The position numbers were made by a program, and so were the translations under genes. The notes under the pieces were generated by a model, which made no database searches, was not told where the DNA came from, and saw only the letters and a list, made by a program, of their open reading frames with translations. This document shows, one piece after another, positions 1 to 64,000 of a DNA stretch of 64,000 nucleotides (positions are counted from its first letter, which is position 1; each line of letters begins with the position of its first letter). The stretch comes from a virus (lineage: Duplodnaviria; Caudoviricetes): positions 32,001 to 96,000 of the IMG/VR virus record IMGVR_UViG_3300031867_000020; one strand, written 5' to 3'.

Positions 1-117
1 AGGCTTCCGAAAAACTTGAAGTATAAGAATCTTCCTGTTACGTCCATGGTTTTTGGTGACTATCTCAATAAGATCTTTAACGACATTGCCGCGAACGACG
101 TGAATGTTGAAGTTTAA
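1..117 (+). CDS. 3' end of a gene entering the window (virion head/neck region, unknown)
   Basis: Frame 1 is open from base 1 (RLPKNLKYKNLPVTSMVFGDYLNKIFNDIAANDVNVEV) to TAA at 115-117, just before the next gene's RBS. Confidence 0.6.
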   Translation, partial: RLPKNLKYKNLPVTSMVFGDYLNKIFNDIAANDVNVEV

Positions 118-125
118 GAAAGAAG

Positions 126-863
126 GTGGCCATGGTGCCTGTTGAATATGTTCCACAAGGAACAAACAAGCGGTTTCGTATTCCTCGCACATTGGCCGCT
201 GACTTCACGAAATTCCTTGATCACGATATTCCTAATACTGTTATGAGCTTTACTATTCTAAAAGATTGGTATGAACAGTTTGAGGAAGACTACGAAGCCA
301 AAACTATTAGAGCTGAGATCTATCCCGATTCAACAAAGAGCCGCTATGAAAATACGGATAACAATATGAACATCCGTGCCGATGTGAACAGCGGTATCCG
401 AAAGGGAGATATGCTGATTCAGCCCGACGGTCAGATCTTCCTTCTGGACTGGATGGTTGCGCTTGAAAGTAACAACGCTCCTTCCAGAGCTTTAAGATGC
501 AATATTTATATCACCATAGAGCGCTATCAACAAGAAGAAGTTGACGACATGGGATATCTGATCACACCGGAAGGCTGGCAAACTGTTGTAAACAATCTTC
601 CGGCAAATGCTTATCGGTACGATGGCAGACCGGAATACAGCGCTATTGCTGGAACCCCAGGCGTTTCGCCCAACGCTTTAACGCTGATGAGTGTTCAGTA
701 CAACAGTCAGACAAAGAATATCCATATTGACGACAGGTTCTTATGGGGAAATGAATACTATCAGATTGTGGATATCGATAGGGTAGGCTTAGATGTGAAT
801 CAGGAACATGGCACATTAAAGCTCCAAGCTAAAAAGGCGGCGGGTGGTATCATTGGATATTGA
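126..863 (+). CDS. putative head-tail joining/neck protein
   Basis: 245-aa beta-rich ORF upstream of the tail terminator and major tail genes; function from synteny. Confidence 0.55.
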   Translation: MAMVPVEYVPQGTNKRFRIPRTLAADFTKFLDHDIPNTVMSFTILKDWYEQFEEDYEAKTIRAEIYPDSTKSRYENTDNNMNIRADVNSGIRKGDMLIQPDGQIFLLDWMVALESNNAPSRALRCNIYITIERYQQEEVDDMGYLITPEGWQTVVNNLPANAYRYDGRPEYSAIAGTPGVSPNALTLMSVQYNSQTKNIHIDDRFLWGNEYYQIVDIDRVGLDVNQEHGTLKLQAKKAAGGIIGY

Positions 864-1368
864 TGTTTCTACTATTTTGATGCCTCTCATCCAACCGCTG
901 GAAACATTCTACACCAATCTTGCAAAGTCAGAGTTGTCAAAAGTAGCTTCGGAATACAGTGATAACTCAGCTGAAGCAGCCGCCACGCAACAGGCTGTGG
1001 ATGGTGTGAAAGCTGTTATTCGGGCCGAAGGATCTTCTTTTGCGCTGACATTTGAATTTGCGGAGACGATGTGGATGGATGTAATCAACAGCGGACAGGG
1101 GCAGCCTTCACTTGGAGGATCCGGAGGAACCGTAACTGGTCCGAACGGAGAAACGTACCCAAGCAAAGTGCCTAAGCAATTCTGGGGAACGCCGCTTCCA
1201 TTTGATGGGGCTGAACCTGCATCCAATGTCATGGAAAATGTATATACCATGGCTAACACACTGTTCCCCGGAGATATCAGAAATATCGTAACAAACGCAA
1301 AAGATGAAATTATGGATGTAATCAAACCTATCATCAGAGACAAAATCATGAGCACGTTGGGAGTGTGA
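844..1368 (+). CDS. putative tail completion/neck protein
   Basis: 174-aa ORF overlapping its neighbour in the structural operon; synteny only. Confidence 0.45.
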   Translation: MVSLDIDVSTILMPLIQPLETFYTNLAKSELSKVASEYSDNSAEAAATQQAVDGVKAVIRAEGSSFALTFEFAETMWMDVINSGQGQPSLGGSGGTVTGPNGETYPSKVPKQFWGTPLPFDGAEPASNVMENVYTMANTLFPGDIRNIVTNAKDEIMDVIKPIIRDKIMSTLGV

Positions 1369-1372
1369 TAAC

Positions 1373-1849
1373 ATGCTTGGATGGATTGACGCATGGAACA
1401 GCATCATCAGGAATGTTATCTTTCCTGACGCTGAATTAAAGAAACTTATGATGATTCCTGAGAATACAAATATCATTCAGTTTAATGACAGGTATTTTAT
1501 CAAAGCAGGATATGCAAATAAGCTTCTGACAGACGAACATGTGCGTATTTCTTATGCGGACATACCAGGTTCCGATACAGCCGTTCCAAGTGTCAGACGG
1601 AACATGATGACGTTTGACATATACTGCAAGATCGAAGATCTGCATAATATCAGCAACGAACCCGGATCAGACCGACTGAGATACAGGACTTATCTGATTG
1701 GGGCAAGGCTGAAACAATTGCTGATGCAGGAACGGCATCTGAATAACACCGCGTATCATTTTGAGATCGCAGGTGACTGGGATCTTGGAACAAGGACTGT
1801 AGGATACGCAAGATATACAATTGCTTTTTATTACATGAAAGCTTACTGA
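1373..1849 (+). CDS. putative tail terminator protein
   Basis: 158 aa with a 'TFDIYC' strand and C-terminal 'YARYTIAFYY'; directly upstream of the major tail gene. Confidence 0.5.
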   Translation: MLGWIDAWNSIIRNVIFPDAELKKLMMIPENTNIIQFNDRYFIKAGYANKLLTDEHVRISYADIPGSDTAVPSVRRNMMTFDIYCKIEDLHNISNEPGSDRLRYRTYLIGARLKQLLMQERHLNNTAYHFEIAGDWDLGTRTVGYARYTIAFYYMKAY

Positions 1850-2038
1850 AGAAACCAGCTATATGCTGTTTCTATATTTATTTTTGGGGTTATGAAATAC
1901 CTCTCTAAGGAACCAAAGGTAAAAGGGCACTAAAGGCAAAAGGTAAGAAGGACCTCTCTTAGATATCGTAATTCTACGCTTGTAGGAGGGCAAAGAATTA
2001 TTGATATACATATTAAATGGAAAGAGGTCGAAGTACAA

Positions 2039-2842
2039 ATGGCTACTTATGTACCTGAGTTTCAAGGCTATATTGCCGACGTGCCGCGCCTGTGGTTTAA
2101 GCGCTGCGATGGCCGTATCTTCTATTTCGACGAACTGACCGCTGCTACTGTTACTCCTCAGGTTAACTATACTGAGGTGCAGGCCGGTTGGTCCCTGTAT
2201 CCTGTGGCTTATCTGCCGGGTCAGTCTACCTTCGAGATGAACCTCACTTCCGGTAAGTTTGAGGCGGATCTGTTCGTTATGACGAACTCTACCGAGTTTG
2301 TTGAGAACGCCAACTATCAGACCACCTACACCGAGACTCTGGTTCCGGATGGCAACAACGAAGTTGAGCTGCGGTATATTCCTGTTACTGGCACTGTGTC
2401 TATTGCCGGTATGGAAGAGACTGCTCAGACTCCTTCTGATGGCGGCGCTTCTGGCAAGCCCACCTTCAAGGTGACTATTATCACCGGTACTGGCAGCGAG
2501 GCTGTCGGCGCGAAGGTTACTTTCGCCTCTGGTGTCGTGCAGAGCCAGGTGGAAGTTTCCTACTATTATACCATCTCTGCGAACGAGGCGCTGATTGACA
2601 ACCGTAGCTCTGCTATGGGCGAAGCTGTTCTGAAGTGGCCGGTTTACGGTAATGGCGATGACTGCACGGACGCTGCCATCATCGGCTATGCCATCATGCG
2701 TGTCTTCAAGTGCCGCGTTACCGCGCAGCCTGGTTTCGACAGCTCTTATAAGACTGCCGGTACCTATCAGTTCACTCTGGCCGCTATGGACGCGAAAAGG
2801 AACGACGAAAAGACCTATTCTCTGGCGTACTTTAAGATCTAA
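2039..2842 (+). CDS. major tail (tube) protein
   Basis: 267-aa beta-rich, T/G-rich ORF with strongly biased high-expression codons; followed by a terminator, then chaperones and TMP. Confidence 0.75.
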   Translation: MATYVPEFQGYIADVPRLWFKRCDGRIFYFDELTAATVTPQVNYTEVQAGWSLYPVAYLPGQSTFEMNLTSGKFEADLFVMTNSTEFVENANYQTTYTETLVPDGNNEVELRYIPVTGTVSIAGMEETAQTPSDGGASGKPTFKVTIITGTGSEAVGAKVTFASGVVQSQVEVSYYYTISANEALIDNRSSAMGEAVLKWPVYGNGDDCTDAAIIGYAIMRVFKCRVTAQPGFDSSYKTAGTYQFTLAAMDAKRNDEKTYSLAYFKI

Positions 2843-2891
2843 TTCTTGTTAAAAAGGGTATTGATTAAAGGTTGCAGCAAGAATTAAATGG

Positions 2892-2922
2892 GGGTGCTGC
2901 AATTGTTGCAGCACCCTTTTTT
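2892..2922 (+). terminator. intrinsic terminator after the major tail gene
   Basis: GGGTGCTGCAA-ttg-TTGCAGCACCC 11-bp stem followed by T6. Confidence 0.85.
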
Positions 2923-2943
2923 ATTTCTTGAGGAGATGATATT

Positions 2944-3465
2944 ATGAGCGAAAAACCTATTCCTGAAGTTACTGCTTTAAATCAGGAACTTCCAGAGCAT
3001 CATGAGATTATCAAAGAAGTTCCAAAGGAAACACAACCCGTACCGGACAAGCCGACCAACACTGAACCGGAAAAGGAGTTGCCTCCTGATAAACCATTGG
3101 AGAATTGTGTTCAGGTCGGAGATCGGCTTATTGAAATTAAACCGACAAAACTTAAGTATTTTCGGAACAGAACTGCTTCGATTTACAGCATTCTTAAGAT
3201 GATCCCGCTTGGTGAGTTTCTTGCATATGAAGAAGGAACGTTCGATAAGAACCGGGACTCTGACCAAATATTGTTTGATTTTCTTGTTGCTGTGTTTGAT
3301 GATGTCGATCTGGTGCGGACTTATTATGACGACATGACCGCCGAAGATATTGATAAAATTCTGAAAATCTTCGGTCGGCTTAATCATATAGACGAAAAAG
3401 AAGAAGAAGCTAAAAAGAAACAGGAAGAAGCAAGAAAAAACAAGGAAGCCCAGGCGAAGCGTTAA
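2944..3465 (+). CDS. tail assembly chaperone (lambda gpG-like)
   Basis: 173 aa, lies between the major tail gene and TMP; in-frame slippery A_AAA_AAC near its 3' end. Confidence 0.75.
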   Translation: MSEKPIPEVTALNQELPEHHEIIKEVPKETQPVPDKPTNTEPEKELPPDKPLENCVQVGDRLIEIKPTKLKYFRNRTASIYSILKMIPLGEFLAYEEGTFDKNRDSDQILFDFLVAVFDDVDLVRTYYDDMTAEDIDKILKIFGRLNHIDEKEEEAKKKQEEARKNKEAQAKR

Positions 3466-3812
3466 ACCTTGACGAAGCGGCAGCTGCTGTCGCTGCTCAC
3501 CTGGGCATAGCAGAAGAAGAACGCATTGACAATATGTCATACATTTGGTTTAACTCAGTTCTTGAAGCTCTTGGAAAGCGTTTAAGCTATGAAGCTGTTG
3601 TGAATCTTTATGGTAACAGCTTTGCGAAAGATGCAGCAAGCATTGTCTCTGCTGCGAATCCGCTGTTCAAAAATGTGCCCAAGTCGAGCGGTGCTGGTAT
3701 TATGGGCCTCATGGGTCAAATCAAAGTTATCGATGCATCCAAGAGCGACCAGCAAAAGATCGCAGAAAAGACAATGGGTGATATCAGCTGGGCTGAAGGA
3801 CTATTTGACTAA
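3435..3812 (+). CDS. tail assembly chaperone -1 frameshift extension (gpGT-like)
   Basis: The -1 frame is open from the slippery site (KQGSPGEALNLDEAAAAVAAHLGIAEEERIDNMSYIW...) and continuous with track ORF 3534-3812. Confidence 0.75.
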   Translation, partial: KKQGSPGEALNLDEAAAAVAAHLGIAEEERIDNMSYIWFNSVLEALGKRLSYEAVVNLYGNSFAKDAASIVSAANPLFKNVPKSSGAGIMGLMGQIKVIDASKSDQQKIAEKTMGDISWAEGLFD

Positions 3813-3895
3813 GGAGAATATATTATGGGCGAACATATAGATGTATTTTGGTGGACTTGGGACAAACATGAAGACAAACAAGAGGAGGAAGACAC

Positions 3896-4270
3896 ATGGT
3901 ACCAAATAATGAAGCCTTTTATTTCTACGAAAAAATGATGGAAGGCCATACGAACAACAACGCTGCGCTGTTTGAAAGCTCTGTCAGGCAATGGCTTGAT
4001 CTCGGGCTGGATAGTCCGTTTGAGTATGACACATCTGAGAACGAGTATTACTATCAGATGCAGCGAGCGCATTCTGTATGGCGCAGACAAGGCTGTGACC
4101 AGAAGATCAACCGCAGGAGGATGATCGCTGCTGCGACAGAACTGGCGAAGCTTAATCTGCCGAACCCGTACACAAAAGTAAAAACAGTTAATCAACCAAA
4201 GACGGCTGCTTACGAACCGGAAGAAGAAAAGAAGACATCTTTTCTTCAGCGCCTATTTCGAAAAGGGTGA
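3896..4270 (+). CDS. hypothetical protein
   Basis: 124 aa, GGAGG RBS. Confidence 0.65.
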   Translation: MVPNNEAFYFYEKMMEGHTNNNAALFESSVRQWLDLGLDSPFEYDTSENEYYYQMQRAHSVWRRQGCDQKINRRRMIAAATELAKLNLPNPYTKVKTVNQPKTAAYEPEEEKKTSFLQRLFRKG

Positions 4271-4276
4271 CAGCAA

Positions 4277-4429
4277 ATGACAGTCATTGAGTTGATTTAT
4301 GCGTTGTACACTTTGCCGGAAGATCTTCCGGTTGTATTCAAAGGGTTTTCGACAGAACCTGTCATAGACGCAACTATTGACGAGATGGTTATTAACGATA
4401 AGACAGAAACCGTTTGTGTTCTGTATTAA
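4277..4429 (+). CDS. small hypothetical protein (50 aa, below track cutoff)
   Basis: MTVIELIYALYTLPEDLPVVFKG...; AAGGGTG RBS; fills the gap exactly. Confidence 0.6.
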   Translation: MTVIELIYALYTLPEDLPVVFKGFSTEPVIDATIDEMVINDKTETVCVLY

Positions 4430-4439
4430 GGAGGGTTTT

Positions 4440-4829
4440 ATGTTATATTCAGCATTTATGTTAAAAGCCAAAGAGGAAGTATTGTCTCAGGCTCATAATG
4501 GCAAGTGGTATCTTGAGCCGGAATGGCGGGATATATTGTATCACAGTATGAATGTTAATCCTGCCAAGCTGAGCGGAAGCTATTCTCCGTCGTGGGAAGC
4601 TATTGAAGATGTGTTAAAGCTTGAAGTCGAAAGACGCAACCTTCTTGAGGATCATACCTCTGAAGTTGTCGACTGGCTTTATGATGTAATCACAACAGCT
4701 GTTGAACCGGCGATGCTTGAAGAGGAAACTGAGTATATTAAAAATCTGACTGAGTATCTGAAAACGACGAACGAAAAAGAGCCGGAAGCAAACATATTTC
4801 CGACTCAATTAAACTTCGAGAAAAAGTAA
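4440..4829 (+). CDS. hypothetical protein
   Basis: Start revised to ATG 4440 after an AAGGAGG RBS. Confidence 0.65.
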   Translation: MLYSAFMLKAKEEVLSQAHNGKWYLEPEWRDILYHSMNVNPAKLSGSYSPSWEAIEDVLKLEVERRNLLEDHTSEVVDWLYDVITTAVEPAMLEEETEYIKNLTEYLKTTNEKEPEANIFPTQLNFEKK

Positions 4830-4838
4830 TTGATTATG

Positions 4839-4868
4839 GGGAGAGATTAATTAATCTCTCCCTTTTTT
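4839..4868 (+). terminator. intrinsic terminator between convergent units
   Basis: Perfect palindrome GGGAGAGATT-AATT-AATCTCTCCC followed by T6. Confidence 0.75.
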
Positions 4869-5086
4869 CTTTTGTAGTCAGTGTAGCCCCATTGTATCTT
4901 TCCGCAGATCCTGCATTCGTACACATCTCCGTGAAGACCAAGACGGTTGGAGCGATAAACTTTGTCGCAGCCAGGACAATAATATCCTAAAATCTTTCCG
5001 CACGAAGAACATACATACAGATTGTCGATCTCGTACTCCGGAACGTGAGTGTCTATCTTACAATCAGGGCAGTATATACCGTTCAT
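4847..5086 (-). CDS. multi-CxxC zinc-ribbon protein (moron gene 2)
   Basis: 79 aa with four CxxC pairs; GGAGG RBS; paralog of its neighbour. Confidence 0.75.
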   Translation of the reverse strand: MNGIYCPDCKIDTHVPEYEIDNLYVCSSCGKILGYYCPGCDKVYRSNRLGLHGDVYECRICGKIQWGYTDYKRKKGEIN

Positions 5087-5103
5087 TCAATCCTCCAAGC
5101 TAA

Positions 5104-5409
5104 TCAGAACGGGAAAGAGGAAGATCTTGAGAATATTGCGTTACGGAAACGCATTTGTTCAGTGTAGTCCCACTGGACTTTACCGCAGGTTTTACATTCG
5201 TATACATCACCATGGAGACCGAAATTTGTTGAAGGGTACACCTTGTCACACCCTAAGCACTTGCATGCCAACCCACGACAAGGACCGCCATTTGCAGTTG
5301 GAGTTAAGCAACGAAATGTAGTTTTAAGTCCATTATGCGCTCCCCAAATTTCACCTCCACAGCTGGGACATACAACACCCTCAAACCGAAGCTCAACTTT
5401 ATCGCTCAT
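5104..5409 (-). CDS. multi-Cys zinc-ribbon protein (moron gene 1)
   Basis: Start revised to MSDKVEL (GGAGGTG RBS); shares 'GCDKVY.S...GLHGDVYEC..CGK.QW.YT' with its neighbour. Confidence 0.75.
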   Translation of the reverse strand: MSDKVELRFEGVVCPSCGGEIWGAHNGLKTTFRCLTPTANGGPCRGLACKCLGCDKVYPSTNFGLHGDVYECKTCGKVQWDYTEQMRFRNAIFSRSSSFPF

Positions 5410-5442
5410 GTCAACACCTCCATTAGTATTATTTGTGGAATT

Positions 5443-5471
5443 ATTATAACCATTTTGCATGCGAGTGTCAA
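5443..5471 (-). promoter_or_regulatory. consensus sigmaA/sigma70 promoter driving the zinc-ribbon pair
   Basis: Minus strand TTGACA (5471-5466), 17-nt spacer, TATAAT (5448-5443). Confidence 0.85.
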
Positions 5472-5499
5472 CAATATTTTTTTAGAAGGAGGAGCTATT

Positions 5500-8400
5500 A
5501 TGCCAGACGAAGAAATTGTTGCATCAATAAAAGTTCGGCTTGAACAAGAAGGCATCGATAAAGCAGTTACGCAAATCGATGAATTGAAAAAAAGTGCTCA
5601 ATCTTATCAAGACACACTTAACGGAACAGATGATCAGAGACCAGCTTACTTAAACTATGCTACGGATACGTTTGCTTCGTTAAGTAAAACAATGACCGAA
5701 TTTGCAAGTTTAATAAAACAAACAGGTGTTGATATTTCGTCTTCGATGCTTAGACCATTTGAAGCAGCCAAATCTATTATGACTGATATGCAGAAAGCGA
5801 TGGGTGGCAAAAAATTCAATGCTTCAAGCTTCTTTGAAAACGAAAAAACATTTTCAAACATTTTGCATTTAAGTGAGTTTTCTTCTGTTCTTGGGAGAAT
5901 AAATGGTTTGCTCTCTACCGGAAAATCATTTGAGTCCAAGTTTGGTTGGAGTGCAAGTCAATTTAATCAGGTTATGCCATTATTAATGAATAGAACAATT
6001 CAAAATAAAGTCAATGAAATAAAAACAAACATGCGTGACGCCGGAGATTTGGATGTTAATGATTATGTGTCTCAATTGATGAATTCTAAAGCAATTACTG
6101 ATGTATTAAAGAATCAAACTATATCACAAGCTAATTCTCGCGGAATGACGAAATCTCAAATGAGAGAAAATTTGAGACTTGCTCTTATGCTTAATTCGTC
6201 GACAGCAAGAGAACGTTTTGGACGAGTAGCACTGGCTCGTGCTCCTATTGAAAATGGAACTCCTATTATATCATCTCCATTAACAATACCAGCGCAATTT
6301 CGATCTGCATATCTTGGCAGAGGTTATGCTTCGGAAGAAGAATCTAAAGCGTTTCTTTCTTCTTTAACCAGAGAAAAGGCAAATCAAAGTGTTAATCATA
6401 ATGTTTATAGAAGACTCAGAGAGTACGTTAACAATGATGAAGATGGTGTAGTTCTTAATCAGGCATTAAGAGATGCTGGCATTATGCGAATTGTCAACGG
6501 CGAATCTCATTGGGCTAAACGTCTGACTGTTCAACAGGCGAGTTTGTTTGCAGGACTTGCTGCTCGAGAATTATACGATGCTAAAAGAGGTTATACTTTC
6601 TATGATGCTGATCCTAATGACCCTGGCAACAACTATAGAGTTGATAGAAGATTAAATCGAAGAGTGCGAGGAGCTTCTTCTATTCTGTCCATTTTAAGTG
6701 GAGATGAAAATATTAGACCGGAGTTGTCCTTGCGTAATTCCGATGGGAAATGGAAGTATGAAGACGCTGTTGTTGATGCTAACACGGATTATCTTAAAGG
6801 TCATAGGCGTGATCAGATAAGAAGAATATCAAACACACCTGCAATAACTCAGTTTGTTGCACCGAACACTTATGCAGATGAAAAAGGAAATCTTGTATTT
6901 AGAGATCCTAAATGGCAAAAAAAGACACGTTTTGCTGAAGGGGAATATATCGAACCGGATCATATGATCGGTATGACAGATAACTCGATATATGAACTTT
7001 TATCTCACATTAAATGGAAATCTCCGACAACTAATCGCACTTTCAAAGCAGAAGGCCCAGGAACCTTTGGTTGGGGCCGGTACGAAAATAACGTCCTTGA
7101 TTCTAATGGAAATGTAAAATTCAAAAGAGGAGAAGCTATATACGATACTCCTCCGATTATCAGCGTAGATGCTATGGATTATTTCACCGAGGACAAAAAT
7201 GGAAAAACGATAATAAACCCAGATAAAGAAAAAGCTTTTCGTCAACTTTTGAGCGGTTCGAGAAATTATGGTGGAAGAAGCTATTCGTATTTAAATCAAA
7301 GCGAAGGCCAAATCTATATGATCGAAGATAGTGCCAAGAAAGCTATTCAAGAGTGGACAGAAAGCCAAGGAATTCCAGACTTTTTCGAAGGTGGCAATCC
7401 TTTCGGTCTTTCATCTTTGGCGAAAGATCCTAAAGATCTGATAAAACAAATTAACTCTATGCGTAAAAGCACTTCTTCGGCTTCGACATATGAATCATTG
7501 TACGGTAAACTGCCAGAAATGTCGACACGAGTTGCTAATCTGACAGCTTTTTTTAATGCTTTAAGAAAAAGCGGATTTAGCGCTTATGGTAATATTAATG
7601 ACAAAGAAGAAAAGGCCGGAACTGTTCCTGATGGTGTTGCTTTGGGTAATTCTGAATTTTTCAGAAATGGACCAATGCAAATGAGATCTGCTTTGGGTTA
7701 TGGTAAATATGTTCTAAACCCTTATAACTTCAAAGAAATGTTTGGTTCTGTGTTTTCAAATATAGATCAATCAAAAGTCACAGATAATTCGTATAATAAT
7801 AATTGGTTGATTTCAAAAGGAAGCCAGAAAGATCAATTTGATTATTGGCTCCCTGGCATTAACGCAACAGTAGAAGATGTAATGACGTTGATGTCTGGTA
7901 CAAATAGCGGATTATCTGAAGATGAGTTAAGAAAATTAAGAGAAGCACGCTTTTTTAAAGCCACGGAAGAAAACCTCGGTATGGTGATGACAGACAAAAC
8001 ATCTAAACAAAACGACCAATTCAAGCATCTAACATTAAGCCAATATGCTCAGTTTAAAGGATATGGAAAAGATAATGCTGCTCGAAAAAGGGCGTTAGAT
8101 GAATTAAGCAAAAGAGACTTTGTTACAGTAGATGATAAAGGAAAGAAAGTTGCGCATAGCGCGTATGATGCTGCTACCGGTTTAGTTGAATTAACGCCTG
8201 AAGAACAAGGTTTGCTTCATGATAAAATGACTCCTGATTTAATGGTGATGAGAAACGAATATGATTTTGCTAATGAAAAAGGTATAATGTCACAACAGAT
8301 GGCCGCAGCGTTAGGCATCAGTGTTGAAGATATTTCAAAATCAGACGCAGAGTTTGAAAGACGAATCTATGAATTGCAAACAAGTCGCGGCCGAATGAAA

Positions 8401-11400
8401 GCGCTGCAAGCAAGTCCAGCGTATGCAGAAAGAATTAAAGAAAAAGGTTTTGTTTATTCCAATGAGGCTGAGAAATACATTCAGAGTCAAATTAGACAGC
8501 TTAAGAGAGCACAACTTGAAGGATATATTGCACTTCCAGAAGGCACAAGAAAAGTAACAAAACTTGCAGCAGCAACACCAGGTGCTTTCTTGCAGCCTTT
8601 TATGGAGGCTGCCGGAATAAATGTAAACAACATTTCCGACGAAGCTTTAAGGTCTTTGCTTCCATTTATGCTGGATAAAAACGAACAAATAATAACCAGT
8701 CCGGAAGACTTAGAGAACGCAGATCGGGCAGTTGTTTCCAGAGACCCGGCCGCAGTTGCAGAAATGATATTTGCAACAAATGCTTTCGGCTTTTTGTCCG
8801 GTATCAGTGATAAAGGACTTGAAAGTATTATCAGCAATTCTCCTGATGCAATAAAAAGATTAAGGAGCAAACAGGCCGGCTATAGCGAAGGATCTGAAGA
8901 ATGGGATCGCTATCAGCAAAAAATAACTAAAGCAGTGACATTGCAAAAGCAAGCAGCAGCTTATCAAAAATTTAAAAGTTTAACCGGTGTAACAAGCGAA
9001 CAGCTGCGAGGAGCTTCTTGGCTCACAACGCAACAAATGTATGAACAAAACACTGGCGACTTTGATGGTGATGTTATTAATATGTACACCGGGCTGTCTG
9101 ATAAAACAGTAAAAAGAGCCGAGGAGTATAAAGCGAAGGTTGATGCTGCTGGTATAAAGTTTGAAGAAGAAACTGGCAAATTCATGAAGGCAACAGGAGA
9201 AGAACTTGTTGTTAATGATCAAATAGACGCAGAAATGCAAGCTATGCTTTTAACAATTCGTTCAACACAGGCGATGGGAGCTGCATCTAAACTTCTACGT
9301 GAAGCTGGAGCACTCGACGATAATGACCCCAGAAAATGGAGCCTTTTATACGAGGGTAAAAAAGCGTATGACTTCGCAAGTTCTGATATGAGAAAAAAGG
9401 CCGGATTGTTTAATTTCACAAATGATGCAGAAAGTTTAATGAAGAAACAGAATCTGCACCAACGTTTTATTAAAAGTTTGAATGCCTTTTCTGATGTTGA
9501 TTTAAGTGCACTTTCAACTGAAGATAGAGAAACAATAACAAGCAATACAATTAGCGCTTTGTTTAAATCTGGTTTGCCGAGTATAACTGATGCTCAAGGT
9601 TTCATAGCGAGATCAATGACACTTGATAAATTTGCGCACGGAGAAGTTGAAATGTCTTTTCTCCAATCTGATGTTGATCGTTTATTAAACGAACAATATG
9701 GTATGAGCGATACGCCAGAAGCAAACGCAGCAAAACATTGGTCGAATTTAATAATAAAGAATTTATCCGGACAGCTTATCAGTGAAAGAGATATTGAAAA
9801 AGCAAATGAAATTCAGCAAGCGTGGGATATAAGTATAAATCAACGTGGTAACGAAGTCTCAGACAGAGAAAGAACAGAATATGGTAGATTTACCCGAAAC
9901 ACAAAAACTCTTCGAGATAATGCGCCGACCAGAGAAAATATTGAAAATAGATTGGCACAACTAAAAGTCAGAAGAGCAAGTAACAGCGGATATATCGAAA
10001 AGGGTATTGATGATGAGATCAGCGTGTTAGAAAACGCTTTAATGGAAGATGAAGCTATTGAAGGGATTATGAAGGGAATCAACATTGCTGATTGGAAAGA
10101 AACGGAAGAATACAAGCAACAGCAAAAAGAAAGATTAGAAGCACAAACAAAATTAATCGAAGAGCAATTAGGAAAAGGCAAAATATCTCAACCATGGGAA
10201 AAGATTAAGAATAAAAATATGAACTGGTCTTCTTTCCAGAACTGGATTAAAGGAGATCAAGAATATAGAGTGATGAGTTTTGATGAAAATGGTTCGTCTG
10301 TTGCTCCAGTTAATATTAGTTTTGATAATGCAAAATATCGAGAGAATACTGCTTTGCAAGAAATGCTCGGAAAAAGCGAACAAACAGCTGCTATGGGCAT
10401 TGGTACTCTTATGCATCAAGCTTTTGAAGATTATTTTAACGCGAGGATGGATGGAACGCTTAACGGTAGAACAATTGATGATATGTTTGAAAATCTAATA
10501 GGAAACGGTGATACAAAATTTGTTAAAGATATTCCTGGTATAAGCATAATACCAGGAAAAACAAAGGAAGGAAAAACAGTTTACAACGTTTCAAGTCCAT
10601 ACCATAACGACGATAATGTTGGTAAACTGAATAACATTCTTCCTGTGCCTAAAAACGAAGTATCAGGTTTACGGAAAAGCTTAGCCGCATTAGAAGCTGC
10701 AGGCTTTGATTTAGATAATCCTGATAACATTGAGGGCGATATTCTTACATATAACAAAGGCACAAAAAAATGGGAAGCAACTGGAACTCGTTACGATAAG
10801 TTTGATTTAAAAGTAAGAGATTTTAATGCTGATGGATCGGTGAAAAAGGACGATAAAGGAAATGATGTTTATCGCACAGTTCAAACATATGCTCGTCCTG
10901 ACTTGATGCTTCATCATAAAGGCGGTAAGTTCCAAGGTCACGAATACGATGAAGGATATTATGTTATTGACTACAAATCCGGATTTGAGGGCGCTAAACA
11001 CTCTCTTAAACAGTCTGCTTTTTACGCTGCTTTATATAATCGAGCCGCAGAAGGATATTACAATGCTATTGATAAACAAAATGCCGGAGAAGAATTAACT
11101 GCAGAAGAAGCAATTGCTTTGGAGGAAGGTCGTAAATATGCCCGCTATGGCGAAATGGCCACTGATAGCAGTGGGCACAGGTATTACAGATCAAAAATTA
11201 AAGGTGCAATCGGTTTAAACCCCAATGGCAGTAGTGTTTTGTTTGACGCTCACACGTCATCAGATTTTGCAACTCAATGGAATTCTGCTTTATCAGAAGC
11301 ACAACAGGCAATAGAAGGCAAATCTCTTGAAGCAATTTTAGCCGGGACAGGAATGAGCGATAACGCTTATGATAAAGCACTTGCTTCCATGATAAGAGCT

Positions 11401-14400
11401 GAAAGAGCGCATACAGAAACACAAAAAACAACTCAAAGATTTGACGAAGATTATAATGCCGGAATGCGGATGGATGAAAATAAAATGAATTATTTTTTGG
11501 CGAGATATACAAAAGATCTTGATGAAATGAACCGGATCGGATCTTTGATACGAAAAGAAAGTGACGAACCGCCTACAAAATATAATCGATTTGCATTATA
11601 CAGAGATCAGTTAAGCAGCGTTTTACCAGATGAAGTTTATCAAGCAGCAATCAATAGATATGAACCTGGTAGTCCAGAAGCTTTGCAAATACAAAGCGAG
11701 ATGGAAAGAAAAAGGAGATACTTAAGCCAGATAGAAGCTTTGAATTTTGACGCAGCAGTAGGAGATTGGACTAAGTTATCTGACCGCGTTGAGTCAACTA
11801 TCGGTGGAGCAAAAGTTTCCAGCACATCATCTTCACTTCAAAGCATCAATAACAGCTTTTTAGATGCTCAACAAACAAGAAAAGGTCTATTTGAACGAAC
11901 AGTCGCAGTAGATAAAAAAGATGAAAATGGTAAGATTATCGGTTCAGAAGCGAAATCTATTATCAAAGGACCGTTATCTGATTATATGACAAATGAACAA
12001 AAGGCGGATTTATTTGATATTGAAAATGAAAATGAAGAAATACGAAAAGATGCAAAAGAGAGTCGAGATCAGTTTTTAGCGTCAATAGAAGCTGAAAAGA
12101 AAACGGCAGAAACGATTAAAAAGCATTTGCCAACATTGTTCAATGCTGATAAAACACAAGATGCGCAAGAGTGGGCTAATATCACAGGAGAAATTCAAGA
12201 TCCATCTACAGTCTTAGAGCAATCCTTTGAAGCAAAGAAAGCAGAAATAACAAAAAGGATTCTTTCATGGAATAAATCAGTTGCAGAAATGCAAAAAGAT
12301 ATAGATGATAATAATGCCACTCCTGCTTTAGTTCCTTTCTACAAAGAATTAATTAATGAATATAGCAATCGTGCCCAAAGAGAACAAAGTTATCTTGATA
12401 GCAAAGGATATAAAGAAAAAATAGTTAACGATGAAATGCAGCGTCTTGGTTTGTCTGGCGCAGAAAACGCGCAAGATAGAGCAGCAAAATGGGCGGATGA
12501 ACGACAAGCGGCGATCGATAAAGCGTTAGAAGTTAATTCTGAAGAATTCGCAAGGATTTCACGAGAGACAAGAAATCCATCCAACGAAAACGAACGTGAA
12601 GCAAGATTCGCCAAGCTGAGAGAAATTAATGAAAGGGCTCAAGGCTTATACAGACAAAGAGCGCAAAACAGAGAGCAGAGAACTGCTTTTGAACAAACAT
12701 GGCAAGAAGAACAGGATGATAGATTAACTAATTTTGATAATATGATTAACAGAAAGAGACTTTCTGATGAGGACAGAATTGAAACTAATGTAAAACAAGC
12801 AAGAAGACAAGCTCTGTATAATTCAATTGATCCTAAAAAGACAAAACAAGAAAGAGAAGAATGGTATAAAAGATATAAAGATGAAGACTACTGGAAGTCG
12901 TACAGGGGCAACCTTCAGCAAGAAACAAATAATGATAACCAACTTCGTGATCTTAGAAGAATAAATAGTGAAGAACAAAATCTTGCGGATATTCAGATGC
13001 GTGAGAAGCAAACGCAATGGGCGAGGGATGACTTCTATCGCAACCTGCAAAATCGAAATGGCCTTGGCTATACGATGTTTGGCCGCAACTATCTTACTTA
13101 TCAAAACCGTAGGATTCAACTTGAGAGAGATAATACACGGAGAACAAGTCAAAATGAGAGCATTGATAGGCAAGTAAAAGATCTTGATCAACAAATCAAA
13201 AATGCAAAAGCGCAAGGTAAAACAGAAGACGCAAAAGACCTTGAAACCAAAAAAGCGAACCTTTTAGCTAACAAGCAATCCAATCTGGATGAGATCAAGA
13301 GAACACAACAGGAACTGAATGGTTTAAGTGGCGCTGGGAATGCCGTCAATGCAACCTTTGATACAATAGGTCAAACGATCACAAGGTTCACACAACGCAT
13401 AGGAAGACAAATGTTCCAAAAAGCTCTTCAGGAGACAAAACGGTTTATCAAAGAATTTGATTCTTCGATGAATGAAATTCAAGCTATTACGCTGAAGGGC
13501 GATCAGGCGATGGCGAGTGTTCGTAGCAATACGATCAACAAAGCCTTGAACCTCAGAACTTCTGTTTCCAATGTTGCATCTACAGAAGCCGCGCTTTACA
13601 GGCAGGGTTTAAGTGACTCAGAGGTTTCTCAAAGAACAGATGCGATCGTAAAGTTTGCAACTGTTGCAAAGCTGAAAACCACAGAAGCAACGAAGATCAT
13701 CACAACAGCTCTTCAAAATAACCTCGTTACCTCTGCGGAGCAAGCGATGGACGCGCTTGTCGCTCTTGGCGACAGCGCTGCGACTACCGCTGCGGAGATC
13801 GGCAAAGGTATGCAAAAGGCTGCCGCGTCCGCCAAGGTTGCCGGTGTGTCTTATGCTGAACTTACTTCTTTGTTAACCTTTGGTACAAGCGATACGCAGC
13901 TGAGCGGTTCTCAGGTTGGTACAGCCTTACAGACTGTGTTTACACGTATGAGAAGGCTTACGGCTGACAACTGGGTTGCTGATCAGAACGGCGAAAAGAC
14001 CACGGCAAACGACGCAGAAAAGGCTTTGAATACGATTGGTGTTTCTCTGTGGAGCGACAAAGCAAATGGTCAGATGCGTGGAGCTTATGATATTCTTATT
14101 GATATTGCCAAGGTATGGAATAGCATCAGCGATGCCCAGAAGAGCATTGTCACCAGCGCTTTGGCTGGAACACGTCAAACGAACATTTTCTCTACGCTTA
14201 TGGAAGGTCTCGGAGAAGACGGCGGCAAGAGAGCTGAGGAATATCTCGGGCTCGCTGAAAGCAGTCAAGGCATTACTCAGACCAAGTATGAAATTGCCAT
14301 GGAAAGCCTGAATGCTTCTCTCGAGACAGTGAAATCTTCGTGGGATGCTATTGTAGAAAGCTTTACAAACAGTGGTACTATCACCGGTGTTCTTGATGGT

Positions 14401-17400
14401 GTCTCTGGCTTTATGCAGATGATAGCTAACTTGGCAAGCACAGGTCCTGGTCAGTTTACAACGGTGTTTGCCGCGATTGCCGGAGGCATCGCTGCTGTTG
14501 CTGCTGCTTCTGCTCTGTTGACGACAAGCAATCCTGTGTTAAAGACTTTGAGCACGTTGTTAACAGTTGTAGCTGGTGTTGGAACGTTTGGTATATTAAC
14601 ATCCATTGCCGGGTTATTCGCAGGAGAAGATATAAACACACAAAAAGAAAAAAGCTTGACTAAAATGCATGAAGAAGCAGTAAAACGAGAAGGCAAAAGA
14701 GCAGAAAGAACAAAAGCAATTAGCGATGTAGAAGAACTTGGTGCTGCTTATGATGAATTAGCAGAAGCAGAAAATAGTGCAGCTTTAAGTACAGCATCAA
14801 ATAATTTAAAATCTGCTTTGCTTAATCTTGCTGATGTATTTCCTAATTTAACAGCACAAATTATGGATTCTACAAGTTCGCTTAAGGACTGGAGAGACAT
14901 CGTAGATAAAGCGAAAAAAGAAAATGAAGATATAACAGCAGGTGAAATGGATGTCATAATAGCAAAATCCAGAGAACATAATGATAAATTTGATGATTAT
15001 ATGGGTAATATTGAAGATCCGTCATCTATTGAATCAGATTCTGTACGAGCCTTATACACTATACTCCATGCAGCCAATGCGTCTGGACTGGTTTCAAATA
15101 AGGATGTTGAAGATGGAATTAGTGCATATGAATTATATACCTTAGGAAACAAAACAATGAATGGATATTTTAAAGATTACACAGATAAGGTTGGAGGAAT
15201 TAATTTTACAGATGATTTTAGTTCAGACAACGAAGCATATATCGATAAACCACAAACGGACTTTTTAAAAGAATTAATTGAATCAGACAATCCGCACATA
15301 AATCGAAGTTTAAGAAAATACTATGATGAAAATAAAAAAGCTTTTGGATGGGTTGATAATAATGGCGAAGAAATATATACCTATGATGACTTTATTTCTG
15401 CATTAAAGGGAAACGAAACTGATAATGTTTATCATATGGCAAACGCAGCTGGTACAGCAAGAGGATGGATTTCTGAAGATGCTACCAGTCATTATGGAAG
15501 CAATTTTTTAGCAGGTATGTCTTTAAATCCGATGAGAGCAGAAGTGATTCAGTCGATCTTTGATGGTTTTGACAACAATAGAACTATATCTGTTGCAAAA
15601 GGCGTTTTAAAAGGTGGAGTTATTGATCAAGCGAAAGAATACTTAGATGCGTTCGAAACAAATGGATTAATGACACTTTTATCTGAAGCAACAGGTGGTG
15701 AGTATAGTGCTGATTTCATAAAAGAGGTAATGGAAAGACAAATCTATGATATCTTATTTGATGAAAACGGCGAAATGAAAAAAGGTGTAACAATAGAAAA
15801 TGTTAACACTGGATTAAATAATTTCTTAGATGGATACATGACAGCAAAGGATAAAAGAAAATACTTGCAAGAATATATTGATCAGTATGCATCTCCTGAT
15901 ATGTATGAGTATTTTCTTCCTGATGAAAATGGAGGAATTGAATACAAAGGGTATACAACTATTGAAGCGGCAACAAAAGCTGCAAAAGAAAAAGGAATCG
16001 GTACGGAAAACATCATGGTATCCGACGGAAAGGGTTGGTATAGGGCTTATTACTCTACTCCTGAAGAAGTGATGACTGCAAGAGTTATGGCTGGAAAGTC
16101 GGGAGGTATAGGATATAACGAGAAAAGAGATTTCTTAAAAGATATGAATAAGTTTGATAATATTGGTGCTTTAAAAAAGGAATATAGTGGTGATAAATCC
16201 GAAACCTTTGGTTCGCTTCTTTCAGGTGATGTCAGTACCGCTGCTTATTATATGGCGGAAAATGGTCTTATCAGCTATAATAAATTTAAAGATATATATG
16301 GAAGGAATGTGAACGGACAAAACACGGACTTTGATCTGATAGAACCTTTCCTGAACGAGAATGGTACGATTAAAAATATAGATCTTCTGAGAACAGACGA
16401 GTTCAAAGGAGCAAGACAGGCTTTTGAAAATGTATTTGGCTCTACTACTTTCGCTGAAATGCTTGATAAAACGGATGAAATTACTCGCGCCGAATTTGAT
16501 AAAATTAAAGAAAAGGGTTTATGGACAGGTGATTTTGAGTCACTAATGACAGATTATATGCCTGAAAAAGATGATACTGTTTCGGTAGCTACACGTTTCT
16601 TACAAAAGGAGCTTCGGGAACTAATAGCAAATGCTGTTGGTGCTTATGAGTTTGATGAAGATCTTGCAAGAACCGTAAAGCAAGCACAGGCATCCAAAGA
16701 AATAGAGAGAAAGTTCCAGTTCGATGAAAACTATGATACGATCAAAAACTATGGTTTAGCTTTTGGATATGGAACAGAGACGCAGAAGAATGCATCGCGT
16801 GCTCAAGTCAGAAGCACAACGACAAACCTCGGCAATTTCAACGCAGCTGTTGACAGATATACAAATGGCAAGGCTCGCGATGAAGATTATCGTGTTATTG
16901 CCGGAGTAACAGGAATGTCTGAAAGCTATCTGAGAAATAATGCCAACAGCAAAACCACAAAAAATGTTGTAGGTGCAAGAAGAGATCTTGACATTCAATC
17001 TCAAATCGATCTGTACGGAAAAGTCCGTGAAGCCTCTGGTATAAAAGAAAACTCTAAGCAAGACAAAGAGTTGCTGAATCTGTTTGGATTAGAAAGAGAC
17101 AAAGATGGAATCATTCGTTTTGTCGCACAAGAAGACGTTGTCTCAAATAATGTTACACGACAAAACCAGATCAACAACTATGATAGAGCTTCTCTTCGTG
17201 ATGCGTTTGGATATGCTATCACAGACGAAGGTAAAATTTATGGCAGTGACAAATTGGTTCAAAGAGCACTTGCCGGCAACGAGGAAGCATACGGAAGACT
17301 TACTCAAGACGAGCTTTATCAGGCATATGCAAACGCGGGCATTGAAGGTAATGATTTCCGTAACATGATCGGACGCAGAGCGAAAGGTGTAACCGGAACT

Positions 17401-20400
17401 TATGCTCAAAACTGGTCTCCTGTTATGGCAAAATTGATGGGATCAAGCAATGTAGATGAATGGGATTGGAAAAAGATCAGAGAGAATTATCAAAATGGTA
17501 CATCTGAAACCAAGGCAGCATACGAAGCTTTGTTTGGGGCGACTACCAACGGACAGCAGGCTCTTGATTATCTTACCGGTGCGAGCAATAATATGCCGTC
17601 GGCTTCTTTTGCCGCCGGAGTAAAAACTCAGATGTCCGGAGTTGAAGGTGTTAATTATTCCGAGCAGTTTACTTCTTCTGATATTTCTCGTCTTTCTGGC
17701 CGACTGCTTACTGATGGCAGAAGCTGGAACGATCTTAAAGCGGCGAATCTATTTAGTGATGAAGAATGGGCCGCTATTGAACAAGGAAATGCTGATCTTG
17801 TTTCGTATCTGAAGCTTGAAGACAAAACAACTCCTTATGCCAAGAGGCTCAGAGAAAGTGCTCAGCTCAAGATGCTTGAAGGCAAAAGATATGATTCTTC
17901 CTCCGACGCGGCGGCGTATGCCAGAGCTTTATTTAACTATCAAAACAAGCCAGCTCTTGCTGCACAAACAGCATATGATAACAGGAAGAATTATTCTGAT
18001 ATCAGCGAATTTATTAAAGCGCAAGAAAGCTTAAATGGTTGGACTGATCTTGTTGCTACACAGGAATACCAGGACTGGTATAAAGAGTATGTCGAAGGCG
18101 GAAAGAGTTATGATGAAGCGATTGAAGCATTCTCCGACCTGACCATGTACAACAGAGGAGCAAACTACAAAACATCTGCCGAAACAGCGGATATTGTGGA
18201 ACGAGCTCTTCAATCTACAGATCGCCGTAATAATACTGCTGAATACAAAGCCATTCAGTCTGTTCTCGGCAACAAAGCTGCTGCAGACTGGCTAAATGGA
18301 GAAGATCTCACCAACAATGCGACATATCAAAATATGATCAATAATTATAGATATGGACTCTCTGGATATACTGGGGCTCAGATTAGGCAAGGTCAAAGAA
18401 ATATTGCCAGAATGACTCAGGAACAACTCGGAAAAAGGTTGTTAAGTGAAGAGTATAGAACTGAAGCTTCTCAATACATGTCTGGTTTCAGCGAATGGAA
18501 TGAATACGCAGCTTTGCTTCAAGCTAAGGCGAGTGGAGAAAAGTATGATGAAGCTGAATTAGATAGACTTCAAACCAAGTTTGATCGGTTTAATGAGCAG
18601 GCTCAAATACAATTTGAGGTTGATGGTATTAGTGATCTTGAACAGGCTGGAGAAGTTGTCAGCGGTTTAAGTGATACCATTTCGAAGATCAAGCAGGGCG
18701 GAAATATTGCGATCAAAGCATCTGTTGAATTCGAGAACAATGAGCATCAAACGCTTCAATATGGAGCGATGTTGGACAGCGCGTCTCGATCTGATCAGTA
18801 TACGGCTGTAAAAGCCTTAACTGGTTGGAGCGACGCCCGAATCCAAAGCGACTGGGCAGGAGCGATGTCTGCTGCCAGAGCTATTCACGGTGTTAATGTG
18901 TCCCAGTACGGCAACTCTGACGAAGAAATCGTTGCTGAGTTAAATAGGAGATATGCGAAAAATCCTGAAGATGCACTGGAACTTGCAAATCTTTTAGGGT
19001 TTGAGCTTACAACTGATAACGAAGGAAATATATCTCATCTTTCATTTAAACGCATCGGAAACGGATCAATTGATCGTGAGAATCGTTTCCATGAAACAAC
19101 CCGCCAATACACAGCGCAAGAAATTAACGACGCAAGAAGACGGATGTTAAATGGAGAGAACTTAAGCCAAGAAGATAATGACTTATATAATGCAGCTTCG
19201 GATAACGCTGGAAAGTATTTAACGGCATATCTGAAGATGATGAACAATCCAAGCGCTTATACCGACCAGGAAATTGCAGAAGCAAGACGGCGTGCAGAAC
19301 AAGAGCTTAATCTTGAAGGGAAAGATGCGCGCAGAAAACCGCTGGAGGATTATGCTCTCTACGAAGAGAACGAAGCCAAGGTTAAAATGGCAACAGACAT
19401 ATATGACGCATATAGCAACGTTGATCAGACAAAGCGTCGTTCCATGATGTCTACAATTAGCGGTGAATTCGAAGGGATTCAGAATGCGCAATGGGCATTA
19501 AATCAAGGTGCGACAACAAGCACATCGAGGAACTACATTGCATCCGTTCTCGGTTTAAGTGAAAAAGATGTTCAGAAAGCTATGAGAACCGATGAAGGTA
19601 AAAAACAACTCCAGGAAGATTTGCAATCCAAGAGCAAAGACTTATTCAAATCTGTTCTTGATGGATATGGTAAGGCTTTTAAAATTGAATTCGATACATC
19701 TGATACTGGGGTTGAGAATGCAGTTAGTCAAATTCTGGAGAATGCCAGCACGCTCGGAACAGAAGTGACGAATTATCTTCTGCATCTTGCGGGACTTATG
19801 ACGAGCGATGGTCTTCTTGGAGAAAATGATGACTACGATTTTGTAACAGCCATGATGAACGCTTCTGATAATTACGCTGAAACCAAAACTTCTGAACGTG
19901 GTTATTTATGGTTATCTGAACATCCAGAAGAAGCAAGAGAGCTTTTGTCCAATCCTACGATACTTCCTGAAGGATACACATATGTTGAAGGCAAGGGAAT
20001 ATATGATAGCACTGGCCTTCTTGGGTACGATACGAACAGTGATTTGTATCAAAGATATCAAGCGCAAAGACAAATTTCTCAAAGCTCCGGTGTTAACTGG
20101 ACCAAATTCACAGAACAAGAACCTATAATAACAGCAGCTATCTTGAATCACGGTGAAGGCGGCGTTGGAGATGAGTTATACGACGCAATAATGACAGCAG
20201 GCGTTACAGGAGTTAAAGGTTCTGATTATTATGGAGCTATTGGCTCGAATTATCTCGGTCGGTTTGCTGGCATTAATGGCGGTATTACCGGTATTAATTC
20301 CATGGAAGACGCAGAAGAATTTATGGGGCTTGTTCAAAAATGGCAAACTGATGAAACCGGAAATGGTGCTATCTTTGATGAATGGTATAATAGCGTTGAG

Positions 20401-23400
20401 GGCATGTCTGATCTTATGGGCGCTATAGATAGCAAAAACTTTGATAAAGTGGGCGAGGCTATAGGTAAGATTAATGATCAAGTAAGCGACCGGAAAGCAG
20501 CCGAAATAACGAAATACGGAAATGCTTCGGATAAAGCACTTAAAAAGATCGGTGGATATTATAACAAGATGAACAGTCTTTCATACAAGAATGAAAAGCT
20601 CAATGGCATTATTGGTAAAGCCAGCGCTGGAAAAGGCGGAGCTTCTCTTTCTTCGAAAGAACTTGAAGTCCTAAGCGAAGCTACAAACATGTCTACCGAT
20701 GCTCTTAAAGCTACTGGAGCAAATGCGATAAAGTCTTTGGCTGAAGGCGCAAAAGATGCAATTGATACAGAGTGGGGACAAGAAATTGCTGAACCTCTCA
20801 TTAATAGCATTAATGAGGGTATACAACACCTGAATTTGAATGATAATGAAAAATTACAGCTTACGAGGGCTATTGATTTGTCTGTTGATGCAAATACAGG
20901 ACAGGTAGATATTTCCGCTTTGGCTGATGCCGTTGCTACTTTTGATAGCAGTCTCGCAGAAACACTCCGTGCCTACGATGGACACGGAGGAACGCTTATG
21001 GCTGAGTGGAAAGAAGGCCAGAGTTCTCTTGGATATATTTTAAAATACCTCGGATCCGGAACGGGCACTACCGGCGGTAAAGGCGGCGGAGGAGGCGGAG
21101 GTGGCGGAGGCAAGTCCGAAGTCGACAAACTTCTCGAAAAGCAAAAGCATGCCGTCACCGAGGCCGAGCATAACGTCAAGATGACCCAGATCGAGGGCGA
21201 GCATTATCAGAAAACTGGTGACTACGCCGCTTATCTGAAGATGCTCGATCAAGAAATCGCCGCGCAGGAAAAGCTTGGGCAGGTATATCAAAAGAATATT
21301 AAAGAAATGAAAGCGCAGAGAGATCAGGTTGCGTATGGTTCGGATGACTGGTATAAGCTGACGGAGTCCATCTTCTCTACAGAAGAAGCTTTGGCTCAAC
21401 TGAAACTTACAATTAACGAGATCAATGGCAAGAGAATTGACGCGCTGATCAACAGACAGGAAGTAAGCCTCAGTCCGTATCAGCACGCAGGAAAATTGAT
21501 GTCCACAGCAGCCAACAAGGCGTTGACACTTAAAAACTATTCTGATTATTATTATCTTGGAAAAAGACAAAATACCAACGATCAGATGACGATCAATGCA
21601 AATAATAAGTCTATCGATCAACTGAAAGAAGAACTTAAAAAGGAAAAGTATATGAGTGAAAACTGGATTAAGGTTCGTCAGCAGATCTGGTCTCTTCAAG
21701 AAGAGAATGCTGAGCTTGAGCTTAGCATTGTTGAACGAACCAATGAGATGAACCATCAGAGAGTTGCTCAGATCGCAGAAGAACTTGAGCGGAATAGGCT
21801 CGCTGATCCTACGCATGGAATGAATATGGAAAATGCTGCGGCTCAGTATTATCAGAGGAACAGGCTTTATGATGAGTATCGTGGATCGTTGACCACATCA
21901 AACACCTTTGCTCAGTCTCAGGTTTCGGAATACAGAAAGGCAATTGCTGCGCTGAAGGTTCGCATGAACGGCTTTGAGCCGGATTCCGATGCCTGGTATG
22001 AAGCCAGAGATATGGTTTACAAGTACGAGGAAGCCATTGCTTCGCTTACTAATACTATTGATGAAAACAAACATGCGATTCAGGAGTCGTATATCACCGA
22101 ACTGGATGAAGAATTCCAGAGAGGAGACAGCATTTACAGTCTTGAAAAGAGCATGCTTCAGGCAATGGAAACCAAGTATGATAAGGATAATGACTTTGTG
22201 AATTATCTGAATATTATTGGAATCGAAGCAAATCAGGCAAAGGATCGAATGAATGAACTTAGCGATCAGCTTGTTCAATGGGAAGATCTTCTTGCAAGCG
22301 GCCTGATTGATGAAGGATCTGCTGAATGGGATGAGCTTATTCAGAAGATCATGAGCGTTAGGGAAGAAATGATTAATGTTGGCGTTGAATATGATGACTT
22401 TGTCCGGAAACTTCAACAAAGTCGGTTTGCGCATGATAAGGAAGTGTTCGGACGTGAGGACGAATACAACCAGCATCGAATCAAACTGATTCAGTATGAG
22501 GAGTCCAGGTATCAGAACCTTGGTGAACTGACCAACTATGGCACTATGCTTGAATATGATAACGTTGAACAGCAAAGACGCGCTGAATCCATCGCAAAGT
22601 ATATCGAAGTTCTGAAGCAAGATCTTGCTGAGACGGAAGAAGGCACTGATGTCTATCATGAGATCACATCTGAAATCATGAAGATGGAAGAGAACCTTGC
22701 GACCGTAAACAACACAATCGAAAAGAATAACAAACTGCTTGAGCAGAACAGGCTGAACATCCTGAAAGTGCATAAAGCGCTGGACGATGTGATCAACACA
22801 GAGATCAAGCGCAGAGTACAAGAACAGCGAGACATGCTCAATGCTGAAGTAACGCTTCAGGATTCCATTGTGGATCAGATCAGAAAGCGGTATCAGGACG
22901 AATGGGCGCTTGTAAAGAAAGATATCGAAGAGAAGAAGAAGGCTCTGAGTGAAGAGAAGAATCTTCTCAACGAACGTCTCAATGCCAGAAAGAATGCTGT
23001 TGATCAGGAGTCCAAGTATGAGAAGCTGGCTGAGCTTCAGAAACAGCTTGCGCTGATTGAAACAGATCCGACAAAAACCAAAGAAGCCAAGTTGATCGGA
23101 AAGCAAATTAAGGATCTTCGACAGGAGATCTCGTTGAGTATCGCGGATCAGGAAGTGCTTGCGGAATCCGAACGTATTGATCAGCAAACGCAGGCTCTGA
23201 CAGATTATGCGACAGATTATGAAACCAAACTCAATGAAGCTCTTGCGGATGCTAATAACAAACTGATCGCTGATGAGCTTGATCAGGTGATGAGCGGTAA
23301 TTTTGAAAGCTATATTGAATGGATGAAGACTTACAACAAAGCTTATCAGAATGCCACAGAGGAAGCAAGAAAACAGATGGAGCTTGGATGGAGAGACACC

Positions 23401-24426
23401 TGGAACAAGATGATCGCTTATATCGATACTTATTGGGACGAGGTCGAGGCTATTCATAATATGACCGAAGACGAGTATGTGAACTGGCTGAAACAGGGAA
23501 CCAATTATAAGTTTGCTTCTGATACAGAAAAGCAGATCATGGAGTACGAGTGGCGCGAACGGTATCAGAATGAGATCGCCGCGCACAGAACAGGTGCGAG
23601 CTTCGAAGATTATCACAGCATCACAGAAAAGCTGAATGAACTTCAGGACTATACATACAGTGTAGACTTCTCTGAAGCAACAATGAGCTTTATTAATGGC
23701 CTGTTTGATTACACACTGTTTAATCATCCGCATGGATCCTATTGGGATACCGGCGTAAGTGACGAAGTGTTAGGTGCGGATTACTATGGGAGAATGAGCG
23801 ACCTGCATAAGACAGAAACAAAACCGACAAACACTGGCGGCAGTAGTTCTACAACTCCTACTTCCGGTGGCGGTTCTGGTTCGAGCAGCAGCACTTCTGT
23901 TCAGCGGTATACAATAGCGCTTGAAAACGGAAGATATGTTGTAAAACTCTATGAAGGCGGTCAATATACAAGCTATACGGACGCTAAGAATCAAGCTGAT
24001 CTTTTGAACAGAATGCTGAATCAAAGCGGAACCCCTGCTGCAGACAGTGGGATCACAACTCCTTATTCTGGCTTCACCATAGGTGAACCTCAGAAGTTTG
24101 CCTCGGGTGGCCTTGTTGATTACACAGGTCCTGCGTGGGTGGACGGTACTCCTACACGTCCCGAAGCGTTCCTGGATCCTGAAGACACAGAGTTGATCAG
24201 AGCAATGGTTGATTCGTTAAGCTATGTCCATCTGAAGACGCCGACGATTATGCCTGATACATCTGATTATGGAAACAACAATACGATCGGAGATATCAAT
24301 ATTACAATTAATCAGGCTGAACTTAGCAGCGATGCTGATATTGATCAGCTTGCGCGTAGGGTTGGCAGTGCTTTCACAAGAGAGCTTTCTCATCAGGGTC
24401 TTAACCTTGCGAACTACAGTTTTTAA
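5500..24426 (+). CDS. giant tape measure protein (6308 aa) with N-terminal RNA polymerase-like and PD-(D/E)xK nuclease-like domains
   Basis: Start revised to MPDEEIV (AAGGAGGAG RBS). Lies between chaperones and Dit. TP901-type TMP core at ~13380-14400; C-terminal FASGG..GPAWVDG..PEAFL TMP motif; DFDGD at 9058-9072; IDYKSG near 10965. Confidence 0.85.
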   Translation: MPDEEIVASIKVRLEQEGIDKAVTQIDELKKSAQSYQDTLNGTDDQRPAYLNYATDTFASLSKTMTEFASLIKQTGVDISSSMLRPFEAAKSIMTDMQKAMGGKKFNASSFFENEKTFSNILHLSEFSSVLGRINGLLSTGKSFESKFGWSASQFNQVMPLLMNRTIQNKVNEIKTNMRDAGDLDVNDYVSQLMNSKAITDVLKNQTISQANSRGMTKSQMRENLRLALMLNSSTARERFGRVALARAPIENGTPIISSPLTIPAQFRSAYLGRGYASEEESKAFLSSLTREKANQSVNHNVYRRLREYVNNDEDGVVLNQALRDAGIMRIVNGESHWAKRLTVQQASLFAGLAARELYDAKRGYTFYDADPNDPGNNYRVDRRLNRRVRGASSILSILSGDENIRPELSLRNSDGKWKYEDAVVDANTDYLKGHRRDQIRRISNTPAITQFVAPNTYADEKGNLVFRDPKWQKKTRFAEGEYIEPDHMIGMTDNSIYELLSHIKWKSPTTNRTFKAEGPGTFGWGRYENNVLDSNGNVKFKRGEAIYDTPPIISVDAMDYFTEDKNGKTIINPDKEKAFRQLLSGSRNYGGRSYSYLNQSEGQIYMIEDSAKKAIQEWTESQGIPDFFEGGNPFGLSSLAKDPKDLIKQINSMRKSTSSASTYESLYGKLPEMSTRVANLTAFFNALRKSGFSAYGNINDKEEKAGTVPDGVALGNSEFFRNGPMQMRSALGYGKYVLNPYNFKEMFGSVFSNIDQSKVTDNSYNNNWLISKGSQKDQFDYWLPGINATVEDVMTLMSGTNSGLSEDELRKLREARFFKATEENLGMVMTDKTSKQNDQFKHLTLSQYAQFKGYGKDNAARKRALDELSKRDFVTVDDKGKKVAHSAYDAATGLVELTPEEQGLLHDKMTPDLMVMRNEYDFANEKGIMSQQMAAALGISVEDISKSDAEFERRIYELQTSRGRMKALQASPAYAERIKEKGFVYSNEAEKYIQSQIRQLKRAQLEGYIALPEGTRKVTKLAAATPGAFLQPFMEAAGINVNNISDEALRSLLPFMLDKNEQIITSPEDLENADRAVVSRDPAAVAEMIFATNAFGFLSGISDKGLESIISNSPDAIKRLRSKQAGYSEGSEEWDRYQQKITKAVTLQKQAAAYQKFKSLTGVTSEQLRGASWLTTQQMYEQNTGDFDGDVINMYTGLSDKTVKRAEEYKAKVDAAGIKFEEETGKFMKATGEELVVNDQIDAEMQAMLLTIRSTQAMGAASKLLREAGALDDNDPRKWSLLYEGKKAYDFASSDMRKKAGLFNFTNDAESLMKKQNLHQRFIKSLNAFSDVDLSALSTEDRETITSNTISALFKSGLPSITDAQGFIARSMTLDKFAHGEVEMSFLQSDVDRLLNEQYGMSDTPEANAAKHWSNLIIKNLSGQLISERDIEKANEIQQAWDISINQRGNEVSDRERTEYGRFTRNTKTLRDNAPTRENIENRLAQLKVRRASNSGYIEKGIDDEISVLENALMEDEAIEGIMKGINIADWKETEEYKQQQKERLEAQTKLIEEQLGKGKISQPWEKIKNKNMNWSSFQNWIKGDQEYRVMSFDENGSSVAPVNISFDNAKYRENTALQEMLGKSEQTAAMGIGTLMHQAFEDYFNARMDGTLNGRTIDDMFENLIGNGDTKFVKDIPGISIIPGKTKEGKTVYNVSSPYHNDDNVGKLNNILPVPKNEVSGLRKSLAALEAAGFDLDNPDNIEGDILTYNKGTKKWEATGTRYDKFDLKVRDFNADGSVKKDDKGNDVYRTVQTYARPDLMLHHKGGKFQGHEYDEGYYVIDYKSGFEGAKHSLKQSAFYAALYNRAAEGYYNAIDKQNAGEELTAEEAIALEEGRKYARYGEMATDSSGHRYYRSKIKGAIGLNPNGSSVLFDAHTSSDFATQWNSALSEAQQAIEGKSLEAILAGTGMSDNAYDKALASMIRAERAHTETQKTTQRFDEDYNAGMRMDENKMNYFLARYTKDLDEMNRIGSLIRKESDEPPTKYNRFALYRDQLSSVLPDEVYQAAINRYEPGSPEALQIQSEMERKRRYLSQIEALNFDAAVGDWTKLSDRVESTIGGAKVSSTSSSLQSINNSFLDAQQTRKGLFERTVAVDKKDENGKIIGSEAKSIIKGPLSDYMTNEQKADLFDIENENEEIRKDAKESRDQFLASIEAEKKTAETIKKHLPTLFNADKTQDAQEWANITGEIQDPSTVLEQSFEAKKAEITKRILSWNKSVAEMQKDIDDNNATPALVPFYKELINEYSNRAQREQSYLDSKGYKEKIVNDEMQRLGLSGAENAQDRAAKWADERQAAIDKALEVNSEEFARISRETRNPSNENEREARFAKLREINERAQGLYRQRAQNREQRTAFEQTWQEEQDDRLTNFDNMINRKRLSDEDRIETNVKQARRQALYNSIDPKKTKQEREEWYKRYKDEDYWKSYRGNLQQETNNDNQLRDLRRINSEEQNLADIQMREKQTQWARDDFYRNLQNRNGLGYTMFGRNYLTYQNRRIQLERDNTRRTSQNESIDRQVKDLDQQIKNAKAQGKTEDAKDLETKKANLLANKQSNLDEIKRTQQELNGLSGAGNAVNATFDTIGQTITRFTQRIGRQMFQKALQETKRFIKEFDSSMNEIQAITLKGDQAMASVRSNTINKALNLRTSVSNVASTEAALYRQGLSDSEVSQRTDAIVKFATVAKLKTTEATKIITTALQNNLVTSAEQAMDALVALGDSAATTAAEIGKGMQKAAASAKVAGVSYAELTSLLTFGTSDTQLSGSQVGTALQTVFTRMRRLTADNWVADQNGEKTTANDAEKALNTIGVSLWSDKANGQMRGAYDILIDIAKVWNSISDAQKSIVTSALAGTRQTNIFSTLMEGLGEDGGKRAEEYLGLAESSQGITQTKYEIAMESLNASLETVKSSWDAIVESFTNSGTITGVLDGVSGFMQMIANLASTGPGQFTTVFAAIAGGIAAVAAASALLTTSNPVLKTLSTLLTVVAGVGTFGILTSIAGLFAGEDINTQKEKSLTKMHEEAVKREGKRAERTKAISDVEELGAAYDELAEAENSAALSTASNNLKSALLNLADVFPNLTAQIMDSTSSLKDWRDIVDKAKKENEDITAGEMDVIIAKSREHNDKFDDYMGNIEDPSSIESDSVRALYTILHAANASGLVSNKDVEDGISAYELYTLGNKTMNGYFKDYTDKVGGINFTDDFSSDNEAYIDKPQTDFLKELIESDNPHINRSLRKYYDENKKAFGWVDNNGEEIYTYDDFISALKGNETDNVYHMANAAGTARGWISEDATSHYGSNFLAGMSLNPMRAEVIQSIFDGFDNNRTISVAKGVLKGGVIDQAKEYLDAFETNGLMTLLSEATGGEYSADFIKEVMERQIYDILFDENGEMKKGVTIENVNTGLNNFLDGYMTAKDKRKYLQEYIDQYASPDMYEYFLPDENGGIEYKGYTTIEAATKAAKEKGIGTENIMVSDGKGWYRAYYSTPEEVMTARVMAGKSGGIGYNEKRDFLKDMNKFDNIGALKKEYSGDKSETFGSLLSGDVSTAAYYMAENGLISYNKFKDIYGRNVNGQNTDFDLIEPFLNENGTIKNIDLLRTDEFKGARQAFENVFGSTTFAEMLDKTDEITRAEFDKIKEKGLWTGDFESLMTDYMPEKDDTVSVATRFLQKELRELIANAVGAYEFDEDLARTVKQAQASKEIERKFQFDENYDTIKNYGLAFGYGTETQKNASRAQVRSTTTNLGNFNAAVDRYTNGKARDEDYRVIAGVTGMSESYLRNNANSKTTKNVVGARRDLDIQSQIDLYGKVREASGIKENSKQDKELLNLFGLERDKDGIIRFVAQEDVVSNNVTRQNQINNYDRASLRDAFGYAITDEGKIYGSDKLVQRALAGNEEAYGRLTQDELYQAYANAGIEGNDFRNMIGRRAKGVTGTYAQNWSPVMAKLMGSSNVDEWDWKKIRENYQNGTSETKAAYEALFGATTNGQQALDYLTGASNNMPSASFAAGVKTQMSGVEGVNYSEQFTSSDISRLSGRLLTDGRSWNDLKAANLFSDEEWAAIEQGNADLVSYLKLEDKTTPYAKRLRESAQLKMLEGKRYDSSSDAAAYARALFNYQNKPALAAQTAYDNRKNYSDISEFIKAQESLNGWTDLVATQEYQDWYKEYVEGGKSYDEAIEAFSDLTMYNRGANYKTSAETADIVERALQSTDRRNNTAEYKAIQSVLGNKAAADWLNGEDLTNNATYQNMINNYRYGLSGYTGAQIRQGQRNIARMTQEQLGKRLLSEEYRTEASQYMSGFSEWNEYAALLQAKASGEKYDEAELDRLQTKFDRFNEQAQIQFEVDGISDLEQAGEVVSGLSDTISKIKQGGNIAIKASVEFENNEHQTLQYGAMLDSASRSDQYTAVKALTGWSDARIQSDWAGAMSAARAIHGVNVSQYGNSDEEIVAELNRRYAKNPEDALELANLLGFELTTDNEGNISHLSFKRIGNGSIDRENRFHETTRQYTAQEINDARRRMLNGENLSQEDNDLYNAASDNAGKYLTAYLKMMNNPSAYTDQEIAEARRRAEQELNLEGKDARRKPLEDYALYEENEAKVKMATDIYDAYSNVDQTKRRSMMSTISGEFEGIQNAQWALNQGATTSTSRNYIASVLGLSEKDVQKAMRTDEGKKQLQEDLQSKSKDLFKSVLDGYGKAFKIEFDTSDTGVENAVSQILENASTLGTEVTNYLLHLAGLMTSDGLLGENDDYDFVTAMMNASDNYAETKTSERGYLWLSEHPEEARELLSNPTILPEGYTYVEGKGIYDSTGLLGYDTNSDLYQRYQAQRQISQSSGVNWTKFTEQEPIITAAILNHGEGGVGDELYDAIMTAGVTGVKGSDYYGAIGSNYLGRFAGINGGITGINSMEDAEEFMGLVQKWQTDETGNGAIFDEWYNSVEGMSDLMGAIDSKNFDKVGEAIGKINDQVSDRKAAEITKYGNASDKALKKIGGYYNKMNSLSYKNEKLNGIIGKASAGKGGASLSSKELEVLSEATNMSTDALKATGANAIKSLAEGAKDAIDTEWGQEIAEPLINSINEGIQHLNLNDNEKLQLTRAIDLSVDANTGQVDISALADAVATFDSSLAETLRAYDGHGGTLMAEWKEGQSSLGYILKYLGSGTGTTGGKGGGGGGGGGGKSEVDKLLEKQKHAVTEAEHNVKMTQIEGEHYQKTGDYAAYLKMLDQEIAAQEKLGQVYQKNIKEMKAQRDQVAYGSDDWYKLTESIFSTEEALAQLKLTINEINGKRIDALINRQEVSLSPYQHAGKLMSTAANKALTLKNYSDYYYLGKRQNTNDQMTINANNKSIDQLKEELKKEKYMSENWIKVRQQIWSLQEENAELELSIVERTNEMNHQRVAQIAEELERNRLADPTHGMNMENAAAQYYQRNRLYDEYRGSLTTSNTFAQSQVSEYRKAIAALKVRMNGFEPDSDAWYEARDMVYKYEEAIASLTNTIDENKHAIQESYITELDEEFQRGDSIYSLEKSMLQAMETKYDKDNDFVNYLNIIGIEANQAKDRMNELSDQLVQWEDLLASGLIDEGSAEWDELIQKIMSVREEMINVGVEYDDFVRKLQQSRFAHDKEVFGREDEYNQHRIKLIQYEESRYQNLGELTNYGTMLEYDNVEQQRRAESIAKYIEVLKQDLAETEEGTDVYHEITSEIMKMEENLATVNNTIEKNNKLLEQNRLNILKVHKALDDVINTEIKRRVQEQRDMLNAEVTLQDSIVDQIRKRYQDEWALVKKDIEEKKKALSEEKNLLNERLNARKNAVDQESKYEKLAELQKQLALIETDPTKTKEAKLIGKQIKDLRQEISLSIADQEVLAESERIDQQTQALTDYATDYETKLNEALADANNKLIADELDQVMSGNFESYIEWMKTYNKAYQNATEEARKQMELGWRDTWNKMIAYIDTYWDEVEAIHNMTEDEYVNWLKQGTNYKFASDTEKQIMEYEWRERYQNEIAAHRTGASFEDYHSITEKLNELQDYTYSVDFSEATMSFINGLFDYTLFNHPHGSYWDTGVSDEVLGADYYGRMSDLHKTETKPTNTGGSSSTTPTSGGGSGSSSSTSVQRYTIALENGRYVVKLYEGGQYTSYTDAKNQADLLNRMLNQSGTPAADSGITTPYSGFTIGEPQKFASGGLVDYTGPAWVDGTPTRPEAFLDPEDTELIRAMVDSLSYVHLKTPTIMPDTSDYGNNNTIGDINITINQAELSSDADIDQLARRVGSAFTRELSHQGLNLANYSF

Positions 24427-24433
24427 CCTAATC

Positions 24434-24470
24434 GAAGGAGAGAGGCTATTGCGCCTCTCTCCTTCTCTTA
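24434..24470 (+). terminator. strong hairpin after the TMP gene (terminator or mRNA processing/stability element)
   Basis: GAAGGAGAGAGGC-tattgc-GCCTCTCTCCTTC 13-bp stem with only a weak U tail. Confidence 0.55.
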
Positions 24471-24490
24471 AAGAAAAGAGGTGAAAGGAA

Positions 24491-25597
24491 ATGGTTGGAG
24501 AGTTTACATTCAACGGAATAGACATAGCCGCACTTGGGCTGCATTATGTTCCTGAGCTTGAAGATACTTTTGTTTATAAGCCGGCAAAAACAAATATCTA
24601 CGATGAGACCTTTGATGGTCACAACGGAGGATATTTCTATGGCGCAGCCAGAGAACCAAAAGAGTTTATTCTCAGGTGCTATTATGAGCACAAGCATATC
24701 AATCGCGGTATTATGTCCAAGGTCTATCAAACATTTAAAATCGGAACGTCTGGTAAGCTCATTTTTCAAAAGCGTCCATGGTGTTATTACTACGCTACTG
24801 TGACTGATATTGATTCCACGGAATCTTTTAACTATGAGAACGGTCTGATTAAAATTACGATGAAGGCATACTATCCTTTTGCCCGATCTGAGATGTTTTA
24901 TATCGATCCCAATGATGAGGATTATAAAGTCATAGAAAGGAACAGTGCGTTCCTGCCAGCAGTAGTGGAAAATCCGAGCCAAATTGTGGCCTGTCCCATC
25001 GAGAATGAATGTCAGGTTATTCTTCTCAATCAAGGCACAGAAAGGGCTCAAATTCGCCTGGAAATCGCAGGTGATGTTGGAACCGGTGTTACGATCCGAA
25101 ACGAAACAAATGGAACAGAGTGCAAGTATGTAGCAATGGGCGCACAGAAATTCAACGGGAACAGCTATGTTTACACAGATGGTATTAGTGGAAAGACCAT
25201 TTCTGTGATCGAAGGGAAGAAGGCTTTGGCTTTCCTGTACCACGATCATGGCTTCATTGAACTCGATCCGGCCTATCCTTGTAAACGGGATGTCCAGATC
25301 GTTGGAGATGAAGAAGGTATTTACACTGAAGATCTCTATGATAAGTTTCTTGGAGAAGCTTCAGCAGATCAATATATTGGGCATTATGTTTATATTGATA
25401 ATATGTGGCGTGAAATCGTTGAAGCGACTACGGATATCACCGGAACACCTCTGACAACGCTGATCATCGATCCTCCGGTTGATACTACCGTGGAAGAAAC
25501 GACATACGTTGTGAAAATGAACAAGATCTCTATTATACCGGAAACAACGATGAATTTAAAAAGGCTCAACTTCATTTCTCAACCAACATTTGCATAA
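24491..25597 (+). CDS. distal tail protein (Dit)
   Basis: N-terminal 'FTFNGIDIAALGL' and 'ITMKAYYPFA' Dit-type motifs; immediately after the TMP. Confidence 0.8.
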   Translation: MVGEFTFNGIDIAALGLHYVPELEDTFVYKPAKTNIYDETFDGHNGGYFYGAAREPKEFILRCYYEHKHINRGIMSKVYQTFKIGTSGKLIFQKRPWCYYYATVTDIDSTESFNYENGLIKITMKAYYPFARSEMFYIDPNDEDYKVIERNSAFLPAVVENPSQIVACPIENECQVILLNQGTERAQIRLEIAGDVGTGVTIRNETNGTECKYVAMGAQKFNGNSYVYTDGISGKTISVIEGKKALAFLYHDHGFIELDPAYPCKRDVQIVGDEEGIYTEDLYDKFLGEASADQYIGHYVYIDNMWREIVEATTDITGTPLTTLIIDPPVDTTVEETTYVVKMNKISIIPETTMNLKRLNFISQPTFA

Positions 25598-25609
25598 GGA
25601 GGGGTAAAG

Positions 25610-28600
25610 TTGAAACATAAACCAACATTGCGCTTGGATGTATGTGACTATCATAATACTCCTCTGTGCAATTTATATGACAACGAATATGATATATCCG
25701 GTCAAGCCAAGGATGTGTTTGTAAAAACAGAGCGAAACGGATGGAAAGAATTAAGGTTTCAAATTCCTTCTGTACTTATCAGCGAAGATGGGGAGGAACC
25801 GAACTTTCGCCTTGATTACCTGATTGCGGATTATCGGCTTCGCCTGGTTGATGATAATGAGACAGACTGGTTCTTAATATCAGAACCGAAGATTACGCAC
25901 AACCAGTTTTCGAAGAAAGTTGAAGTCAGGGCAGGTCATATCTCTCAGCTCTTAAAAACAAAGAACCTGAGTCTGGAATTCTCTGATGAAGATGGGAACA
26001 ATGTGGGAACGGCTGAACAGCTTTTGACAACAATCCTCGAAGGAACAGGATGGCATGTCGGCCACGTTGATACATTCTACGAAGATGATTCGGACAAAGT
26101 TAAAGTACGATCTCTTCAGGCTGCGGCTAAAACCGGAGCATTCAAGCTTATTCAGGATATGTGTGAGCTATTCGACGCAAAGCCTGTTTTCCATGGGGAT
26201 AACAGGACTGTTGATATTATTCCTATGAATCCTTTCTCCGAAGTAAAGGAGGGAGAAATTCCAAAAGAAGTTATCAGCGGGATGCGCAATGCCGTAGAAC
26301 TGCATTATGACCGGAGTTTAAAAACAATTTCCCGAACGTTGAATACTGAAAATATAGTAACGAAGCTTCACGCGGAAGGCGCTTCTTCTGGAGACACCGA
26401 TCTCGGTTATGTGAACATGAAAACCTGCTGGCACGACGAATATCGATTCTCATTAAGCAGCAGCTACACAAGCGGACAGGAATTTGCCTTCAAAGATAAG
26501 AACGACGCAAATTATTATTTCACAATTGATGAAGATATTGAAGCTTCGGATATTCTAATTTGGTCTAAGATGGATCCTGCGTCAGCTTCGTATGTGTGGA
26601 ACGAAGGAACTCAAAGAGCTTATCATGTTTATAAAGAACCCCATAATTACAGTCAAATGATCCATCTTGAATCTACAATAGAAAGCAAACAAAACTGGTT
26701 TGAATATCTGATGGATTTTGACTACTACGAGAAAGTGGGTTTGTTAACCGAAGAGTCTTTTCAGGCATTGGCTGGGTTTCAACGGGACTGCGCTTTGTAT
26801 AAAGAGGCTGCTTATAATGCTTCTATTATCAGAGCAAAAGCCTTGAGTGAGTTCAGTGAGCTTGGTGATCCTCAAAATGGGTTCCTGAAACTGAATGTCA
26901 CAGGCTACACGTCCGATCAGGAAACTGACGCTGTTGTTTTGAATGTTGACGGCGTTCTTTATCGCAGTGACTACGACGAAGCAGAGCGCAATTATTTCCA
27001 ATGGCACGTAGCCAAGAAGCTGAAACCCAATGGCGATCCTGTTTCAGGAGCTCCTTCGGTTGTGTTTATCATTCACAACACCGATCCTGTTTCCTGGGAG
27101 ATGTGTTATCTGAAAGCTGTCGGTGATGAAAACGGTATTTATCTTGACAGTCAGAATGAGCCTGCCGACTATGATTATCAGATCACAGGCAAGCCTGAAC
27201 CTACAAGAGTTTGGTTATGGAATGCACTAAGAACAGATGGAGGCAGCATTCCTGCTTTCAGTAGTGATGACCGTTTCTATCTTCTTTGCACAAAGTCTAT
27301 ATCAGGGCAGCTTGGTTCTTATCAGGTGCAGGATGAAGCGATCACAACAAAGCATATTCAAACAGCCGTTTATGACACCATGGTCGAAAGACCTGTTTAT
27401 TATAAAAACTACTACAGTTCTGAAATACCTCCGCTGGATGTTGTCTCTGTTCAAGGTGCTTACGGATGGTATTATTCATATCATTATGACACACCGGAAT
27501 ATGGCGAGTTGTATTTCTGCGGGCCTACAGACACGGAATGGCAGCCGGTTTATGTTTCCGAAACGCAGCCTGAATTTGATATAAGCACTGATCTTGGAGC
27601 TTATTTCTTTGATACGAAAAAGAGGCTGTTGTATATCGGACTTACTGATGGTTGGACAAATCAGGACAAAGAGGAATGGCATCAGCTTGAAAACAAATTC
27701 ACAAAAGTTCTTTTGTATTCTTATCAGCGGGACAGATACTACAAAGGTATATATGAGTATTACAACTACACGCCTGATGAGGATCTGCCAGCGGGAAGAT
27801 ATGCTTTTGACAGTGGATATGATTTTTACTGGACATTTGTGACAGATCGAACTGTTGAAGCTGGGAATACTTTGTCGCTTGATACGCTAAATAACTTCGT
27901 AAAGCAGGATGAGTCTGTAGAGCATATCGTTGGAACATTCTCTCAGCCGAAAGATGTCACAACCTTCCTTTCTGAGAATGAACTTGACTTCGACAGTTTT
28001 GTCAGCGGCGGGCTGGACAGCCAGACCGGCATTGACACAGAAAGCTCTTCTACTTACAGAAGTCAATATATTGATGTGTATCCGGGAGAAACATATGAAT
28101 ACAATCTTTCGGCAAATACGCTTGTTGTCTTCTATGATTCTGCCAGATATTATCGTGACAGCATTTATGCATCAGGCTCCGGAACATTCGTTGTTCCGGA
28201 TCAAACCAACCACGACTATGAGTCTGACAGCTACAAACCTGCTGCGACAAAGATGCGGATCATGACAAGAGCGCTGACTGGTTATATCAGAGTGTCTGGT
28301 TATGAGAACAAGATGTATCTCAACAATCAGTCTGATCTGTTGTATACGATCCTGCCTGTGACTGAAACACTCGGAGAATTAAAAGGCATTAACAATCTGA
28401 CAAAGAAGTTTGCCGATCTTGCGGATCTTATTTATGGGCCTTATACGGATGCCTACAACACCGCAAATAATCTCGTTATTCAAAGTGAGAATCAGCTCGT
28501 TGAAGATCTTGGCGATATTCTAAGGGAAGGTTTCTGGCAGGAGAACAGGTATGTTGGTGGAGACGAAGACAAGCTCTACAAAGATGCTATTGAGAATCTG

Positions 28601-30340
28601 GAAAAGATCGCAAAGCCGGAAGCAACATATGATATCAGTTATCTTGATCTGTTTGGATCCAATAGGGATATGGGATACACCGTTGACGAAGACAACGATG
28701 AAATTGAATGGCCTGATATTCAGGTTGTTGATGCTGTTCATCTTGTTGACCCTGAGATAGATCTGAACATCTGGGCTTTCTTTGACACAATCGATAAATG
28801 CTACGATCAAAGAAATAAGACAACGGTTGAAATCAACACAAACTTATCTTTGATTGGTCAACACAGCTTTACAGATGTAATGTCCAAGATCGCTGAAGTA
28901 TCCAGTGAAACCAAATACAAGCAGACCATCTACGAAAGAGCTTCTGCGATCAACACAGACGGCAGTTTAAACACTGATCAATTGAAAGGCGAAATTGCCG
29001 CCAATAAAGTCATGATCAATGGTGGAGCTTCTAATTGGGAAACAACAGATCAAGGTCATATGGTGTTCTATTCTGCCGATGGTTTGTCAGCACTGATGAT
29101 CACAGGATCCGGTGTGTTTGTGTCAAGCCAGAAGGATGCCTATGGCGAATGGGTCTGGAGAACTGGTATCACCGGATATGGTTTAAATGCTGATATCATC
29201 ACAGCCGGTACAATCAAAGCAGGACTGATCGAAGCTGGAAGTATCACAACGGACAAGCTCAACTCCAATGTCGGTCAGGAACTGGAGATCAGCAGCAACA
29301 AAGCGTTGTCTTTATTCGCAACAGTAGATGGACAAAGACCATCTGGCGCACTGAAGACAACCGATGCAATGATAGAAATCAAGGCAGGCGATGGGAGCAC
29401 ACCTGCTCAGATCAACATCGGATCAGGCGGCGAGTTAAATCTGAATGCCGGAACGATGACTGTGAACTCTCAGGGCTCTCTTGATATAGCTTCGGGCGGC
29501 AAGTTCACCATTGACTCACCGAACTTCAGCGTTGATGAAAACGGGGATGTATCAATTCAAGGTGATGTCAAAGCTGAAACAGGCTCTATAGCAGGTTTCA
29601 CCATAGAAAACAGTAAGCTGTACACACAGGGCGATCAGTCTTATGTGGCAATCGACGGAAACAAAAACGATGCTTATGCCATATGGGCTGGCGATAATCA
29701 GCCTCAGGATGCCAAATTCTCCGTGAAAAAGAACGGCGAGCTTCATGCTGAGTCAGGAACCATTGCCGGATATACTATTAATGAAGATAAGCTTTCGTCC
29801 GGTTCCGGCACAACCTATGTTGCGATGGACGGAGATCAGAACAACGACTATGCGTTCTGGGCGGGAGCAGAAGCACCTGCCAATGCGCCGTTCTCTGTGA
29901 AGAAAGACGGAACAATCGTTGCGAAAAGCATCGGGTCTTTTGATGGTTCTGCGATCGATCTGACCGGCAATACAACAATCACCCTGGCTGTCAACAGCGC
30001 TGTGGATACCGCACTGGAAACTGTTGTTCCTCAAGCTGTTGAAGAAGCCATCACTGAAAGTATAGGATACAGAATGGAAATTATTTCAACATCTGATATT
30101 CTCAGCACAGAGATTAAAACAACCACTTTGTCCGCAAGAGTATGGAGCGGAAAGAACAATATGACTGATACACTACCGGCAAGCAGGTTCCAATGGACTC
30201 GTGTATCAAGTGACGCATTTGCTGATGCTATATGGAATGAAAATCATAAGGGCGTAAAGTCTATCACGCTCACAACACTCGATGTAAAGTATTCGGCCAC
30301 TTACAGCTGTGAGCTGGCAGACGAAGAAGGGGGAAACTAA
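25610..30340 (+). CDS. tail tip/Tal (prophage tail endopeptidase-family) protein with large insertion
   Basis: After Dit; 'LLTTILEGTGWHVG', 'LCELFDA', 'ENIVTKLH', 'W.WRTGITGYGLNADIITAGTI' hub motifs; duplicated C-terminal 'IAG.TI...Y.A.DG...YA.WAG...FSVKK.G'. Confidence 0.75.
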   Translation: MKHKPTLRLDVCDYHNTPLCNLYDNEYDISGQAKDVFVKTERNGWKELRFQIPSVLISEDGEEPNFRLDYLIADYRLRLVDDNETDWFLISEPKITHNQFSKKVEVRAGHISQLLKTKNLSLEFSDEDGNNVGTAEQLLTTILEGTGWHVGHVDTFYEDDSDKVKVRSLQAAAKTGAFKLIQDMCELFDAKPVFHGDNRTVDIIPMNPFSEVKEGEIPKEVISGMRNAVELHYDRSLKTISRTLNTENIVTKLHAEGASSGDTDLGYVNMKTCWHDEYRFSLSSSYTSGQEFAFKDKNDANYYFTIDEDIEASDILIWSKMDPASASYVWNEGTQRAYHVYKEPHNYSQMIHLESTIESKQNWFEYLMDFDYYEKVGLLTEESFQALAGFQRDCALYKEAAYNASIIRAKALSEFSELGDPQNGFLKLNVTGYTSDQETDAVVLNVDGVLYRSDYDEAERNYFQWHVAKKLKPNGDPVSGAPSVVFIIHNTDPVSWEMCYLKAVGDENGIYLDSQNEPADYDYQITGKPEPTRVWLWNALRTDGGSIPAFSSDDRFYLLCTKSISGQLGSYQVQDEAITTKHIQTAVYDTMVERPVYYKNYYSSEIPPLDVVSVQGAYGWYYSYHYDTPEYGELYFCGPTDTEWQPVYVSETQPEFDISTDLGAYFFDTKKRLLYIGLTDGWTNQDKEEWHQLENKFTKVLLYSYQRDRYYKGIYEYYNYTPDEDLPAGRYAFDSGYDFYWTFVTDRTVEAGNTLSLDTLNNFVKQDESVEHIVGTFSQPKDVTTFLSENELDFDSFVSGGLDSQTGIDTESSSTYRSQYIDVYPGETYEYNLSANTLVVFYDSARYYRDSIYASGSGTFVVPDQTNHDYESDSYKPAATKMRIMTRALTGYIRVSGYENKMYLNNQSDLLYTILPVTETLGELKGINNLTKKFADLADLIYGPYTDAYNTANNLVIQSENQLVEDLGDILREGFWQENRYVGGDEDKLYKDAIENLEKIAKPEATYDISYLDLFGSNRDMGYTVDEDNDEIEWPDIQVVDAVHLVDPEIDLNIWAFFDTIDKCYDQRNKTTVEINTNLSLIGQHSFTDVMSKIAEVSSETKYKQTIYERASAINTDGSLNTDQLKGEIAANKVMINGGASNWETTDQGHMVFYSADGLSALMITGSGVFVSSQKDAYGEWVWRTGITGYGLNADIITAGTIKAGLIEAGSITTDKLNSNVGQELEISSNKALSLFATVDGQRPSGALKTTDAMIEIKAGDGSTPAQINIGSGGELNLNAGTMTVNSQGSLDIASGGKFTIDSPNFSVDENGDVSIQGDVKAETGSIAGFTIENSKLYTQGDQSYVAIDGNKNDAYAIWAGDNQPQDAKFSVKKNGELHAESGTIAGYTINEDKLSSGSGTTYVAMDGDQNNDYAFWAGAEAPANAPFSVKKDGTIVAKSIGSFDGSAIDLTGNTTITLAVNSAVDTALETVVPQAVEEAITESIGYRMEIISTSDILSTEIKTTTLSARVWSGKNNMTDTLPASRFQWTRVSSDAFADAIWNENHKGVKSITLTTLDVKYSATYSCELADEEGGN

Positions 30341-30343
30341 CCA

Positions 30344-32152
30344 ATGGCCATTATTGCAACTGGATCAAAAACAATTATTGACCTTTCAGATGGCAAATCT
30401 TTGTCCTGTTATCTCGGAGCTAATCATCCGAGATATCAGATTTATGATCAGAACACTGGAACTTATAATCCTAACTGGCAGACAACCAATCTGGTTGTTA
30501 CTCCGGTGGTATATGCTAACCAGACAGCAATTCAGCTTAGTGATAGCCATTTGGCGATTACATGGAAGAGAAAAGAAGGATCTGGAACTGAAGAGAATCT
30601 TGACTCTACAACAGAAACAGTTAGCGGGAAAGCCCTGACTGTCAGTGCGAACAAGATGTCTTCTTCTGTGAGTATGTTAACGTACATTGCTCATGTTGTT
30701 TATACAGACCCTGATACAACTTTGCCGATTAACGCAACGGCTGAAATCACTTTTGCTTTTGTCACAACTGGTCAGAATGCTAAGACAGCATGGATCAGCG
30801 GCGAACAGGCTTTCAAATACGAAACAGCATCCGGCACTCCTACTCCTGCTCAGATTGAATTAACCGCTCATCTTCAGAATGTAACTATGACCAAATGGCA
30901 GTACAAAAATTCGTCCGATGACTGGACGGATTATCCTACGACTGCTGATAATCCCAGTATTACAGGTACTACGTTAATTGTTAAGCCTTCTCATACGGGG
31001 GTATTTAATGATAGCGTGGCAACTATCCGTATTGTGACGAGCGATCAGAATCTTACTGATATCATTAGTCTCTATAAAATAGTAGACGGATCTGAGGGCG
31101 TTGCTTCTTGTATTGCTTTCCTGACTAATGAGAATATCACCTTTGCTGGAAACAAGAGCGGCAAGGTTGCGGCTGTAACTAAAACATGTAATGTTGTGGC
31201 TTATCGCGGTACAACAAAAGAGACGCCAACCGTAGGAACTATAAGTGGTGAAATCGCTAATCAATTGACTGTCACTAAGGGGTCTGCATCAAACAACGAA
31301 ATCCCACTTACTATTGCAGTTACGGCGAATTCAAATCTCGGTGGTTCTGGTGAGCGAAGCGGCGTTATTTCTGTTCCTATTACCTCTCCTGTAACCACTA
31401 CTCTCCAAATTCAATGGAGCAAAGTAAATACAGGAGCGACAGGAGCTGCTGGTGCTAATGCCATTGTCTTCTCACTTTACGCTCCCAATGGCAATACATT
31501 CTTAAATCATGAAGGTAGTTTGGTTATTCAGTCTCAGGCTTATGATGGCTCTACTCCTATTACCTCTGATGCGACTTATGCGTGGTATAAATTTGAAAAT
31601 GGTAGTTGGGGTAATCCTATCTCTGGCGCTACTTCAGATTCGTATACTGTTAATGGTTCTGATGTTGCTTCTTCGGCGTCGTTTAAGTGTGTGATGACTT
31701 ATGGCGGCAATACATACTCTGATGTCATTGATTTGATTGACAAGACTGATAACTTCCAGCTTGATGTGGACAGTACAGCAGGAGATGTGTTTAAGAACAC
31801 TGTTGGCACGACTCATCTTATTGCCAGACTTTGGCAGTCTGGTGCTGAGGTTGATACTCCGAAAAGTACGGTTTATGCTACTACTGCTCCTTCTAATCCC
31901 AATGAAGGAGATTGTTATTGGTTGTATTCCACATCTTCCCCGACATGCACTCTGATGCGGTATAATGGCTCTTCTTGGGGCGATGTTACTTCTGATGCTA
32001 CTTATGGACAGAAATATACATATACATGGTATCGTAGAGATCAAAATGGAGACGCTATGGATTCCGGGAGTGCTTTTGCTACAGGTAAAGTAATTTATGT
32101 AGATGGGGATGACGTGACGAATAAAACCACCTTTGTTTGCGAGGTGGAGTAA
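30344..32152 (+). CDS. minor tail structural protein (Ig-like beta repeats)
   Basis: 602 aa, T/S-rich; 'IATGSKTIIDLSDG' start; repeated Y.W / F.C.V strands. Confidence 0.65.
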   Translation: MAIIATGSKTIIDLSDGKSLSCYLGANHPRYQIYDQNTGTYNPNWQTTNLVVTPVVYANQTAIQLSDSHLAITWKRKEGSGTEENLDSTTETVSGKALTVSANKMSSSVSMLTYIAHVVYTDPDTTLPINATAEITFAFVTTGQNAKTAWISGEQAFKYETASGTPTPAQIELTAHLQNVTMTKWQYKNSSDDWTDYPTTADNPSITGTTLIVKPSHTGVFNDSVATIRIVTSDQNLTDIISLYKIVDGSEGVASCIAFLTNENITFAGNKSGKVAAVTKTCNVVAYRGTTKETPTVGTISGEIANQLTVTKGSASNNEIPLTIAVTANSNLGGSGERSGVISVPITSPVTTTLQIQWSKVNTGATGAAGANAIVFSLYAPNGNTFLNHEGSLVIQSQAYDGSTPITSDATYAWYKFENGSWGNPISGATSDSYTVNGSDVASSASFKCVMTYGGNTYSDVIDLIDKTDNFQLDVDSTAGDVFKNTVGTTHLIARLWQSGAEVDTPKSTVYATTAPSNPNEGDCYWLYSTSSPTCTLMRYNGSSWGDVTSDATYGQKYTYTWYRRDQNGDAMDSGSAFATGKVIYVDGDDVTNKTTFVCEVE

Positions 32153-34363
32153 ATGATTGCAACAGGGCAGATTACAATAACGGATTTAAATGATGCAAAT
32201 TCGATATGGACAACAACTGTCGCACCCACAACAACGACACCGAATTATACGTTTAGGATCGCGGATTTAATTGGTGATAATAATGTTGAGCCAAAGCGCG
32301 GAGACGTTATTTTTTATAATATATACCGCTATGTGATCACCGAAGTGAATGCAACCACAGTTCAGGCCGGAAGCAGGCAGAGTCTGCGCGGCGCAACCGG
32401 TGCGGCTGGAAGCAAGTGGTATACAGGCACAGCAATCACAGGAGAAAGCACAACACCTGCAGCGTATCCAACAGGTATTGCGAGCGCAGCTGTTAACGAT
32501 ATGTATTTGAACATACAAACAAACAATACATATCAATGCACAACAGCGGGAAACGCAAGCACGGCTTTGTGGGTTTATGTTGGTAACATCGAAGGAGCTG
32601 AAGGTGTAAGCGTCAGTACGGTGAAGAGGTACTATATTCTCGCTTCTGTTAAGCCCAATCAGCCAGAGGATAATAAAGATCTTTCTTCGGCATGGACGGA
32701 TGTTGAACCTGCTTATGAGTTGCATGAAGTTCGCACATTGTATATGACAGAACAAACGACATTTTCGGACCGCACAAAGCGATATTCACCTGTTAGTATT
32801 GTGACTGCTTTTGAGGCAGCAAAAGAAGCAATGAAAATGGTTGATGAAGCTGCGATCAAAGGAAGGAACCTTCTGCTTGAAACAGAAGAAGGCCGAACAA
32901 CCATAATCACGTCAGGAGAATATGTTTATACAGTTCCAGATTATGTTACATCAGCGGTAGGCAATGCGTTGCTTCATGCTAATACAACGGATAGTTTTAC
33001 AATTTCGTTTAACTATAAGATCGGTGAAGCTACCGGAACTGATCCTACGATTGGTATATATGTTCGACAAGCCGGAGATGAAAACAAATCCTTTGTGTCT
33101 GGAAGCACGCAGACAGTCAGCTATAACACCAGTGGTACCTATGTTTATACATTCGCCTTATCTCAAAGTCAGGCTGAGTATACCGAATTTGGTTTCAGCG
33201 TAAGGTTTGGAGGATCAGCTGATACACAGGTTGAACTGTCCCACGCTAAGCTTGAAAAGGGAACGGTAGCTACAAAGTACAACTTTGCTCCTGAGGAAGG
33301 AAGCGATGTCGTTCAGTCTCGCATTGATATTACAGAAGGTGCTATTCGTGCGTATGTATCCGAAGAAATCACAAGAATCGATAATGAAGCGCAAGCAACA
33401 ACGGAAGATCTGCAATCGAAAATAAATGTTAACAAAAATGAGATCCAACAAAAAGTCTCCTTGTCCCAATACGGTGATGATCAAAATATCATCTCTGAAA
33501 AATTTACAGATGTAATAACAGATATCAATGGTGTAACGACTAAAGTTCAAGATCTTTCCGAGAAGCAGTCAAGATGGTTCAGCATGGATGCAGACGGACT
33601 TGAAATCGGTAAACGAATATACAATGAAGATACAGATGAATGGGAGTCCGGCGAATTCACAACACATCTTGACGAAACAAAGCTTGCCTTTAAACAAAAT
33701 GATGAAGAGGTTGCGTATATAAGCAATTCGTCTTTGTTAATCACGCAGGCTGTTATTAAGAATACCATGACGCTTGGTGGTTTAAGCGCAATCCTCGATG
33801 GATATGCTGTCAACTGGATCTTTGAAGATGATACGCCATTGATCAGAAGAAATTATATTGCTAAAACAGCTACGCCGACTACTGTTGCGATGTCTCGTAC
33901 ACAAAATTATAGGTATTCCAGTTATATTGCATTCAGTAATGATGGCGTCAATCCCGCGCCGCTCACTGCGCTGATGAGCAATAACACAGAGGATATCTTT
34001 ACTGTGTCTTTTGACTATAGCATCACAGGATTACCGGGAAATAATGAAAAGTTCCGACTTGCGGTGATGATGTATGAAGCTAATGTCAATACTGCAGGAT
34101 ATACCTATCCGATAGAAGGCGGCGATTGGTATCGGTTAATCGATCCCGGCGAGCTGACCTCTGTCAACGGGCGATTTGAGCTTTCCTTCCGACTGACGGC
34201 TGGAGAGGCAGCAATGACGCTGGCGAGGATCAGAGTTTATATTCGATCTCATAGTGGTGAAGTTGGTTATACTCCAATTATGACGGTGACTCACCTTAAG
34301 CTGGAGAAGAACGATAAAGCCACAACCTGGGTGAAAGCTCTTGAGGATCCGTTTGACGATTAA
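32153..34363 (+). CDS. tail fibre/spike protein with carbohydrate-binding-like modules
   Basis: 736 aa; 'GRNLL' and two 'KLEKG/N..AT' CBM-like module ends; central coiled coil. Confidence 0.65.
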   Translation: MIATGQITITDLNDANSIWTTTVAPTTTTPNYTFRIADLIGDNNVEPKRGDVIFYNIYRYVITEVNATTVQAGSRQSLRGATGAAGSKWYTGTAITGESTTPAAYPTGIASAAVNDMYLNIQTNNTYQCTTAGNASTALWVYVGNIEGAEGVSVSTVKRYYILASVKPNQPEDNKDLSSAWTDVEPAYELHEVRTLYMTEQTTFSDRTKRYSPVSIVTAFEAAKEAMKMVDEAAIKGRNLLLETEEGRTTIITSGEYVYTVPDYVTSAVGNALLHANTTDSFTISFNYKIGEATGTDPTIGIYVRQAGDENKSFVSGSTQTVSYNTSGTYVYTFALSQSQAEYTEFGFSVRFGGSADTQVELSHAKLEKGTVATKYNFAPEEGSDVVQSRIDITEGAIRAYVSEEITRIDNEAQATTEDLQSKINVNKNEIQQKVSLSQYGDDQNIISEKFTDVITDINGVTTKVQDLSEKQSRWFSMDADGLEIGKRIYNEDTDEWESGEFTTHLDETKLAFKQNDEEVAYISNSSLLITQAVIKNTMTLGGLSAILDGYAVNWIFEDDTPLIRRNYIAKTATPTTVAMSRTQNYRYSSYIAFSNDGVNPAPLTALMSNNTEDIFTVSFDYSITGLPGNNEKFRLAVMMYEANVNTAGYTYPIEGGDWYRLIDPGELTSVNGRFELSFRLTAGEAAMTLARIRVYIRSHSGEVGYTPIMTVTHLKLEKNDKATTWVKALEDPFDD

Positions 34364-34375
34364 GGAGGTGGGCGT

Positions 34376-36199
34376 ATGGCCACAACAGGAACTGTTACTT
34401 ATTCAGCAACAATTATAGGCAATCAACCAATTACGATACCTGGTTATCAGCTTTCGTTATCAAAATCAGGAAGCTTTCCATCGTCCACAGATTATACGAT
34501 CAGTACAGTGGTTGTACAGAGAAGCTTTCGGAACGCAAGCACTTATGGTTTTCAAATCTGGACAGGAGCAAACAAAACCGGCGTGCAATTATCACAGACC
34601 ATTGATGCACAGACTGGCGGAGGCAAAGCATCTACCACAAATATCAACAGCACTTATTTAAACAATATCAAAGCTCAACTAAAAAGCGGAACAGAAACTG
34701 TCTATCTATGCGCTATCAACGGTCAATCTGGTGAATTGAAGTCCGGAGAAATATTCAAGATTACAATCACATGGAAGGAGTCTGCATCTGCTGCGACGTT
34801 CGCTTGCGCGTCATCTGTTACGTGCGGCAGCAATCTGAGTTATACGTGCTCCGGAATGTCTTCTTCTTACAGTTACAGTTTGGTTATGACACTCGGCAAT
34901 GGAGAATGGACGTATACACCAACTGCTTCTGGATCTATAGCGATAGGAACTGCGCAGGCTGCGGAAATTCCAAATGCCAAAAGCGCTACTGCTACCCTCG
35001 TTCTGACTACAAAGAATGGCAGTAAAATAATTGGAACAAGCTCAAAATCTGTAAAGATTACCGTTCCAGAGGACTCACCATATCTTCCGTCTGTGAGTAG
35101 CGTAACGATAACGCCTCAAAAAACCGTAACTGTAGATAATGTAACTTACATTTTGCAGAACCATTCCTACGCAAATATAAACGTAACAGCTTCAGCTGGA
35201 TCCGGAGCTTCTGTAAAGACAATAAAAGTAGAAGGACAAAATTTGAGTGCATCTGTTTCTGGATCGTCTTTTGATAAGAATACAAAGACATTTACTGCAA
35301 ACGGTTCGTTTACTTACACAATCACAGTGACGGACTCTCGAGACAGAACGTATACTCAAACCACTTCTGCGATCAACGTAACTGAATATACAAAGCCGAC
35401 ATGCAGAAACCTGACCGCAAGAAGGTGTACTTCTGATGGAGATATTGTTGCTACAGGTACGAACGTTGTTGTTCAGGGAACTCCTGTTTTTACTGATCTT
35501 GCTTCCAATTATTTGAAAGTAAAAGTGGAAGTAAAACAGGATAACGAAACCTACGAAGAATTCTATGATGATAAGTTTGTTAGTGGATGGATTGTTAAGA
35601 ATGGCGCTTCTGCTTTTACTTTTGATGCTGGGAACCGCTATATGATAAAGTTTACTTTCTATGATAAGTTCACATCAAGCACACCCATAGAGATTGTTAT
35701 ATCTACAGCTTACGTACTGATGAGATGGGATCCGGCCAACAATGCATTCAGTTATGGCGGATATCCTACTGGCAAAAACAGAGTAGAAATTGCTGATACT
35801 TGGGGTTTATACCATGGCGGTCTTGATGTTTTTTGGACTGGAGCTCCTGCACCTGTCTTATGGACAATGGAAGTTGATAACAGCAACGTGATGTGGTCCA
35901 GCGGACAGGCATCAACAAGATACAACTTTGCCGATTGGCTCGTTATTGGCGTGATGCTTGATACCACTTTTGCTACTGGCACGCTGATGAAAACAGGCAC
36001 AAATATTTTCAAAGGTATTTGCTGGGATGTTGTCAATGGTGATGGACTAAGAGCTTTCGGCTTAGCAATTACGGTTAACACTGCAAATAAAGCGACAATA
36101 TCCGCATTCGAAAAAATGAACATCAAAGTGTCTGGCGTTACCGATTATGGCACTACACCACGCGGAATTATCAAAATTTATGGCATCAAACATATTTAA
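34376..36199 (+). CDS. minor tail/receptor-binding protein (DUF859-like)
   Basis: 607 aa; 'VTDSRDRT...Y.KP...ARRC.SDG' siphoviral motif. Confidence 0.6.
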   Translation: MATTGTVTYSATIIGNQPITIPGYQLSLSKSGSFPSSTDYTISTVVVQRSFRNASTYGFQIWTGANKTGVQLSQTIDAQTGGGKASTTNINSTYLNNIKAQLKSGTETVYLCAINGQSGELKSGEIFKITITWKESASAATFACASSVTCGSNLSYTCSGMSSSYSYSLVMTLGNGEWTYTPTASGSIAIGTAQAAEIPNAKSATATLVLTTKNGSKIIGTSSKSVKITVPEDSPYLPSVSSVTITPQKTVTVDNVTYILQNHSYANINVTASAGSGASVKTIKVEGQNLSASVSGSSFDKNTKTFTANGSFTYTITVTDSRDRTYTQTTSAINVTEYTKPTCRNLTARRCTSDGDIVATGTNVVVQGTPVFTDLASNYLKVKVEVKQDNETYEEFYDDKFVSGWIVKNGASAFTFDAGNRYMIKFTFYDKFTSSTPIEIVISTAYVLMRWDPANNAFSYGGYPTGKNRVEIADTWGLYHGGLDVFWTGAPAPVLWTMEVDNSNVMWSSGQASTRYNFADWLVIGVMLDTTFATGTLMKTGTNIFKGICWDVVNGDGLRAFGLAITVNTANKATISAFEKMNIKVSGVTDYGTTPRGIIKIYGIKHI

Positions 36200-36216
36200 G
36201 AAGGGAGGGAACTGCT

Positions 36217-36561
36217 TTGAGCCAGGATATTCCGAACCTTGGACAAGGAACAACTTCAACTATTGCAATGACTGTGGATAATTATGATCTGACACAAGCA
36301 AAGGAAATACGGGTGACTATCGATCAGAACGGAAGAAAACTGAATTTCACTGGCGATCGTGTTATGACCATTGATAACGAGGGTGGAACTATTCTTATGG
36401 TTCATTTAACTCAAAGTGAGACTTTGAGTTTGAGACCTACCCTTGCTGACGTTCAAGTTCGTTGGTTGGATATCAACAATGAAGCCTATAAAACAGAAAT
36501 TGAAACAATCAATATTAAAAAGGCGCTTTACAAAGGCGTTCTTGGGGAGGTGAGCACATGA
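36217..36561 (+). CDS. BppU-like baseplate adaptor
   Basis: 114 aa; 'QGTT.TI', 'LTQ.ETL.L', 'VQVRW' pattern. Confidence 0.5.
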   Translation: MSQDIPNLGQGTTSTIAMTVDNYDLTQAKEIRVTIDQNGRKLNFTGDRVMTIDNEGGTILMVHLTQSETLSLRPTLADVQVRWLDINNEAYKTEIETINIKKALYKGVLGEVST

Positions 36562-38948
36562 GCGAAATCATTCATTTACAAGCGGATAGCAATCGGACAG
36601 ATATCCCAATGCACATATCGGTGGAACGTGTCATTGAAGGCATCAGCCCGACAGTAGAATTCAACGATGTGGACAATGGCACAGAAATGGTTGTGACCGA
36701 TATCCATGGCGAGCACTCTACGGTCATTCCTGACGGATATACGCCTGTAAAGGGCGTAGACTACTGGACAGAGGAAGACCAGGCTGACGTGCAATCCGCT
36801 ATCGATAACGCGACAAATGCCGCGCAGAGAGCTACAAACGCCGCAACAGGAGCTACAAATGCAGCTCAAGACGCTTACAGCGCGACAACCAAAGCAACAA
36901 ATGCAGCGAGCTCTGCCAATGGAGCAGCAAGTAGCGCTAACACAGCGGCAACAATGGCGAACAGTGCCGCGCAAAGAGCACAAGCTTCTGCTACCGCAGC
37001 AGACAACGCAACTGCTAATGCCAACACGGCCACGTCCAGAGCCAACGCAGCCACAGCGAGAGCCAACAGCGCGGCATCTGAACTGGAGAACCTGAGCGCA
37101 AGCGCTACAACACTTGAGCCTGATCAACAGGCAACTGTCAACTATAGTAATAGTAAGCTAACGCTTGGCGTCCCAAGAGGAAAAGACGGAGAGAAAGGTT
37201 ATTCTCCGACGGCTACTGTTACCAAATCCGGCAAAACAGCGACGATCACTATTACAGATGAAAACGGCACAACAACGGCTGTTGTCAATGATGGGCAGGA
37301 CGGTTATACACCCGTTAAAGGCGTTGACTATTTCGATGGTGCCAAGGGCGACCCCGGCAAAGACGGTGAAGACTACGTTCTGACTGAGCAGGACAAGGCT
37401 GAGATCGCACAGATGACTATCGATGATACCGCTGCTGCTGGCACGACTGACAAGACATGGAGCGCAGATAAAATCGCTGCTGAGATCGCTGCTGGGACAG
37501 GAGTGCTTGTTGAGCTGAATATTGCTCGCGCTGGAACGGTTACAACTGAGGCTTCTATCGCGGATATTCTTGCTGATATCGAAGCTGGGAAGCATGTTTA
37601 CGGACTTGCACATCTCGAAGGAAATCTCGGAACTACAGCAAACGCTTACGCGCCGATGCTTGCCATCAGTCTTAGTGGCGTAATGGCGGCGGTTGCTTGC
37701 ACTTTCAATATCATGGAAGGTGAAATTCAGGTACTGGGCGTATCTACGAGAAGCGGGGATGCATGGCAGATGCAATCGCAGATACACATGAAGGCTGTTG
37801 CTGCCTCTATGGAAGATCGGCCTGAATCCTTCAACGCAATGAACTTGCCTATCTCTGGCCTCGGAGCGCCTGTTAACGCTACAGATGCTGCCACCAAACA
37901 GTATGTGGATGAACACGCTGGCAGTGGAACTGTTACCGACGTTCAAGTCAACGGAACGAGTGTGGTCACGAATGGTGTGGCGAATGTGCCGATTGCTGAT
38001 GTCTCGCAGCCCGGCGTGGTCCAACCTTCTAATATATATGGGATTGGTGTGTTCAGCAATGGCGTTATTTATCTAAAAACTCCATCCGATGCGAATATTA
38101 AGGCGGGATATGGATATAGCGCATTACAACCGCCGCAACAACATTTAGCAACCTTCTACGGCCTTGCTAAAGCTTCAGGCGACACTACGCAGTCTCAGTC
38201 CTCCAATGCAATTGGAACATACACCGACAGCGCGAAGGCTTCAATCCAGTCTATGCTGGGTGTCAGCTCTATGCTTGCGCCGAGTGAAACAGAGGGAAGC
38301 GGAGCCAGTCGTAACTATGTTGTCGGTGAGACGTTCACGATGAACGGCAAGTTGTATAAAGCCACTATTGCGATCACAGAGAACGATGTTGTTACAAGCG
38401 GTGTCAACTGCGCTGAGACAAACGTTGCGGATATTATTTCTTCACTCAGTAACAATAGTGGTGTAGAGGTGTTTGATTTCAACCTTGACCAACAAGATAC
38501 AGTTACAACTACCGCCACTGTTGTTAATATTATTGCCGCCATAGACTCTGGAAAGACAGCTTTGGGCCATTTGATTATGGCTGGCGTAGGTGGTAACTTA
38601 GACAGTTATACACCTCTGGCAGTTACCACAATGGGATCTGTCATGGCGCTTGTGTTGGGCAGGTTTGATATGGGTGATATTGAAATCTGGATAAACGGAC
38701 AAAGCAGAAATGGTACAGATACATGGGGCGCAAATTTTGTACAGACATTGAAAGCAACAGGGGATAACAGCGGAGGACTTCCTCAAGTTTATAATGCCGC
38801 TTCTATGCGCATCAAGAATCTTGGCGCTCCGATTGCCAACGCCGATGCCGCAACCAAGCAATACGTCGATGATTCCGTTCTTTCTCAGACTGGCTTGTCC
38901 GTTGTTAACGGTCAGCTTTGCATATCCTACGAGGAGGAAAATGCATGA
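36558..38948 (+). CDS. tail fibre protein (Ala-rich coiled coil, collagen-like triplets, duplicated domain)
   Basis: 796 aa; Ala/Asn heptads, GxKGD, two GYTPVKGVDY and two DAATKQYVD motifs. Confidence 0.7.
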   Translation: MSEIIHLQADSNRTDIPMHISVERVIEGISPTVEFNDVDNGTEMVVTDIHGEHSTVIPDGYTPVKGVDYWTEEDQADVQSAIDNATNAAQRATNAATGATNAAQDAYSATTKATNAASSANGAASSANTAATMANSAAQRAQASATAADNATANANTATSRANAATARANSAASELENLSASATTLEPDQQATVNYSNSKLTLGVPRGKDGEKGYSPTATVTKSGKTATITITDENGTTTAVVNDGQDGYTPVKGVDYFDGAKGDPGKDGEDYVLTEQDKAEIAQMTIDDTAAAGTTDKTWSADKIAAEIAAGTGVLVELNIARAGTVTTEASIADILADIEAGKHVYGLAHLEGNLGTTANAYAPMLAISLSGVMAAVACTFNIMEGEIQVLGVSTRSGDAWQMQSQIHMKAVAASMEDRPESFNAMNLPISGLGAPVNATDAATKQYVDEHAGSGTVTDVQVNGTSVVTNGVANVPIADVSQPGVVQPSNIYGIGVFSNGVIYLKTPSDANIKAGYGYSALQPPQQHLATFYGLAKASGDTTQSQSSNAIGTYTDSAKASIQSMLGVSSMLAPSETEGSGASRNYVVGETFTMNGKLYKATIAITENDVVTSGVNCAETNVADIISSLSNNSGVEVFDFNLDQQDTVTTTATVVNIIAAIDSGKTALGHLIMAGVGGNLDSYTPLAVTTMGSVMALVLGRFDMGDIEIWINGQSRNGTDTWGANFVQTLKATGDNSGGLPQVYNAASMRIKNLGAPIANADAATKQYVDDSVLSQTGLSVVNGQLCISYEEENA

Positions 38949-38976
38949 TTTGCATATTTATTAAGGAGGTGAGTGC

Positions 38977-39171
38977 ATGAGCACAGTCACAAAACCTATT
39001 ATGTTAGATGAAACAGGTCAGGCGATTGTAACACAATTACAACGAGCAAGCGCATTGCAGGGCCCTAAAGGAGACCCCGGTGACGATTATGTGCTGACCG
39101 CACAGGATAAAGAAGACATCGCTGAAATTGTTTTGACTCTGCTTCCCTCTGCAACGGGGGTGAGCTTCTGA
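38977..39171 (+). CDS. small fibre-associated protein
   Basis: 64 aa; GGAGGTG RBS; shares N-terminal module with 41409 gene. Confidence 0.65.
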   Translation: MSTVTKPIMLDETGQAIVTQLQRASALQGPKGDPGDDYVLTAQDKEDIAEIVLTLLPSATGVSF

Positions 39172-40769
39172 TGTCTAATTATGTTGTAAGCGATACGACA
39201 CTGACTTCAATTGCCAATGCTATCAGGACAAAAGGTGGCACAAGCGCAAGCTTAACTTTCCCGCAAGGGTTTGTGGATGCCATCGGGGAGATCAGCGGGG
39301 GCGGGGGCGGTATCACCGTTCCAGCCTACAATCCGCACGTGGATGCTGATGGTGTATGGCATCGACCGAGCGCATGGCCTGTTCTGGATGATTTACCCGC
39401 TGTGTCAGATACTGATTACTTCTATTTGCTCTTTGACAATGCGAAAGAAGATGCGTTTCTATCTATTGGATGTAGGACTGTCAGCGGCCAATGGACGATC
39501 GAACGTGGAAATGTTGTAAATGGCGTTTTCATAGTAGCCGACGCGCATACTTACAATTCAAGTGGCAATGGAAACGCCTATAAGGCCGCAACTGATGGAT
39601 GGGGCGATTATCCAGTTTTTCGTATAAGTGCCACAGGAGGAATCAATTATATTTATTTCGGCAATTCGCCTACGGCTAATGGCACAACTTTGGCGAAAAA
39701 CTGGAACAGAATGACCGAAGCCGTACTTCATATTAAAACAGGGTGCAATATCGACCAATTCAGTGCCTTATGGAGTTTGGAGCGGTTTTCGTGGATTGAC
39801 GGCGTGCCAGTAGGGTCGATCAACTTTGATGGGTGCTATAATCTTGCGGTTATTGACGGGCTTGAAGACTGGGATACAAGTGGCGTAACGAGCCTGAACG
39901 CAGCCTTCCGCAATTGCTGGTCAATGCTGGCGTTTGATCTCCACAAGTGGGATGTAAGCAACGTGAAATCTATCGGCAACCAAGGCGGTGCAGCAGGACT
40001 TTTCTGCTACTGCTATGCGCTAAAAGAGATCAACATCTGCGGGTGGAAACTTTCGAAGTGCACGCAATCAGGAAATGTTTTTCAAGAAGACTATAGCTTG
40101 ATAAAGCTTGAAATGGCAGGGATAGAAATGCCACTGATCACATTTTGCGGAAGGTGGTTTTTAAACTGCCGATCACTGAAGGAAATAGATGTTTCCACGC
40201 TTGACACGTCGAATATCACAACTATGAACGAAATGTTTAGCTCGTGCTATAACCTCGAAAAAATCATTGGTATAGAAGATTGGGATGTAAGTGCATGTAC
40301 AAACTTTGTTAGTATGTTTCAAAACTGCGCAGCTTTGGAGCGGCTTGATTTAAGCAAATGGCGACCAACGTCCGTGACGAGTATGAGCAGTTTACCGGGC
40401 GTATCGGGATGCAAAAATTTGAAATACTATAACGTATCTGGGTGGGATACTTCCGGCATGACAGGCGGGCATATCTTCACGAAACCTGATGCACCAACCT
40501 ATCATAATATGACAGGCTGGACGATCCCGGATGACAATCTCAACTGCTTGCCAAACAACGCTTTTATGGTGGATTATTATCCTCCCACTGTGCGAGTCAG
40601 TCATTCTTACAATGGCTCGTATAATTTGAGTCACGCTTCCTTGATGCGCATCCTTAACAGCTTGCCGACAGTGACCACGGCGCAAACGCTCACACTTGGC
40701 GTAGTAAAGGCACGACTCACCGCTGAAGAAATTGCGATTGCAACAGCAAAGGGGTGGACAGTAGCATGA
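39171..40769 (+). CDS. BspA/DUF285-like leucine-rich-repeat protein, probable receptor-binding fibre
   Basis: Repeats of 'WD(T/V)S..T....(M/A)F.NC..L..(I/L)D'; N-terminal 'LTSIANAIRTKGGTS..LTFP..FV.AI' fibre attachment motif. Confidence 0.75.
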   Translation: MSNYVVSDTTLTSIANAIRTKGGTSASLTFPQGFVDAIGEISGGGGGITVPAYNPHVDADGVWHRPSAWPVLDDLPAVSDTDYFYLLFDNAKEDAFLSIGCRTVSGQWTIERGNVVNGVFIVADAHTYNSSGNGNAYKAATDGWGDYPVFRISATGGINYIYFGNSPTANGTTLAKNWNRMTEAVLHIKTGCNIDQFSALWSLERFSWIDGVPVGSINFDGCYNLAVIDGLEDWDTSGVTSLNAAFRNCWSMLAFDLHKWDVSNVKSIGNQGGAAGLFCYCYALKEINICGWKLSKCTQSGNVFQEDYSLIKLEMAGIEMPLITFCGRWFLNCRSLKEIDVSTLDTSNITTMNEMFSSCYNLEKIIGIEDWDVSACTNFVSMFQNCAALERLDLSKWRPTSVTSMSSLPGVSGCKNLKYYNVSGWDTSGMTGGHIFTKPDAPTYHNMTGWTIPDDNLNCLPNNAFMVDYYPPTVRVSHSYNGSYNLSHASLMRILNSLPTVTTAQTLTLGVVKARLTAEEIAIATAKGWTVA

Positions 40770-40978
40770 TTATTGAAGGAAATGTATTAACCGCCGACGA
40801 GGGCAAAATACTCACTAATGGCGAGACATATTCCGAACAAGTATATCTCGGCATCCACGACAGCCCGGACAACTGGCGCGAAGTGGACGCAGCGGACGGG
40901 ATCACCGAAACCTCGCCGACCGATGACGAAGCCGACCTTGCCGAGGCGGCGCGCATCCTGCTGGGGGTGAGCGAATGA
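40766..40978 (+). CDS. small tail-fibre-associated protein
   Basis: 'LTADEGKILTNGE....VYLG..DS..NW.E' motif; ATGA coupling. Confidence 0.65.
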   Translation: MIIEGNVLTADEGKILTNGETYSEQVYLGIHDSPDNWREVDAADGITETSPTDDEADLAEAARILLGVSE

Positions 40979-41391
40979 GCTATGTCGAGCTGGCGCGAAA
41001 GCTTCGCCCTTATATTGAAAAAGCTGCGCAGAGTCTTGATGACACCGATGCTTTAGAAGCAGTTTACCTTTATCCTGAATGGTCTGGAGAAAGTGTTGAG
41101 TATAAAACTGATATCCGTCTGCGTTATGGTGATAAACTTTATAAGGTGCTTCAGCCTCATATGAGCCAAAAGACTTGGAGTCCTGATGTTACTCCAAGTC
41201 TTTATGCTCTTGTTCTTATTCCTGATCCTAAAGTCGTTCCAGATTGGGTTCAGCCCGATTCTACCAATCCTTACATGAAAGGTGATAAGGTCAAACATAA
41301 CGGTAAGACTTGGGAGAGTTTGATTGATAACAATGTTTGGGAGCCCGGTGCTGTCGGAACAGAAGCCCTTTGGGCAGAAATCAATTCTTAA
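40975..41391 (+). CDS. carbohydrate-binding (CBM5/12, ChtBD3-like) repeat protein
   Basis: 'Y..GD.V.HNGKTW.S..DNNVWEPG....LW' plus a second repeat. Confidence 0.75.
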   Translation: MSYVELARKLRPYIEKAAQSLDDTDALEAVYLYPEWSGESVEYKTDIRLRYGDKLYKVLQPHMSQKTWSPDVTPSLYALVLIPDPKVVPDWVQPDSTNPYMKGDKVKHNGKTWESLIDNNVWEPGAVGTEALWAEINS

Positions 41392-41408
41392 TAAATTGAA
41401 AAGGATGG

Positions 41409-42197
41409 ATGTACATGGCTTCAATTAGTAAGCCTCCTATTTTAGACGAAACAGGCAAGGCAATTCTAAATGAACTTGAACGGCTGACAGCTATTGCTGG
41501 ACCTCCGGGAGAAGATTATGTTTTAACTTCGGCAGACAAAGCAGAAATTGCCGGGATGGTGGACGCGCCTGTCACCGACGTGCAGGTCAACAGGACGAGC
41601 ATTTTGCAGGACGGCGTAGCAAATGTGCCTGTAGCAGGTGCAAATCGCCTTGGCGCGGCAATGGTCAAGAACCCTGATCTGTATGGGATTGGTTTAGACA
41701 GTGACGGCAACATCAGGACAAGTCCGCCCAGCGTAGCAAATTATAAAGCAGGGATTGCTACTTACAAACCCGTTTGCGTTGCAAATCAGCACGCCGCCGC
41801 TTTCTACGGTCTTGCCAAAGCCGCCGGAGATACCACGCAGAGCCAGAGCAGCAACGCAGTCGGTGCGTACACCGAATCCGCGAAGTCCGCGATCAGCGAA
41901 ATGCTTGGCGGTGCGGTGGAGATCAGCGACACGACGCCGAGCATCACCGGCATGGCCGGGGTGCGCTATGTGTGCGGAGAGTGTGCGACACTGGACGTTA
42001 TCGCCCCGGCGACGGGCTGCATCGACGTGACATTCACCAGCGGCAGCACGCCGACCGCGCTGACCGTCACAAGCGCGAAGGCAAACACGACGATCAGGTG
42101 GGCGAATGGGTTTGATCCGAGTGCGCTTGACGCCGATACCGTCTACGAAATCAACGTGTTGGACGGCGAGCTGGGGGTGGCGGCAGCATGGACTTAA
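41409..42197 (+). CDS. tail fibre-like protein
   Basis: 262 aa; modules shared with the 38977 and 36558 genes. Confidence 0.65.
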   Translation: MYMASISKPPILDETGKAILNELERLTAIAGPPGEDYVLTSADKAEIAGMVDAPVTDVQVNRTSILQDGVANVPVAGANRLGAAMVKNPDLYGIGLDSDGNIRTSPPSVANYKAGIATYKPVCVANQHAAAFYGLAKAAGDTTQSQSSNAVGAYTESAKSAISEMLGGAVEISDTTPSITGMAGVRYVCGECATLDVIAPATGCIDVTFTSGSTPTALTVTSAKANTTIRWANGFDPSALDADTVYEINVLDGELGVAAAWT

Positions 42198-42787
42198 TGA
42201 TTCGGAGAGGGGTGCTTAGCACTATGGGCGCGAAATCATCTGGCACGGCGGTTGTCAATGACAGCACTAAATCCCTCGAAATGAATTGGAGTGCCTCAAA
42301 CAGAAGCGGAACCCTGTCCAGATTGTTTGACCGGTGCCCGCTCAGGGTGATATATCTGGCTGGCATAAAATCATTAGATGGGCCTGGTTATTTCTTCCAA
42401 CATATGTACGACCTGAAGGCGGCTATCTTTCCTGATGCGACGACTGTTAGCGCAAATTATTTGCTCTGGGCTGCAGAATCAAACAACATTCAGGAGCACG
42501 GTACTTATACCGCCGTAGATTTTCATAAGGCGGTGTCGATAAATGTCACATGCCCGTTCCGACTGGATGGCGGAGGGGACATGATTCTTCGTGCAGACGA
42601 ATTGTCAACGTCGAGGATGACAGCCACAACGTGGGGCGTGAACAAAAATATGCAGTTCTATGTTCCGCAAGCCTTGCTAACCGCATACAGAGAAGCGGAA
42701 AACTGGAACACATTTGAAGCGACGAATTTTCATGCGATAGAGGGCAGTAAATACGAGAACGTCAACTGGTGGAAGTCGATCACCTGA
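42188..42787 (+). CDS. putative LRR_5-like fibre tip protein
   Basis: C-terminal 'FYVPQALLTAYREAENW' is typical of the BspA-type LRR cap. Confidence 0.5.
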   Translation: MDLMIRRGVLSTMGAKSSGTAVVNDSTKSLEMNWSASNRSGTLSRLFDRCPLRVIYLAGIKSLDGPGYFFQHMYDLKAAIFPDATTVSANYLLWAAESNNIQEHGTYTAVDFHKAVSINVTCPFRLDGGGDMILRADELSTSRMTATTWGVNKNMQFYVPQALLTAYREAENWNTFEATNFHAIEGSKYENVNWWKSIT

Positions 42788-42804
42788 CAGAAAGGAGCAT
42801 CACC

Positions 42805-43161
42805 ATGCGTCAAATCTACGAAGTCAACGCGACCCATGTGGTCATCAGCGACTCACACCCGGAAGGCGTTTACAGCGTCCTGCCGGACTACCCGAAGCGG
42901 TTTGACAGCCGCAACTACAACGCGACCGAGCAGAACCCCAACGGCGACGAAGCCCGTGCCCTTGAGGTCGCACAGGCCGAGTTTTACAGCCGTGTCAGCG
43001 CGAACCTGACCGCCGCCAACCGCGCAATGTGGGCGGTGACACTGACCCGTGCGGACGGGAAACAGATCATGCGCGAGAGCCGGGGAGTTTTCCCGGACAT
43101 GACGCCGGAGCCGGAACCGGAGACGGAGCCGAAGAACGAGATTCCTCTGGAAGACAACTGA
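42805..43161 (+). CDS. hypothetical protein with acidic EP-rich tail
   Basis: Start revised to ATG 42805 (AAAGGAG RBS). Confidence 0.65.
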   Translation: MRQIYEVNATHVVISDSHPEGVYSVLPDYPKRFDSRNYNATEQNPNGDEARALEVAQAEFYSRVSANLTAANRAMWAVTLTRADGKQIMRESRGVFPDMTPEPEPETEPKNEIPLEDN

Positions 43162-43200
43162 ATAACAACTGAATATACTAACAACTAAGGGGGAGTTGCA

Positions 43201-43482
43201 ATGGATCTTCATTTCTATGCACAGAAGAAGTTTGTCAAGAGCGGGACGCCTCAGACGCCTCAGAACTATCCTTATGCTACACGAGCTGAAGCCGAGCGGC
43301 AGTTCTATCTGCTCTGCGCTGCGGCTATCGCCAACACCAATGGTGACGATATCGTCTCCGTGGAGTATGGCACAATCGAACAGGGTGTGCTTGAGCGCAG
43401 GTTCTGGAACCATATACCGGAACCGGAACCCGAACCGGAAGTGGAAGAAACACCCGAAGACGAGGAACCCACTGAGGAGTGA
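43201..43482 (+). CDS. hypothetical protein with acidic EP-rich tail
   Basis: 93 aa; GGGGGAG RBS. Confidence 0.65.
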   Translation: MDLHFYAQKKFVKSGTPQTPQNYPYATRAEAERQFYLLCAAAIANTNGDDIVSVEYGTIEQGVLERRFWNHIPEPEPEPEVEETPEDEEPTEE

Positions 43483-43487
43483 GGTAA

Positions 43488-43592
43488 ATGAGTGGCATAC
43501 TGCTTTTCGGAGCTGTGTTTATCATTCTGGTCGGTGTGATGTGCTGCCTGAAGATGGGGAGCGATGAGGATAACCGGGGCGGATACGCATGA
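43488..43592 (+). CDS. 34-aa single-pass membrane peptide
   Basis: MSGILLFGAVFIILVGVMCCLKMGSDEDNRGGYA; GAGGT RBS; ATGA overlap with endolysin start. Confidence 0.55.
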   Translation: MSGILLFGAVFIILVGVMCCLKMGSDEDNRGGYA

Positions 43593-44347
43593 AAACAGTC
43601 ACCGTAGCTCAGCTGGAAGCCATCTTCAAAAAGATGTGGAAGGAAGACTGGGAATACATATGGGGAAAACATAAGGAAGGAACTGTTGATTGCAGCGGTT
43701 CTTTCGTCTATGCGTTCTCTTTGTATGGTATAAATTATCCTAATGGTTCCAATACTATCGCAAGAAAATATACCATCGGTGGCATGAAACCAATCTCCGA
43801 AGCAAAACCCGGAATGGCAGCTTTTAAAATCAGGAAACCAGGCGAACAATATTACAACCTCCCGGCTAAGTACAAGCCGGGAGGTTCGTCTTACAATGGC
43901 GATGTTGCGGACTATTATCACATCGGCCTGGTGGATTATGACACGAATTACGTCCTGAATGCTCAAGGAACTAAGAACGACTTCGAAAGAAACAGGATTA
44001 ACTCATGGGACTTCGTAGCCTACTTAAAATATGTAGACTACGAAACAAAATATCAACCACATGACGAGGTGAGTCCAATGACCTACTATGTCAAAGGCGG
44101 CACGCTGAACCTTCGCGCGGCTGCCAGCACATCCAGTCTCCGTCTCGCCCAGATTCCTGAAGGCACAGCTGTCAAGGTTCTGGAGCAGAAATTGGACGAC
44201 TGGTGGCTTATCGAATACGAAGGTAAGTCAGGATATGTTAAGCGCGAATATCTTGAAGAAAGGGCTTCTGGCGGCAGCACGATCACTATATCGAGAGATC
44301 AGGCGACCGCACTCTATCAAGCATTGAAGGCTGCGCTGAATCTTTAA
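43589..44347 (+). CDS. endolysin, NlpC/P60-type catalytic domain plus SH3b
   Basis: 'Y.WG......DCSG', 'HIGL' catalytic Cys/His; C-terminal 'LNLR.......L..IP.GT.V.V......WW..Y.GK.GYV...YL'. Confidence 0.85.
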   Translation: MKTVTVAQLEAIFKKMWKEDWEYIWGKHKEGTVDCSGSFVYAFSLYGINYPNGSNTIARKYTIGGMKPISEAKPGMAAFKIRKPGEQYYNLPAKYKPGGSSYNGDVADYYHIGLVDYDTNYVLNAQGTKNDFERNRINSWDFVAYLKYVDYETKYQPHDEVSPMTYYVKGGTLNLRAAASTSSLRLAQIPEGTAVKVLEQKLDDWWLIEYEGKSGYVKREYLEERASGGSTITISRDQATALYQALKAALNL

Positions 44348-44353
44348 TAGGGG

Positions 44354-44836
44354 ATGATCCTTATGGAGGAAGCAATATTAAAAGCCCTTCAATGGTTGGA
44401 GGGACACTGGGGCTGGGTCGTCGGTGTGTTCTGCGTATTCTTCGAGGTTGCGCCGATCAAGATCCATCCCATTACGTCGATGCTCAGTTGGCTCGGCAGG
44501 AAACTGACGGATGAAATCCGCAAGGATATCGCTGAGCTGAAGAAAGATACGGACGCGAACTATGTCGCGCTGGAGAAGAGGCTTGCAGACAACGAGAAAG
44601 CCCTTGATATGCAGCGCATGGCCAACATTAAGACGCTTGTGCTGGACTTTGCCAATACGTGCAGGAATGGACACAGGCACACGAAGGAAGAGTTCGACTA
44701 CGTGCTGTCAGAAAACGGCGTATACGAAACTCTTGTTGAGAAGTACAACATTAAGAACGACGTATATAAGGAAGATTATAAATACGTCAAGAAGATCTAT
44801 CAAGAATGTCTTGATCAGAACAAATTTCTGGCATAA
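44354..44836 (+). CDS. lysis-cassette membrane protein
   Basis: N-terminal hydrophobic segment 'FEVAPIKIHP...LG' plus coiled coil; next to the endolysin. Confidence 0.6.
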   Translation: MILMEEAILKALQWLEGHWGWVVGVFCVFFEVAPIKIHPITSMLSWLGRKLTDEIRKDIAELKKDTDANYVALEKRLADNEKALDMQRMANIKTLVLDFANTCRNGHRHTKEEFDYVLSENGVYETLVEKYNIKNDVYKEDYKYVKKIYQECLDQNKFLA

Positions 44837-44839
44837 GGA

Positions 44840-45118
44840 GTGACGAAAATGGCACAAAGAACCCAGAAGTATATCCAATATTCCAAGAAGCTTGTGACCG
44901 CCATCATGATCGTATGGTGCGTGATCCGTGTGTTCTCTGTGCTTGCGTCTTTTCTGAAGCCGGAGATCGATCTGACAGGCATTGTCAGGGGAGTAGACGA
45001 AATAGCAATGGTAAATGTGCTCGCTTATACAGGTAACTCTGTCAGCGAGAAAATTGCCATTCAGTATTTCAACTCCAGGAAAGAAACAACCGAAGAGGAC
45101 GAGGAGTCCAATGGATAA
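44840..45118 (+). CDS. two-TM holin-like protein
   Basis: 'YSKKLV' followed by hydrophobic helices; acidic tail. Confidence 0.55.
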   Translation: MTKMAQRTQKYIQYSKKLVTAIMIVWCVIRVFSVLASFLKPEIDLTGIVRGVDEIAMVNVLAYTGNSVSEKIAIQYFNSRKETTEEDEESNG

Positions 45119-45121
45119 GGA

Positions 45122-45460
45122 GTGTTTGCAATGAACGAATTCATTATGGCGCTGGACTGGACCAAGATCATCATTTCTGCTTTAGGTATTTTTGTTGCTG
45201 TTTGTGCTGGTCTTATTACGAAGTATATCCTGCCGTGGCTCAAGGAAAAGAACCTTGTTGCTGCTGCGCAGGTTGCTGTTAACGCCGCTGAGGCTGTTAT
45301 TGGCCGCTACAACGGGACGGAAAAGCTTCAGTACGCGCTTGACGTGATGAAGGAGCGCGGCTACAATATCAAAAGCAACGCTGTGATCAATGCCATTAAG
45401 GCTGCTTGGAAGGAACTTGACCTGTATATGCTGGCTTCCGGTATCAAGCAGGCAAGCTAA
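45122..45460 (+). CDS. holin, LL-H-like
   Basis: One TM, then 'ILPWLK', 'AV.AAE', 'G.EKL.YA' pattern. Confidence 0.75.
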   Translation: MFAMNEFIMALDWTKIIISALGIFVAVCAGLITKYILPWLKEKNLVAAAQVAVNAAEAVIGRYNGTEKLQYALDVMKERGYNIKSNAVINAIKAAWKELDLYMLASGIKQAS

Positions 45461-45481
45461 GGTATCATGTGAGAAGAGATA

Positions 45482-45519
45482 AAAAATGGGATGCCCTTTT
45501 TGTGGGGCATCCCATTTTT
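45482..45519. terminator. bidirectional terminator ending the late operon
   Basis: AAAAATGGGATGCCC...GGGCATCCCATTTTT inverted repeat. Confidence 0.85.
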
Positions 45520-45635
45520 ATTCGATCGTTGGTTAAAAAGACGATCTGAACCTTACCTGAAAGTAGGCTTGTTGCCATCTGATTCAATGGCAGCGAACAT
45601 GTATAGCGAATGCTCGTATTATGCATTTACGTTGA

Positions 45636-45678
45636 TTGGTAAGGATGAGGTCGCCAGTTCGAATCTGGCTATCAGCTC
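45636..45678 (+). mobile_element. attP: attP core: 3' half of a tRNA-Thr(GGT) gene
   Basis: TTGGTAA anticodon loop, GGATG, AGGTC, GCCAG-TTCGAAT-CTGGC T arm, TATCAGC acceptor 3' strand; no matching 5' half; next to the integrase 3' end. Confidence 0.8.
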
Positions 45679-45680
45679 GC

Positions 45681-45708
45681 AAAACCAGTCAGAAATGGCT
45701 GGTTTTTT
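45681..45708 (+). terminator. replacement terminator for the reconstituted host tRNA
   Basis: AAAACCAGTC-agaaat-GGCTGGTTTTTT directly after the att core. Confidence 0.7.
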
Positions 45709-45775
45709 CGTTGCTTTGAGGCTAAAAATGCAGGAAATTGGTGGCTGACTTGCAAGTGACCATCCGATGCACATG

Positions 45776-45864
45776 TTTTAGTCACATAGTTAGTCAACAG
45801 GCAATCCCCGAAGGCGTTGATTTACAAGGGTTTCAAGAACATTTTTAGTCACAAAGTTAGTCAC
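45776..45864. repeat. putative integrase arm-binding repeats
   Basis: TTTTAGTCACA(T/A)AGTTAGTCA twice (45776-45796, 45843-45863), i.e. four TTAGTCA units. Confidence 0.7.
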
Positions 45865-46918
45865 GTAACCTATCAAATTGGTAACATTTGGAAATTGCTT
45901 CGGTGGCATCTGTCGAAGTGTTTCTTCCTTTATCATAATATTTTAAAGTCATCTGAGGGGTGGTATGACCGAGCATTTTTTGAACAAGCTTCAAGTCATG
46001 GGTTATTGCGGAGATATCTGTGGCTACCGTGGTGCGAAATCTGCGCGGGGTAATTGGTTCGCTGAAGCCTGTGTCTCTTTTAATTCTTTTGCGCATAGAG
46101 CGCAATTGAGTATAGGAAAGCGGCTTTTCTCCTCCGACAACAAATTCATCTGCTCTGCCTTTCAACGGAAGATACTGAATCATTTCCTGAGATATCCTCA
46201 GATCTCTTTTACTTGAAGAAGTTTTTGTACCTTCACAGAAGTATGGTTCGTTTCTTGTCGGGTGAGAGACAGTTGTTCTGATATGAATGATATTGTTTTT
46301 TAAATCTACGTTCTTCCATTGTAAACCAAGAACTTCTTCCGGTCTGAGCGGTAAACAGATAGATAAAGCAAGCCAAGCTTTATCGTACTTGTCTTTTACT
46401 TTATTTAAATTTGTAGCAAGATAACGCATTTGCTCGACTGAATATGGTTTGGTTGCATCGGAGTCCTGACCTTTAATTTTCAACGAAGGAGAATCCATAG
46501 GGTTTCGGTCGATAAGTTTATCTTCATATGCTGCTTTAAAAATTTGATTTAGAACATTTTTTGTTTTGTTTTTTGTGCTCTGTTTGGTATCGGACGACAT
46601 ACTGTTAAAAACTTCTTGAATGTCGGCAACTGTTATTTCTTCCATAATTTTGTTGCCTATCACAGGATAGATATGCAAATGCAATTGTCGCTTATAAGAA
46701 ATAGCCGTAACTTTGCTGATGTTTGGTTCTGAAAAAGTATGAAACCAATTATCTGCGTAGAATTGAAATTCGGTTTTACTGCAAGACTTACTCAACGTTT
46801 GACCGCTTAACAGTCTGCCAACATTTTCTGCGTACTCTTGTTCAGAGTTAGCACACACCCACATGTCAACATTATTTACTTTGATGTGTCTTCTTATCTT
46901 TGAGCTATTGTTTGGCAC
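45857..46918 (-). CDS. int: tyrosine integrase
   Basis: LRPEE.LGL.W..VD, KT..S.R, PRRFR, LGH, Y motifs. Start proposed at GTG 46918 (GAAGGAGA RBS); track ORF extends to 47092. Confidence 0.9.
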   Translation of the reverse strand: MPNNSSKIRRHIKVNNVDMWVCANSEQEYAENVGRLLSGQTLSKSCSKTEFQFYADNWFHTFSEPNISKVTAISYKRQLHLHIYPVIGNKIMEEITVADIQEVFNSMSSDTKQSTKNKTKNVLNQIFKAAYEDKLIDRNPMDSPSLKIKGQDSDATKPYSVEQMRYLATNLNKVKDKYDKAWLALSICLPLRPEEVLGLQWKNVDLKNNIIHIRTTVSHPTRNEPYFCEGTKTSSSKRDLRISQEMIQYLPLKGRADEFVVGGEKPLSYTQLRSMRKRIKRDTGFSEPITPRRFRTTVATDISAITHDLKLVQKMLGHTTPQMTLKYYDKGRNTSTDATEAISKCYQFDRLRD

Positions 46919-47024
46919 GGTAAAATCTCCTTCTTCTGGAGCATTCACTATACAGTTGCCAAGGTTCAAAGACAGAAGATCGCAAAGCTTGTCCAGCCTT
47001 GTGAGGATCTCCTGCTGTTGTTTC

Positions 47025-47052
47025 ATTATAGCATCACTTCCCAAAAACACAA
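47025..47052 (-). promoter_or_regulatory. integrase promoter (extended -10)
   Basis: Minus strand TG-c-TATAAT at 47033-47025; weak -35 TTGTGT. Confidence 0.55.
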
Positions 47053-47057
47053 GAATA

Positions 47058-47082
47058 GGGCGGCGTTTTGGTAACGCCACCC
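47058..47082 (-). terminator. terminator separating the leftward operon from the integrase
   Basis: GGGTGGCGTT-accaa-AACGCCGCCC followed by a T-rich run on the minus strand. Confidence 0.6.
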
Positions 47083-47101
47083 AGCTCAACACGGTTAAAA
47101 A

Positions 47102-47665
47102 TTATGTATGGTATTCATATTTAATAAGCCACTCGACCTTGCCATTCTTGCACATCAGATCTCTGTATTCGTCGGTTGTCTTCGTGTACTTTTCTTTCGC
47201 GCTGCTAATCTTTTTCAGCAGATACTCCGGCCTGAGATCAGCCCTGCAAACTGGACAGAAATTATTCTTCAAATAGCTTTTTGCCAGCTTACTGCCACAG
47301 TTCTTGCAGGTAAGCATGGCGCTGGTCAGCTTCTCGGGATAAAGGAAGTTCGCCGCTTCATCAAATGCAAGCTTTTGTTTCCGAAGCTTGTTATACAAAT
47401 TCTTTTCTTTTGCGGTTTCCGGAGCTATCTTCTCGGCATGATACCGTACAGCAAGGTTGTCGTACCAACCGCGATCCTTGCGCTTGATGACATCTTCTGC
47501 TTCCTGCTCATTCTTGCATACAGGAACATCTTCCAGCCAACGGATTTTGTCAATACCGTCACCACCTTCGCCGGCAGTTTGCCTTTGCACGTAAGAATTA
47601 ATTTCTTTGAAAACAGCCTGTCGGTTACAATTTTCATCAAAACTCATATACTCAATGTTATGCAT
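47102..47665 (-). CDS. hypothetical protein with zinc ribbon
   Basis: CKNC...CPVC; GAGGT RBS. Confidence 0.75.
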   Translation of the reverse strand: MHNIEYMSFDENCNRQAVFKEINSYVQRQTAGEGGDGIDKIRWLEDVPVCKNEQEAEDVIKRKDRGWYDNLAVRYHAEKIAPETAKEKNLYNKLRKQKLAFDEAANFLYPEKLTSAMLTCKNCGSKLAKSYLKNNFCPVCRADLRPEYLLKKISSAKEKYTKTTDEYRDLMCKNGKVEWLIKYEYHT

Positions 47666-47909
47666 TTTCTACCTCTTTATAATCATCTGTATTTCCAATA
47701 GCTTCCATAAGACTTTCAAATATTTGTGCGAAAGCATCTTCTTTTGATTTTATGTCAGATGGAATACATGTACTATCTCACCATAGATCAATGTCTGTTA
47801 TTGCTAATAGTTTCTTAGTTGCCATTGTTAAGAAAACCAATTCCTAAAATTATCCTCACAGACTTGTTCATCATAATTATGAAAGAGAATTTGTTTAGCT
47901 ATCTTTTCT

Positions 47910-48452
47910 TTATTCCTCGTCAAAATGAATTTCGTCTTTTGCTCTAATCATATTATCAGAAACGCCTTCTTTAAACCAAATGATAAGTCGGTCCTTTTCG
48001 AAAATTGGCTTTCTCAAATCAGACCATTTCCAGTATTCCATGAGAAGATAATATGATTTACCTAAAAAGTCTTCCCTACGAATTACTTTTCCATTTTCTG
48101 CATCAATAACATCTCCGTTTTCAATTCGAATGCCGTAATGAAGTTTGTTTTCAGGTCTATCTCTATAAACAATTTGACAAACATTGTATTTTATTTTTTC
48201 AGGTTTGGATATTTCAGGCTCATCTGTCTCGAAATCAGGATTTTCAGACGCGGCATCGATCATCCAGCCGAGATAAACCTGAGCTTTCTTCAGATCTTCA
48301 ACGCCGCCCTTCTTTCGCCAACGTGAAACATACTTTAACACATTGCCGCCGCAGTATTCAATGAATCCTTCATGCGTCAATGTGTCACGAATATAATCAA
48401 TGACTTCTATCCTTTTGTCTGCATAGTGAACAGGACTGTTGACCATATCCAT
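47910..48452 (-). CDS. DUF3310 domain protein
   Basis: 'DMVN.P.HY....IEVIDYI', 'GNVLKYVSRW..KGG.EDLKKA..YL'. Confidence 0.85.
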   Translation of the reverse strand: MDMVNSPVHYADKRIEVIDYIRDTLTHEGFIEYCGGNVLKYVSRWRKKGGVEDLKKAQVYLGWMIDAASENPDFETDEPEISKPEKIKYNVCQIVYRDRPENKLHYGIRIENGDVIDAENGKVIRREDFLGKSYYLLMEYWKWSDLRKPIFEKDRLIIWFKEGVSDNMIRAKDEIHFDEE

Positions 48453-48464
48453 ATAGAAATCCTC

Positions 48465-48743
48465 CTACAGATAGTTTTTTCCGAATACTTCCATCCATTT
48501 TTCATGACTGTATTTTTCTTCAAAAGCTTTCTGGGCATCTCGTTTAAGTTGCAGGTTAAGATCTATTTCATATTGGGCTCCATGATCGCCCGTGTGAAGA
48601 TCATGGTTTAGCCAGACCCACAAACCATATTTTTCTGAAAGCTTTCTGTTTGCTGTGCCAGCCATGATGTGATGTTTTTCAAGGTTGATCCTGCTTCCTG
48701 AGATATAGCACTCTTTTTTCGTCTGAAGAATAGAATCACTCAT
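48465..48743 (-). CDS. small His/Cys phage protein (HNH-like)
   Basis: 'SILQ..KECY', 'HH...G..NRK.SEKYGL.VWL....H', 'FGKNYL'. Confidence 0.7.
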   Translation of the reverse strand: MSDSILQTKKECYISGSRINLEKHHIMAGTANRKLSEKYGLWVWLNHDLHTGDHGAQYEIDLNLQLKRDAQKAFEEKYSHEKWMEVFGKNYL

Positions 48744-49107
48744 GTATCTCACCAATTGAAATGAACTTGCCTTCCTGGCTGTTGGCAAGTGCGAGCTTTA
48801 TAGCTCTTTTAAGACCTCTGGCAACTCCGTAATGCCTTTGCTTTCGTTCACTCTCGGCTTCTGTTTTCAGCGCTTGAAGCAGATCCATAGTGTCATTGAA
48901 GGTTCTAATTTTTGGCTTGTCTCTTTTACCAAGCGGACAGTCTTCGGTGTTGTAAAAATCCGCAAAGCTATGTAGCCCTTGTGTTTTTATATTTGAGCGG
49001 TGACGAAAACACGATGTATCGTTGCATTTGTCGCTCATACAGAACGTGATGTCATCACAGATCCAATCAATGAAATTCTTGGCTTTCTGTCTTTCCACTC
49101 TGCTCAA
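48736..49107 (-). CDS. hypothetical protein
   Basis: Cys-rich N-terminal half (DDITFC...C....C.R); TTG start with GGAGG RBS. Confidence 0.65.
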   Translation of the reverse strand: MSRVERQKAKNFIDWICDDITFCMSDKCNDTSCFRHRSNIKTQGLHSFADFYNTEDCPLGKRDKPKIRTFNDTMDLLQALKTEAESERKQRHYGVARGLKRAIKLALANSQEGKFISIGEIHE

Positions 49108-49271
49108 GCGTTTTCCTCCTTCGTTTTAATTAGCTTTTTGACTTCAGTGATTGTATCGAGATACTGACTATACATTTCTTGCATTTTTCCACCAGGTATA
49201 GCATTCATATAACATCGGGTGAAGTATGCATCTATCTCGTTCAGTGTTTCAAAAAGTGTCTTCTCCTCCAT
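49104..49271 (-). CDS. small hypothetical protein (55 aa)
   Basis: MEEKTLFETLNEIDAYF...; stop overlaps the next gene's start. Confidence 0.55.
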   Translation of the reverse strand: MEEKTLFETLNEIDAYFTRCYMNAIPGGKMQEMYSQYLDTITEVKKLIKTKEENA

Positions 49272-49440
49272 CTTCAGTCTCTCTCTTCCATTCGTTATAA
49301 GTAGTAGTCTGCAAAAGCTTCATGATATCTCCAGAAATATCCTGAAGTGCCTAATCCGGGTCGACGCCGCAATCAATAGCAAAGTTGCAGATTTCGCTTA
49401 TGATATGTACCAGAAACTCTATGTAATCGTATGTCTTCAT
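49249..49440 (-). pseudogene. small gene with internal TAG
   Basis: MKTYDYIEFLVHIISEICNFAIDCGVDPD*ALQDISGDIMKLLQTTTYNEWKRETEDGGEDTF; AAAGGA RBS. Confidence 0.45.
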
Positions 49441-49451
49441 GTTTTGTCCTT

Positions 49452-50159
49452 TCAGTAGTATACAGCTTCCTCCCGGTTGATGAAAAAGTGAATGCCACTC
49501 GCGCACTCGTTCCAGCGGTCTTCGTCAAACGGGCTTTCCGGCTCGACGGTTTCACCAACTCTGTATGCGAAGTGATTATCGTAGGTGGAGTGGGCTGTAT
49601 CAATATCCGCTTTCGTGCCGTCGATGTTCTGAATCTCCAACACCAGAGCCTTGTCACAGCGACACTTTCTGCCCGTGGCACTACAGCGCTTCGCGTCCTC
49701 TGGTATCTGTAACTTAACAATTAAATTTTTTGAGCACTTTTTCCAGCCGATGAATGAGCCTGTATCTGGGCACATCATCGCAACAATTGGAGTGTTTTTT
49801 GCTCCACGCAGGTTTGCTACAAATATGTTTACTCCGTGCAAGTTGGTTCTGTACAAATTGGTTTCGTGCAAGTCGGCTCCGTACAGGTCGGCTCCAAACA
49901 GGTCGGTTTCGTATAACTTGGCTCCGTGCAGGTCGGCTCTGTACAGGTTAGCTTCACACAGTTTGGCTTCGCGCAAGTCGGCTCCGGATAAGTTGGCTTT
50001 GTACAGATTAGCTCCGGACAGATCGACTCTAAACAGGTTGGCTCCGTGCAGGTCGGCTTCGGACAGATCGGCTCTATCGTATTCATCCGGATCACTACTT
50101 GACACCCACCGTTTGTGCGCTTCCAGAACCTCTTTAAGATTTTTCCCATCATATTTCAT
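49452..50159 (-). CDS. pentapeptide repeat protein (DUF5758-like C-terminus)
   Basis: Tandem A(D/N)LxX repeats, then 'IVKL.IP.DAKR.SATGRKCRC.KA.V', 'F...RW.EC..GIHFF'. Confidence 0.9.
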   Translation of the reverse strand: MKYDGKNLKEVLEAHKRWVSSSDPDEYDRADLSEADLHGANLFRVDLSGANLYKANLSGADLREAKLCEANLYRADLHGAKLYETDLFGADLYGADLHETNLYRTNLHGVNIFVANLRGAKNTPIVAMMCPDTGSFIGWKKCSKNLIVKLQIPEDAKRCSATGRKCRCDKALVLEIQNIDGTKADIDTAHSTYDNHFAYRVGETVEPESPFDEDRWNECASGIHFFINREEAVYY

Positions 50160-50187
50160 ATTGCTGTTCTCCTTTTGTAAAGCGATT

Positions 50188-50394
50188 CTACACTATAACC
50201 GCTTCTGCATAACTGCGGCTTTTCCCTAAATGTTTCAGATATTGTTCCCAACACGCGACGCCAACAGGATTAGGACAACAAGTGTCACGAAAGTCGCAAT
50301 ACTGTGGTAGCCATTCATCTATGTTGTTGAAATTACAGGCGCAATCATCACCCAATAAATCCGCAATGATGATGGCTATTTCATGGTTATTCAT
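50188..50394 (-). CDS. small Cys-rich hypothetical protein
   Basis: 68 aa, translationally coupled to its upstream neighbour. Confidence 0.6.
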   Translation of the reverse strand: MNNHEIAIIIADLLGDDCACNFNNIDEWLPQYCDFRDTCCPNPVGVACWEQYLKHLGKSRSYAEAVIV

Positions 50395-50768
50395 ACTTCT
50401 TCCTCCGGCGGCTCCGGCAACGGCATATAGTGCGTTACTGTTACACCAGCGGCAGTCGCGAGGCAGTTCTCAGTTTCAATGTACCATTCGTGCCGTGATG
50501 TAAGCCATTCGGCATTTACCGGGACTTTCCATCTGCGTCCTGTCTTATTGGTGACGCAGGATACAAGGTAATGTCCTGATATTTTTGGTAGCTTGTCCTT
50601 GACACTAATCCAGCCGCAGACGGTCGGGGCATCATCCAGCATCGAGCAAATGTCCATCAACGTGTAGCCATAGACGTATCGGCAATCTCGTGAATTTCTC
50701 TCGCAATCTTCACAACGGTCAGCCATACGATGCTCTTTTTTGAGTGCGTCAACGTCAATCAGTCTCAT
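50391..50768 (-). CDS. DUF551 domain protein
   Basis: 'MRLID.DAL', 'GWISVKDKLP', 'VTHYMPLPEPP'. Confidence 0.8.
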   Translation of the reverse strand: MRLIDVDALKKEHRMADRCEDCERNSRDCRYVYGYTLMDICSMLDDAPTVCGWISVKDKLPKISGHYLVSCVTNKTGRRWKVPVNAEWLTSRHEWYIETENCLATAAGVTVTHYMPLPEPPEEEV

Positions 50769-51007
50769 ACACGTTTTCCTCGCAAGTGTCTCTTTACCGA
50801 CTGAATAAATTCATCTGCTTCGCTCTCAGACTTAAAATAGTGACCGTTCCCGCGATATTGAACAGACCAAGGGTATTCGTCGCCCTCGGCATAGAACAAC
50901 ACAACAGGATCACTACCAACAAATCCGGCACGTACTGGTTTAAAGCGCGGATCGTTTTTGTAATGAAGTTTCCAATTTTGAAAAGCAACAGTAGATTCTG
51001 CTTCCAT
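50765..51007 (-). CDS. hypothetical protein
   Basis: 80 aa; ATGA coupling. Confidence 0.6.
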   Translation of the reverse strand: MEAESTVAFQNWKLHYKNDPRFKPVRAGFVGSDPVVLFYAEGDEYPWSVQYRGNGHYFKSESEADEFIQSVKRHLRGKRV

Positions 51008-51125
51008 TTTTTCTTTTCTCCCTTCTTACAGATAGCTCTTTTAAAGCAATTCAACAAATTTCTGATACCTGTATAGGACTTCAAGCCTTTGCTTTATTGC
51101 TTTTTAATTATTAAAATACAAGAAT

Positions 51126-51317
51126 TCAAGCATCCTCGCTCACCTTTGGCGATTCGTAAGCTACAGGGTGCACCATACTTGCCCAAAGAGAAACTCCGCA
51201 AACAGGACAAGTAATATAACAATATGAGACTTCACATGCTTTGTACCTAATAACAGATTTACATTCTTCACAAGTGACTTCATATATTGGAACACCATTT
51301 GCTTTAACAATTTTCAT
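51126..51317 (-). CDS. small zinc-ribbon protein
   Basis: Start revised to MKIVKANG; CEEC...CPVC. Confidence 0.65.
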   Translation of the reverse strand: MKIVKANGVPIYEVTCEECKSVIRYKACEVSYCYITCPVCGVSLWASMVHPVAYESPKVSEDA

Positions 51318-51684
51318 CTCTAATCGCCTCCTTCGGTGCTTGAGGGAGTGACATCCAGTGGGTGACAGGAGTACCGACGCCTTGCCATCTATCCTCATCA
51401 AATTCATATGAAAGCATAAGTACGGCTCCGCTCTCAAGTGCGACCAGATACCACTGTCGCCTGACAGGAAGGCCACAAACATCAGGTGGCCGTACAGGTA
51501 ATCTGTCCTCGACGCTGATCCAGCCGGACGGTTCCTGCTCTCTCAGCAGCTCCAACGCATCACTCATCAGATCGGCTTTGCACTCTACCCTGTAGACGAG
51601 ATTCTTGTACTCATACGGGCATCCATCTTCGCAACCATTGGCGCAGATTTTAAGCCATTGCATTACCTTCTCCTTGTCGATCAT
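51304..51684 (-). CDS. DUF551 domain protein
   Basis: 'GWISVEDRLP', 'VTHWMSLP'. Confidence 0.8.
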   Translation of the reverse strand: MIDKEKVMQWLKICANGCEDGCPYEYKNLVYRVECKADLMSDALELLREQEPSGWISVEDRLPVRPPDVCGLPVRRQWYLVALESGAVLMLSYEFDEDRWQGVGTPVTHWMSLPQAPKEAIRDENC

Positions 51685-51988
51685 TCCAATCCACCTTCCT
51701 GCCGCAGTTTCTGCAATACTGATCGTCTCTTCTGATGTCTATGCCGCACCAGCCGCAATAATATAAGTAGGTATTCTCCTTAGCGCTAATGAACTCAGAC
51801 GCGGGGCTGGTATACTTCAGAACCTTGGGAATCATTGTTTTTTCGCGCTGTCCGGATAAAAGATCAATTTCCTTGCGCTGTGACTCGATCAGGCTGATGG
51901 CATCATAGAAAACAGATTTTACAAGGGAGTCTTCTGTGGTATTGGCATAATACAGAAGACGTTTGATTGTTTTTTCGTAATCAGTCAT
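51650..51988 (-). CDS. zinc-ribbon protein
   Basis: Start revised to MTDYEK; CGWC...YCRNCGRKVDW. Confidence 0.65.
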   Translation of the reverse strand: MTDYEKTIKRLLYYANTTEDSLVKSVFYDAISLIESQRKEIDLLSGQREKTMIPKVLKYTSPASEFISAKENTYLYYCGWCGIDIRRDDQYCRNCGRKVDWNDRQGEGNAMA

Positions 51989-52166
51989 TTGATGTCTCTC
52001 CTTCAATAAGCTTTTTGGCATCAAGTAAAAGTTGTGTAAGACATTCGCCCCTGGATGTTTGCCGATATGGACAATTGTCACACATACCGATTACGCTGCT
52101 TTTAAATCGAGAGCAAGCATCAATGCCCTGAAGCGCTTTTTCACGAAGATCTGTCTGGTTTACCAT
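51981..52166 (-). CDS. small hypothetical protein
   Basis: 61 aa with CDNCPY. Confidence 0.6.
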   Translation of the reverse strand: MVNQTDLREKALQGIDACSRFKSSVIGMCDNCPYRQTSRGECLTQLLLDAKKLIEGETSND

Positions 52167-52461
52167 TCAATTTCCACCTCAACATTTGCCCGCAATAAGG
52201 ACAATAGGTAATAGTCCCATGGATAAGTCTTGTTCCTACCAGCTTTCCGCAAGTAGGACAAGTGCCAAAAAAGTTGTCATATACTCTTTCAGACGGATGC
52301 TCGTCTTCAACGTCCTTTTGTTTGTGCCGCTTTAATAATTCCAGCATATTCTTTGCGTCCTGATACAACATCGGAACAATATCGCATCCTTCGCAAGCTT
52401 CAACAGAGGCTTCGATGTTATCGTACAGATCTTCAAAATGATTCACAGCTTCTCCTCCCAA
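52141..52461 (-). CDS. zinc-ribbon protein
   Basis: CPTC...YCPYCGQ. Confidence 0.65.
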   Translation of the reverse strand: MGGEAVNHFEDLYDNIEASVEACEGCDIVPMLYQDAKNMLELLKRHKQKDVEDEHPSERVYDNFFGTCPTCGKLVGTRLIHGTITYCPYCGQMLRWKLNGKPDRSS

Positions 52462-52646
52462 TCAACAAGTCTGCCACACAACGGACAAAACTTTTCCTGC
52501 AGCTTCTTATTCATAAGGGCGCAATACAAATTAGGAACCTTCTCAATATATACAATTCCTTCTTTACAGCTGCCACAAACAACAGATCCGTCACGAAGAA
52601 CACGAGGTTTCACAGGTTTGTCTTCCATGTCATACATTTTTTTCAT
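52443..52646 (-). CDS. zinc-ribbon protein
   Basis: CGSC...FCPLCGR.VDW. Confidence 0.65.
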   Translation of the reverse strand: MKKMYDMEDKPVKPRVLRDGSVVCGSCKEGIVYIEKVPNLYCALMNKKLQEKFCPLCGRLVDWEEKL

Positions 52647-52968
52647 CCTCCCTTATATTATATTTCTTACGTCTTCCTTTAAATAACGGAGCGAGCTCTT
52701 CGCATTTTCTTTGAAGAGCCGCCCCGTCGTAAGATGTCAGAACTGTATACCATTTGCTTTTAAAGAATCTTTGACATTCGGGAATGATTTCTGCCGGTGT
52801 GTAAAGACGACTGTTTCCATTCACTCTGTAACTGTATCCATTTAGAGCATTAATATAATCTGTCGCGGCAACATCCACTATGGCATTGGCAAGTTCTTCG
52901 TAACAATAGTCTGTTGCATCATGGTACATTAACATCATGCCAGTGCTCATATATTCTTGGAGAACCAT
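52630..52968 (-). CDS. conserved phage hypothetical protein
   Basis: 'YEELANAIV..AA.DY..AL', 'EC.RFF.S.WY..LT..DG'; true start probably internal. Confidence 0.7.
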   Translation of the reverse strand: MVLQEYMSTGMMLMYHDATDYCYEELANAIVDVAATDYINALNGYSYRVNGNSRLYTPAEIIPECQRFFKSKWYTVLTSYDGAALQRKCEELAPLFKGRRKKYNIREDEKNV

Positions 52969-53227
52969 CGTCGTTTACCATTACAATCCATGTTCCGCTC
53001 TTCTTTGATACAGCATACATCACGCCATTGTGGTTATCCATCATAATGTAGTATGTATTGTTGTTGCCGTTATAGATCTCAGTAAATGGTTTTTGGTCGT
53101 TGGCGTAAGCCGTGCTGGTGATATAGAAACCATTTATCTTCATTAGTTCGATGGTACCGATCACCGTTACTACAACCAGCACAATACACAGAACCGTGAT
53201 AAATAAGACCCTAAACCTTTGTCTCAT
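52919..53227 (-). CDS. membrane-anchored hypothetical protein
   Basis: N-terminal TM; 'D...GV.Y', 'VMVN.DG.P..Y'. Confidence 0.65.
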   Translation of the reverse strand: MRQRFRVLFITVLCIVLVVVTVIGTIELMKINGFYITSTAYANDQKPFTEIYNGNNNTYYIMMDNHNGVMYAVSKKSGTWIVMVNDDGSPRIYEHWHDVNVP

Positions 53228-53228
53228 T

Positions 53229-53585
53229 TTATATCCTTTCCAAATAAAACTGGTGATCCATGAACTGATTATATCTATCGATTACTTTTTCGAGGATAGG
53301 AAAGTCATGAATCTCCTGTCCATAATTTTCACCATAAAACGGCATATATGGTTGTGCGTAATCGTCGTCAAGCACAAGAACAGAATCAAAGTCATTCCAT
53401 TCTGACAGGTCTTCATTTACAAAAGCAATGTTGATAGAAAAATTCAATTTGTCAGGAAGATCTTTTGCAACAAAAGACTTTCCAAGAAACCAATTGGCAT
53501 CTTTACGAATCCATTTTCCGCCTTTTAAGACATGGTTTGGCATATGAAAACCAGGTCTTATCCGGTAATGGTTGATCTGAGCCAT
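53229..53585 (-). CDS. hypothetical protein
   Basis: 118 aa; AAAGGAG RBS. Confidence 0.65.
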   Translation of the reverse strand: MAQINHYRIRPGFHMPNHVLKGGKWIRKDANWFLGKSFVAKDLPDKLNFSINIAFVNEDLSEWNDFDSVLVLDDDYAQPYMPFYGENYGQEIHDFPILEKVIDRYNQFMDHQFYLERI

Positions 53586-53626
53586 CGCAGTTTTCTCCTT
53601 TATTCAGTGACATTTTCCATTCTCTT

Positions 53627-54055
53627 TTACCATAGATCGTAGGTCGATCCGAAATGATACCCACGACGGAAAGTAGGAGTTTCAAGTTCCTCAAGGTCTT
53701 CTTCCTTCTGAACCTGCTTCAGCTGATCTCTCCAGTAGTTACGCTCTTTCCGGTTGCACTCTCTTTGCCACCAGTCTTTGTAGCTGCCCTTACCACCAGA
53801 TTCGTTCCACCAATGTTCAAAGTTCTGGTGTTTCCAGTAAGCCTCGATGTCACGAAGATCCTGCTCCAATCTGCGAAGAAGATATTTATACATGAAGTCA
53901 TCGGCGCAATCGAGCGCATTCAGCAGACTGCAGCGCCTGTGAGTAACATAATCCTCCCAGCTCGACGACCAATAAGCGCGTGCACGATCTTTCATTTTGC
54001 GCTTATGCTTCATTTTTGCTTTATGCCGATTGATTTGTTCGCCGTTCTCATACAT
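53627..54055 (-). CDS. hypothetical basic protein
   Basis: 142 aa; GAGGTG RBS. Confidence 0.65.
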   Translation of the reverse strand: MYENGEQINRHKAKMKHKRKMKDRARAYWSSSWEDYVTHRRCSLLNALDCADDFMYKYLLRRLEQDLRDIEAYWKHQNFEHWWNESGGKGSYKDWWQRECNRKERNYWRDQLKQVQKEEDLEELETPTFRRGYHFGSTYDLW

Positions 54056-54088
54056 AGAAACACCTCTTTACAGAATAATTTGCAAGAG

Positions 54089-54337
54089 TCAGTCTTCGTC
54101 GTCTCTTTTTAAGGCGATTTTCCAGAAGCAGTTGTCGACAGTTTCAATAGACTTTACGATAAGCTCTTCCTGCTTCATGCACCACTCAGCAACATCCTGA
54201 TTCTTTGTCAGGAATTTACGTCCATGCAGCAGCTCTTCCATGCCATAGCGGATAATGTTGTAGTCCCTGACAGACATTGTCCATGTGTCGATAGCTCTGG
54301 TAATGATCTCAGCCACCTGATCAAGTCTTGTTCCCAT
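54089..54337 (-). CDS. hypothetical protein
   Basis: Start revised to MGTRLDQ (GGAGGT RBS). Confidence 0.55.
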   Translation of the reverse strand: MGTRLDQVAEIITRAIDTWTMSVRDYNIIRYGMEELLHGRKFLTKNQDVAEWCMKQEELIVKSIETVDNCFWKIALKRDDED

Positions 54338-54734
54338 GCCAGACCTCCATTTCATCAGACGGTTCCATTGTGTCGCCCATGTAGAAGCGAATCGCCTTAT
54401 CCGATCCCACCCAATCCGCAAAACAGTTATACGCCCATCGTTCGTTAGGATGCCCCATTGGGTAGGCGATAATGCACGGCACTTTTCGGGCTTTCATCTC
54501 GTCTTTACAAAATCTGGAATTGCCACTATATTCGCCGTCTTTTGGTTCCAGAACTGCGTAATTGAACGGGAAAGCAATGTCACAACAGCCGGAAACATAT
54601 TCGTCATATACTTTTCCAGCGTTGTGTTCATATGGCGCGTCGTCCCAATCGTCGCCATGCCAGTCTTCCAGGCTGTCGGAACCAAGATAGAAACGCACAG
54701 TATTTCCTACATGATAGAAATCAATGATTTTCAT
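54321..54734 (-). CDS. hypothetical protein
   Basis: 'GDDWDDAPYEHNAG.VY' motif; AGGAG RBS. Confidence 0.7.
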   Translation of the reverse strand: MKIIDFYHVGNTVRFYLGSDSLEDWHGDDWDDAPYEHNAGKVYDEYVSGCCDIAFPFNYAVLEPKDGEYSGNSRFCKDEMKARKVPCIIAYPMGHPNERWAYNCFADWVGSDKAIRFYMGDTMEPSDEMEVWHGNKT

Positions 54735-54765
54735 TCATTATCTCTCCTGCAATTTTTACAAAAAA

Positions 54766-55836
54766 TCAACAATACTTCAGAAGGAATTCAGGGTCAACGG
54801 CCTTAAAAGACTTCTTTCCATCCCTGCTGCGAACAACAAGTCCTTCGCGCAACCCTCTCGGCCGAATTTCTCCATCCGGCGGAATCATGGTTTGCCCATG
54901 AGCCATGGCTAACATTTCTTCAACTGTGTCAGGAAGTCTTTGATCAATTGAAATGATCGGAACAAACTCAACTTCAAACACAGAAAGTATGCCTTTTGCC
55001 TTAATGCTGCCAAATCGACCTTCAGGTGTGATTAAATTGAAAGCATAGAAACGCGGAGAAGTAATTTTATATTTATTACCCTGAACCTTCGGAGCAATAC
55101 ACTCACCCTGAATAGCAATCCAGTCATATCTGCCGATCATATTTCGCAGCTTGGCTGCAAGGTTGTATTTCTCTGCGACCTGCCAATAAACCGAACCATC
55201 GTTAACAGGCAGACGACGGTTCCGGGAGCAGACAATGAATTCATATCTGGACCAGAAAAGAAATTTATGACGAACGAGAGCAAAGGACCCAGAGCAGCCG
55301 TCCACTTTTTCCGTGAGGATATAAGGCTCCTTATCCTCCAGCATCCATGGAGCATTTTGGATTCGAATTTCATCGGTCTTGCTAAGAAAAGAAGGAAAGG
55401 CAGAGTTTCCTGCTTTCTTCTTCCAATTGCGATACCATTTGAAACGCATGAGCCAGCTTTTCTTCTTCGGCTCATCTACTTTCACCGGATCGTCCATTTC
55501 CGGCTCATACTGTGTTACGCCGATGACATCTGTCACATCATCGCCTTCTTCATATTCACTCCCGGGAAGAATAGAAAGCGGGAAACAGATACCTTGGCTG
55601 ATCACACCAGCCATTTTCATGGTTCTGATGCGAAACTTTTTCGACCGAAGGAATTCAAACTCTTCCTTTTCCGGCAGGACTGAATCGATCTCAATATACA
55701 CACAGAGATCGCCAATTTTAAACTCGTCCTTTTTCACAATGACTCGCCATCCAAGGACAGAGGCGAGCTCAATTCTGTCACGACCTTCAATTGGTTGAAG
55801 ATCTGCTATCTTCTGAATGGTGGCCAATGTTCTCAT
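54766..55836 (-). CDS. RNA ligase, Rnl2/DRB0094 family
   Basis: N-terminal OB-like 'LA.IQKI..L.PI.G.D.IE.A'; nucleotidyltransferase motifs TEKVDGCS, IQGE, FYAFNL, REGLVVR, FKAV. Confidence 0.9.
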   Translation of the reverse strand: MRTLATIQKIADLQPIEGRDRIELASVLGWRVIVKKDEFKIGDLCVYIEIDSVLPEKEEFEFLRSKKFRIRTMKMAGVISQGICFPLSILPGSEYEEGDDVTDVIGVTQYEPEMDDPVKVDEPKKKSWLMRFKWYRNWKKKAGNSAFPSFLSKTDEIRIQNAPWMLEDKEPYILTEKVDGCSGSFALVRHKFLFWSRYEFIVCSRNRRLPVNDGSVYWQVAEKYNLAAKLRNMIGRYDWIAIQGECIAPKVQGNKYKITSPRFYAFNLITPEGRFGSIKAKGILSVFEVEFVPIISIDQRLPDTVEEMLAMAHGQTMIPPDGEIRPRGLREGLVVRSRDGKKSFKAVDPEFLLKYC

Positions 55837-55867
55837 ATGTTTATACTCCTCCCGTAGATACACTATC

Positions 55868-56143
55868 TTAGTTCCATTTCAAAGCTTGCCCGCATACATA
55901 ACAATAAAACACAGGATAAACACCTGTGTAGGGATATCTCGTTACAATCTTATTGCACGACGGGCATTTTCCTTGTTCATAACCATTGAAAGTATGTAGA
56001 TTAACAACCCGAGCCGGGAGATACCGCATCACGGCATCTGCCGTGGCCTTAAGCACTTCCTTCATGTCTTTGTTCTCTTCACTGTCCGCTTCCTCACGAA
56101 AGATCAGTTCAATTTCCTTCATTTCCTGTTCGAAGCTTTTCAT
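55868..56143 (-). CDS. zinc-ribbon protein
   Basis: CPSC...YCYVCGQALKW. Confidence 0.65.
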   Translation of the reverse strand: MKSFEQEMKEIELIFREEADSEENKDMKEVLKATADAVMRYLPARVVNLHTFNGYEQGKCPSCNKIVTRYPYTGVYPVFYCYVCGQALKWN

Positions 56144-56369
56144 TCTGCTCCTCCTCAAACGTTTTTAGCAGTTTTTCAATCTTATAGTCAGCGTCACGCT
56201 CACACAGGAGAGAGTCGCATTCGTCACAATAAATGCCGGCATAAACAAGTTCCCTTGTTGTGCCGTCTATCATGTCAATGGATGTAATGATGTCCTTACA
56301 ATGCGTATGACATATTTTTTTACAGGAAGGACAGAACCGGCGAGGTGTGTAATAGTCAGGTTCAACCAT
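56109..56369 (-). CDS. zinc-ribbon protein
   Basis: CPSC...CDEC. Confidence 0.65.
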   Translation of the reverse strand: MVEPDYYTPRRFCPSCKKICHTHCKDIITSIDMIDGTTRELVYAGIYCDECDSLLCERDADYKIEKLLKTFEEEQNEKLRTGNEGN

Positions 56370-56584
56370 TATTCTTCACCCAGTTCTTCCAGTTTTTTGT
56401 CAGCGTCCTCCCTGCAGAGCACATCTCCGCATACATCACACACATCCACCTCATATTCCAGCGAGTATTTCTCACCGGTTTTTAAAATAATCTCTGTTTT
56501 TTCTTCAAGTTTGTGGGTAGGCTGCATTTTTCCACAGCGATCACAGTATTTCATGCATGGGCCTCCTCGTACTTTTGTTTCCAT
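56369..56584 (-). CDS. zinc-ribbon protein
   Basis: CDRC...CDVC; resembles its neighbour. Confidence 0.6.
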   Translation of the reverse strand: METKVRGGPCMKYCDRCGKMQPTHKLEEKTEIILKTGEKYSLEYEVDVCDVCGDVLCREDADKKLEELGEE

Positions 56585-57093
56585 TGTTCGATCAGCTTGT
56601 TACGTTCTTCTTCATTCAGCGTGGGAATACCAAGATCTTCCGCATCCTGAATCAAGCTGTCGATCAGCGATCCCATCTGAGACGAATTGTAAACAGAAGA
56701 CCCATACCATAAGATCACATTGGTACAGTTCTCAATTTTGCTTGGCATGGTTTCATATTGCCATCCGATACCATGATCCTGCCAGCCGTAGCAAAGGGAA
56801 TTCACAGCTTCGTCTTTTACGCAGATGATAGTCGAAACGCCACCAATATCCCTGATGGCGTTCCGATAAACCTCTGTCTTTTTGATTTTTAGTTTTTCTG
56901 CTATCTTATCAATCAACACCCAGGCGTATGCGTTAGCGTCGAGGCTTCTTTTCTTTGTATGCTTTTTGATTTCAATATCAACATCTTTTTCTTTCAATTC
57001 GTCGAAGGCGTCCCGGAAATCAGAAGTTACAGTTACCGTGATGTTTTGAGTACCGTCACGGTTTATCGTAAGATCTTTTAATTTGCCAGTCAT
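56551..57093 (-). CDS. NinB/Orf-like recombination protein
   Basis: 'KRSLDANAY.W.L..KIA', 'GSS.Y...QM..LID.....A..LGI.T'. Confidence 0.65.
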   Translation of the reverse strand: MTGKLKDLTINRDGTQNITVTVTSDFRDAFDELKEKDVDIEIKKHTKKRSLDANAYAWVLIDKIAEKLKIKKTEVYRNAIRDIGGVSTIICVKDEAVNSLCYGWQDHGIGWQYETMPSKIENCTNVILWYGSSVYNSSQMGSLIDSLIQDAEDLGIPTLNEEERNKLIEQWKQKYEEAHA

Positions 57094-57305
57094 TTGAGCA
57101 CCAGAGAAGCGTTCTTATTAGAATCGCTTTCATGCAGAAGAAAATCTGTGATCTCCGGGCACTTATTTCCAGGACACTTGGCATAACCTCCGGCTGCGTG
57201 AATAACAGTTTTGTCAAAGTTTTCTTCGTAGTGGTATTCCCAGATCTTGTCGGCACAAATGAATCGGACAAGGTTGTTTTCGTCAGTCATCTTGATCAGT
57301 CTCAT
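57090..57305 (-). CDS. hypothetical protein
   Basis: 71 aa, coupled to both neighbours. Confidence 0.55.
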   Translation of the reverse strand: MRLIKMTDENNLVRFICADKIWEYHYEENFDKTVIHAAGGYAKCPGNKCPEITDFLLHESDSNKNASLVLK

Positions 57306-57624
57306 AATTATCCTCCGTATCTGTTTCGTTCTGAATAAACTGCTGGCGTTTTAGACGCAAATTTCGCAGTCTCTCCGTTCGGACGGCTCGTTCTTCATCC
57401 GAAAGATAAGACCGTTTTTTGGGTGAAATTTTAAACCAATTTACAGGCAACTTGGCATAGATCGTATCGTCGTTGTTTTCAGGGTAAGCAAGGATCTGCA
57501 CTTCGTCAGGATGTTCATCCTTCCATTTCAGAATCCTGTTGCACCATTTGACTTCATTGGAGCTGAAAAACATTGCGTCTTTACTCGTGTATGAAGCGTA
57601 GGTTTCGATGTGTTGTCTTCCCAT
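57283..57624 (-). CDS. hypothetical protein
   Basis: Start revised to MGRQH (AAAGGAG RBS). Confidence 0.65.
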   Translation of the reverse strand: MGRQHIETYASYTSKDAMFFSSNEVKWCNRILKWKDEHPDEVQILAYPENNDDTIYAKLPVNWFKISPKKRSYLSDEERAVRTERLRNLRLKRQQFIQNETDTEDNYETDQDD

Positions 57625-57677
57625 TCTGTCTCCTTTAAACGGGAGCGGGGAAGCTTTTGCGCTTCCCCGTCCCTTTA

Positions 57678-58277
57678 TCACTCAAACAACATCCAGCTTT
57701 CCGGTAGCGTATGAACCCAATCGATGAACTGGTGCCACTCATTGAGCTTATGGTTTTCGCGCTGATGAATAATATTCCTGAGCGCGGCGTAAGACATCAT
57801 CACTGTCCGTCTCTGAATATAAGACTGCGGCAGGAACTGGATGATTTTTCTCCACACCTTCTTCTTAGCGTCAGGCTCTGTTTCAAGTGTGTATTGCGTG
57901 ATCCATCCGTTAAGAATGTCCACGACAGGCTCAATCTCTTCCGGTTCAAGGCCATTTTCTGTCTCAAAATCCTCGAAGGTCAAAGCTCTGGATGTGAGCT
58001 TGTGCATAGTGGAACAAGAAAGCTTTTCCACACCGGCTCTGTAGGTGTCAAATTCATTCCACCAGAACCTCGGAGCCCATATTTCTGCCCACACCATGAT
58101 CATTCGGAGATGCTTGGCATGTTCCGATCCGGCGTTGGCGAGTTTTACGGAAAGTTCCTTGTCCTTCTGACCGATCTTTCCAACGATGGTATCGCTTCTG
58201 TCCCATGAATCCATCGGATTTCGCATGGCATGAAGAGCTGGCCCTATGCCATCCACTTCAAGTGTCTTTATTCGCAT
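57678..58277 (-). CDS. ThyX-fold-like phage protein
   Basis: 'H.K.LR.I.V...I.APR.WW.EFDTYR......S.STMH', 'LP.SY.Q.R', 'QR..HKL.EW'; canonical ThyX RHR motif absent. Confidence 0.55.
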   Translation of the reverse strand: MRIKTLEVDGIGPALHAMRNPMDSWDRSDTIVGKIGQKDKELSVKLANAGSEHAKHLRMIMVWAEIWAPRFWWNEFDTYRAGVEKLSCSTMHKLTSRALTFEDFETENGLEPEEIEPVVDILNGWITQYTLETEPDAKKKVWRKIIQFLPQSYIQRRTVMMSYAALRNIIHQRENHKLNEWHQFIDWVHTLPESWMLFE

Positions 58278-58641
58278 GTTCTTCCTCCATTGCTCTGATG
58301 GCAAGCATCATCAGATTGATTGTCGGCTTCCATTCCGAGGCAGCAATTTCCCAACATTTGATCTCCTGTCGCAGCAACTTATTGCTTTTAATGATATCAA
58401 GCGTTTTGTTGATAAGATCTTCATAACTTGCGTTGCATTTATCAAGAAGATCGAGAAGGGCACCCATCGTATCGATGATTTTATGATACAAAATATAGTC
58501 AGCTTTGCTTAGCTGATCATCCAAAAGGCGAGAAGATATCATCGAAAGTATGTCTGAGGAATCTTTTATACACTCGTTGCCTGTTTGAGACCCCGTGGAG
58601 CCCATGTGTTTGCACCCTCTTTCCGTGGTCGTTGAGACCAC
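58258..58641 (-). CDS. hypothetical coiled-coil protein
   Basis: Fills the gap in the operon; start uncertain. Confidence 0.5.
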   Translation of the reverse strand: MVSTTTERGCKHMGSTGSQTGNECIKDSSDILSMISSRLLDDQLSKADYILYHKIIDTMGALLDLLDKCNASYEDLINKTLDIIKSNKLLRQEIKCWEIAASEWKPTINLMMLAIRAMEEEHANKDT

Positions 58642-58643
58642 TG

Positions 58644-59150
58644 TTATAGTGATCCGGTAGAACCAAATCCGCCGATCCTATGCTGATCTGTCTGGTCATC
58701 GTCTGTCAAACAGAACGGAATAATGACGCCCTGCATGAAACGATCTCCTTTTTCCATATGGAAAGAAAAATCGGAGGATATGCTTGCGAGAATATGTCCA
58801 TAGTTGTTGGCGTTGTAATAATCTTCGTCAACAATTCCTATGGTATTGCGCAGCTTCATGCCGTACTTTGCGCCAAGACCAGACCTCGGAGCAAGCATTA
58901 GGAACATACCGGAATCCAGATGCACTCTGATACCTGTGGGAACAGTAACGCGTGTTTTGCTGTCCATGCAAAAAGGAAGGGGAAGGAAAAAGTCATAACC
59001 GGCTGAACCTTCTGTCGCACGCTTCGGAAGAATGATGTCATCATAATGCAACGAAAGCAGTTCTTTTGATGAATCGCCTTCTCCCACCCAGCCTAATTTT
59101 ACACAGTCTGTATAGAATTGCTCAAAAGGAACTTTCTCAAACTGAATCAC
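58644..59150 (-). CDS. dut: dUTPase (trimeric)
   Basis: SAGYDF, PRSGLG, GIVDEDYY, GDRFMQG, RIGGFGSTG motifs; start revised to GTG 59150. Confidence 0.95.
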   Translation of the reverse strand: MIQFEKVPFEQFYTDCVKLGWVGEGDSSKELLSLHYDDIILPKRATEGSAGYDFFLPLPFCMDSKTRVTVPTGIRVHLDSGMFLMLAPRSGLGAKYGMKLRNTIGIVDEDYYNANNYGHILASISSDFSFHMEKGDRFMQGVIIPFCLTDDDQTDQHRIGGFGSTGSL

Positions 59151-59328
59151 TGTTGTCACCTCCAACATAAAGTCCACAAATACAGTGTCCAGTTTCCCTG
59201 AACTCTCTGCATGGGCAAATGGTATCGTTGGTCTTTTCAAATCTGCAGGGACAGTAACCATCGTTTTGTCGGATCCGTTCCTCAATTTTCTTTCGGATCG
59301 CATCGTTCGGATTGAGTCTTATTTTCAT
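59137..59328 (-). CDS. ferredoxin:thioredoxin reductase catalytic subunit-like protein
   Basis: GYCPCR...ICPC...GHCICGLY, the CPC/CPC/CxC six-Cys signature. Confidence 0.85.
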   Translation of the reverse strand: MKIRLNPNDAIRKKIEERIRQNDGYCPCRFEKTNDTICPCREFRETGHCICGLYVGGDNSDSV

Positions 59329-59678
59329 AGTTCTTCCCTCCAGATCTGCCAGGAGTCTATGTGATGAACCAATACATATTGTTCAATCTGTTCTTTCTCA
59401 GAAGGCAGACTTTCCGTATGATCCATCAGATGGAGACCTTTGCGGTCGAGTTTTTTTATAAGATATTTGCCTCTCGGTGTGCACTTTTCCTCATCGAAGT
59501 TCCAGTCACTGGTCCAGCTGCCATATAAGACAAGCTGTGTCCCCGGTGCGCTTTGCTTCAGATCATCCCTTAACTGTCCGACAAGGCTGTCCACAACACC
59601 GATAGAACCATCCGGCGCTCTGGCTTCCGTTTCCGGAAAATTCAGCCTGTCTTCCACCTTGAAAAACAGGACGTTCAT
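59325..59678 (-). CDS. hypothetical protein (possible HAD-like)
   Basis: 117 aa, coupled to both neighbours. Confidence 0.55.
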   Translation of the reverse strand: MNVLFFKVEDRLNFPETEARAPDGSIGVVDSLVGQLRDDLKQSAPGTQLVLYGSWTSDWNFDEEKCTPRGKYLIKKLDRKGLHLMDHTESLPSEKEQIEQYVLVHHIDSWQIWREEL

Positions 59679-60301
59679 GGAAGCACCTCGCTAAGATGAT
59701 CGAAGACTACATCGCATACCTTATGCTCAAGGCAATAGTCAGCATCCAGCGTCCAGTCATTATTGCGCTTCTTAATGATAACAGAGTGCGGTACTTCCGT
59801 CCGCTTCTCAATGAATTCCTTCATCTGCTTCAGATCGCGCTTGTAATTATCGGCGGCATCCATAACCTTTACGGCATCGCCTGCCATTTCCGCCTGTCCT
59901 TCATGGATAAGCACCTTTGCGTTGCGGCTCATGTAACGCATGTCGCCGGACATAAAGATCAGCGCGGCGGCGGAATGAGCAACGCCGATATTGATGGTAT
60001 AGACAGGCGTATCAGAAGCCAGGATCGCATCAATCAGCATCCACATATAATACATATCACCACCGAAGGACATAACAAACAGCCTGATAGGCTTCCTTTT
60101 TTCGGGTGGAATGCCCGTGTCTTCCAAATTCCAGCGAACAATCAGCCTGTGAATAGTAGTGAGCGTAGGATCCACATCGTAGTCGAGATATATAATACGC
60201 TCCTTTTCAAGAGCATAATAACTGAGGAGATCCGGGTCAGGAAGGGTTGTATCCTGAAGACGCGCAACCAGTTCCTGCGCAGGAGGCATTAAAATTTCCA
60301 T
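59675..60301 (-). CDS. ClpP-like serine protease
   Basis: ERIIYL, SFGG, GVAHSAAALIF (Ser), LIHEG (His), NDW (Asp). Confidence 0.85.
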   Translation of the reverse strand: MEILMPPAQELVARLQDTTLPDPDLLSYYALEKERIIYLDYDVDPTLTTIHRLIVRWNLEDTGIPPEKRKPIRLFVMSFGGDMYYMWMLIDAILASDTPVYTINIGVAHSAAALIFMSGDMRYMSRNAKVLIHEGQAEMAGDAVKVMDAADNYKRDLKQMKEFIEKRTEVPHSVIIKKRNNDWTLDADYCLEHKVCDVVFDHLSEVLP

Positions 60302-60307
60302 AAAGCA

Positions 60308-61150
60308 TCACTCCTTGTCGAGTAAGTCTGCGAGTTTTGCCGTTTCGCTCCGAACGGACTCATCGAGATGAACATAAGAAAAGAGATGATGGCCTTTCAG
60401 CCTTGTGATCACAGCTTCAAGACCGTTGTCGGCTTCGAAAGCTTTGGCATCTATCTGCCTTGTGTCACCTTCGAGGATCAGAATGGATCCTTCCGCGATA
60501 CGGCCAAGCAGGAGCTGAACATGCTGTCTTGTTAAATGTTCTGCTTCCGTGCAAAAGACGACACTGTTCTTAAAGCTTCTGCCGCGAAGGAAACCAAGAT
60601 GCTCAATTTCGATCTGGTTTCTTTCGATATAGGCTTCCATCTCTTCCATTCCGCCGAGGAAATCAATCAAAGGCCCTGCCCAAACAGCCATTTTATCCAT
60701 ATAAGAACCCTTTAAGTAGCCGATCGGGTTGGAGTCTTTGACCTCGATGTTGTTACGAATCCATACCAGCTTGTCAAACCTTCCGTTCTTAATCATTTCA
60801 AAGGCCGCGACAAGGCCAAGAAAGGTTTTGCCGCTGCCGTACTGACCGGTGATAGTTTTCACCGTAGACAGCGGATCAAACAAAGCGTCCATCAGACATT
60901 TCTGCTGTACGTTTTTCGGCTTGATGATGCCATGAATGTCGCTGCGAACAGACTTGGCGTGAACGTTTATGCACTCGCCATTCTGCCATTTCATTACATC
61001 CTTGGGCTTGCCATCATCCGTGACGATCAGATACTGATTGTCCAGCAGGTTATACGGATTGGCTTTGGCATTCTGGTATATCTCCGGAAGCATCGGATCC
61101 ATCGCCGGAATGGTCTTGTACCCCCGATAATTCCATTTCACGTTCTGCAT
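60308..61150 (-). CDS. phoH: PhoH-family ATPase
   Basis: GQYGSGKT Walker A, IGYLKG, LRGRSF, LLGRI.EGS, GD..QID, RS..A. Confidence 0.9.
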   Translation of the reverse strand: MQNVKWNYRGYKTIPAMDPMLPEIYQNAKANPYNLLDNQYLIVTDDGKPKDVMKWQNGECINVHAKSVRSDIHGIIKPKNVQQKCLMDALFDPLSTVKTITGQYGSGKTFLGLVAAFEMIKNGRFDKLVWIRNNIEVKDSNPIGYLKGSYMDKMAVWAGPLIDFLGGMEEMEAYIERNQIEIEHLGFLRGRSFKNSVVFCTEAEHLTRQHVQLLLGRIAEGSILILEGDTRQIDAKAFEADNGLEAVITRLKGHHLFSYVHLDESVRSETAKLADLLDKE

Positions 61151-61409
61151 ATGCGTCAGCTCCTACTGCATTTGTTTTGCGTATCCGTTCATTTTCATCT
61201 TTGGTGAAGATAGATGTCTCCCTCAGTTCGTTGGAGGCACCTACTTTAATGGCATGAAAATGATCGTATTTTTTGTCCTTGTATATAGTTTTGCAGTAAT
61301 CGACAGCTATGCCGGCATTTCTCGCATAGATAAATATAGTCTCTTCGATCTGGTCCTGATGCCCCATTTCGAGACGATAGATATAAGTCTTCTTAACTGC
61401 CATGTACAA
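61050..61409 (-). CDS. hypothetical protein
   Basis: AAAGGAG RBS; 3' end overlaps the phoH start. Confidence 0.5.
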   Translation of the reverse strand: MYMAVKKTYIYRLEMGHQDQIEETIFIYARNAGIAVDYCKTIYKDKKYDHFHAIKVGASNELRETSIFTKDENERIRKTNAVGADAYAEREMELSGVQDHSGDGSDASGDIPECQSQSV

Positions 61410-61965
61410 CTCCTTTGATCTGCTTGTTCTGAATTAGCCACGCAAGCGCGACAGCAACAGCGTCCGACTCATCGTCGTTCTTGTATTCAAGATCGCCAAC
61501 GTAATCAGAAAGCGCTGCTGCGACCTGCTGCTTGTCTGCCCGACCGGAACCGGCTATAAGTTTTTTGATCGTGGATGGATAGATTTCATACCAGTCATCA
61601 TCCGTCCAGTCCCACACAAGCCAGTCCATCATGCCTATCACTTTGGACAAGTCCCTTTCGGATGGTATTTTCTGATGCATGATTGCCTTTTCACGAACAA
61701 AAAAGAAGTGCGAATCATTGCGAATAAAAGATTCAAAGCTGTTCATAATTTCATTTAACAGCTGACCATGTTTTTTTTTACGGTCATTCTTGTTATCCAC
61801 ACTCATCAGATCAACATGGTCAATAATAATCTGATCGTTCTTTTTTTTTATATACAGCTTTGAAAAACCGGGCCTTTTCAGCGATAAGTCAGCGCCGACA
61901 ACAACATATTCATCTGTAAAGCAAGGGCCTGTTTCGGGCTTTTTGTCCAGTGTTTTTCTTTTCAT
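61393..61965 (-). CDS. ruvC: RuvC-like Holliday junction resolvase
   Basis: VVGADLS..RPG, VREK, PSTIKK..AGSGRADK.QV, DDESDAVAVA. Confidence 0.85.
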   Translation of the reverse strand: MKRKTLDKKPETGPCFTDEYVVVGADLSLKRPGFSKLYIKKKNDQIIIDHVDLMSVDNKNDRKKKHGQLLNEIMNSFESFIRNDSHFFFVREKAIMHQKIPSERDLSKVIGMMDWLVWDWTDDDWYEIYPSTIKKLIAGSGRADKQQVAAALSDYVGDLEYKNDDESDAVAVALAWLIQNKQIKGVVHGS

Positions 61966-61974
61966 ATGAACACC

Positions 61975-62448
61975 TCACAAAAGATCTTCCTTTGGCCAGA
62001 AAGATGAAGTAATGTCTGTCCAGTCACCATTAACTTTTTTGTACATTCTTTGATTTGTTGTTTCACTTGAAAGCGGGCCTTTTTGTTTGTCAAACCTTCC
62101 AATTTTGAGATAGTCAAGCTCTTCGAGAAGAGCCGGTATGATCTGATCCATGCGATCATAACCTGTGTACAAACAGGTTTTCTTTTTCTTTTCATGAACC
62201 ATTTTGCACACCTTGATCAGTTCGCGCTGATCCTGATCTCCACCCATCATGCAAAAGCAAGTGATGTATGGGCTGTAAGTCTTCAGCATAATTGGAAGAT
62301 GTTCAAGCAACGGCCTTCCTTCGTCTGCCCATGTGTATTTGGAATGGCAATCCGGACAACGGTGGATACAGCCTGCAATTGTTACCGCAAGGGAAACCTC
62401 ATCAGGCACTTCCTGCATGACAATCGCACCGCCTAAATAGTGAAGCAT
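61975..62448 (-). CDS. nrdG: anaerobic ribonucleotide reductase activating enzyme (radical SAM)
   Basis: EVPDEVSLA..I.GC...C.DCHS, MGGD, LYTG, LDYLKIG, TTNQR. Confidence 0.92.
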   Translation of the reverse strand: MLHYLGGAIVMQEVPDEVSLAVTIAGCIHRCPDCHSKYTWADEGRPLLEHLPIMLKTYSPYITCFCMMGGDQDQRELIKVCKMVHEKKKKTCLYTGYDRMDQIIPALLEELDYLKIGRFDKQKGPLSSETTNQRMYKKVNGDWTDITSSFWPKEDLL

Positions 62449-62903
62449 CAGATCACCTCTGCGTAATAGCGTTCATGCTCTTCTTTCTGTCTGGCCTCGG
62501 AGAAAGAGGAGACGAGCTTCAAGTAACCGATGACTCTTGTCGCCCAGTCGAGATTTTCAGAACCACACTTGGGGCATTTCTTCAGCCGCATCTTTGAAAT
62601 ATGACCACAGTCTTTGCAAACCGTATTGGGGATATTAAAAGTGAAATACGGACAACCGGTTCTGATTGCAAGATCCATCAGGAACTTATACTGCTCCTTT
62701 GTGAGATGCTCATTCAGATTCGCATGAAGCGCAGAACCGCCGTCAAGATATTGGGTGAATTGTTTTCCGTGAAGAATAAACTTATCGATAATTGTTGTTT
62801 TGGGATCTTCAGAAAGATAGAAATAGCTATTGTAGCAGTCACGCGGGACAACGAAACCATCGCGCTTGTCCCACTTTGCATGCTTTACACCAAGATTTTC
62901 CGC
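62448..62903 (-). CDS. nrdD: class III ribonucleotide reductase, 3' exon
   Basis: AENLG...YNSYFY...GGSALH...CKDC..CPKC...TRVIGYL glycyl-radical motif. Confidence 0.93.
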   Translation of the reverse strand, partial: AENLGVKHAKWDKRDGFVVPRDCYNSYFYLSEDPKTTIIDKFILHGKQFTQYLDGGSALHANLNEHLTKEQYKFLMDLAIRTGCPYFTFNIPNTVCKDCGHISKMRLKKCPKCGSENLDWATRVIGYLKLVSSFSEARQKEEHERYYAEVI

Positions 62904-63766
62904 CACTCTGTTGCTTTTATGACCAGTTTGTTTTTATACTGCTCTGTTGTATTCTTTGTTGAATTCTTTCAAAAACGCTTCTTTAGCTTGAATTGCTTCA
63001 TTTTTCGTTTCATATACCTTATCAAACACAAACTTATTATATCTATATATTTTAAGTCTCCATTTATTACTTTTTGTCAGGTAAATACATTTTTCTTTAG
63101 ATTTCTTTGTGTTTACCCTATTTTCTGATCTTGTAACTATGCGTAAATTGCTTTTTCTGTTATCGAGTGGATTAATATTGATATGGTCAATATCTTTATT
63201 TCCGCAATATTCCAATATATATCTATGTAATGATATGTTTTTTTTGCCTATACTACAACAAACATATTTCAACTTATCTTTTAGATGCCATTTATGCAAT
63301 TTACATTTTTCAACATCATCAAGATCAATTAATGCCGAAGCGATATGTTTATTTTTTTTGTTTCTCAGTAAAATTTCTGCATAATCCTCGTGAATAATAT
63401 AATCATTTGGTGAATATATGCTTGTTTCTGAAAAATGTCCTTTCGTTCTGAATTGATGATGATGTTTACAACATAATGGTATGCCGTGTGTTTGAACTAT
63501 ATGGGTTTGGTCTTCTATTCTTCCGCAAATTAGACATTTCATTTAAATGCTCCTTTTCGAAAACAAACTGGCGGAAACGGTTCTTCTATGAATGTCTTTA
63601 CATTCGACCGTCTCTCTGCATGTTGCCATGCAGTTCAGACTGTTGCATCACGCATTCGCGTGCCCGATCATTCAGTCGTTCAGGCTGCCATAACGCTTGC
63701 CCCTCGTTGTCCCATAGGGAGTTCCGAGTCAATTAGATCAGGTTTAACGTGTCCACTTAGATGGTT
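62904..63766 (-). ncRNA. group I self-splicing intron in nrdD (863 nt)
   Basis: Splicing restores FNTEFVP|AENLG. The 5' exon ends in U and the intron ends in G; P1, P3 (CCUGAUC/GAUCGGG) and P7 (GACUG/CAGUC) pairings are visible. Confidence 0.9.
62934..63542 (-). CDS. intron-encoded HNH homing endonuclease
   Basis: 'LHRYI.......DIDHIN.NPLDNRKSNLR.VT.SEN..N'; N-terminal Cys/His and AP2-like C-terminus; AT-rich; AAAAGGAG RBS. Confidence 0.92.
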   Translation of the reverse strand: MKCLICGRIEDQTHIVQTHGIPLCCKHHHQFRTKGHFSETSIYSPNDYIIHEDYAEILLRNKKNKHIASALIDLDDVEKCKLHKWHLKDKLKYVCCSIGKKNISLHRYILEYCGNKDIDHININPLDNRKSNLRIVTRSENRVNTKKSKEKCIYLTKSNKWRLKIYRYNKFVFDKVYETKNEAIQAKEAFLKEFNKEYNRAV

Positions 63767-64000
63767 AGGCACGAATTCGGTGTTAAACATAAGCTTTTCT
63801 GTTCGATCCCTTTTGTTTGCATTATAGATGGTTTTCAGAATATGATTCATAAAATACTTATAGTTATCTTCCACGGGGCCGATTTCACAGCCAAGGAATT
63901 CAGCGGCCTCAACGCCGCCGTTAATGCCGACCGTCAGATACTGTCTTTCAGGCGCAACAAACCCGGCGTCATACAGCGGCAGCAGTCCGGCCTTCTGCCT
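63767..64000 (-). CDS. nrdD: class III ribonucleotide reductase, upstream exon (partial, continues beyond window)
   Basis: RQKAGLLPLYDAGF...QYLTVGINGGVEAAEFLG...FNTEFVP. Confidence 0.9.

Follow-up and report, generated by a model that had tools for sequence, protein, structure and literature searches.

The only tape-measure-fused RNA polymerase (RNAP) that has been studied is gp96 of the Thermus phage P23-45, a virion enzyme that transcribes pre-early genes from promoters, and systems of this type occur in the Thermus phages P23-45, P74-26, G20c and TSP4 (Chaban et al. 2024, PMC10770324; PDB 8H2M/8H2N). The shape of gp96 is flat and clamp-less, and a connector of 67 residues lies between its two barrels (PMC10770324). 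An earlier note on the DNA examined here had named this fusion correctly (Chaban et al. 2024, PMC10770324), and its statement that no such enzyme is characterised in an integrase-bearing phage held within the literature searched, where tape-measure RNAPs have so far been published solely in this one unrelated group of Thermus phages. YonO of SPbeta is a free protein of ~840 aa that is expressed from the prophage and transcribes late genes (Forrest et al. 2017, PMC5467207). The virion RNAP gp66 (PDB 6VR4) of phi14:2, a crAss-like phage, is packaged in the capsid of a podovirus and is not fused to a tape measure, and QDE-1 and RDR2 are cellular enzymes of eukaryotic RNAi, unconnected with virions, that use RNA or ssDNA as templates in silencing. 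A functional analogue is the giant virion RNAP of phage N4 (mentioned in PMC10770324), which is injected, transcribes early genes and aids genome entry; it is stored in the capsid and has a T7-like right-hand fold, not two barrels.

The window analysed here, a stretch of 64,000 nt, comes from an uncultured cattle-gut phage with a closed, SPbeta-like contig of ~107.8 kb. It includes one ORF (5335-24426, plus strand) that contains every motif quoted in the earlier note, and the true start is the ATG at 5500, which is preceded at 8 nt by a GGAGG ribosome-binding site. The resulting gene (5500..24426) is a single unbroken frame encoding a tape measure protein (TMP) of 6,308 aa, identical to the database protein P0002. 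The TMP core, PF10145 (PhageMin_Tail), lies at 13540..14169 (+; aa 2681-2890) with an E value of 4.9e-27 and a score of 95.5 bits, well over the cut-off (33.2 bits), and also matches the TMP PHROGs 4211, 28 and 1533. This bears out the claim that the core is preceded by about 2600 aa. Two hydrophobic membrane-type segments (14452..14625, +; Kyte-Doolittle window means up to 2.23) come directly after the core. The gene occupies the tape measure slot immediately ahead of the gene for the distal tail protein (Dit; 24491..25597, +; phrog_33, E 6.6e-15), which is followed by one for a large minor tail or tail fibre-like protein, possibly Tal (25610..30340, +; phrog_6211, E 6.4e-19). Upstream are head-completion and structural genes, and in relatives the tape measure gene comes after the SPbeta-type YomX and YomU tube genes. 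The protein that carries the RNAP core described below (aa 447-1333) is thus a bona fide TMP in the tail module, with the RNAP N-terminal to PF10145 in the same frame.

A tyrosine integrase gene (45857..47092, minus strand; PF00589, E 6.1e-17, with PF22022 and PF14659) marks a temperate lifestyle and bears out the description of the phage as integrase-bearing. The assignment of the phage to a Firmicute type was likewise upheld as a Bacillota-type, SPbeta-like character, based on a YonO orthologue and on the SPbeta-type tail genes of relatives, and the host phylum would be Bacillota. The YonO orthologue, a 931-aa ORF, scores 39.2 bits with Pfam RdRP and aligns with SPbeta YonO across 90 % of that protein at 35 % identity (E about 1e-122); a divergent YonO paralogue is encoded in the same genome (hhalign 98.9 %, E 2.3e-17). 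The combination of a tape measure RNAP with YonO-type enzymes resembles the layout in P23-45, where a virion-type RNAP is accompanied by a non-virion RNAP. Among the sequencing runs listed, none that carries the sequence is an RNA run, and those with a small share of it include sheep and goat runs. A promoter search that covered repeated words of 9 to 14 nt and 8-mers from upstream regions found no common promoter-like word. The recurrent AAAATAAAAAAAAG was rejected as a promoter element because it is the T-run of minus-strand terminators, and the GGGACATGAGCCC element occurs only twice.

All of the motifs reported for the TMP's N-terminal portion were found, in order, at VPDGVALGNS (7624-7653), MQMRSALGYGKYVL (7675-7716), MTDKTSK (7987-8007), IMSQQMAAAL (8284-8313), VVSRDP (8731-8748) and NTGDFDGD (9049-9072), all on the plus strand, and the residue numbers given for D711, Q727, R729, K736 and DFDGD (aa 1187-1191) are correct when counted from Met 5500. 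They include a first-barrel (beta-like, DPBB-B) motif DG-x14-Q-x-R-x6-K at 7630..7707 (D711, G712, Q727, R729 and K736), an R-x-P motif of the second barrel (beta'-like, DPBB-A) at 8740..8748 (R1081 and P1083) and a putative catalytic loop NTGDFDGDV at 9049..9075 with the Asp triad D1187, D1189 and D1191. The order DG...x-R...K, R-x-P, DxDGD is identical to that in YonO, a DNA-dependent RNAP that shares the single-chain two-barrel architecture predicted here and also comes from a temperate Bacillota phage. The first-barrel motif, which had been likened to that of YonO, is kept in the family, but its QxR form is not that of YonO, which has MxR; the equivalence of the first-barrel residues to those of YonO and QDE-1 is inferred. 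In phi14:2 gp66 the Asp motif is said, in work by Drobysheva et al. from 2021, to be DFDID. On its own, the DFDGD motif is weak evidence, because composition-preserving shuffles of an equally long protein yield D[FY]DGD in 1.0 % and DxDGD in 13 % of cases.

Sequence searches placed the block apart from known RNAPs. No match was obtained with Pfam (E up to 0.1) or PHROGs for aa 1-2700, searches of PDB sequences (including 8H2M) with the block (phmmer) or the family profile (hmmsearch) returned only noise, and none of 50,697 GenBank phage records matched the block in tblastn. Unlike YonO, the block matches neither Pfam RdRP (PF05183) nor the YonO profile. In hhalign comparisons of the family profile, the probabilities were insignificant for gp96 residues 1-1200 (11 %, 41 columns around DFDGD), the YonO (0.5 %) and YonO paralogue (1.7 %) of the same genome, and a four-sequence YonO profile (2 %). 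These insignificant matches still land on equivalent motifs: the first-barrel motif pairs with the H.DG.G...M.R....KG segment of YonO, R-x-P with the RNP of the YonO paralogue and the family DFDGD with that of gp96 itself. As homology to gp96, YonO or Pfam RdRP was not detectable by sequence, the block is a separate lineage.

The conserved N-terminal block of 1,191 aa (5947..9519, +; aa 150-1340 from Met 5500), seen in a conservation profile and in alignments, was modelled by AlphaFold with a pLDDT of 71.4 and a pTM of 0.66, from 18 sequences only and with some low-confidence parts. Adding 149 to the model-block numbering gives the numbering from Met 5500. When the model was compared to the PDB using Foldseek, ranks 1-19 were all QDE-1 or RDR2 (E 2e-4 to 2e-2, probability 0.99-1.00), with crAss gp66 the next match, though TM-scores were only 0.25-0.32, and a search of the viral structure library BFVD was topped by phage proteins annotated as RdRP (E 5.5e-8). 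QDE-1 (2J7N, 7Y7x) and RDR2 (7W82, 7EU0), the best structural matches, share 10-11 % identity with the block. In two independent structure searches, all five solved families of single-chain two-barrel RNAPs came out on top with a clear gap beneath them. Model residues 298-1184 (aa 447-1333; 6838..9498, +) align to RDR2, QDE-1, gp64/gp62, gp96 and gp66, and the pair of double-psi beta-barrels that the earlier note had set as a test is present in the prediction as a two-barrel core in one chain, superposable on the solved members. In model numbering, the first-barrel motif sits on predicted strands 564-568, 577-581 and 587-593, R-x-P comes right after strand 927-931, and the NTGDFDGD loop is flanked by helix 1028-1034 and strand 1043-1048; the long predicted helices 1052-1076 and 1092-1121, in the region where a bridge helix and trigger loop would be expected after the second barrel, fall within the aligned range. 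The model thus supports a single-chain two-barrel RNAP fold with an intact predicted active site at aa ~447-1333, and the domain is likely to be catalytically active.

Conservation was assessed across the family. Residues D562/G563, Q578, R580, K587, R932 and P934 (model-block numbering) are kept in 12 of the 12 informative sequences and N1035-D1042 in 13-14 of 14, so that the conservation of K736 and DFDGD, set as a test in the earlier note, was borne out. The DG..Q.R..G..K, R.P and NTGD[FY]DGDT patterns persist to ~22 % identity, the last being seen in all members that span the site, and MTDKTSK and IMSQQMAAAL are conserved partly or just in nearer relatives. Between R.P and DFDGD, the copy in the window carries an insertion of low pLDDT (~50-60 aa) that relatives do not have, and consequently its R-x-P to Asp triad spacing is 106 aa compared to ~55-60 aa in relatives. 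P0009 and P0010, which are 22-26 % identical, carry the same fusion. Hence, the RNAP-TMP linkage is maintained across deep divergence.

The RNAP core is followed by a RecB/Cas4-like PD-(D/E)xK nuclease-like segment (10177..11379, +), in which G.LMH..FE (10402-10428), PD (10897-10902), DYK (10969-10977) and Q...Y (11011-11025) represent the H..E, PD, (D/E)xK and QxxxY motifs in the expected order, invariant in seven sequences. The added nuclease mentioned in the earlier note is a candidate, seen as a RecB-like motif set after the RNAP; its fold was predicted at low confidence (pLDDT 54), and for this reason the weak RecB-type structural matches are not taken as proof.

Comparison with gp96 reveals both likenesses and differences. 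In both, the RNAP domain is N-terminal to the TMP core in a single polypeptide that lacks cysteine. They share no detectable sequence homology outside the DFDGD segment (hhalign 11 %), and gp96 is less close to the block model than RDR2, QDE-1 and gp64 are. Some 230-290 residues, mostly in confidently predicted helices, connect the barrels, versus 67 in gp96, so that a flat, clamp-less shape is probably not to be expected here and the enzyme may have more bulk and greater difficulty in passing the tail tube. The RecB-like segment is an addition relative to gp96, no metallopeptidase was detected in the protein studied here, and the phage, unlike P23-45, is a mesophilic, integrase-bearing, SPbeta-like phage of the ruminant gut. 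The absence of cysteine from all 6,308 aa of the TMP, where ~112 would be expected, is shared by gp96 (none) and nearly so by relatives of the TMP (0-2), and extends over the RNAP module, unlike in the cytoplasmic free YonO-type enzymes of the same genome, which contain 26 and 21. This avoidance is a circumstantial sign, read from composition, of a virion location.

The tape measure carries a complete-looking RNAP, which makes it probable that the phage brings a transcription enzyme of its own into the host by injection. We favour, with reasonable confidence, a tape-measure-borne two-barrel RNAP that would be stored in the tail, ejected and used to transcribe the first phage genes; for the virion location and action at entry, which lean on the analogy with gp96, our confidence is slightly lower. 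The polymerase would be synthesised as part of the tape measure, enter the host before or together with the DNA and transcribe the first genes independently of the host polymerase, as gp96 does in P23-45, perhaps also helping to draw in the 108-kb genome. Given the temperate lifestyle, an enzyme of this kind would be present at infection only and not at prophage induction, implying that its targets are not essential for the lytic cycle unless a second polymerase reads them.

Four other readings were weighed. That the tape-measure polymerase is active with a main job other than gene expression, as a genome-reeling motor like T7 RNAP, as a source of RNA primers or in RNA copying of the QDE-1/RDR type, possibly with the adjacent nuclease, is unlikely, given that the sole tape-measure-fused enzyme studied transcribes pre-early genes from promoters (PMC10770324); moreover, a fold shared with QDE-1/RDR says nothing of template preference, and pulling DNA and transcribing it are mutually compatible. 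Somewhat less probable again is a module that is not ejected and, cut off or made separately, serves as a third, non-virion RNAP in the producing cell. Some phages process their tape measure proteins, the module looks bulkier than gp96, and in two metagenomic relatives the N-terminal ~1,720 aa form an ORF of their own. However, these relatives were rejected as a clean split-gene form: both breaks lie inside the nuclease-like segment and involve a frame change, and one of the two has lost the DYK motif, so that disruption or faulty assembly seems more likely than a designed boundary, and seven family members are uninterrupted. Furthermore, the avoidance of cysteine covers the RNAP module, and an enzyme made late would find little left to transcribe. 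A relic fold that no longer polymerises and serves the tape measure as filler, as a plug or in setting its length would fit the insertion within the catalytic barrel of the window copy and the extreme divergence from all known RNAPs, yet it is very improbable, because a relic would lose exactly those positions (the Asp triad and its flanks, R.P and the other barrel's basic residues) that are the most conserved in the family down to 22 % identity. That there is no polymerase and the motifs arose by chance, given the great length of the protein, might be argued from the 1 % shuffle rate and lack of a Pfam match, but this reading is already contradicted by the two structure searches topped by all five solved families and by family-wide conservation of the motifs, and it is highly improbable.

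An extension of the favoured tape-measure-borne RNAP, which we offer tentatively and regard as doubtful, is an entry-only programme in which this polymerase, with the nuclease, would drive functions specific to entry (pull-in of the 108-kb genome, counter-defence or a bias in the lysis-lysogeny decision) before the two YonO-type polymerases take over, in what would amount to a cascade of three polymerases that depends little on the host enzyme, with the fusion acquired independently of the Thermus phages.

The single published case had seemed peculiar to thermophilic lytic phages, and a second, sequence-unrelated lineage in temperate SPbeta-like gut phages suggests that RNAP delivery by the tape measure is a recurrent solution, not an oddity of one group. 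A further question, not posed by lytic phages, is what an injected polymerase does when the cycle can start from a prophage lacking the enzyme. Among the two-barrel polymerases the family is an additional deep branch; its nearest structures, by structural match and not by phylogeny, are those of eukaryotic RNAi polymerases, and it provides a cysteine-free enzyme that presumably refolds once through the tail. Annotations of giant tape measures can conceal enzymes missed by Pfam and PHROGs. The family is very rare, with 17 matches among 1.84 billion representatives. The sole match to the back-translated NTGDFDGDT pattern in 185,579 species genomes, in an Acidimicrobiales MAG, was rejected as chance, as it bears no similarity to the family, and in IMG/VR the same pattern has three true matches.

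The giant gene of the window lies in a single open frame (5335-24426 (+)) and starts at ATG 5500, with GGAGG 8 nt ahead, giving a product of 6,308 aa identical to database entry P0002. The assignment of this product as a tape measure protein (TMP) is firm because it matches PF10145 at aa 2681-2890 (E 4.9e-27) as well as TMP PHROGs, two hydrophobic segments follow immediately C-terminal to the PF10145 core, and the genes downstream encode a Dit and a large minor-tail protein (possible Tal). The 2,680 residues preceding the PF10145 core have no Pfam or PHROGs match. Directly upstream, small Zn-ribbon-like genes are found on the minus strand both here (window 5104-5460 (-)) and in the contig of a 22 % identical relative (L007:519-1213 (-)), hence this arrangement is conserved.

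An earlier note had reported the motifs of a two-barrel RNA polymerase (RNAP) in the protein's N-terminal part, and all of them were found where it had placed them, with the residue numbering also correct. D[FY]DGD by itself proves little, as 1 % of the shuffles made at this protein length contain it, and the decisive point against chance, as judged from the aligned sequences, is the conservation of the motifs among relatives. When 1.84 billion representative proteins were searched exhaustively using HMMER, only 17 relatives were recovered, with identities of 22-47 % and including giants of 4,352-6,256 aa; the conserved block covers aa 150-1340. The proposal had been staked on DFDGD and K736 being conserved among homologs, and this was found for both: D711/G712, Q727, R729 and K736 of the first motif, like R1081 and P1083, are each retained in 12/12 informative sequences, and N1184-D1191 (NTGD[FY]DGDT) in 13-14/14. 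An insertion of approximately 50-60 aa between R.P and DFDGD (window ~8776-8970, model residues 944-1008) is present only in the window's copy, has no counterpart in any of the relatives and is of low pLDDT.

An AlphaFold2 model of the conserved block, built on an 18-sequence alignment, had a pLDDT of 71.4 (mostly >85 in the centre) and a pTM of 0.66. When it was compared to the PDB using Foldseek, ranks 1-19 were all QDE-1 or RDR2, which are eukaryotic RNAi polymerases (E 2e-4 to 2e-2), followed by gp66 of crAss phage phi14:2, and the top matches in the viral library BFVD were phage proteins annotated as RdRP (E 5.5e-8). The range aligned to solved RNAPs covers model residues 298-1184 (window 6838-9498). 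The first motif (DG...Q.R...K) sits on predicted strands, R.P comes right after a strand and the Asp triad is in a loop ahead of a strand, a placement that, in the model, is as expected for two barrels. The pair of double-psi beta-barrels anticipated in the earlier note is thus supported by the predicted structure, and the module is quite probably catalytically active.

By sequence, the block falls in no described family. Neither the single protein nor the family profile retrieved anything but noise from PDB sequences, and tblastn of the block against 50,697 phage records gave no match. When the family profile was aligned using hhalign to gp96, the TMP-fused virion RNAP of Thermus phage P23-45, only the DFDGD segments were paired (11 %), and with the profile of YonO, the single-chain RNAP of SPbeta, only the DG...R...K segments (2 %). 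The model is structurally closer to RDR2, QDE-1 and gp64 than to gp96 and, whereas 67 residues separate the barrels in the flat, clamp-less gp96, there are approximately 230-290 mostly confident residues between them here. Very deep common descent with the Thermus TMP RNAPs is possible. However, given the lack of a sequence match to gp96 or YonO, the fold closer to RDR2, QDE-1 and gp64 and the longer connector, we read the TMP RNAP as a separate lineage that arrived at the same fusion and not as related to the Thermus proteins, which, in the literature searched, were the only TMP-fused RNAPs found (P23-45 group).

The fusion of RNAP and TMP is also found in two distant family members (P0009 and P0010) whose identity to the window's protein is 22-26 %. 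In two contigs of metagenomic relatives, the first ~1,720 aa correspond to a separate ORF, with the breaks (L006:9940-10060 and L007:6440-6560) inside the nuclease-like segment and accompanied by a frame change; the DYK motif of this segment is gone in L006. These interruptions could stem from mutation or real fission or from programmed frameshifting, or be errors of the assembly. In relatives, the giant gene comes after SPbeta-type YomX and YomU tube genes.

The phage genome, from a bovine gut metagenome and matched in part by further ruminant gut runs, was assembled as one contig of 107,884 bp with overlapping ends (1-130 and 107755-107884) that share a repeat of ~127 nt, and is therefore closed at about 107.8 kb; the ~107.76 kb assembly is either circularly closed or terminally redundant. 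Two more two-barrel RNAPs are encoded outside the window. One, a candidate non-virion RNAP, is a YonO orthologue of 931 aa with DVDGD (L002:82-2874 (-), genome 79-2874), which can be aligned to 90 % of SPbeta YonO at 35 % identity (E ~1e-122) and has a Pfam RdRP score of 39.2 bits. The other is a divergent paralogue of ~943 aa with DYDGD (L005:2153-4984 (-), genome 17153-19984) that was aligned to the YonO profile using hhalign over 646 columns (98.9 %, E 2.3e-17) and had no match among GenBank phages. Experiments have proven YonO to be a DNA-dependent RNAP, which transcribes the SPbeta late genes (PMC5467207), and the P23-45 virion RNAP transcribes pre-early genes, including that of the non-virion enzyme (PMC10770324). 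The combination of a TMP RNAP and free RNAPs here parallels the P23-45 layout.

Delivery of the module by the virion is somewhat favoured. Most likely, the module would leave the virion together with the tape measure, refold at the end of the tape-measure channel that faces the cytoplasm and transcribe the first DNA to enter, leading to pre-early gene expression and perhaps helping to pull in the genome. As the phage is temperate and the TMP RNAP would be absent at induction, its targets would have to be either entry-specific or redundantly read by another polymerase. No promoter motif was found in the phage genome among repeated 9- to 14-mers and upstream 8-mers. No Cys occurs among the 6,308 residues of the giant protein, against an expectation of ~112 based on the rest of the genome. 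Cys counts are 0-2 in its relatives and likewise 0 in gp96, and 26 and 21 in the free YonO-type enzymes that this genome encodes. This absence would fit, as circumstantial support, a protein that is stored and moved outside the cytoplasm.

The genome also encodes a tyrosine integrase, a DnaE-type polymerase, a primase-helicase, a reverse transcriptase (L002:4212-5372 (-), PF00078, E 1.1e-23) that may be part of a diversity-generating retroelement, and an RNA ligase that carries a PHA02142 OB-fold domain (window 54766-55863 (-), E 3.9e-33 and 1e-16). Translated from its RBS-preceded start, the YonO paralogue has a hydrophobic N-terminus (MKKFLTIVLAIMLALLPVIPG) that is odd for a polymerase. Just ahead of the RBS of two consecutive minus-strand genes, one of them that of the paralogue, is the element GCGGyCTwTrGGGACATGAGCCC (genome 19975-20050 and 20300-20375 in L005, minus strand), which is present in only these two copies in the whole genome. 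In both cases an intrinsic terminator precedes the element, which may act as a promoter or as an RNA element.

Follow-up and report, generated by a model that had tools for sequence, protein, structure and literature searches.

Does the tail "ruler," or tape measure protein (TMP), of an uncultured siphovirus contain a nuclease, and if it does, on what would such an enzyme act? The window analyzed here, a stretch of 64,000 nucleotides from a 108-kb phage, includes a TMP open reading frame (ORF) of ∼6,300 residues, and an earlier note on this DNA had placed a RecB/Cas4-like PD-(D/E)xK nuclease domain within that ORF. We are highly confident that residues 1622 to 1975 possess the fold and the intact active site of a RecB-family PD-(D/E)xK nuclease and that no Fe-S cluster is present. 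The whole chain of claims, in which the domain is a real nuclease that is both delivered and active, is one that we favor only modestly.

A giant tape measure ORF and the extent of the domain

The ORF and its surroundings are listed in Table 1. The product predicted by the gene caller is slightly shorter (6,308 aa) and starts at Met56 (nt 5500). Within the TMP, the PhageMin_Tail core is the best-conserved portion, with 56 to 70% identity among giant homologs, and aa 3200 to 5000 are much less conserved than the N-terminal 3,100 aa. The enzyme domain lies between an RNA-polymerase-like part and this core; domain and core therefore share one polypeptide in a siphovirus tail module, as recognized by PhageMin_Tail, TMP PHROGs, and the Dit and Tal genes located 3′ of the TMP. 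The host is probably a member of the Clostridia/Bacillota, and the phage was treated as temperate. Real terminal repeats were considered as support for circularization and were rejected: what the record labels a "DTR" is a perfect overlap of 127 bp, of the sort that an assembler k-mer typically leaves. Because it is an assembly overlap, the record does not give the physical ends of the genome.

Table 1. Features of the TMP ORF and its neighbors in the window, together with the separate Cas4-like nuclease of the phage (given by its own locus)
Feature	Position (nt)	Strand	Details
Giant TMP ORF	5335..24426	+	6,363 aa counted from first ATG, uninterrupted; Pfam PhageMin_Tail and TMP PHROGs
GDFDGD motif, RNA-polymerase-like N-terminal part	9055..9072	+	aa 1241-1246; kept as NTGDFDGD in 4/4 giants
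RecB-family PD-(D/E)xK nuclease domain, as modeled	10198..11259	+	aa 1622-1975, 354 residues; AF2, VIA-align, hhalign, sub-cutoff Pfam
NWSSFQNW segment	10222..10245	+	aa 1630-1637, N-terminal in domain; N1630, W1631, W1637 invariant
First-core-helix motif GxxMHxxFE	10405..10428	+	H1694 nt 10414-10416, E1698 nt 10426-10428; model helix 64-84
∼120-residue insert	10450..10812	+	aa ∼1706-1826; small alpha/beta subdomain between first helix and catalytic sheet
Catalytic Asp D1856 ("PD" of ARPDLML), predicted	10900..10902	+	Invariant 6/6; starts model strand 236-240
(D/E)xK motif D1879-Y-K1881	10969..10977	+	Invariant 6/6; ends model strand 253-257
QxxxY motif Q1893...Y1897	11011..11025	+	Invariant; in model helix 263-295
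TMP core (Pfam PhageMin_Tail)	13540..14169	+	aa ∼2736-2945, E 2e-27; TMP PHROGs
Distal tail protein (Dit) gene, directly 3′ of TMP	24491..25597	+	phrog_33, E 7e-15
Tal-like minor tail/fiber protein gene	25610..30340	+	phrog_6211 and phrog_2929
Stand-alone Cas4-like nuclease of the phage	L003:1486-2253	-	255 aa; PDDEXK_1 75.7 bits

All of the motifs named in the earlier note were recovered, to the base, in the translation of 5335-24426 (+). The first-core-helix motif belongs to GIGTLMHQAFE (aa 1688 to 1698; nt 10396 to 10428), the predicted catalytic Asp to ARPDLML (aa 1853 to 1859; nt 10891 to 10911), the (D/E)xK motif to VIDYKSG (aa 1877 to 1883; nt 10963 to 10983), and the QxxxY motif to KQSAFYA (aa 1892 to 1898; nt 11008 to 11028). 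The proposed location of the domain was thereby sustained, but its proposed end at nt 11060 falls short of the fold, which reaches approximately nt 11259; IKGAIG (nt 11197 to 11223) is among its conserved C-terminal strands. The insert is predicted to be ordered in secondary structure by AF2, with pLDDT values of 71 to 88 over most of its length. Profile alignment found no counterpart to it in the Cas4-like family, and by sequence comparison the insert is specific to the TMP-nuclease family. At the N terminus of the domain, motif comparison suggests that NWSSFQNW occupies the site of the Cys-bearing SxLSSFxEC of Cas4-like nucleases. The extended (forced) hhalign alignment does not confirm this match; it starts after NWSSFQNW and puts SSFSEC opposite a later stretch.

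Evidence for a RecB-family fold and active site

Judged from its sequence, the nuclease domain is very diverged. In the HMM search that the earlier note had called for, Pfam PDDEXK_1 (PF12705) did match the part running from DxK to QxxxY, but weakly, at 19.0 to 19.3 bits (E = 0.0012 to 0.0015) and under its curated 22-bit cutoff. The Pfam Dna2 model matched over the H..E helix (12.5 bits; E = 0.1), also below cutoff. No Pfam match was obtained for the relative L001, NCBIfam and PHROGs gave nothing on the nuclease domain, and phmmer and profile searches of PDB sequences returned nothing or noise. Among the 30 nearest clusters in the ESM Atlas, 14 were PDDEXK_1. Membership in the RecB family is assigned by fold and motifs, not by a curated sequence model.

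Profile-profile comparison with hhalign was carried out between the domain and the phage's own Cas4-like family. The alignment scored 29.3 (P = 0.0031) with D, DxK, and QxxxY in register, D1879-Y-K1881 pairing with DHK and Q1893...Y1897 with QQLxY. In the control, 40 column shuffles scored 15.0±2.2 (maximum, 21), so that the real score stands 6.6 SD higher. When the alignment was extended, the H..E motif was added in register (GxxMHxxFE versus GTLIHxxLDxW). This result depends on the deeper, 6-sequence domain alignment; a shallow 3-sequence query gave a spurious alignment to the same family (P = 0.13). BLASTP found no significant similarity between the domain and the Cas4-like protein of the phage, the best local pair being the H..E motif. 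A narrow Cas4-like family HMM gave only very weak matches to the giant TMPs; in P0003 and P0005, however, the match that was strongest or listed first lay in the motif region.

Homologs of the window TMP were compared as protein sequences. A search of 1.8 billion protein representatives retrieved 3 full-length relatives and 2 fragments; P0006, also retrieved, was rejected as a spurious match to a eukaryotic, tenascin-like protein. The domain alignment was made with MAFFT and anchored by a bridging row consisting of the full-length window protein (alignment A9). Among the five full-length domain sequences, the others are 24 to 36% identical to the window domain, and 38 of the 354 columns (10.7%) are invariant. 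All seven motif residues fall in these columns, for which the naive chance is 1.6e-7. The earlier note had regarded variation of the catalytic residues among close homologs as telling against a nuclease; H1694, E1698, D1856, D1879, K1881, Q1893, and Y1897 show no variation in any relative, with D1856, D1879, and K1881 scored on 6 sequences and H1694 and E1698 on the 5 that cover that part. For the co-occurrence check suggested in the earlier note, 4/4 full-length members have both DFDGD and the nuclease, arranged in the same order, and the nuclease domain is conserved to the same degree as the neighboring polymerase-like part.

The lineage is unusually isolated: searches of IMG/VR, GTDB genomes, JGI contigs, and GenBank phages uncovered nothing that resembles it. 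Among GenBank phages, neither megablast with the whole gene nor tblastn with the domain or the polymerase-like part produced a match. A homolog search with the domain region alone returned only the window protein itself, and one with a 3-sequence alignment returned none. Related loci were also sought in viral, genome, and metagenome contigs, where only chance pattern matches were seen. A separate degenerate DNA pattern for [IV]DYKS-x4-A-x5-Q-x2-[FY]Y had 0 matches in viral contigs and 6 in metagenome contigs, none of them related by tblastn.

For structural comparison, an AF2 model of aa 1622 to 1975 was generated from a family-only alignment of 6 distinct sequences, using no templates and no Cas4 sequences (mean pLDDT, 72.6; pTM, 0.72). 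Cas4-like sequences were kept out of this alignment because including them would have made the fold test circular. The restriction-endonuclease-like fold expected by the earlier note was borne out, in that the best 10 VIA-align matches among 48,161 solved chains were all RecB-family PD-(D/E)xK nucleases. These matches span model residues 1 to 354 and have Z scores of 4.8 to 7.8, all below 8, a range rated as middling by the tool. They include Dna2 (5ean_A; Z = 7.8, with 198 residues aligned), AdnAB (9np6_A, Z = 7.0; 6ppu_A, Z = 6.5), MGME1 (5zyu_A, Z = 6.4), AddB (3u44_B, Z = 6.3), the Cas4-like ACE1 (9iab_B, Z = 6.0), RecB (5ld2_B, Z = 4.8), 3l0a_A (Z = 5.2), and 6ppj_B (Z = 5.1). Cas4 chains appeared lower in the list (Z = 3.9 to 4.2; Cas4 SSO0001 is 4ic1). 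In the model, the motif residues lie on the expected elements: the first long helix carries H and E, a strand begins with D, the strand after it closes with DxK, and the helix that follows bears Q...Y. Foldseek searches of this model against the PDB and BFVD gave no matches. With an earlier AF2 model (pLDDT, 55), fold searches amounted to noise, yet Dna2 appeared at rank 15.

The fold and the order of motifs (H..E helix, D, (D/E)xK, QxxxY) are common to the TMP domain and the RecB-family nucleases Dna2, AdnAB, MGME1, AddB, RecB, ACE1, and Cas4. Unlike these, the TMP domain is part of a virion structural protein rather than of a helicase-nuclease machine or a stand-alone enzyme, has the insert after its first helix, and scores below the Pfam cutoff. 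By the motif comparison, invariant Trp residues of the TMP domain occupy the N-terminal segment in which Cas4, AddB, and Dna2 have the first Cys of their cluster. RecB and MGME1, like the TMP domain, have no Fe-S cluster. The absence of a Cys-based Fe-S staple, claimed in the earlier note, holds both for the 354-residue domain and for the whole homologous proteins (0 Cys in each). As such, "Cas4-like" is apt in the loose RecB-family sense but not in the sense of Cas4 proper (PF01930) or of the Fe-S nucleases of the AddB/Dna2/Exo5 type, the four-Cys Fe-S cluster being absent.

The phage's stand-alone Cas4-like nuclease, by comparison, has four invariant Cys residues (C19, C241, C245, and C251) and is encoded in the replication module, beside a primase-helicase-like gene. 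Its four motifs are in register with those of the TMP domain, whereas the two differ in cysteines (four versus none) and in setting (replication versus tail module). Because pairwise similarity is not significant, the TMP domain is not a recent duplicate of this enzyme. Since the replication module already supplies a separate, 4-Cys nuclease, the TMP copy would not be an ordinary recombination or replication nuclease.

Proposed role and its alternatives

The "RNAP-like" label for the part upstream of the nuclease comes solely from the DFDGD neighborhood, which has a local profile match to gp96 of Thermus phage P23-45 (40 columns; P = 0.004), and we treat this part as a putative polymerase. It had no PDB sequence match and no significant match to the phage's YonO paralogs. 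In P23-45, gp96 is a full-length RNAP-TMP fusion that is present in virions and transcribes pre-early genes; TMP-fused RNAPs of this type also occur in P74-26, G20c, and TSP4, and a nuclease is never mentioned for gp96 (Chaban et al. 2024, PMC10770324). Both TMPs are giant (5,002 aa for gp96 versus 6,308 to 6,363 aa here), with an N-terminal DFDGD ahead of the ruler part, but no sequence similarity is detectable outside that motif. Pfam detected no PDDEXK signal in gp96, only Peptidase_M23. The phages differ further in their extra polymerases, which are of the YonO type in the window phage rather than the gp64 type, and in their hosts, Thermus versus, probably, a member of the Clostridia/Bacillota. 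P23-45 manages without a nuclease, an observation that counts against the role proposed below.

Very large polypeptides in which pre-expression enzymes travel with DNA are likewise represented by the virion RNA polymerases of N4 and crAss-like phages and by polyvalent proteins. These differ from the present case in being capsid or conjugation cargo, not TMPs, and TMPs go unmentioned in the polyvalent-protein survey (PMC5512222). Our literature search found no published polymerase-nuclease-TMP arrangement; a TMP-fused RNAP without a nuclease is published. The injection of a polyprotein, together with the end-processing, host-attack, and counter-defense roles put forward in the earlier note, can reasonably be proposed by analogy with P23-45 gp96 (PMC10770324). 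By this analogy, the phage probably brings the nuclease into the cell together with its DNA.

At infection, a siphovirus TMP leaves the tail and forms a conduit for DNA, with its N-terminal end adjoining the leading DNA end. In the window phage, it is the end bearing the polymerase-like part and the nuclease that would adjoin the leading DNA end. With a few copies in each virion, the nuclease would arrive where the conduit opens into the cytoplasm and, once refolded, act on the passing DNA, that is, on the entering end of the phage genome. We hold this assignment of the substrate tentatively, as a real possibility that stops short of being probable. Dna2, AdnAB, MGME1, AddB, and ACE1 all act on single-stranded DNA ends; since these are the nearest structural neighbors, strand trimming or resection at the incoming end would be the most likely activity. 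Resection could provide a single-stranded template for the neighboring polymerase-like module, or it could expose terminal redundancy for annealing and circularization. The lack of Cys residues and of an Fe-S cluster would fit storage outside the cell, in an unfolded or extended state in the tail lumen, and refolding without cofactor assembly. A bolder version, which we consider doubtful, is that the nuclease and the polymerase-like module are injected as a single machine, located where the TMP conduit meets the cytoplasm. Resection of one strand at the entering genome end would leave a single strand on which pre-early transcription, whether promoter independent or dependent on single-stranded DNA, would rely as its obligatory template or point of entry; terminal redundancy may be exposed for circularization at the same time.

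Among the alternatives, the one that survives best, although we judge it unlikely, is that the nuclease is delivered and active but directed at the host, cutting chromosomal or plasmid DNA or defense nucleic acids (single-stranded DNA guides or msDNA) as a counter-defense or host-shutoff effector similar to polyvalent-protein cargo. Nuclease-type domains are indeed often found in those polyvalent proteins of phages and plasmids that accompany the DNA (Iyer et al. 2017, PMC5512222), and the phage already has its housekeeping Cas4-like nuclease. A handful of molecules attached to a TMP that spans the membrane would, however, be poorly placed for chromosome degradation, and a domain that is present in every full-length member and conserved like the polymerase-like part resembles a core function more.

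It is improbable that the fold does not cut at all and serves instead as a DNA-end-binding module, either gripping the terminus of the genome at the TMP end nearest the head or capping the entering end against RecBCD/AddAB. PD-(D/E)xK folds are frequently reused for binding, the orientation of the TMP puts the domain beside the virion DNA end, a site that suits an end-holder, and a nuclease stored by packaged DNA must be silent in any case. Pure binding modules, however, usually lose the catalytic residues, whereas here D, D, and K as well as H, E, Q, and Y are invariant at 24 to 36% identity.

Less probable again is a nuclease in the service of the adjacent polymerase, cutting the displaced nontemplate strand or the nascent RNA and, for example, releasing or processing pre-early transcripts at the conduit. 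Some PD-(D/E)xK enzymes cleave RNA, the influenza PA endonuclease being one, and the nuclease directly follows the DFDGD module throughout the full-length members. Against this, the nearest structures are all DNA-end nucleases and not RNases, the TMP-fused polymerase of P23-45 has no nuclease partner, and the upstream region is itself a putative polymerase.

Finally, that there is no nuclease domain, only a chance motif pattern in a large, fast-evolving structural protein, might be argued from the sub-cutoff Pfam scores, the lack of PDB sequence matches, the empty Foldseek search, and the spurious shallow-query alignment, but this reading is very improbable and already disfavored by the ten best structures, the profile score relative to shuffles, the invariance of 7/7 motif residues, and an order of secondary structure elements that fits the fold.

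Implications for tail-delivered enzymes

TMPs are usually viewed as rulers and conduit formers, and routine annotation would miss the nuclease domain in this one. Carriage of an RNA polymerase by a TMP has been demonstrated in one phage family, that of P23-45, and a conserved RecB-type nuclease, complete in appearance and located in the same polypeptide, would broaden this view. Within the window phage, the contrast between a tail copy free of Cys and Fe-S and a four-Cys, cytoplasmic Cas4-like enzyme in the same genome offers a natural experiment on the form required of a tail-delivered enzyme. A nuclease acting at the entering genome end, the reading that we prefer, raises the question of what becomes of the first DNA end to enter the cell, which may undergo resection, template preparation, or circularization or may be protected from, or compete with, RecBCD/AddAB. 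The presence of such a nuclease in a TMP would mean that siphovirus tails can deliver enzymes for DNA and RNA handling as a small set, and, should the bolder version above be true, the coupling of DNA-end processing to transcription before any gene expression would represent a novel mode of initiating infection.

Architecture of the giant tape measure protein

The IMG/VR record of 107,884 bp from which the window derives (bases 32001-96000) is rated complete. Judged from its sequence, the giant ORF listed in the table is the tape measure protein (TMP) of a siphovirus, because it contains a PhageMin_Tail core around which five TMP PHROGs match and because Dit-like and then Tal-like genes lie downstream. 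The gene caller begins the product at Met56 (nt 5500), giving 6,308 aa. The single cysteine of the window TMP, at aa 34, lies ahead of this probable start, and three full-length relatives (P0003, P0004, and P0005; 5,646, 6,256, and 5,782 aa, respectively), retrieved with HMMER, contain 0 cysteines. Such cysteine-free giants fit extracellular storage, with the protein probably unfolded in the tail.

Among the four giants, the N-terminal 3,100 aa of the TMP are mostly 20-70% identical. The stretch at aa ~3200-5000 (window 14935-20334), after the core and a transmembrane stretch, has 8-21% identity and many gaps. The conserved half is thus the half that bears the predicted enzymes.

Features of the TMP, of its modeled nuclease domain, and of related genes of the phage
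Feature	Position	Strand	Remark
TMP ORF	5335-24426	+	single uninterrupted frame; 6,363 aa from first ATG
GDFDGD	nt 9055-9072	+	upstream of nuclease domain
NWSSFQNW	nt 10222-10245	+	quoted motif, found in translation
GIGTLMHQAFE	nt 10396-10428	+	quoted motif, found in translation
ARPDLML	nt 10891-10911	+	quoted motif, found in translation
VIDYKSG	nt 10963-10983	+	quoted motif, found in translation
KQSAFYA	nt 11008-11028	+	quoted motif, found in translation
Tape-measure core PhageMin_Tail	aa ~2736-2945	+	Pfam E 2e-27
Helix of domain model	model 64-84		carries H1694, E1698
Strand of domain model	model 236-240		D1856 at its start
Strand of domain model	model 253-257		D1879-x-K1881 at its end
Helix of domain model	model 263-295		carries Q1893, Y1897
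Further strands of domain model	up to model residue 352
YonO-type polymerase-like paralogue	L011:79-2874, outside window	-	phrog_8308
YonO-type polymerase-like paralogue	L012:154-3015, outside window	-	phrog_8308
Canonical PDDEXK_1 protein	L003:1486-2253 = G000:C1:103567-104334, outside window	-	75.7 bits

Active site and predicted fold of the nuclease domain

The earlier note had described a RecB/Cas4-like nuclease in this ORF, and every motif that it quoted was recovered at the coordinates it gave. Its end point of 11060 was set too early, as the domain spans ~aa 1622-1975, roughly 200 nt further. A ~120-residue insert (aa ~1706-1826), folded with fair confidence in the model, follows the first helix; the Cas4-like family lacks an equivalent.

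Conservation was measured in the final domain alignment (A9), in which relatives are 24-36% identical to the domain of the window. Among the five sequences spanning the whole domain, 38 of 354 columns are invariant, including all seven motif residues (H1694, E1698, D1856, D1879, K1881, Q1893, and Y1897), so that the catalytic residues do not vary among these homologs. A 91-aa fragment (P0008) also retains D, DYKS, and Q...Y. In the N-terminal segment, W1631 and W1637 are invariant; by motif comparison, this segment would occupy the position of the first cluster cysteine of Cas4-like proteins, a correspondence that the extended hhalign alignment described below does not confirm, as it leaves this segment out.

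An AlphaFold model was built from A9 (7 rows, without templates or Cas4-like sequences), with a mean pLDDT of 72.6 and a pTM of 0.72. When MAFFT was given a short query against 6,000-residue rows, the query ends were scattered, and the first model (pLDDT 55) gave meaningless matches; including the full-length protein of the window as a bridging row keeps the domain contiguous. The order of elements in the final model is that of PD-(D/E)xK nucleases. Alignment of the model against 48,161 representative chains with VIA-align returned RecB-family nucleases at all ten top ranks, with every match extending over the whole model: Dna2 (5ean_A; Z 7.8, 198 residues aligned), AdnAB (9np6_A, Z 7.0; 6ppu_A, Z 6.5), MGME1 (5zyu_A, Z 6.4; 5zyt_A, a second entry, Z 6.3), AddB (3u44_B, Z 6.3), the Cas4-family ACE1 (9iab_B, Z 6.0), a Eubacterium rectale exonuclease (3l0a_A, Z 5.2), AdnB (6ppj_B, Z 5.1), and RecB (5ld2_B, Z 4.8). 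Cas4 chains rank below these, at Z 3.9-4.2. All chains with Z of at least 5 (at least 8 chains) belong to the RecB family. Since no Z exceeds 8 and Foldseek searches of the good model against PDB and BFVD gave no match, this result owes its weight to the exclusive RecB-family membership of the top ranks rather than to any single score.

The RecB-family part of the earlier assignment therefore stands on motifs and restriction-endonuclease-like fold. The domain is not a Cas4 in the strict sense because the Fe-S cysteines are absent (0 Cys in the domain, as the earlier note had stated); RecB and MGME1 likewise lack them. We consider it very likely that the TMP holds a nuclease fold of the RecB family whose active site is complete and invariant, and the domain is probably catalytically active.

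Relatives and profile comparisons

Searches of the domain against GenBank phages, PDB sequences, NCBIfam, and PHROGs gave no match. Pfam PDDEXK_1, which the earlier note had proposed as a check, gave a signal over the DxK-QxxxY part (19.3 bits, E 0.0012) that stays below the 22-bit cutoff, and Pfam Dna2 likewise stayed subthreshold on the H..E helix, at 12.5 bits. When 1.84 billion representatives were searched in full with HMMER, 5 true relatives emerged, namely the three giants, P0008, and a 402-aa fragment (P0007); a sixth match (P0006) is a tenascin-like protein and was rejected as spurious. Nothing related emerged when IMG/VR, GTDB genomes, and JGI metagenome contigs were scanned for sequence patterns.

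The short Logan contig encoding P0007 (L001:2-1798, plus strand, frame 2) contains one read-through frame homologous to the TMP; the NWS..W segment lies in this frame, ahead of the gene as called. Because its sole two in-frame stops (nt 407 and 1688) are both TAG, TAG is probably a sense codon in this relative.

Elsewhere in its genome, the phage encodes a Cas4-like nuclease with invariant C19, C241, C245, and C251. It adjoins a 475-aa ORF that appears primase-helicase-like by its sequence. The Cas4-like protein is presumably the replication or recombination nuclease of the phage. Comparison by hhalign of a 120-sequence alignment of this family with a six-sequence TMP-domain alignment scored 29.3 (P 0.0031), in the register PDLML/VDLVL, IDYKS/CDHKS, and QSxFY/QQLxY; 40 column-shuffled queries scored 15.0±2.2 (maximum, 21). 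Extending the alignment brings the H..E motif into register as well (GxLMHxAFE versus GTLIHxLLDxW). A shallow 3-sequence query (A1) gave no valid match, so the positive result depends on the giants' sequences in the query. An independent ESM Atlas feature search placed PDDEXK_1 in 14 of the 30 nearest clusters (score, 0.90).

Polymerase-like modules and a candidate role in genome entry

The TMP of Thermus phage P23-45 (gp96; 5,002 aa, DFDGD at 779-783) is a virion RNA polymerase that is full length in virions, transcribes pre-early genes, and was proposed by its authors to act at the TMP pore during DNA entry; their paper does not mention a nuclease (PMC10770324). In Pfam, the sole match of gp96 is Peptidase_M23. 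It showed no similarity to the three giants or the window protein by phmmer, and profile comparison with the TMP aligned 40 columns around DFDGD alone (P 0.004). A survey of polyvalent proteins does not mention tape measure proteins (PMC5512222), and literature searches turned up no publication describing a TMP that contains a nuclease.

Both YonO-type paralogues (~930-950 aa) carry the motif, as DVDGD and DYDGD, and the L011 protein shares 35% identity, across 90% of its length, with the single-subunit RNA polymerase YonO of SPbeta (E about 1e-122; GenBank phages). The paralogues point to a Bacillota/Clostridia host, and the phage may have three polymerase-like genes, counting the DFDGD module of the TMP. 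Together, this module and the YonO-type paralogues would parallel the virion and nonvirion polymerase pairing of P23-45.

An RxP-type segment, VSRDPAAVAE, lies ~100 residues before DFDGD (window 8700-9100, aa ~1130-1250); its alignment with LRSPHLYCE in the YonO paralogue of the phage is not significant. Between it and DFDGD, conservation is poor and gapped, resembling an insertion in the barrel.

NTGDFDGD precedes the nuclease domain by ~600 residues in all three giants. The co-occurrence suggested by the earlier note thus holds in 4 of 4 full-length members, with the nuclease always downstream of the DFDGD module. By analogy with siphovirus tails and P23-45, the TMP would be expelled at infection with its C-terminal end leading, and its N-terminal enzymes would arrive last, beside the leading DNA end, and a few copies would work where the conduit opens into the cytoplasm. 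On this analogy, delivery of the nuclease with the TMP is somewhat favored. For a tethered, low-copy nuclease, the end of the phage DNA as it enters would be the most accessible target. The nearest structural matches are all single-strand-end nucleases, and limited resection or trimming of that end is therefore favored. Less likely readings are a host- or defense-directed effector, a module that binds ends without cutting, and a transcription-coupled nuclease acting on RNA or an R-loop. Under resection, the trimmed end could become a single-stranded template for the polymerase-like module or expose redundancy for circularization. That the phage's own genome end is the substrate is a tentative proposal, to which we give less than even weight. 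The "direct terminal repeat" of the record (G000:C1:1-127 and 107758-107884) consists of 127 bp of exact overlap, as is typical of an assembler k-mer, which indicates a circular or permuted assembly rather than proving physical terminal repeats, and as an assembly overlap it is therefore uninformative on the real genome ends.

The lineage is invisible to routine annotation. Tape measure proteins that carry enzymes are already known, and a putative nuclease cargo would add a variant.
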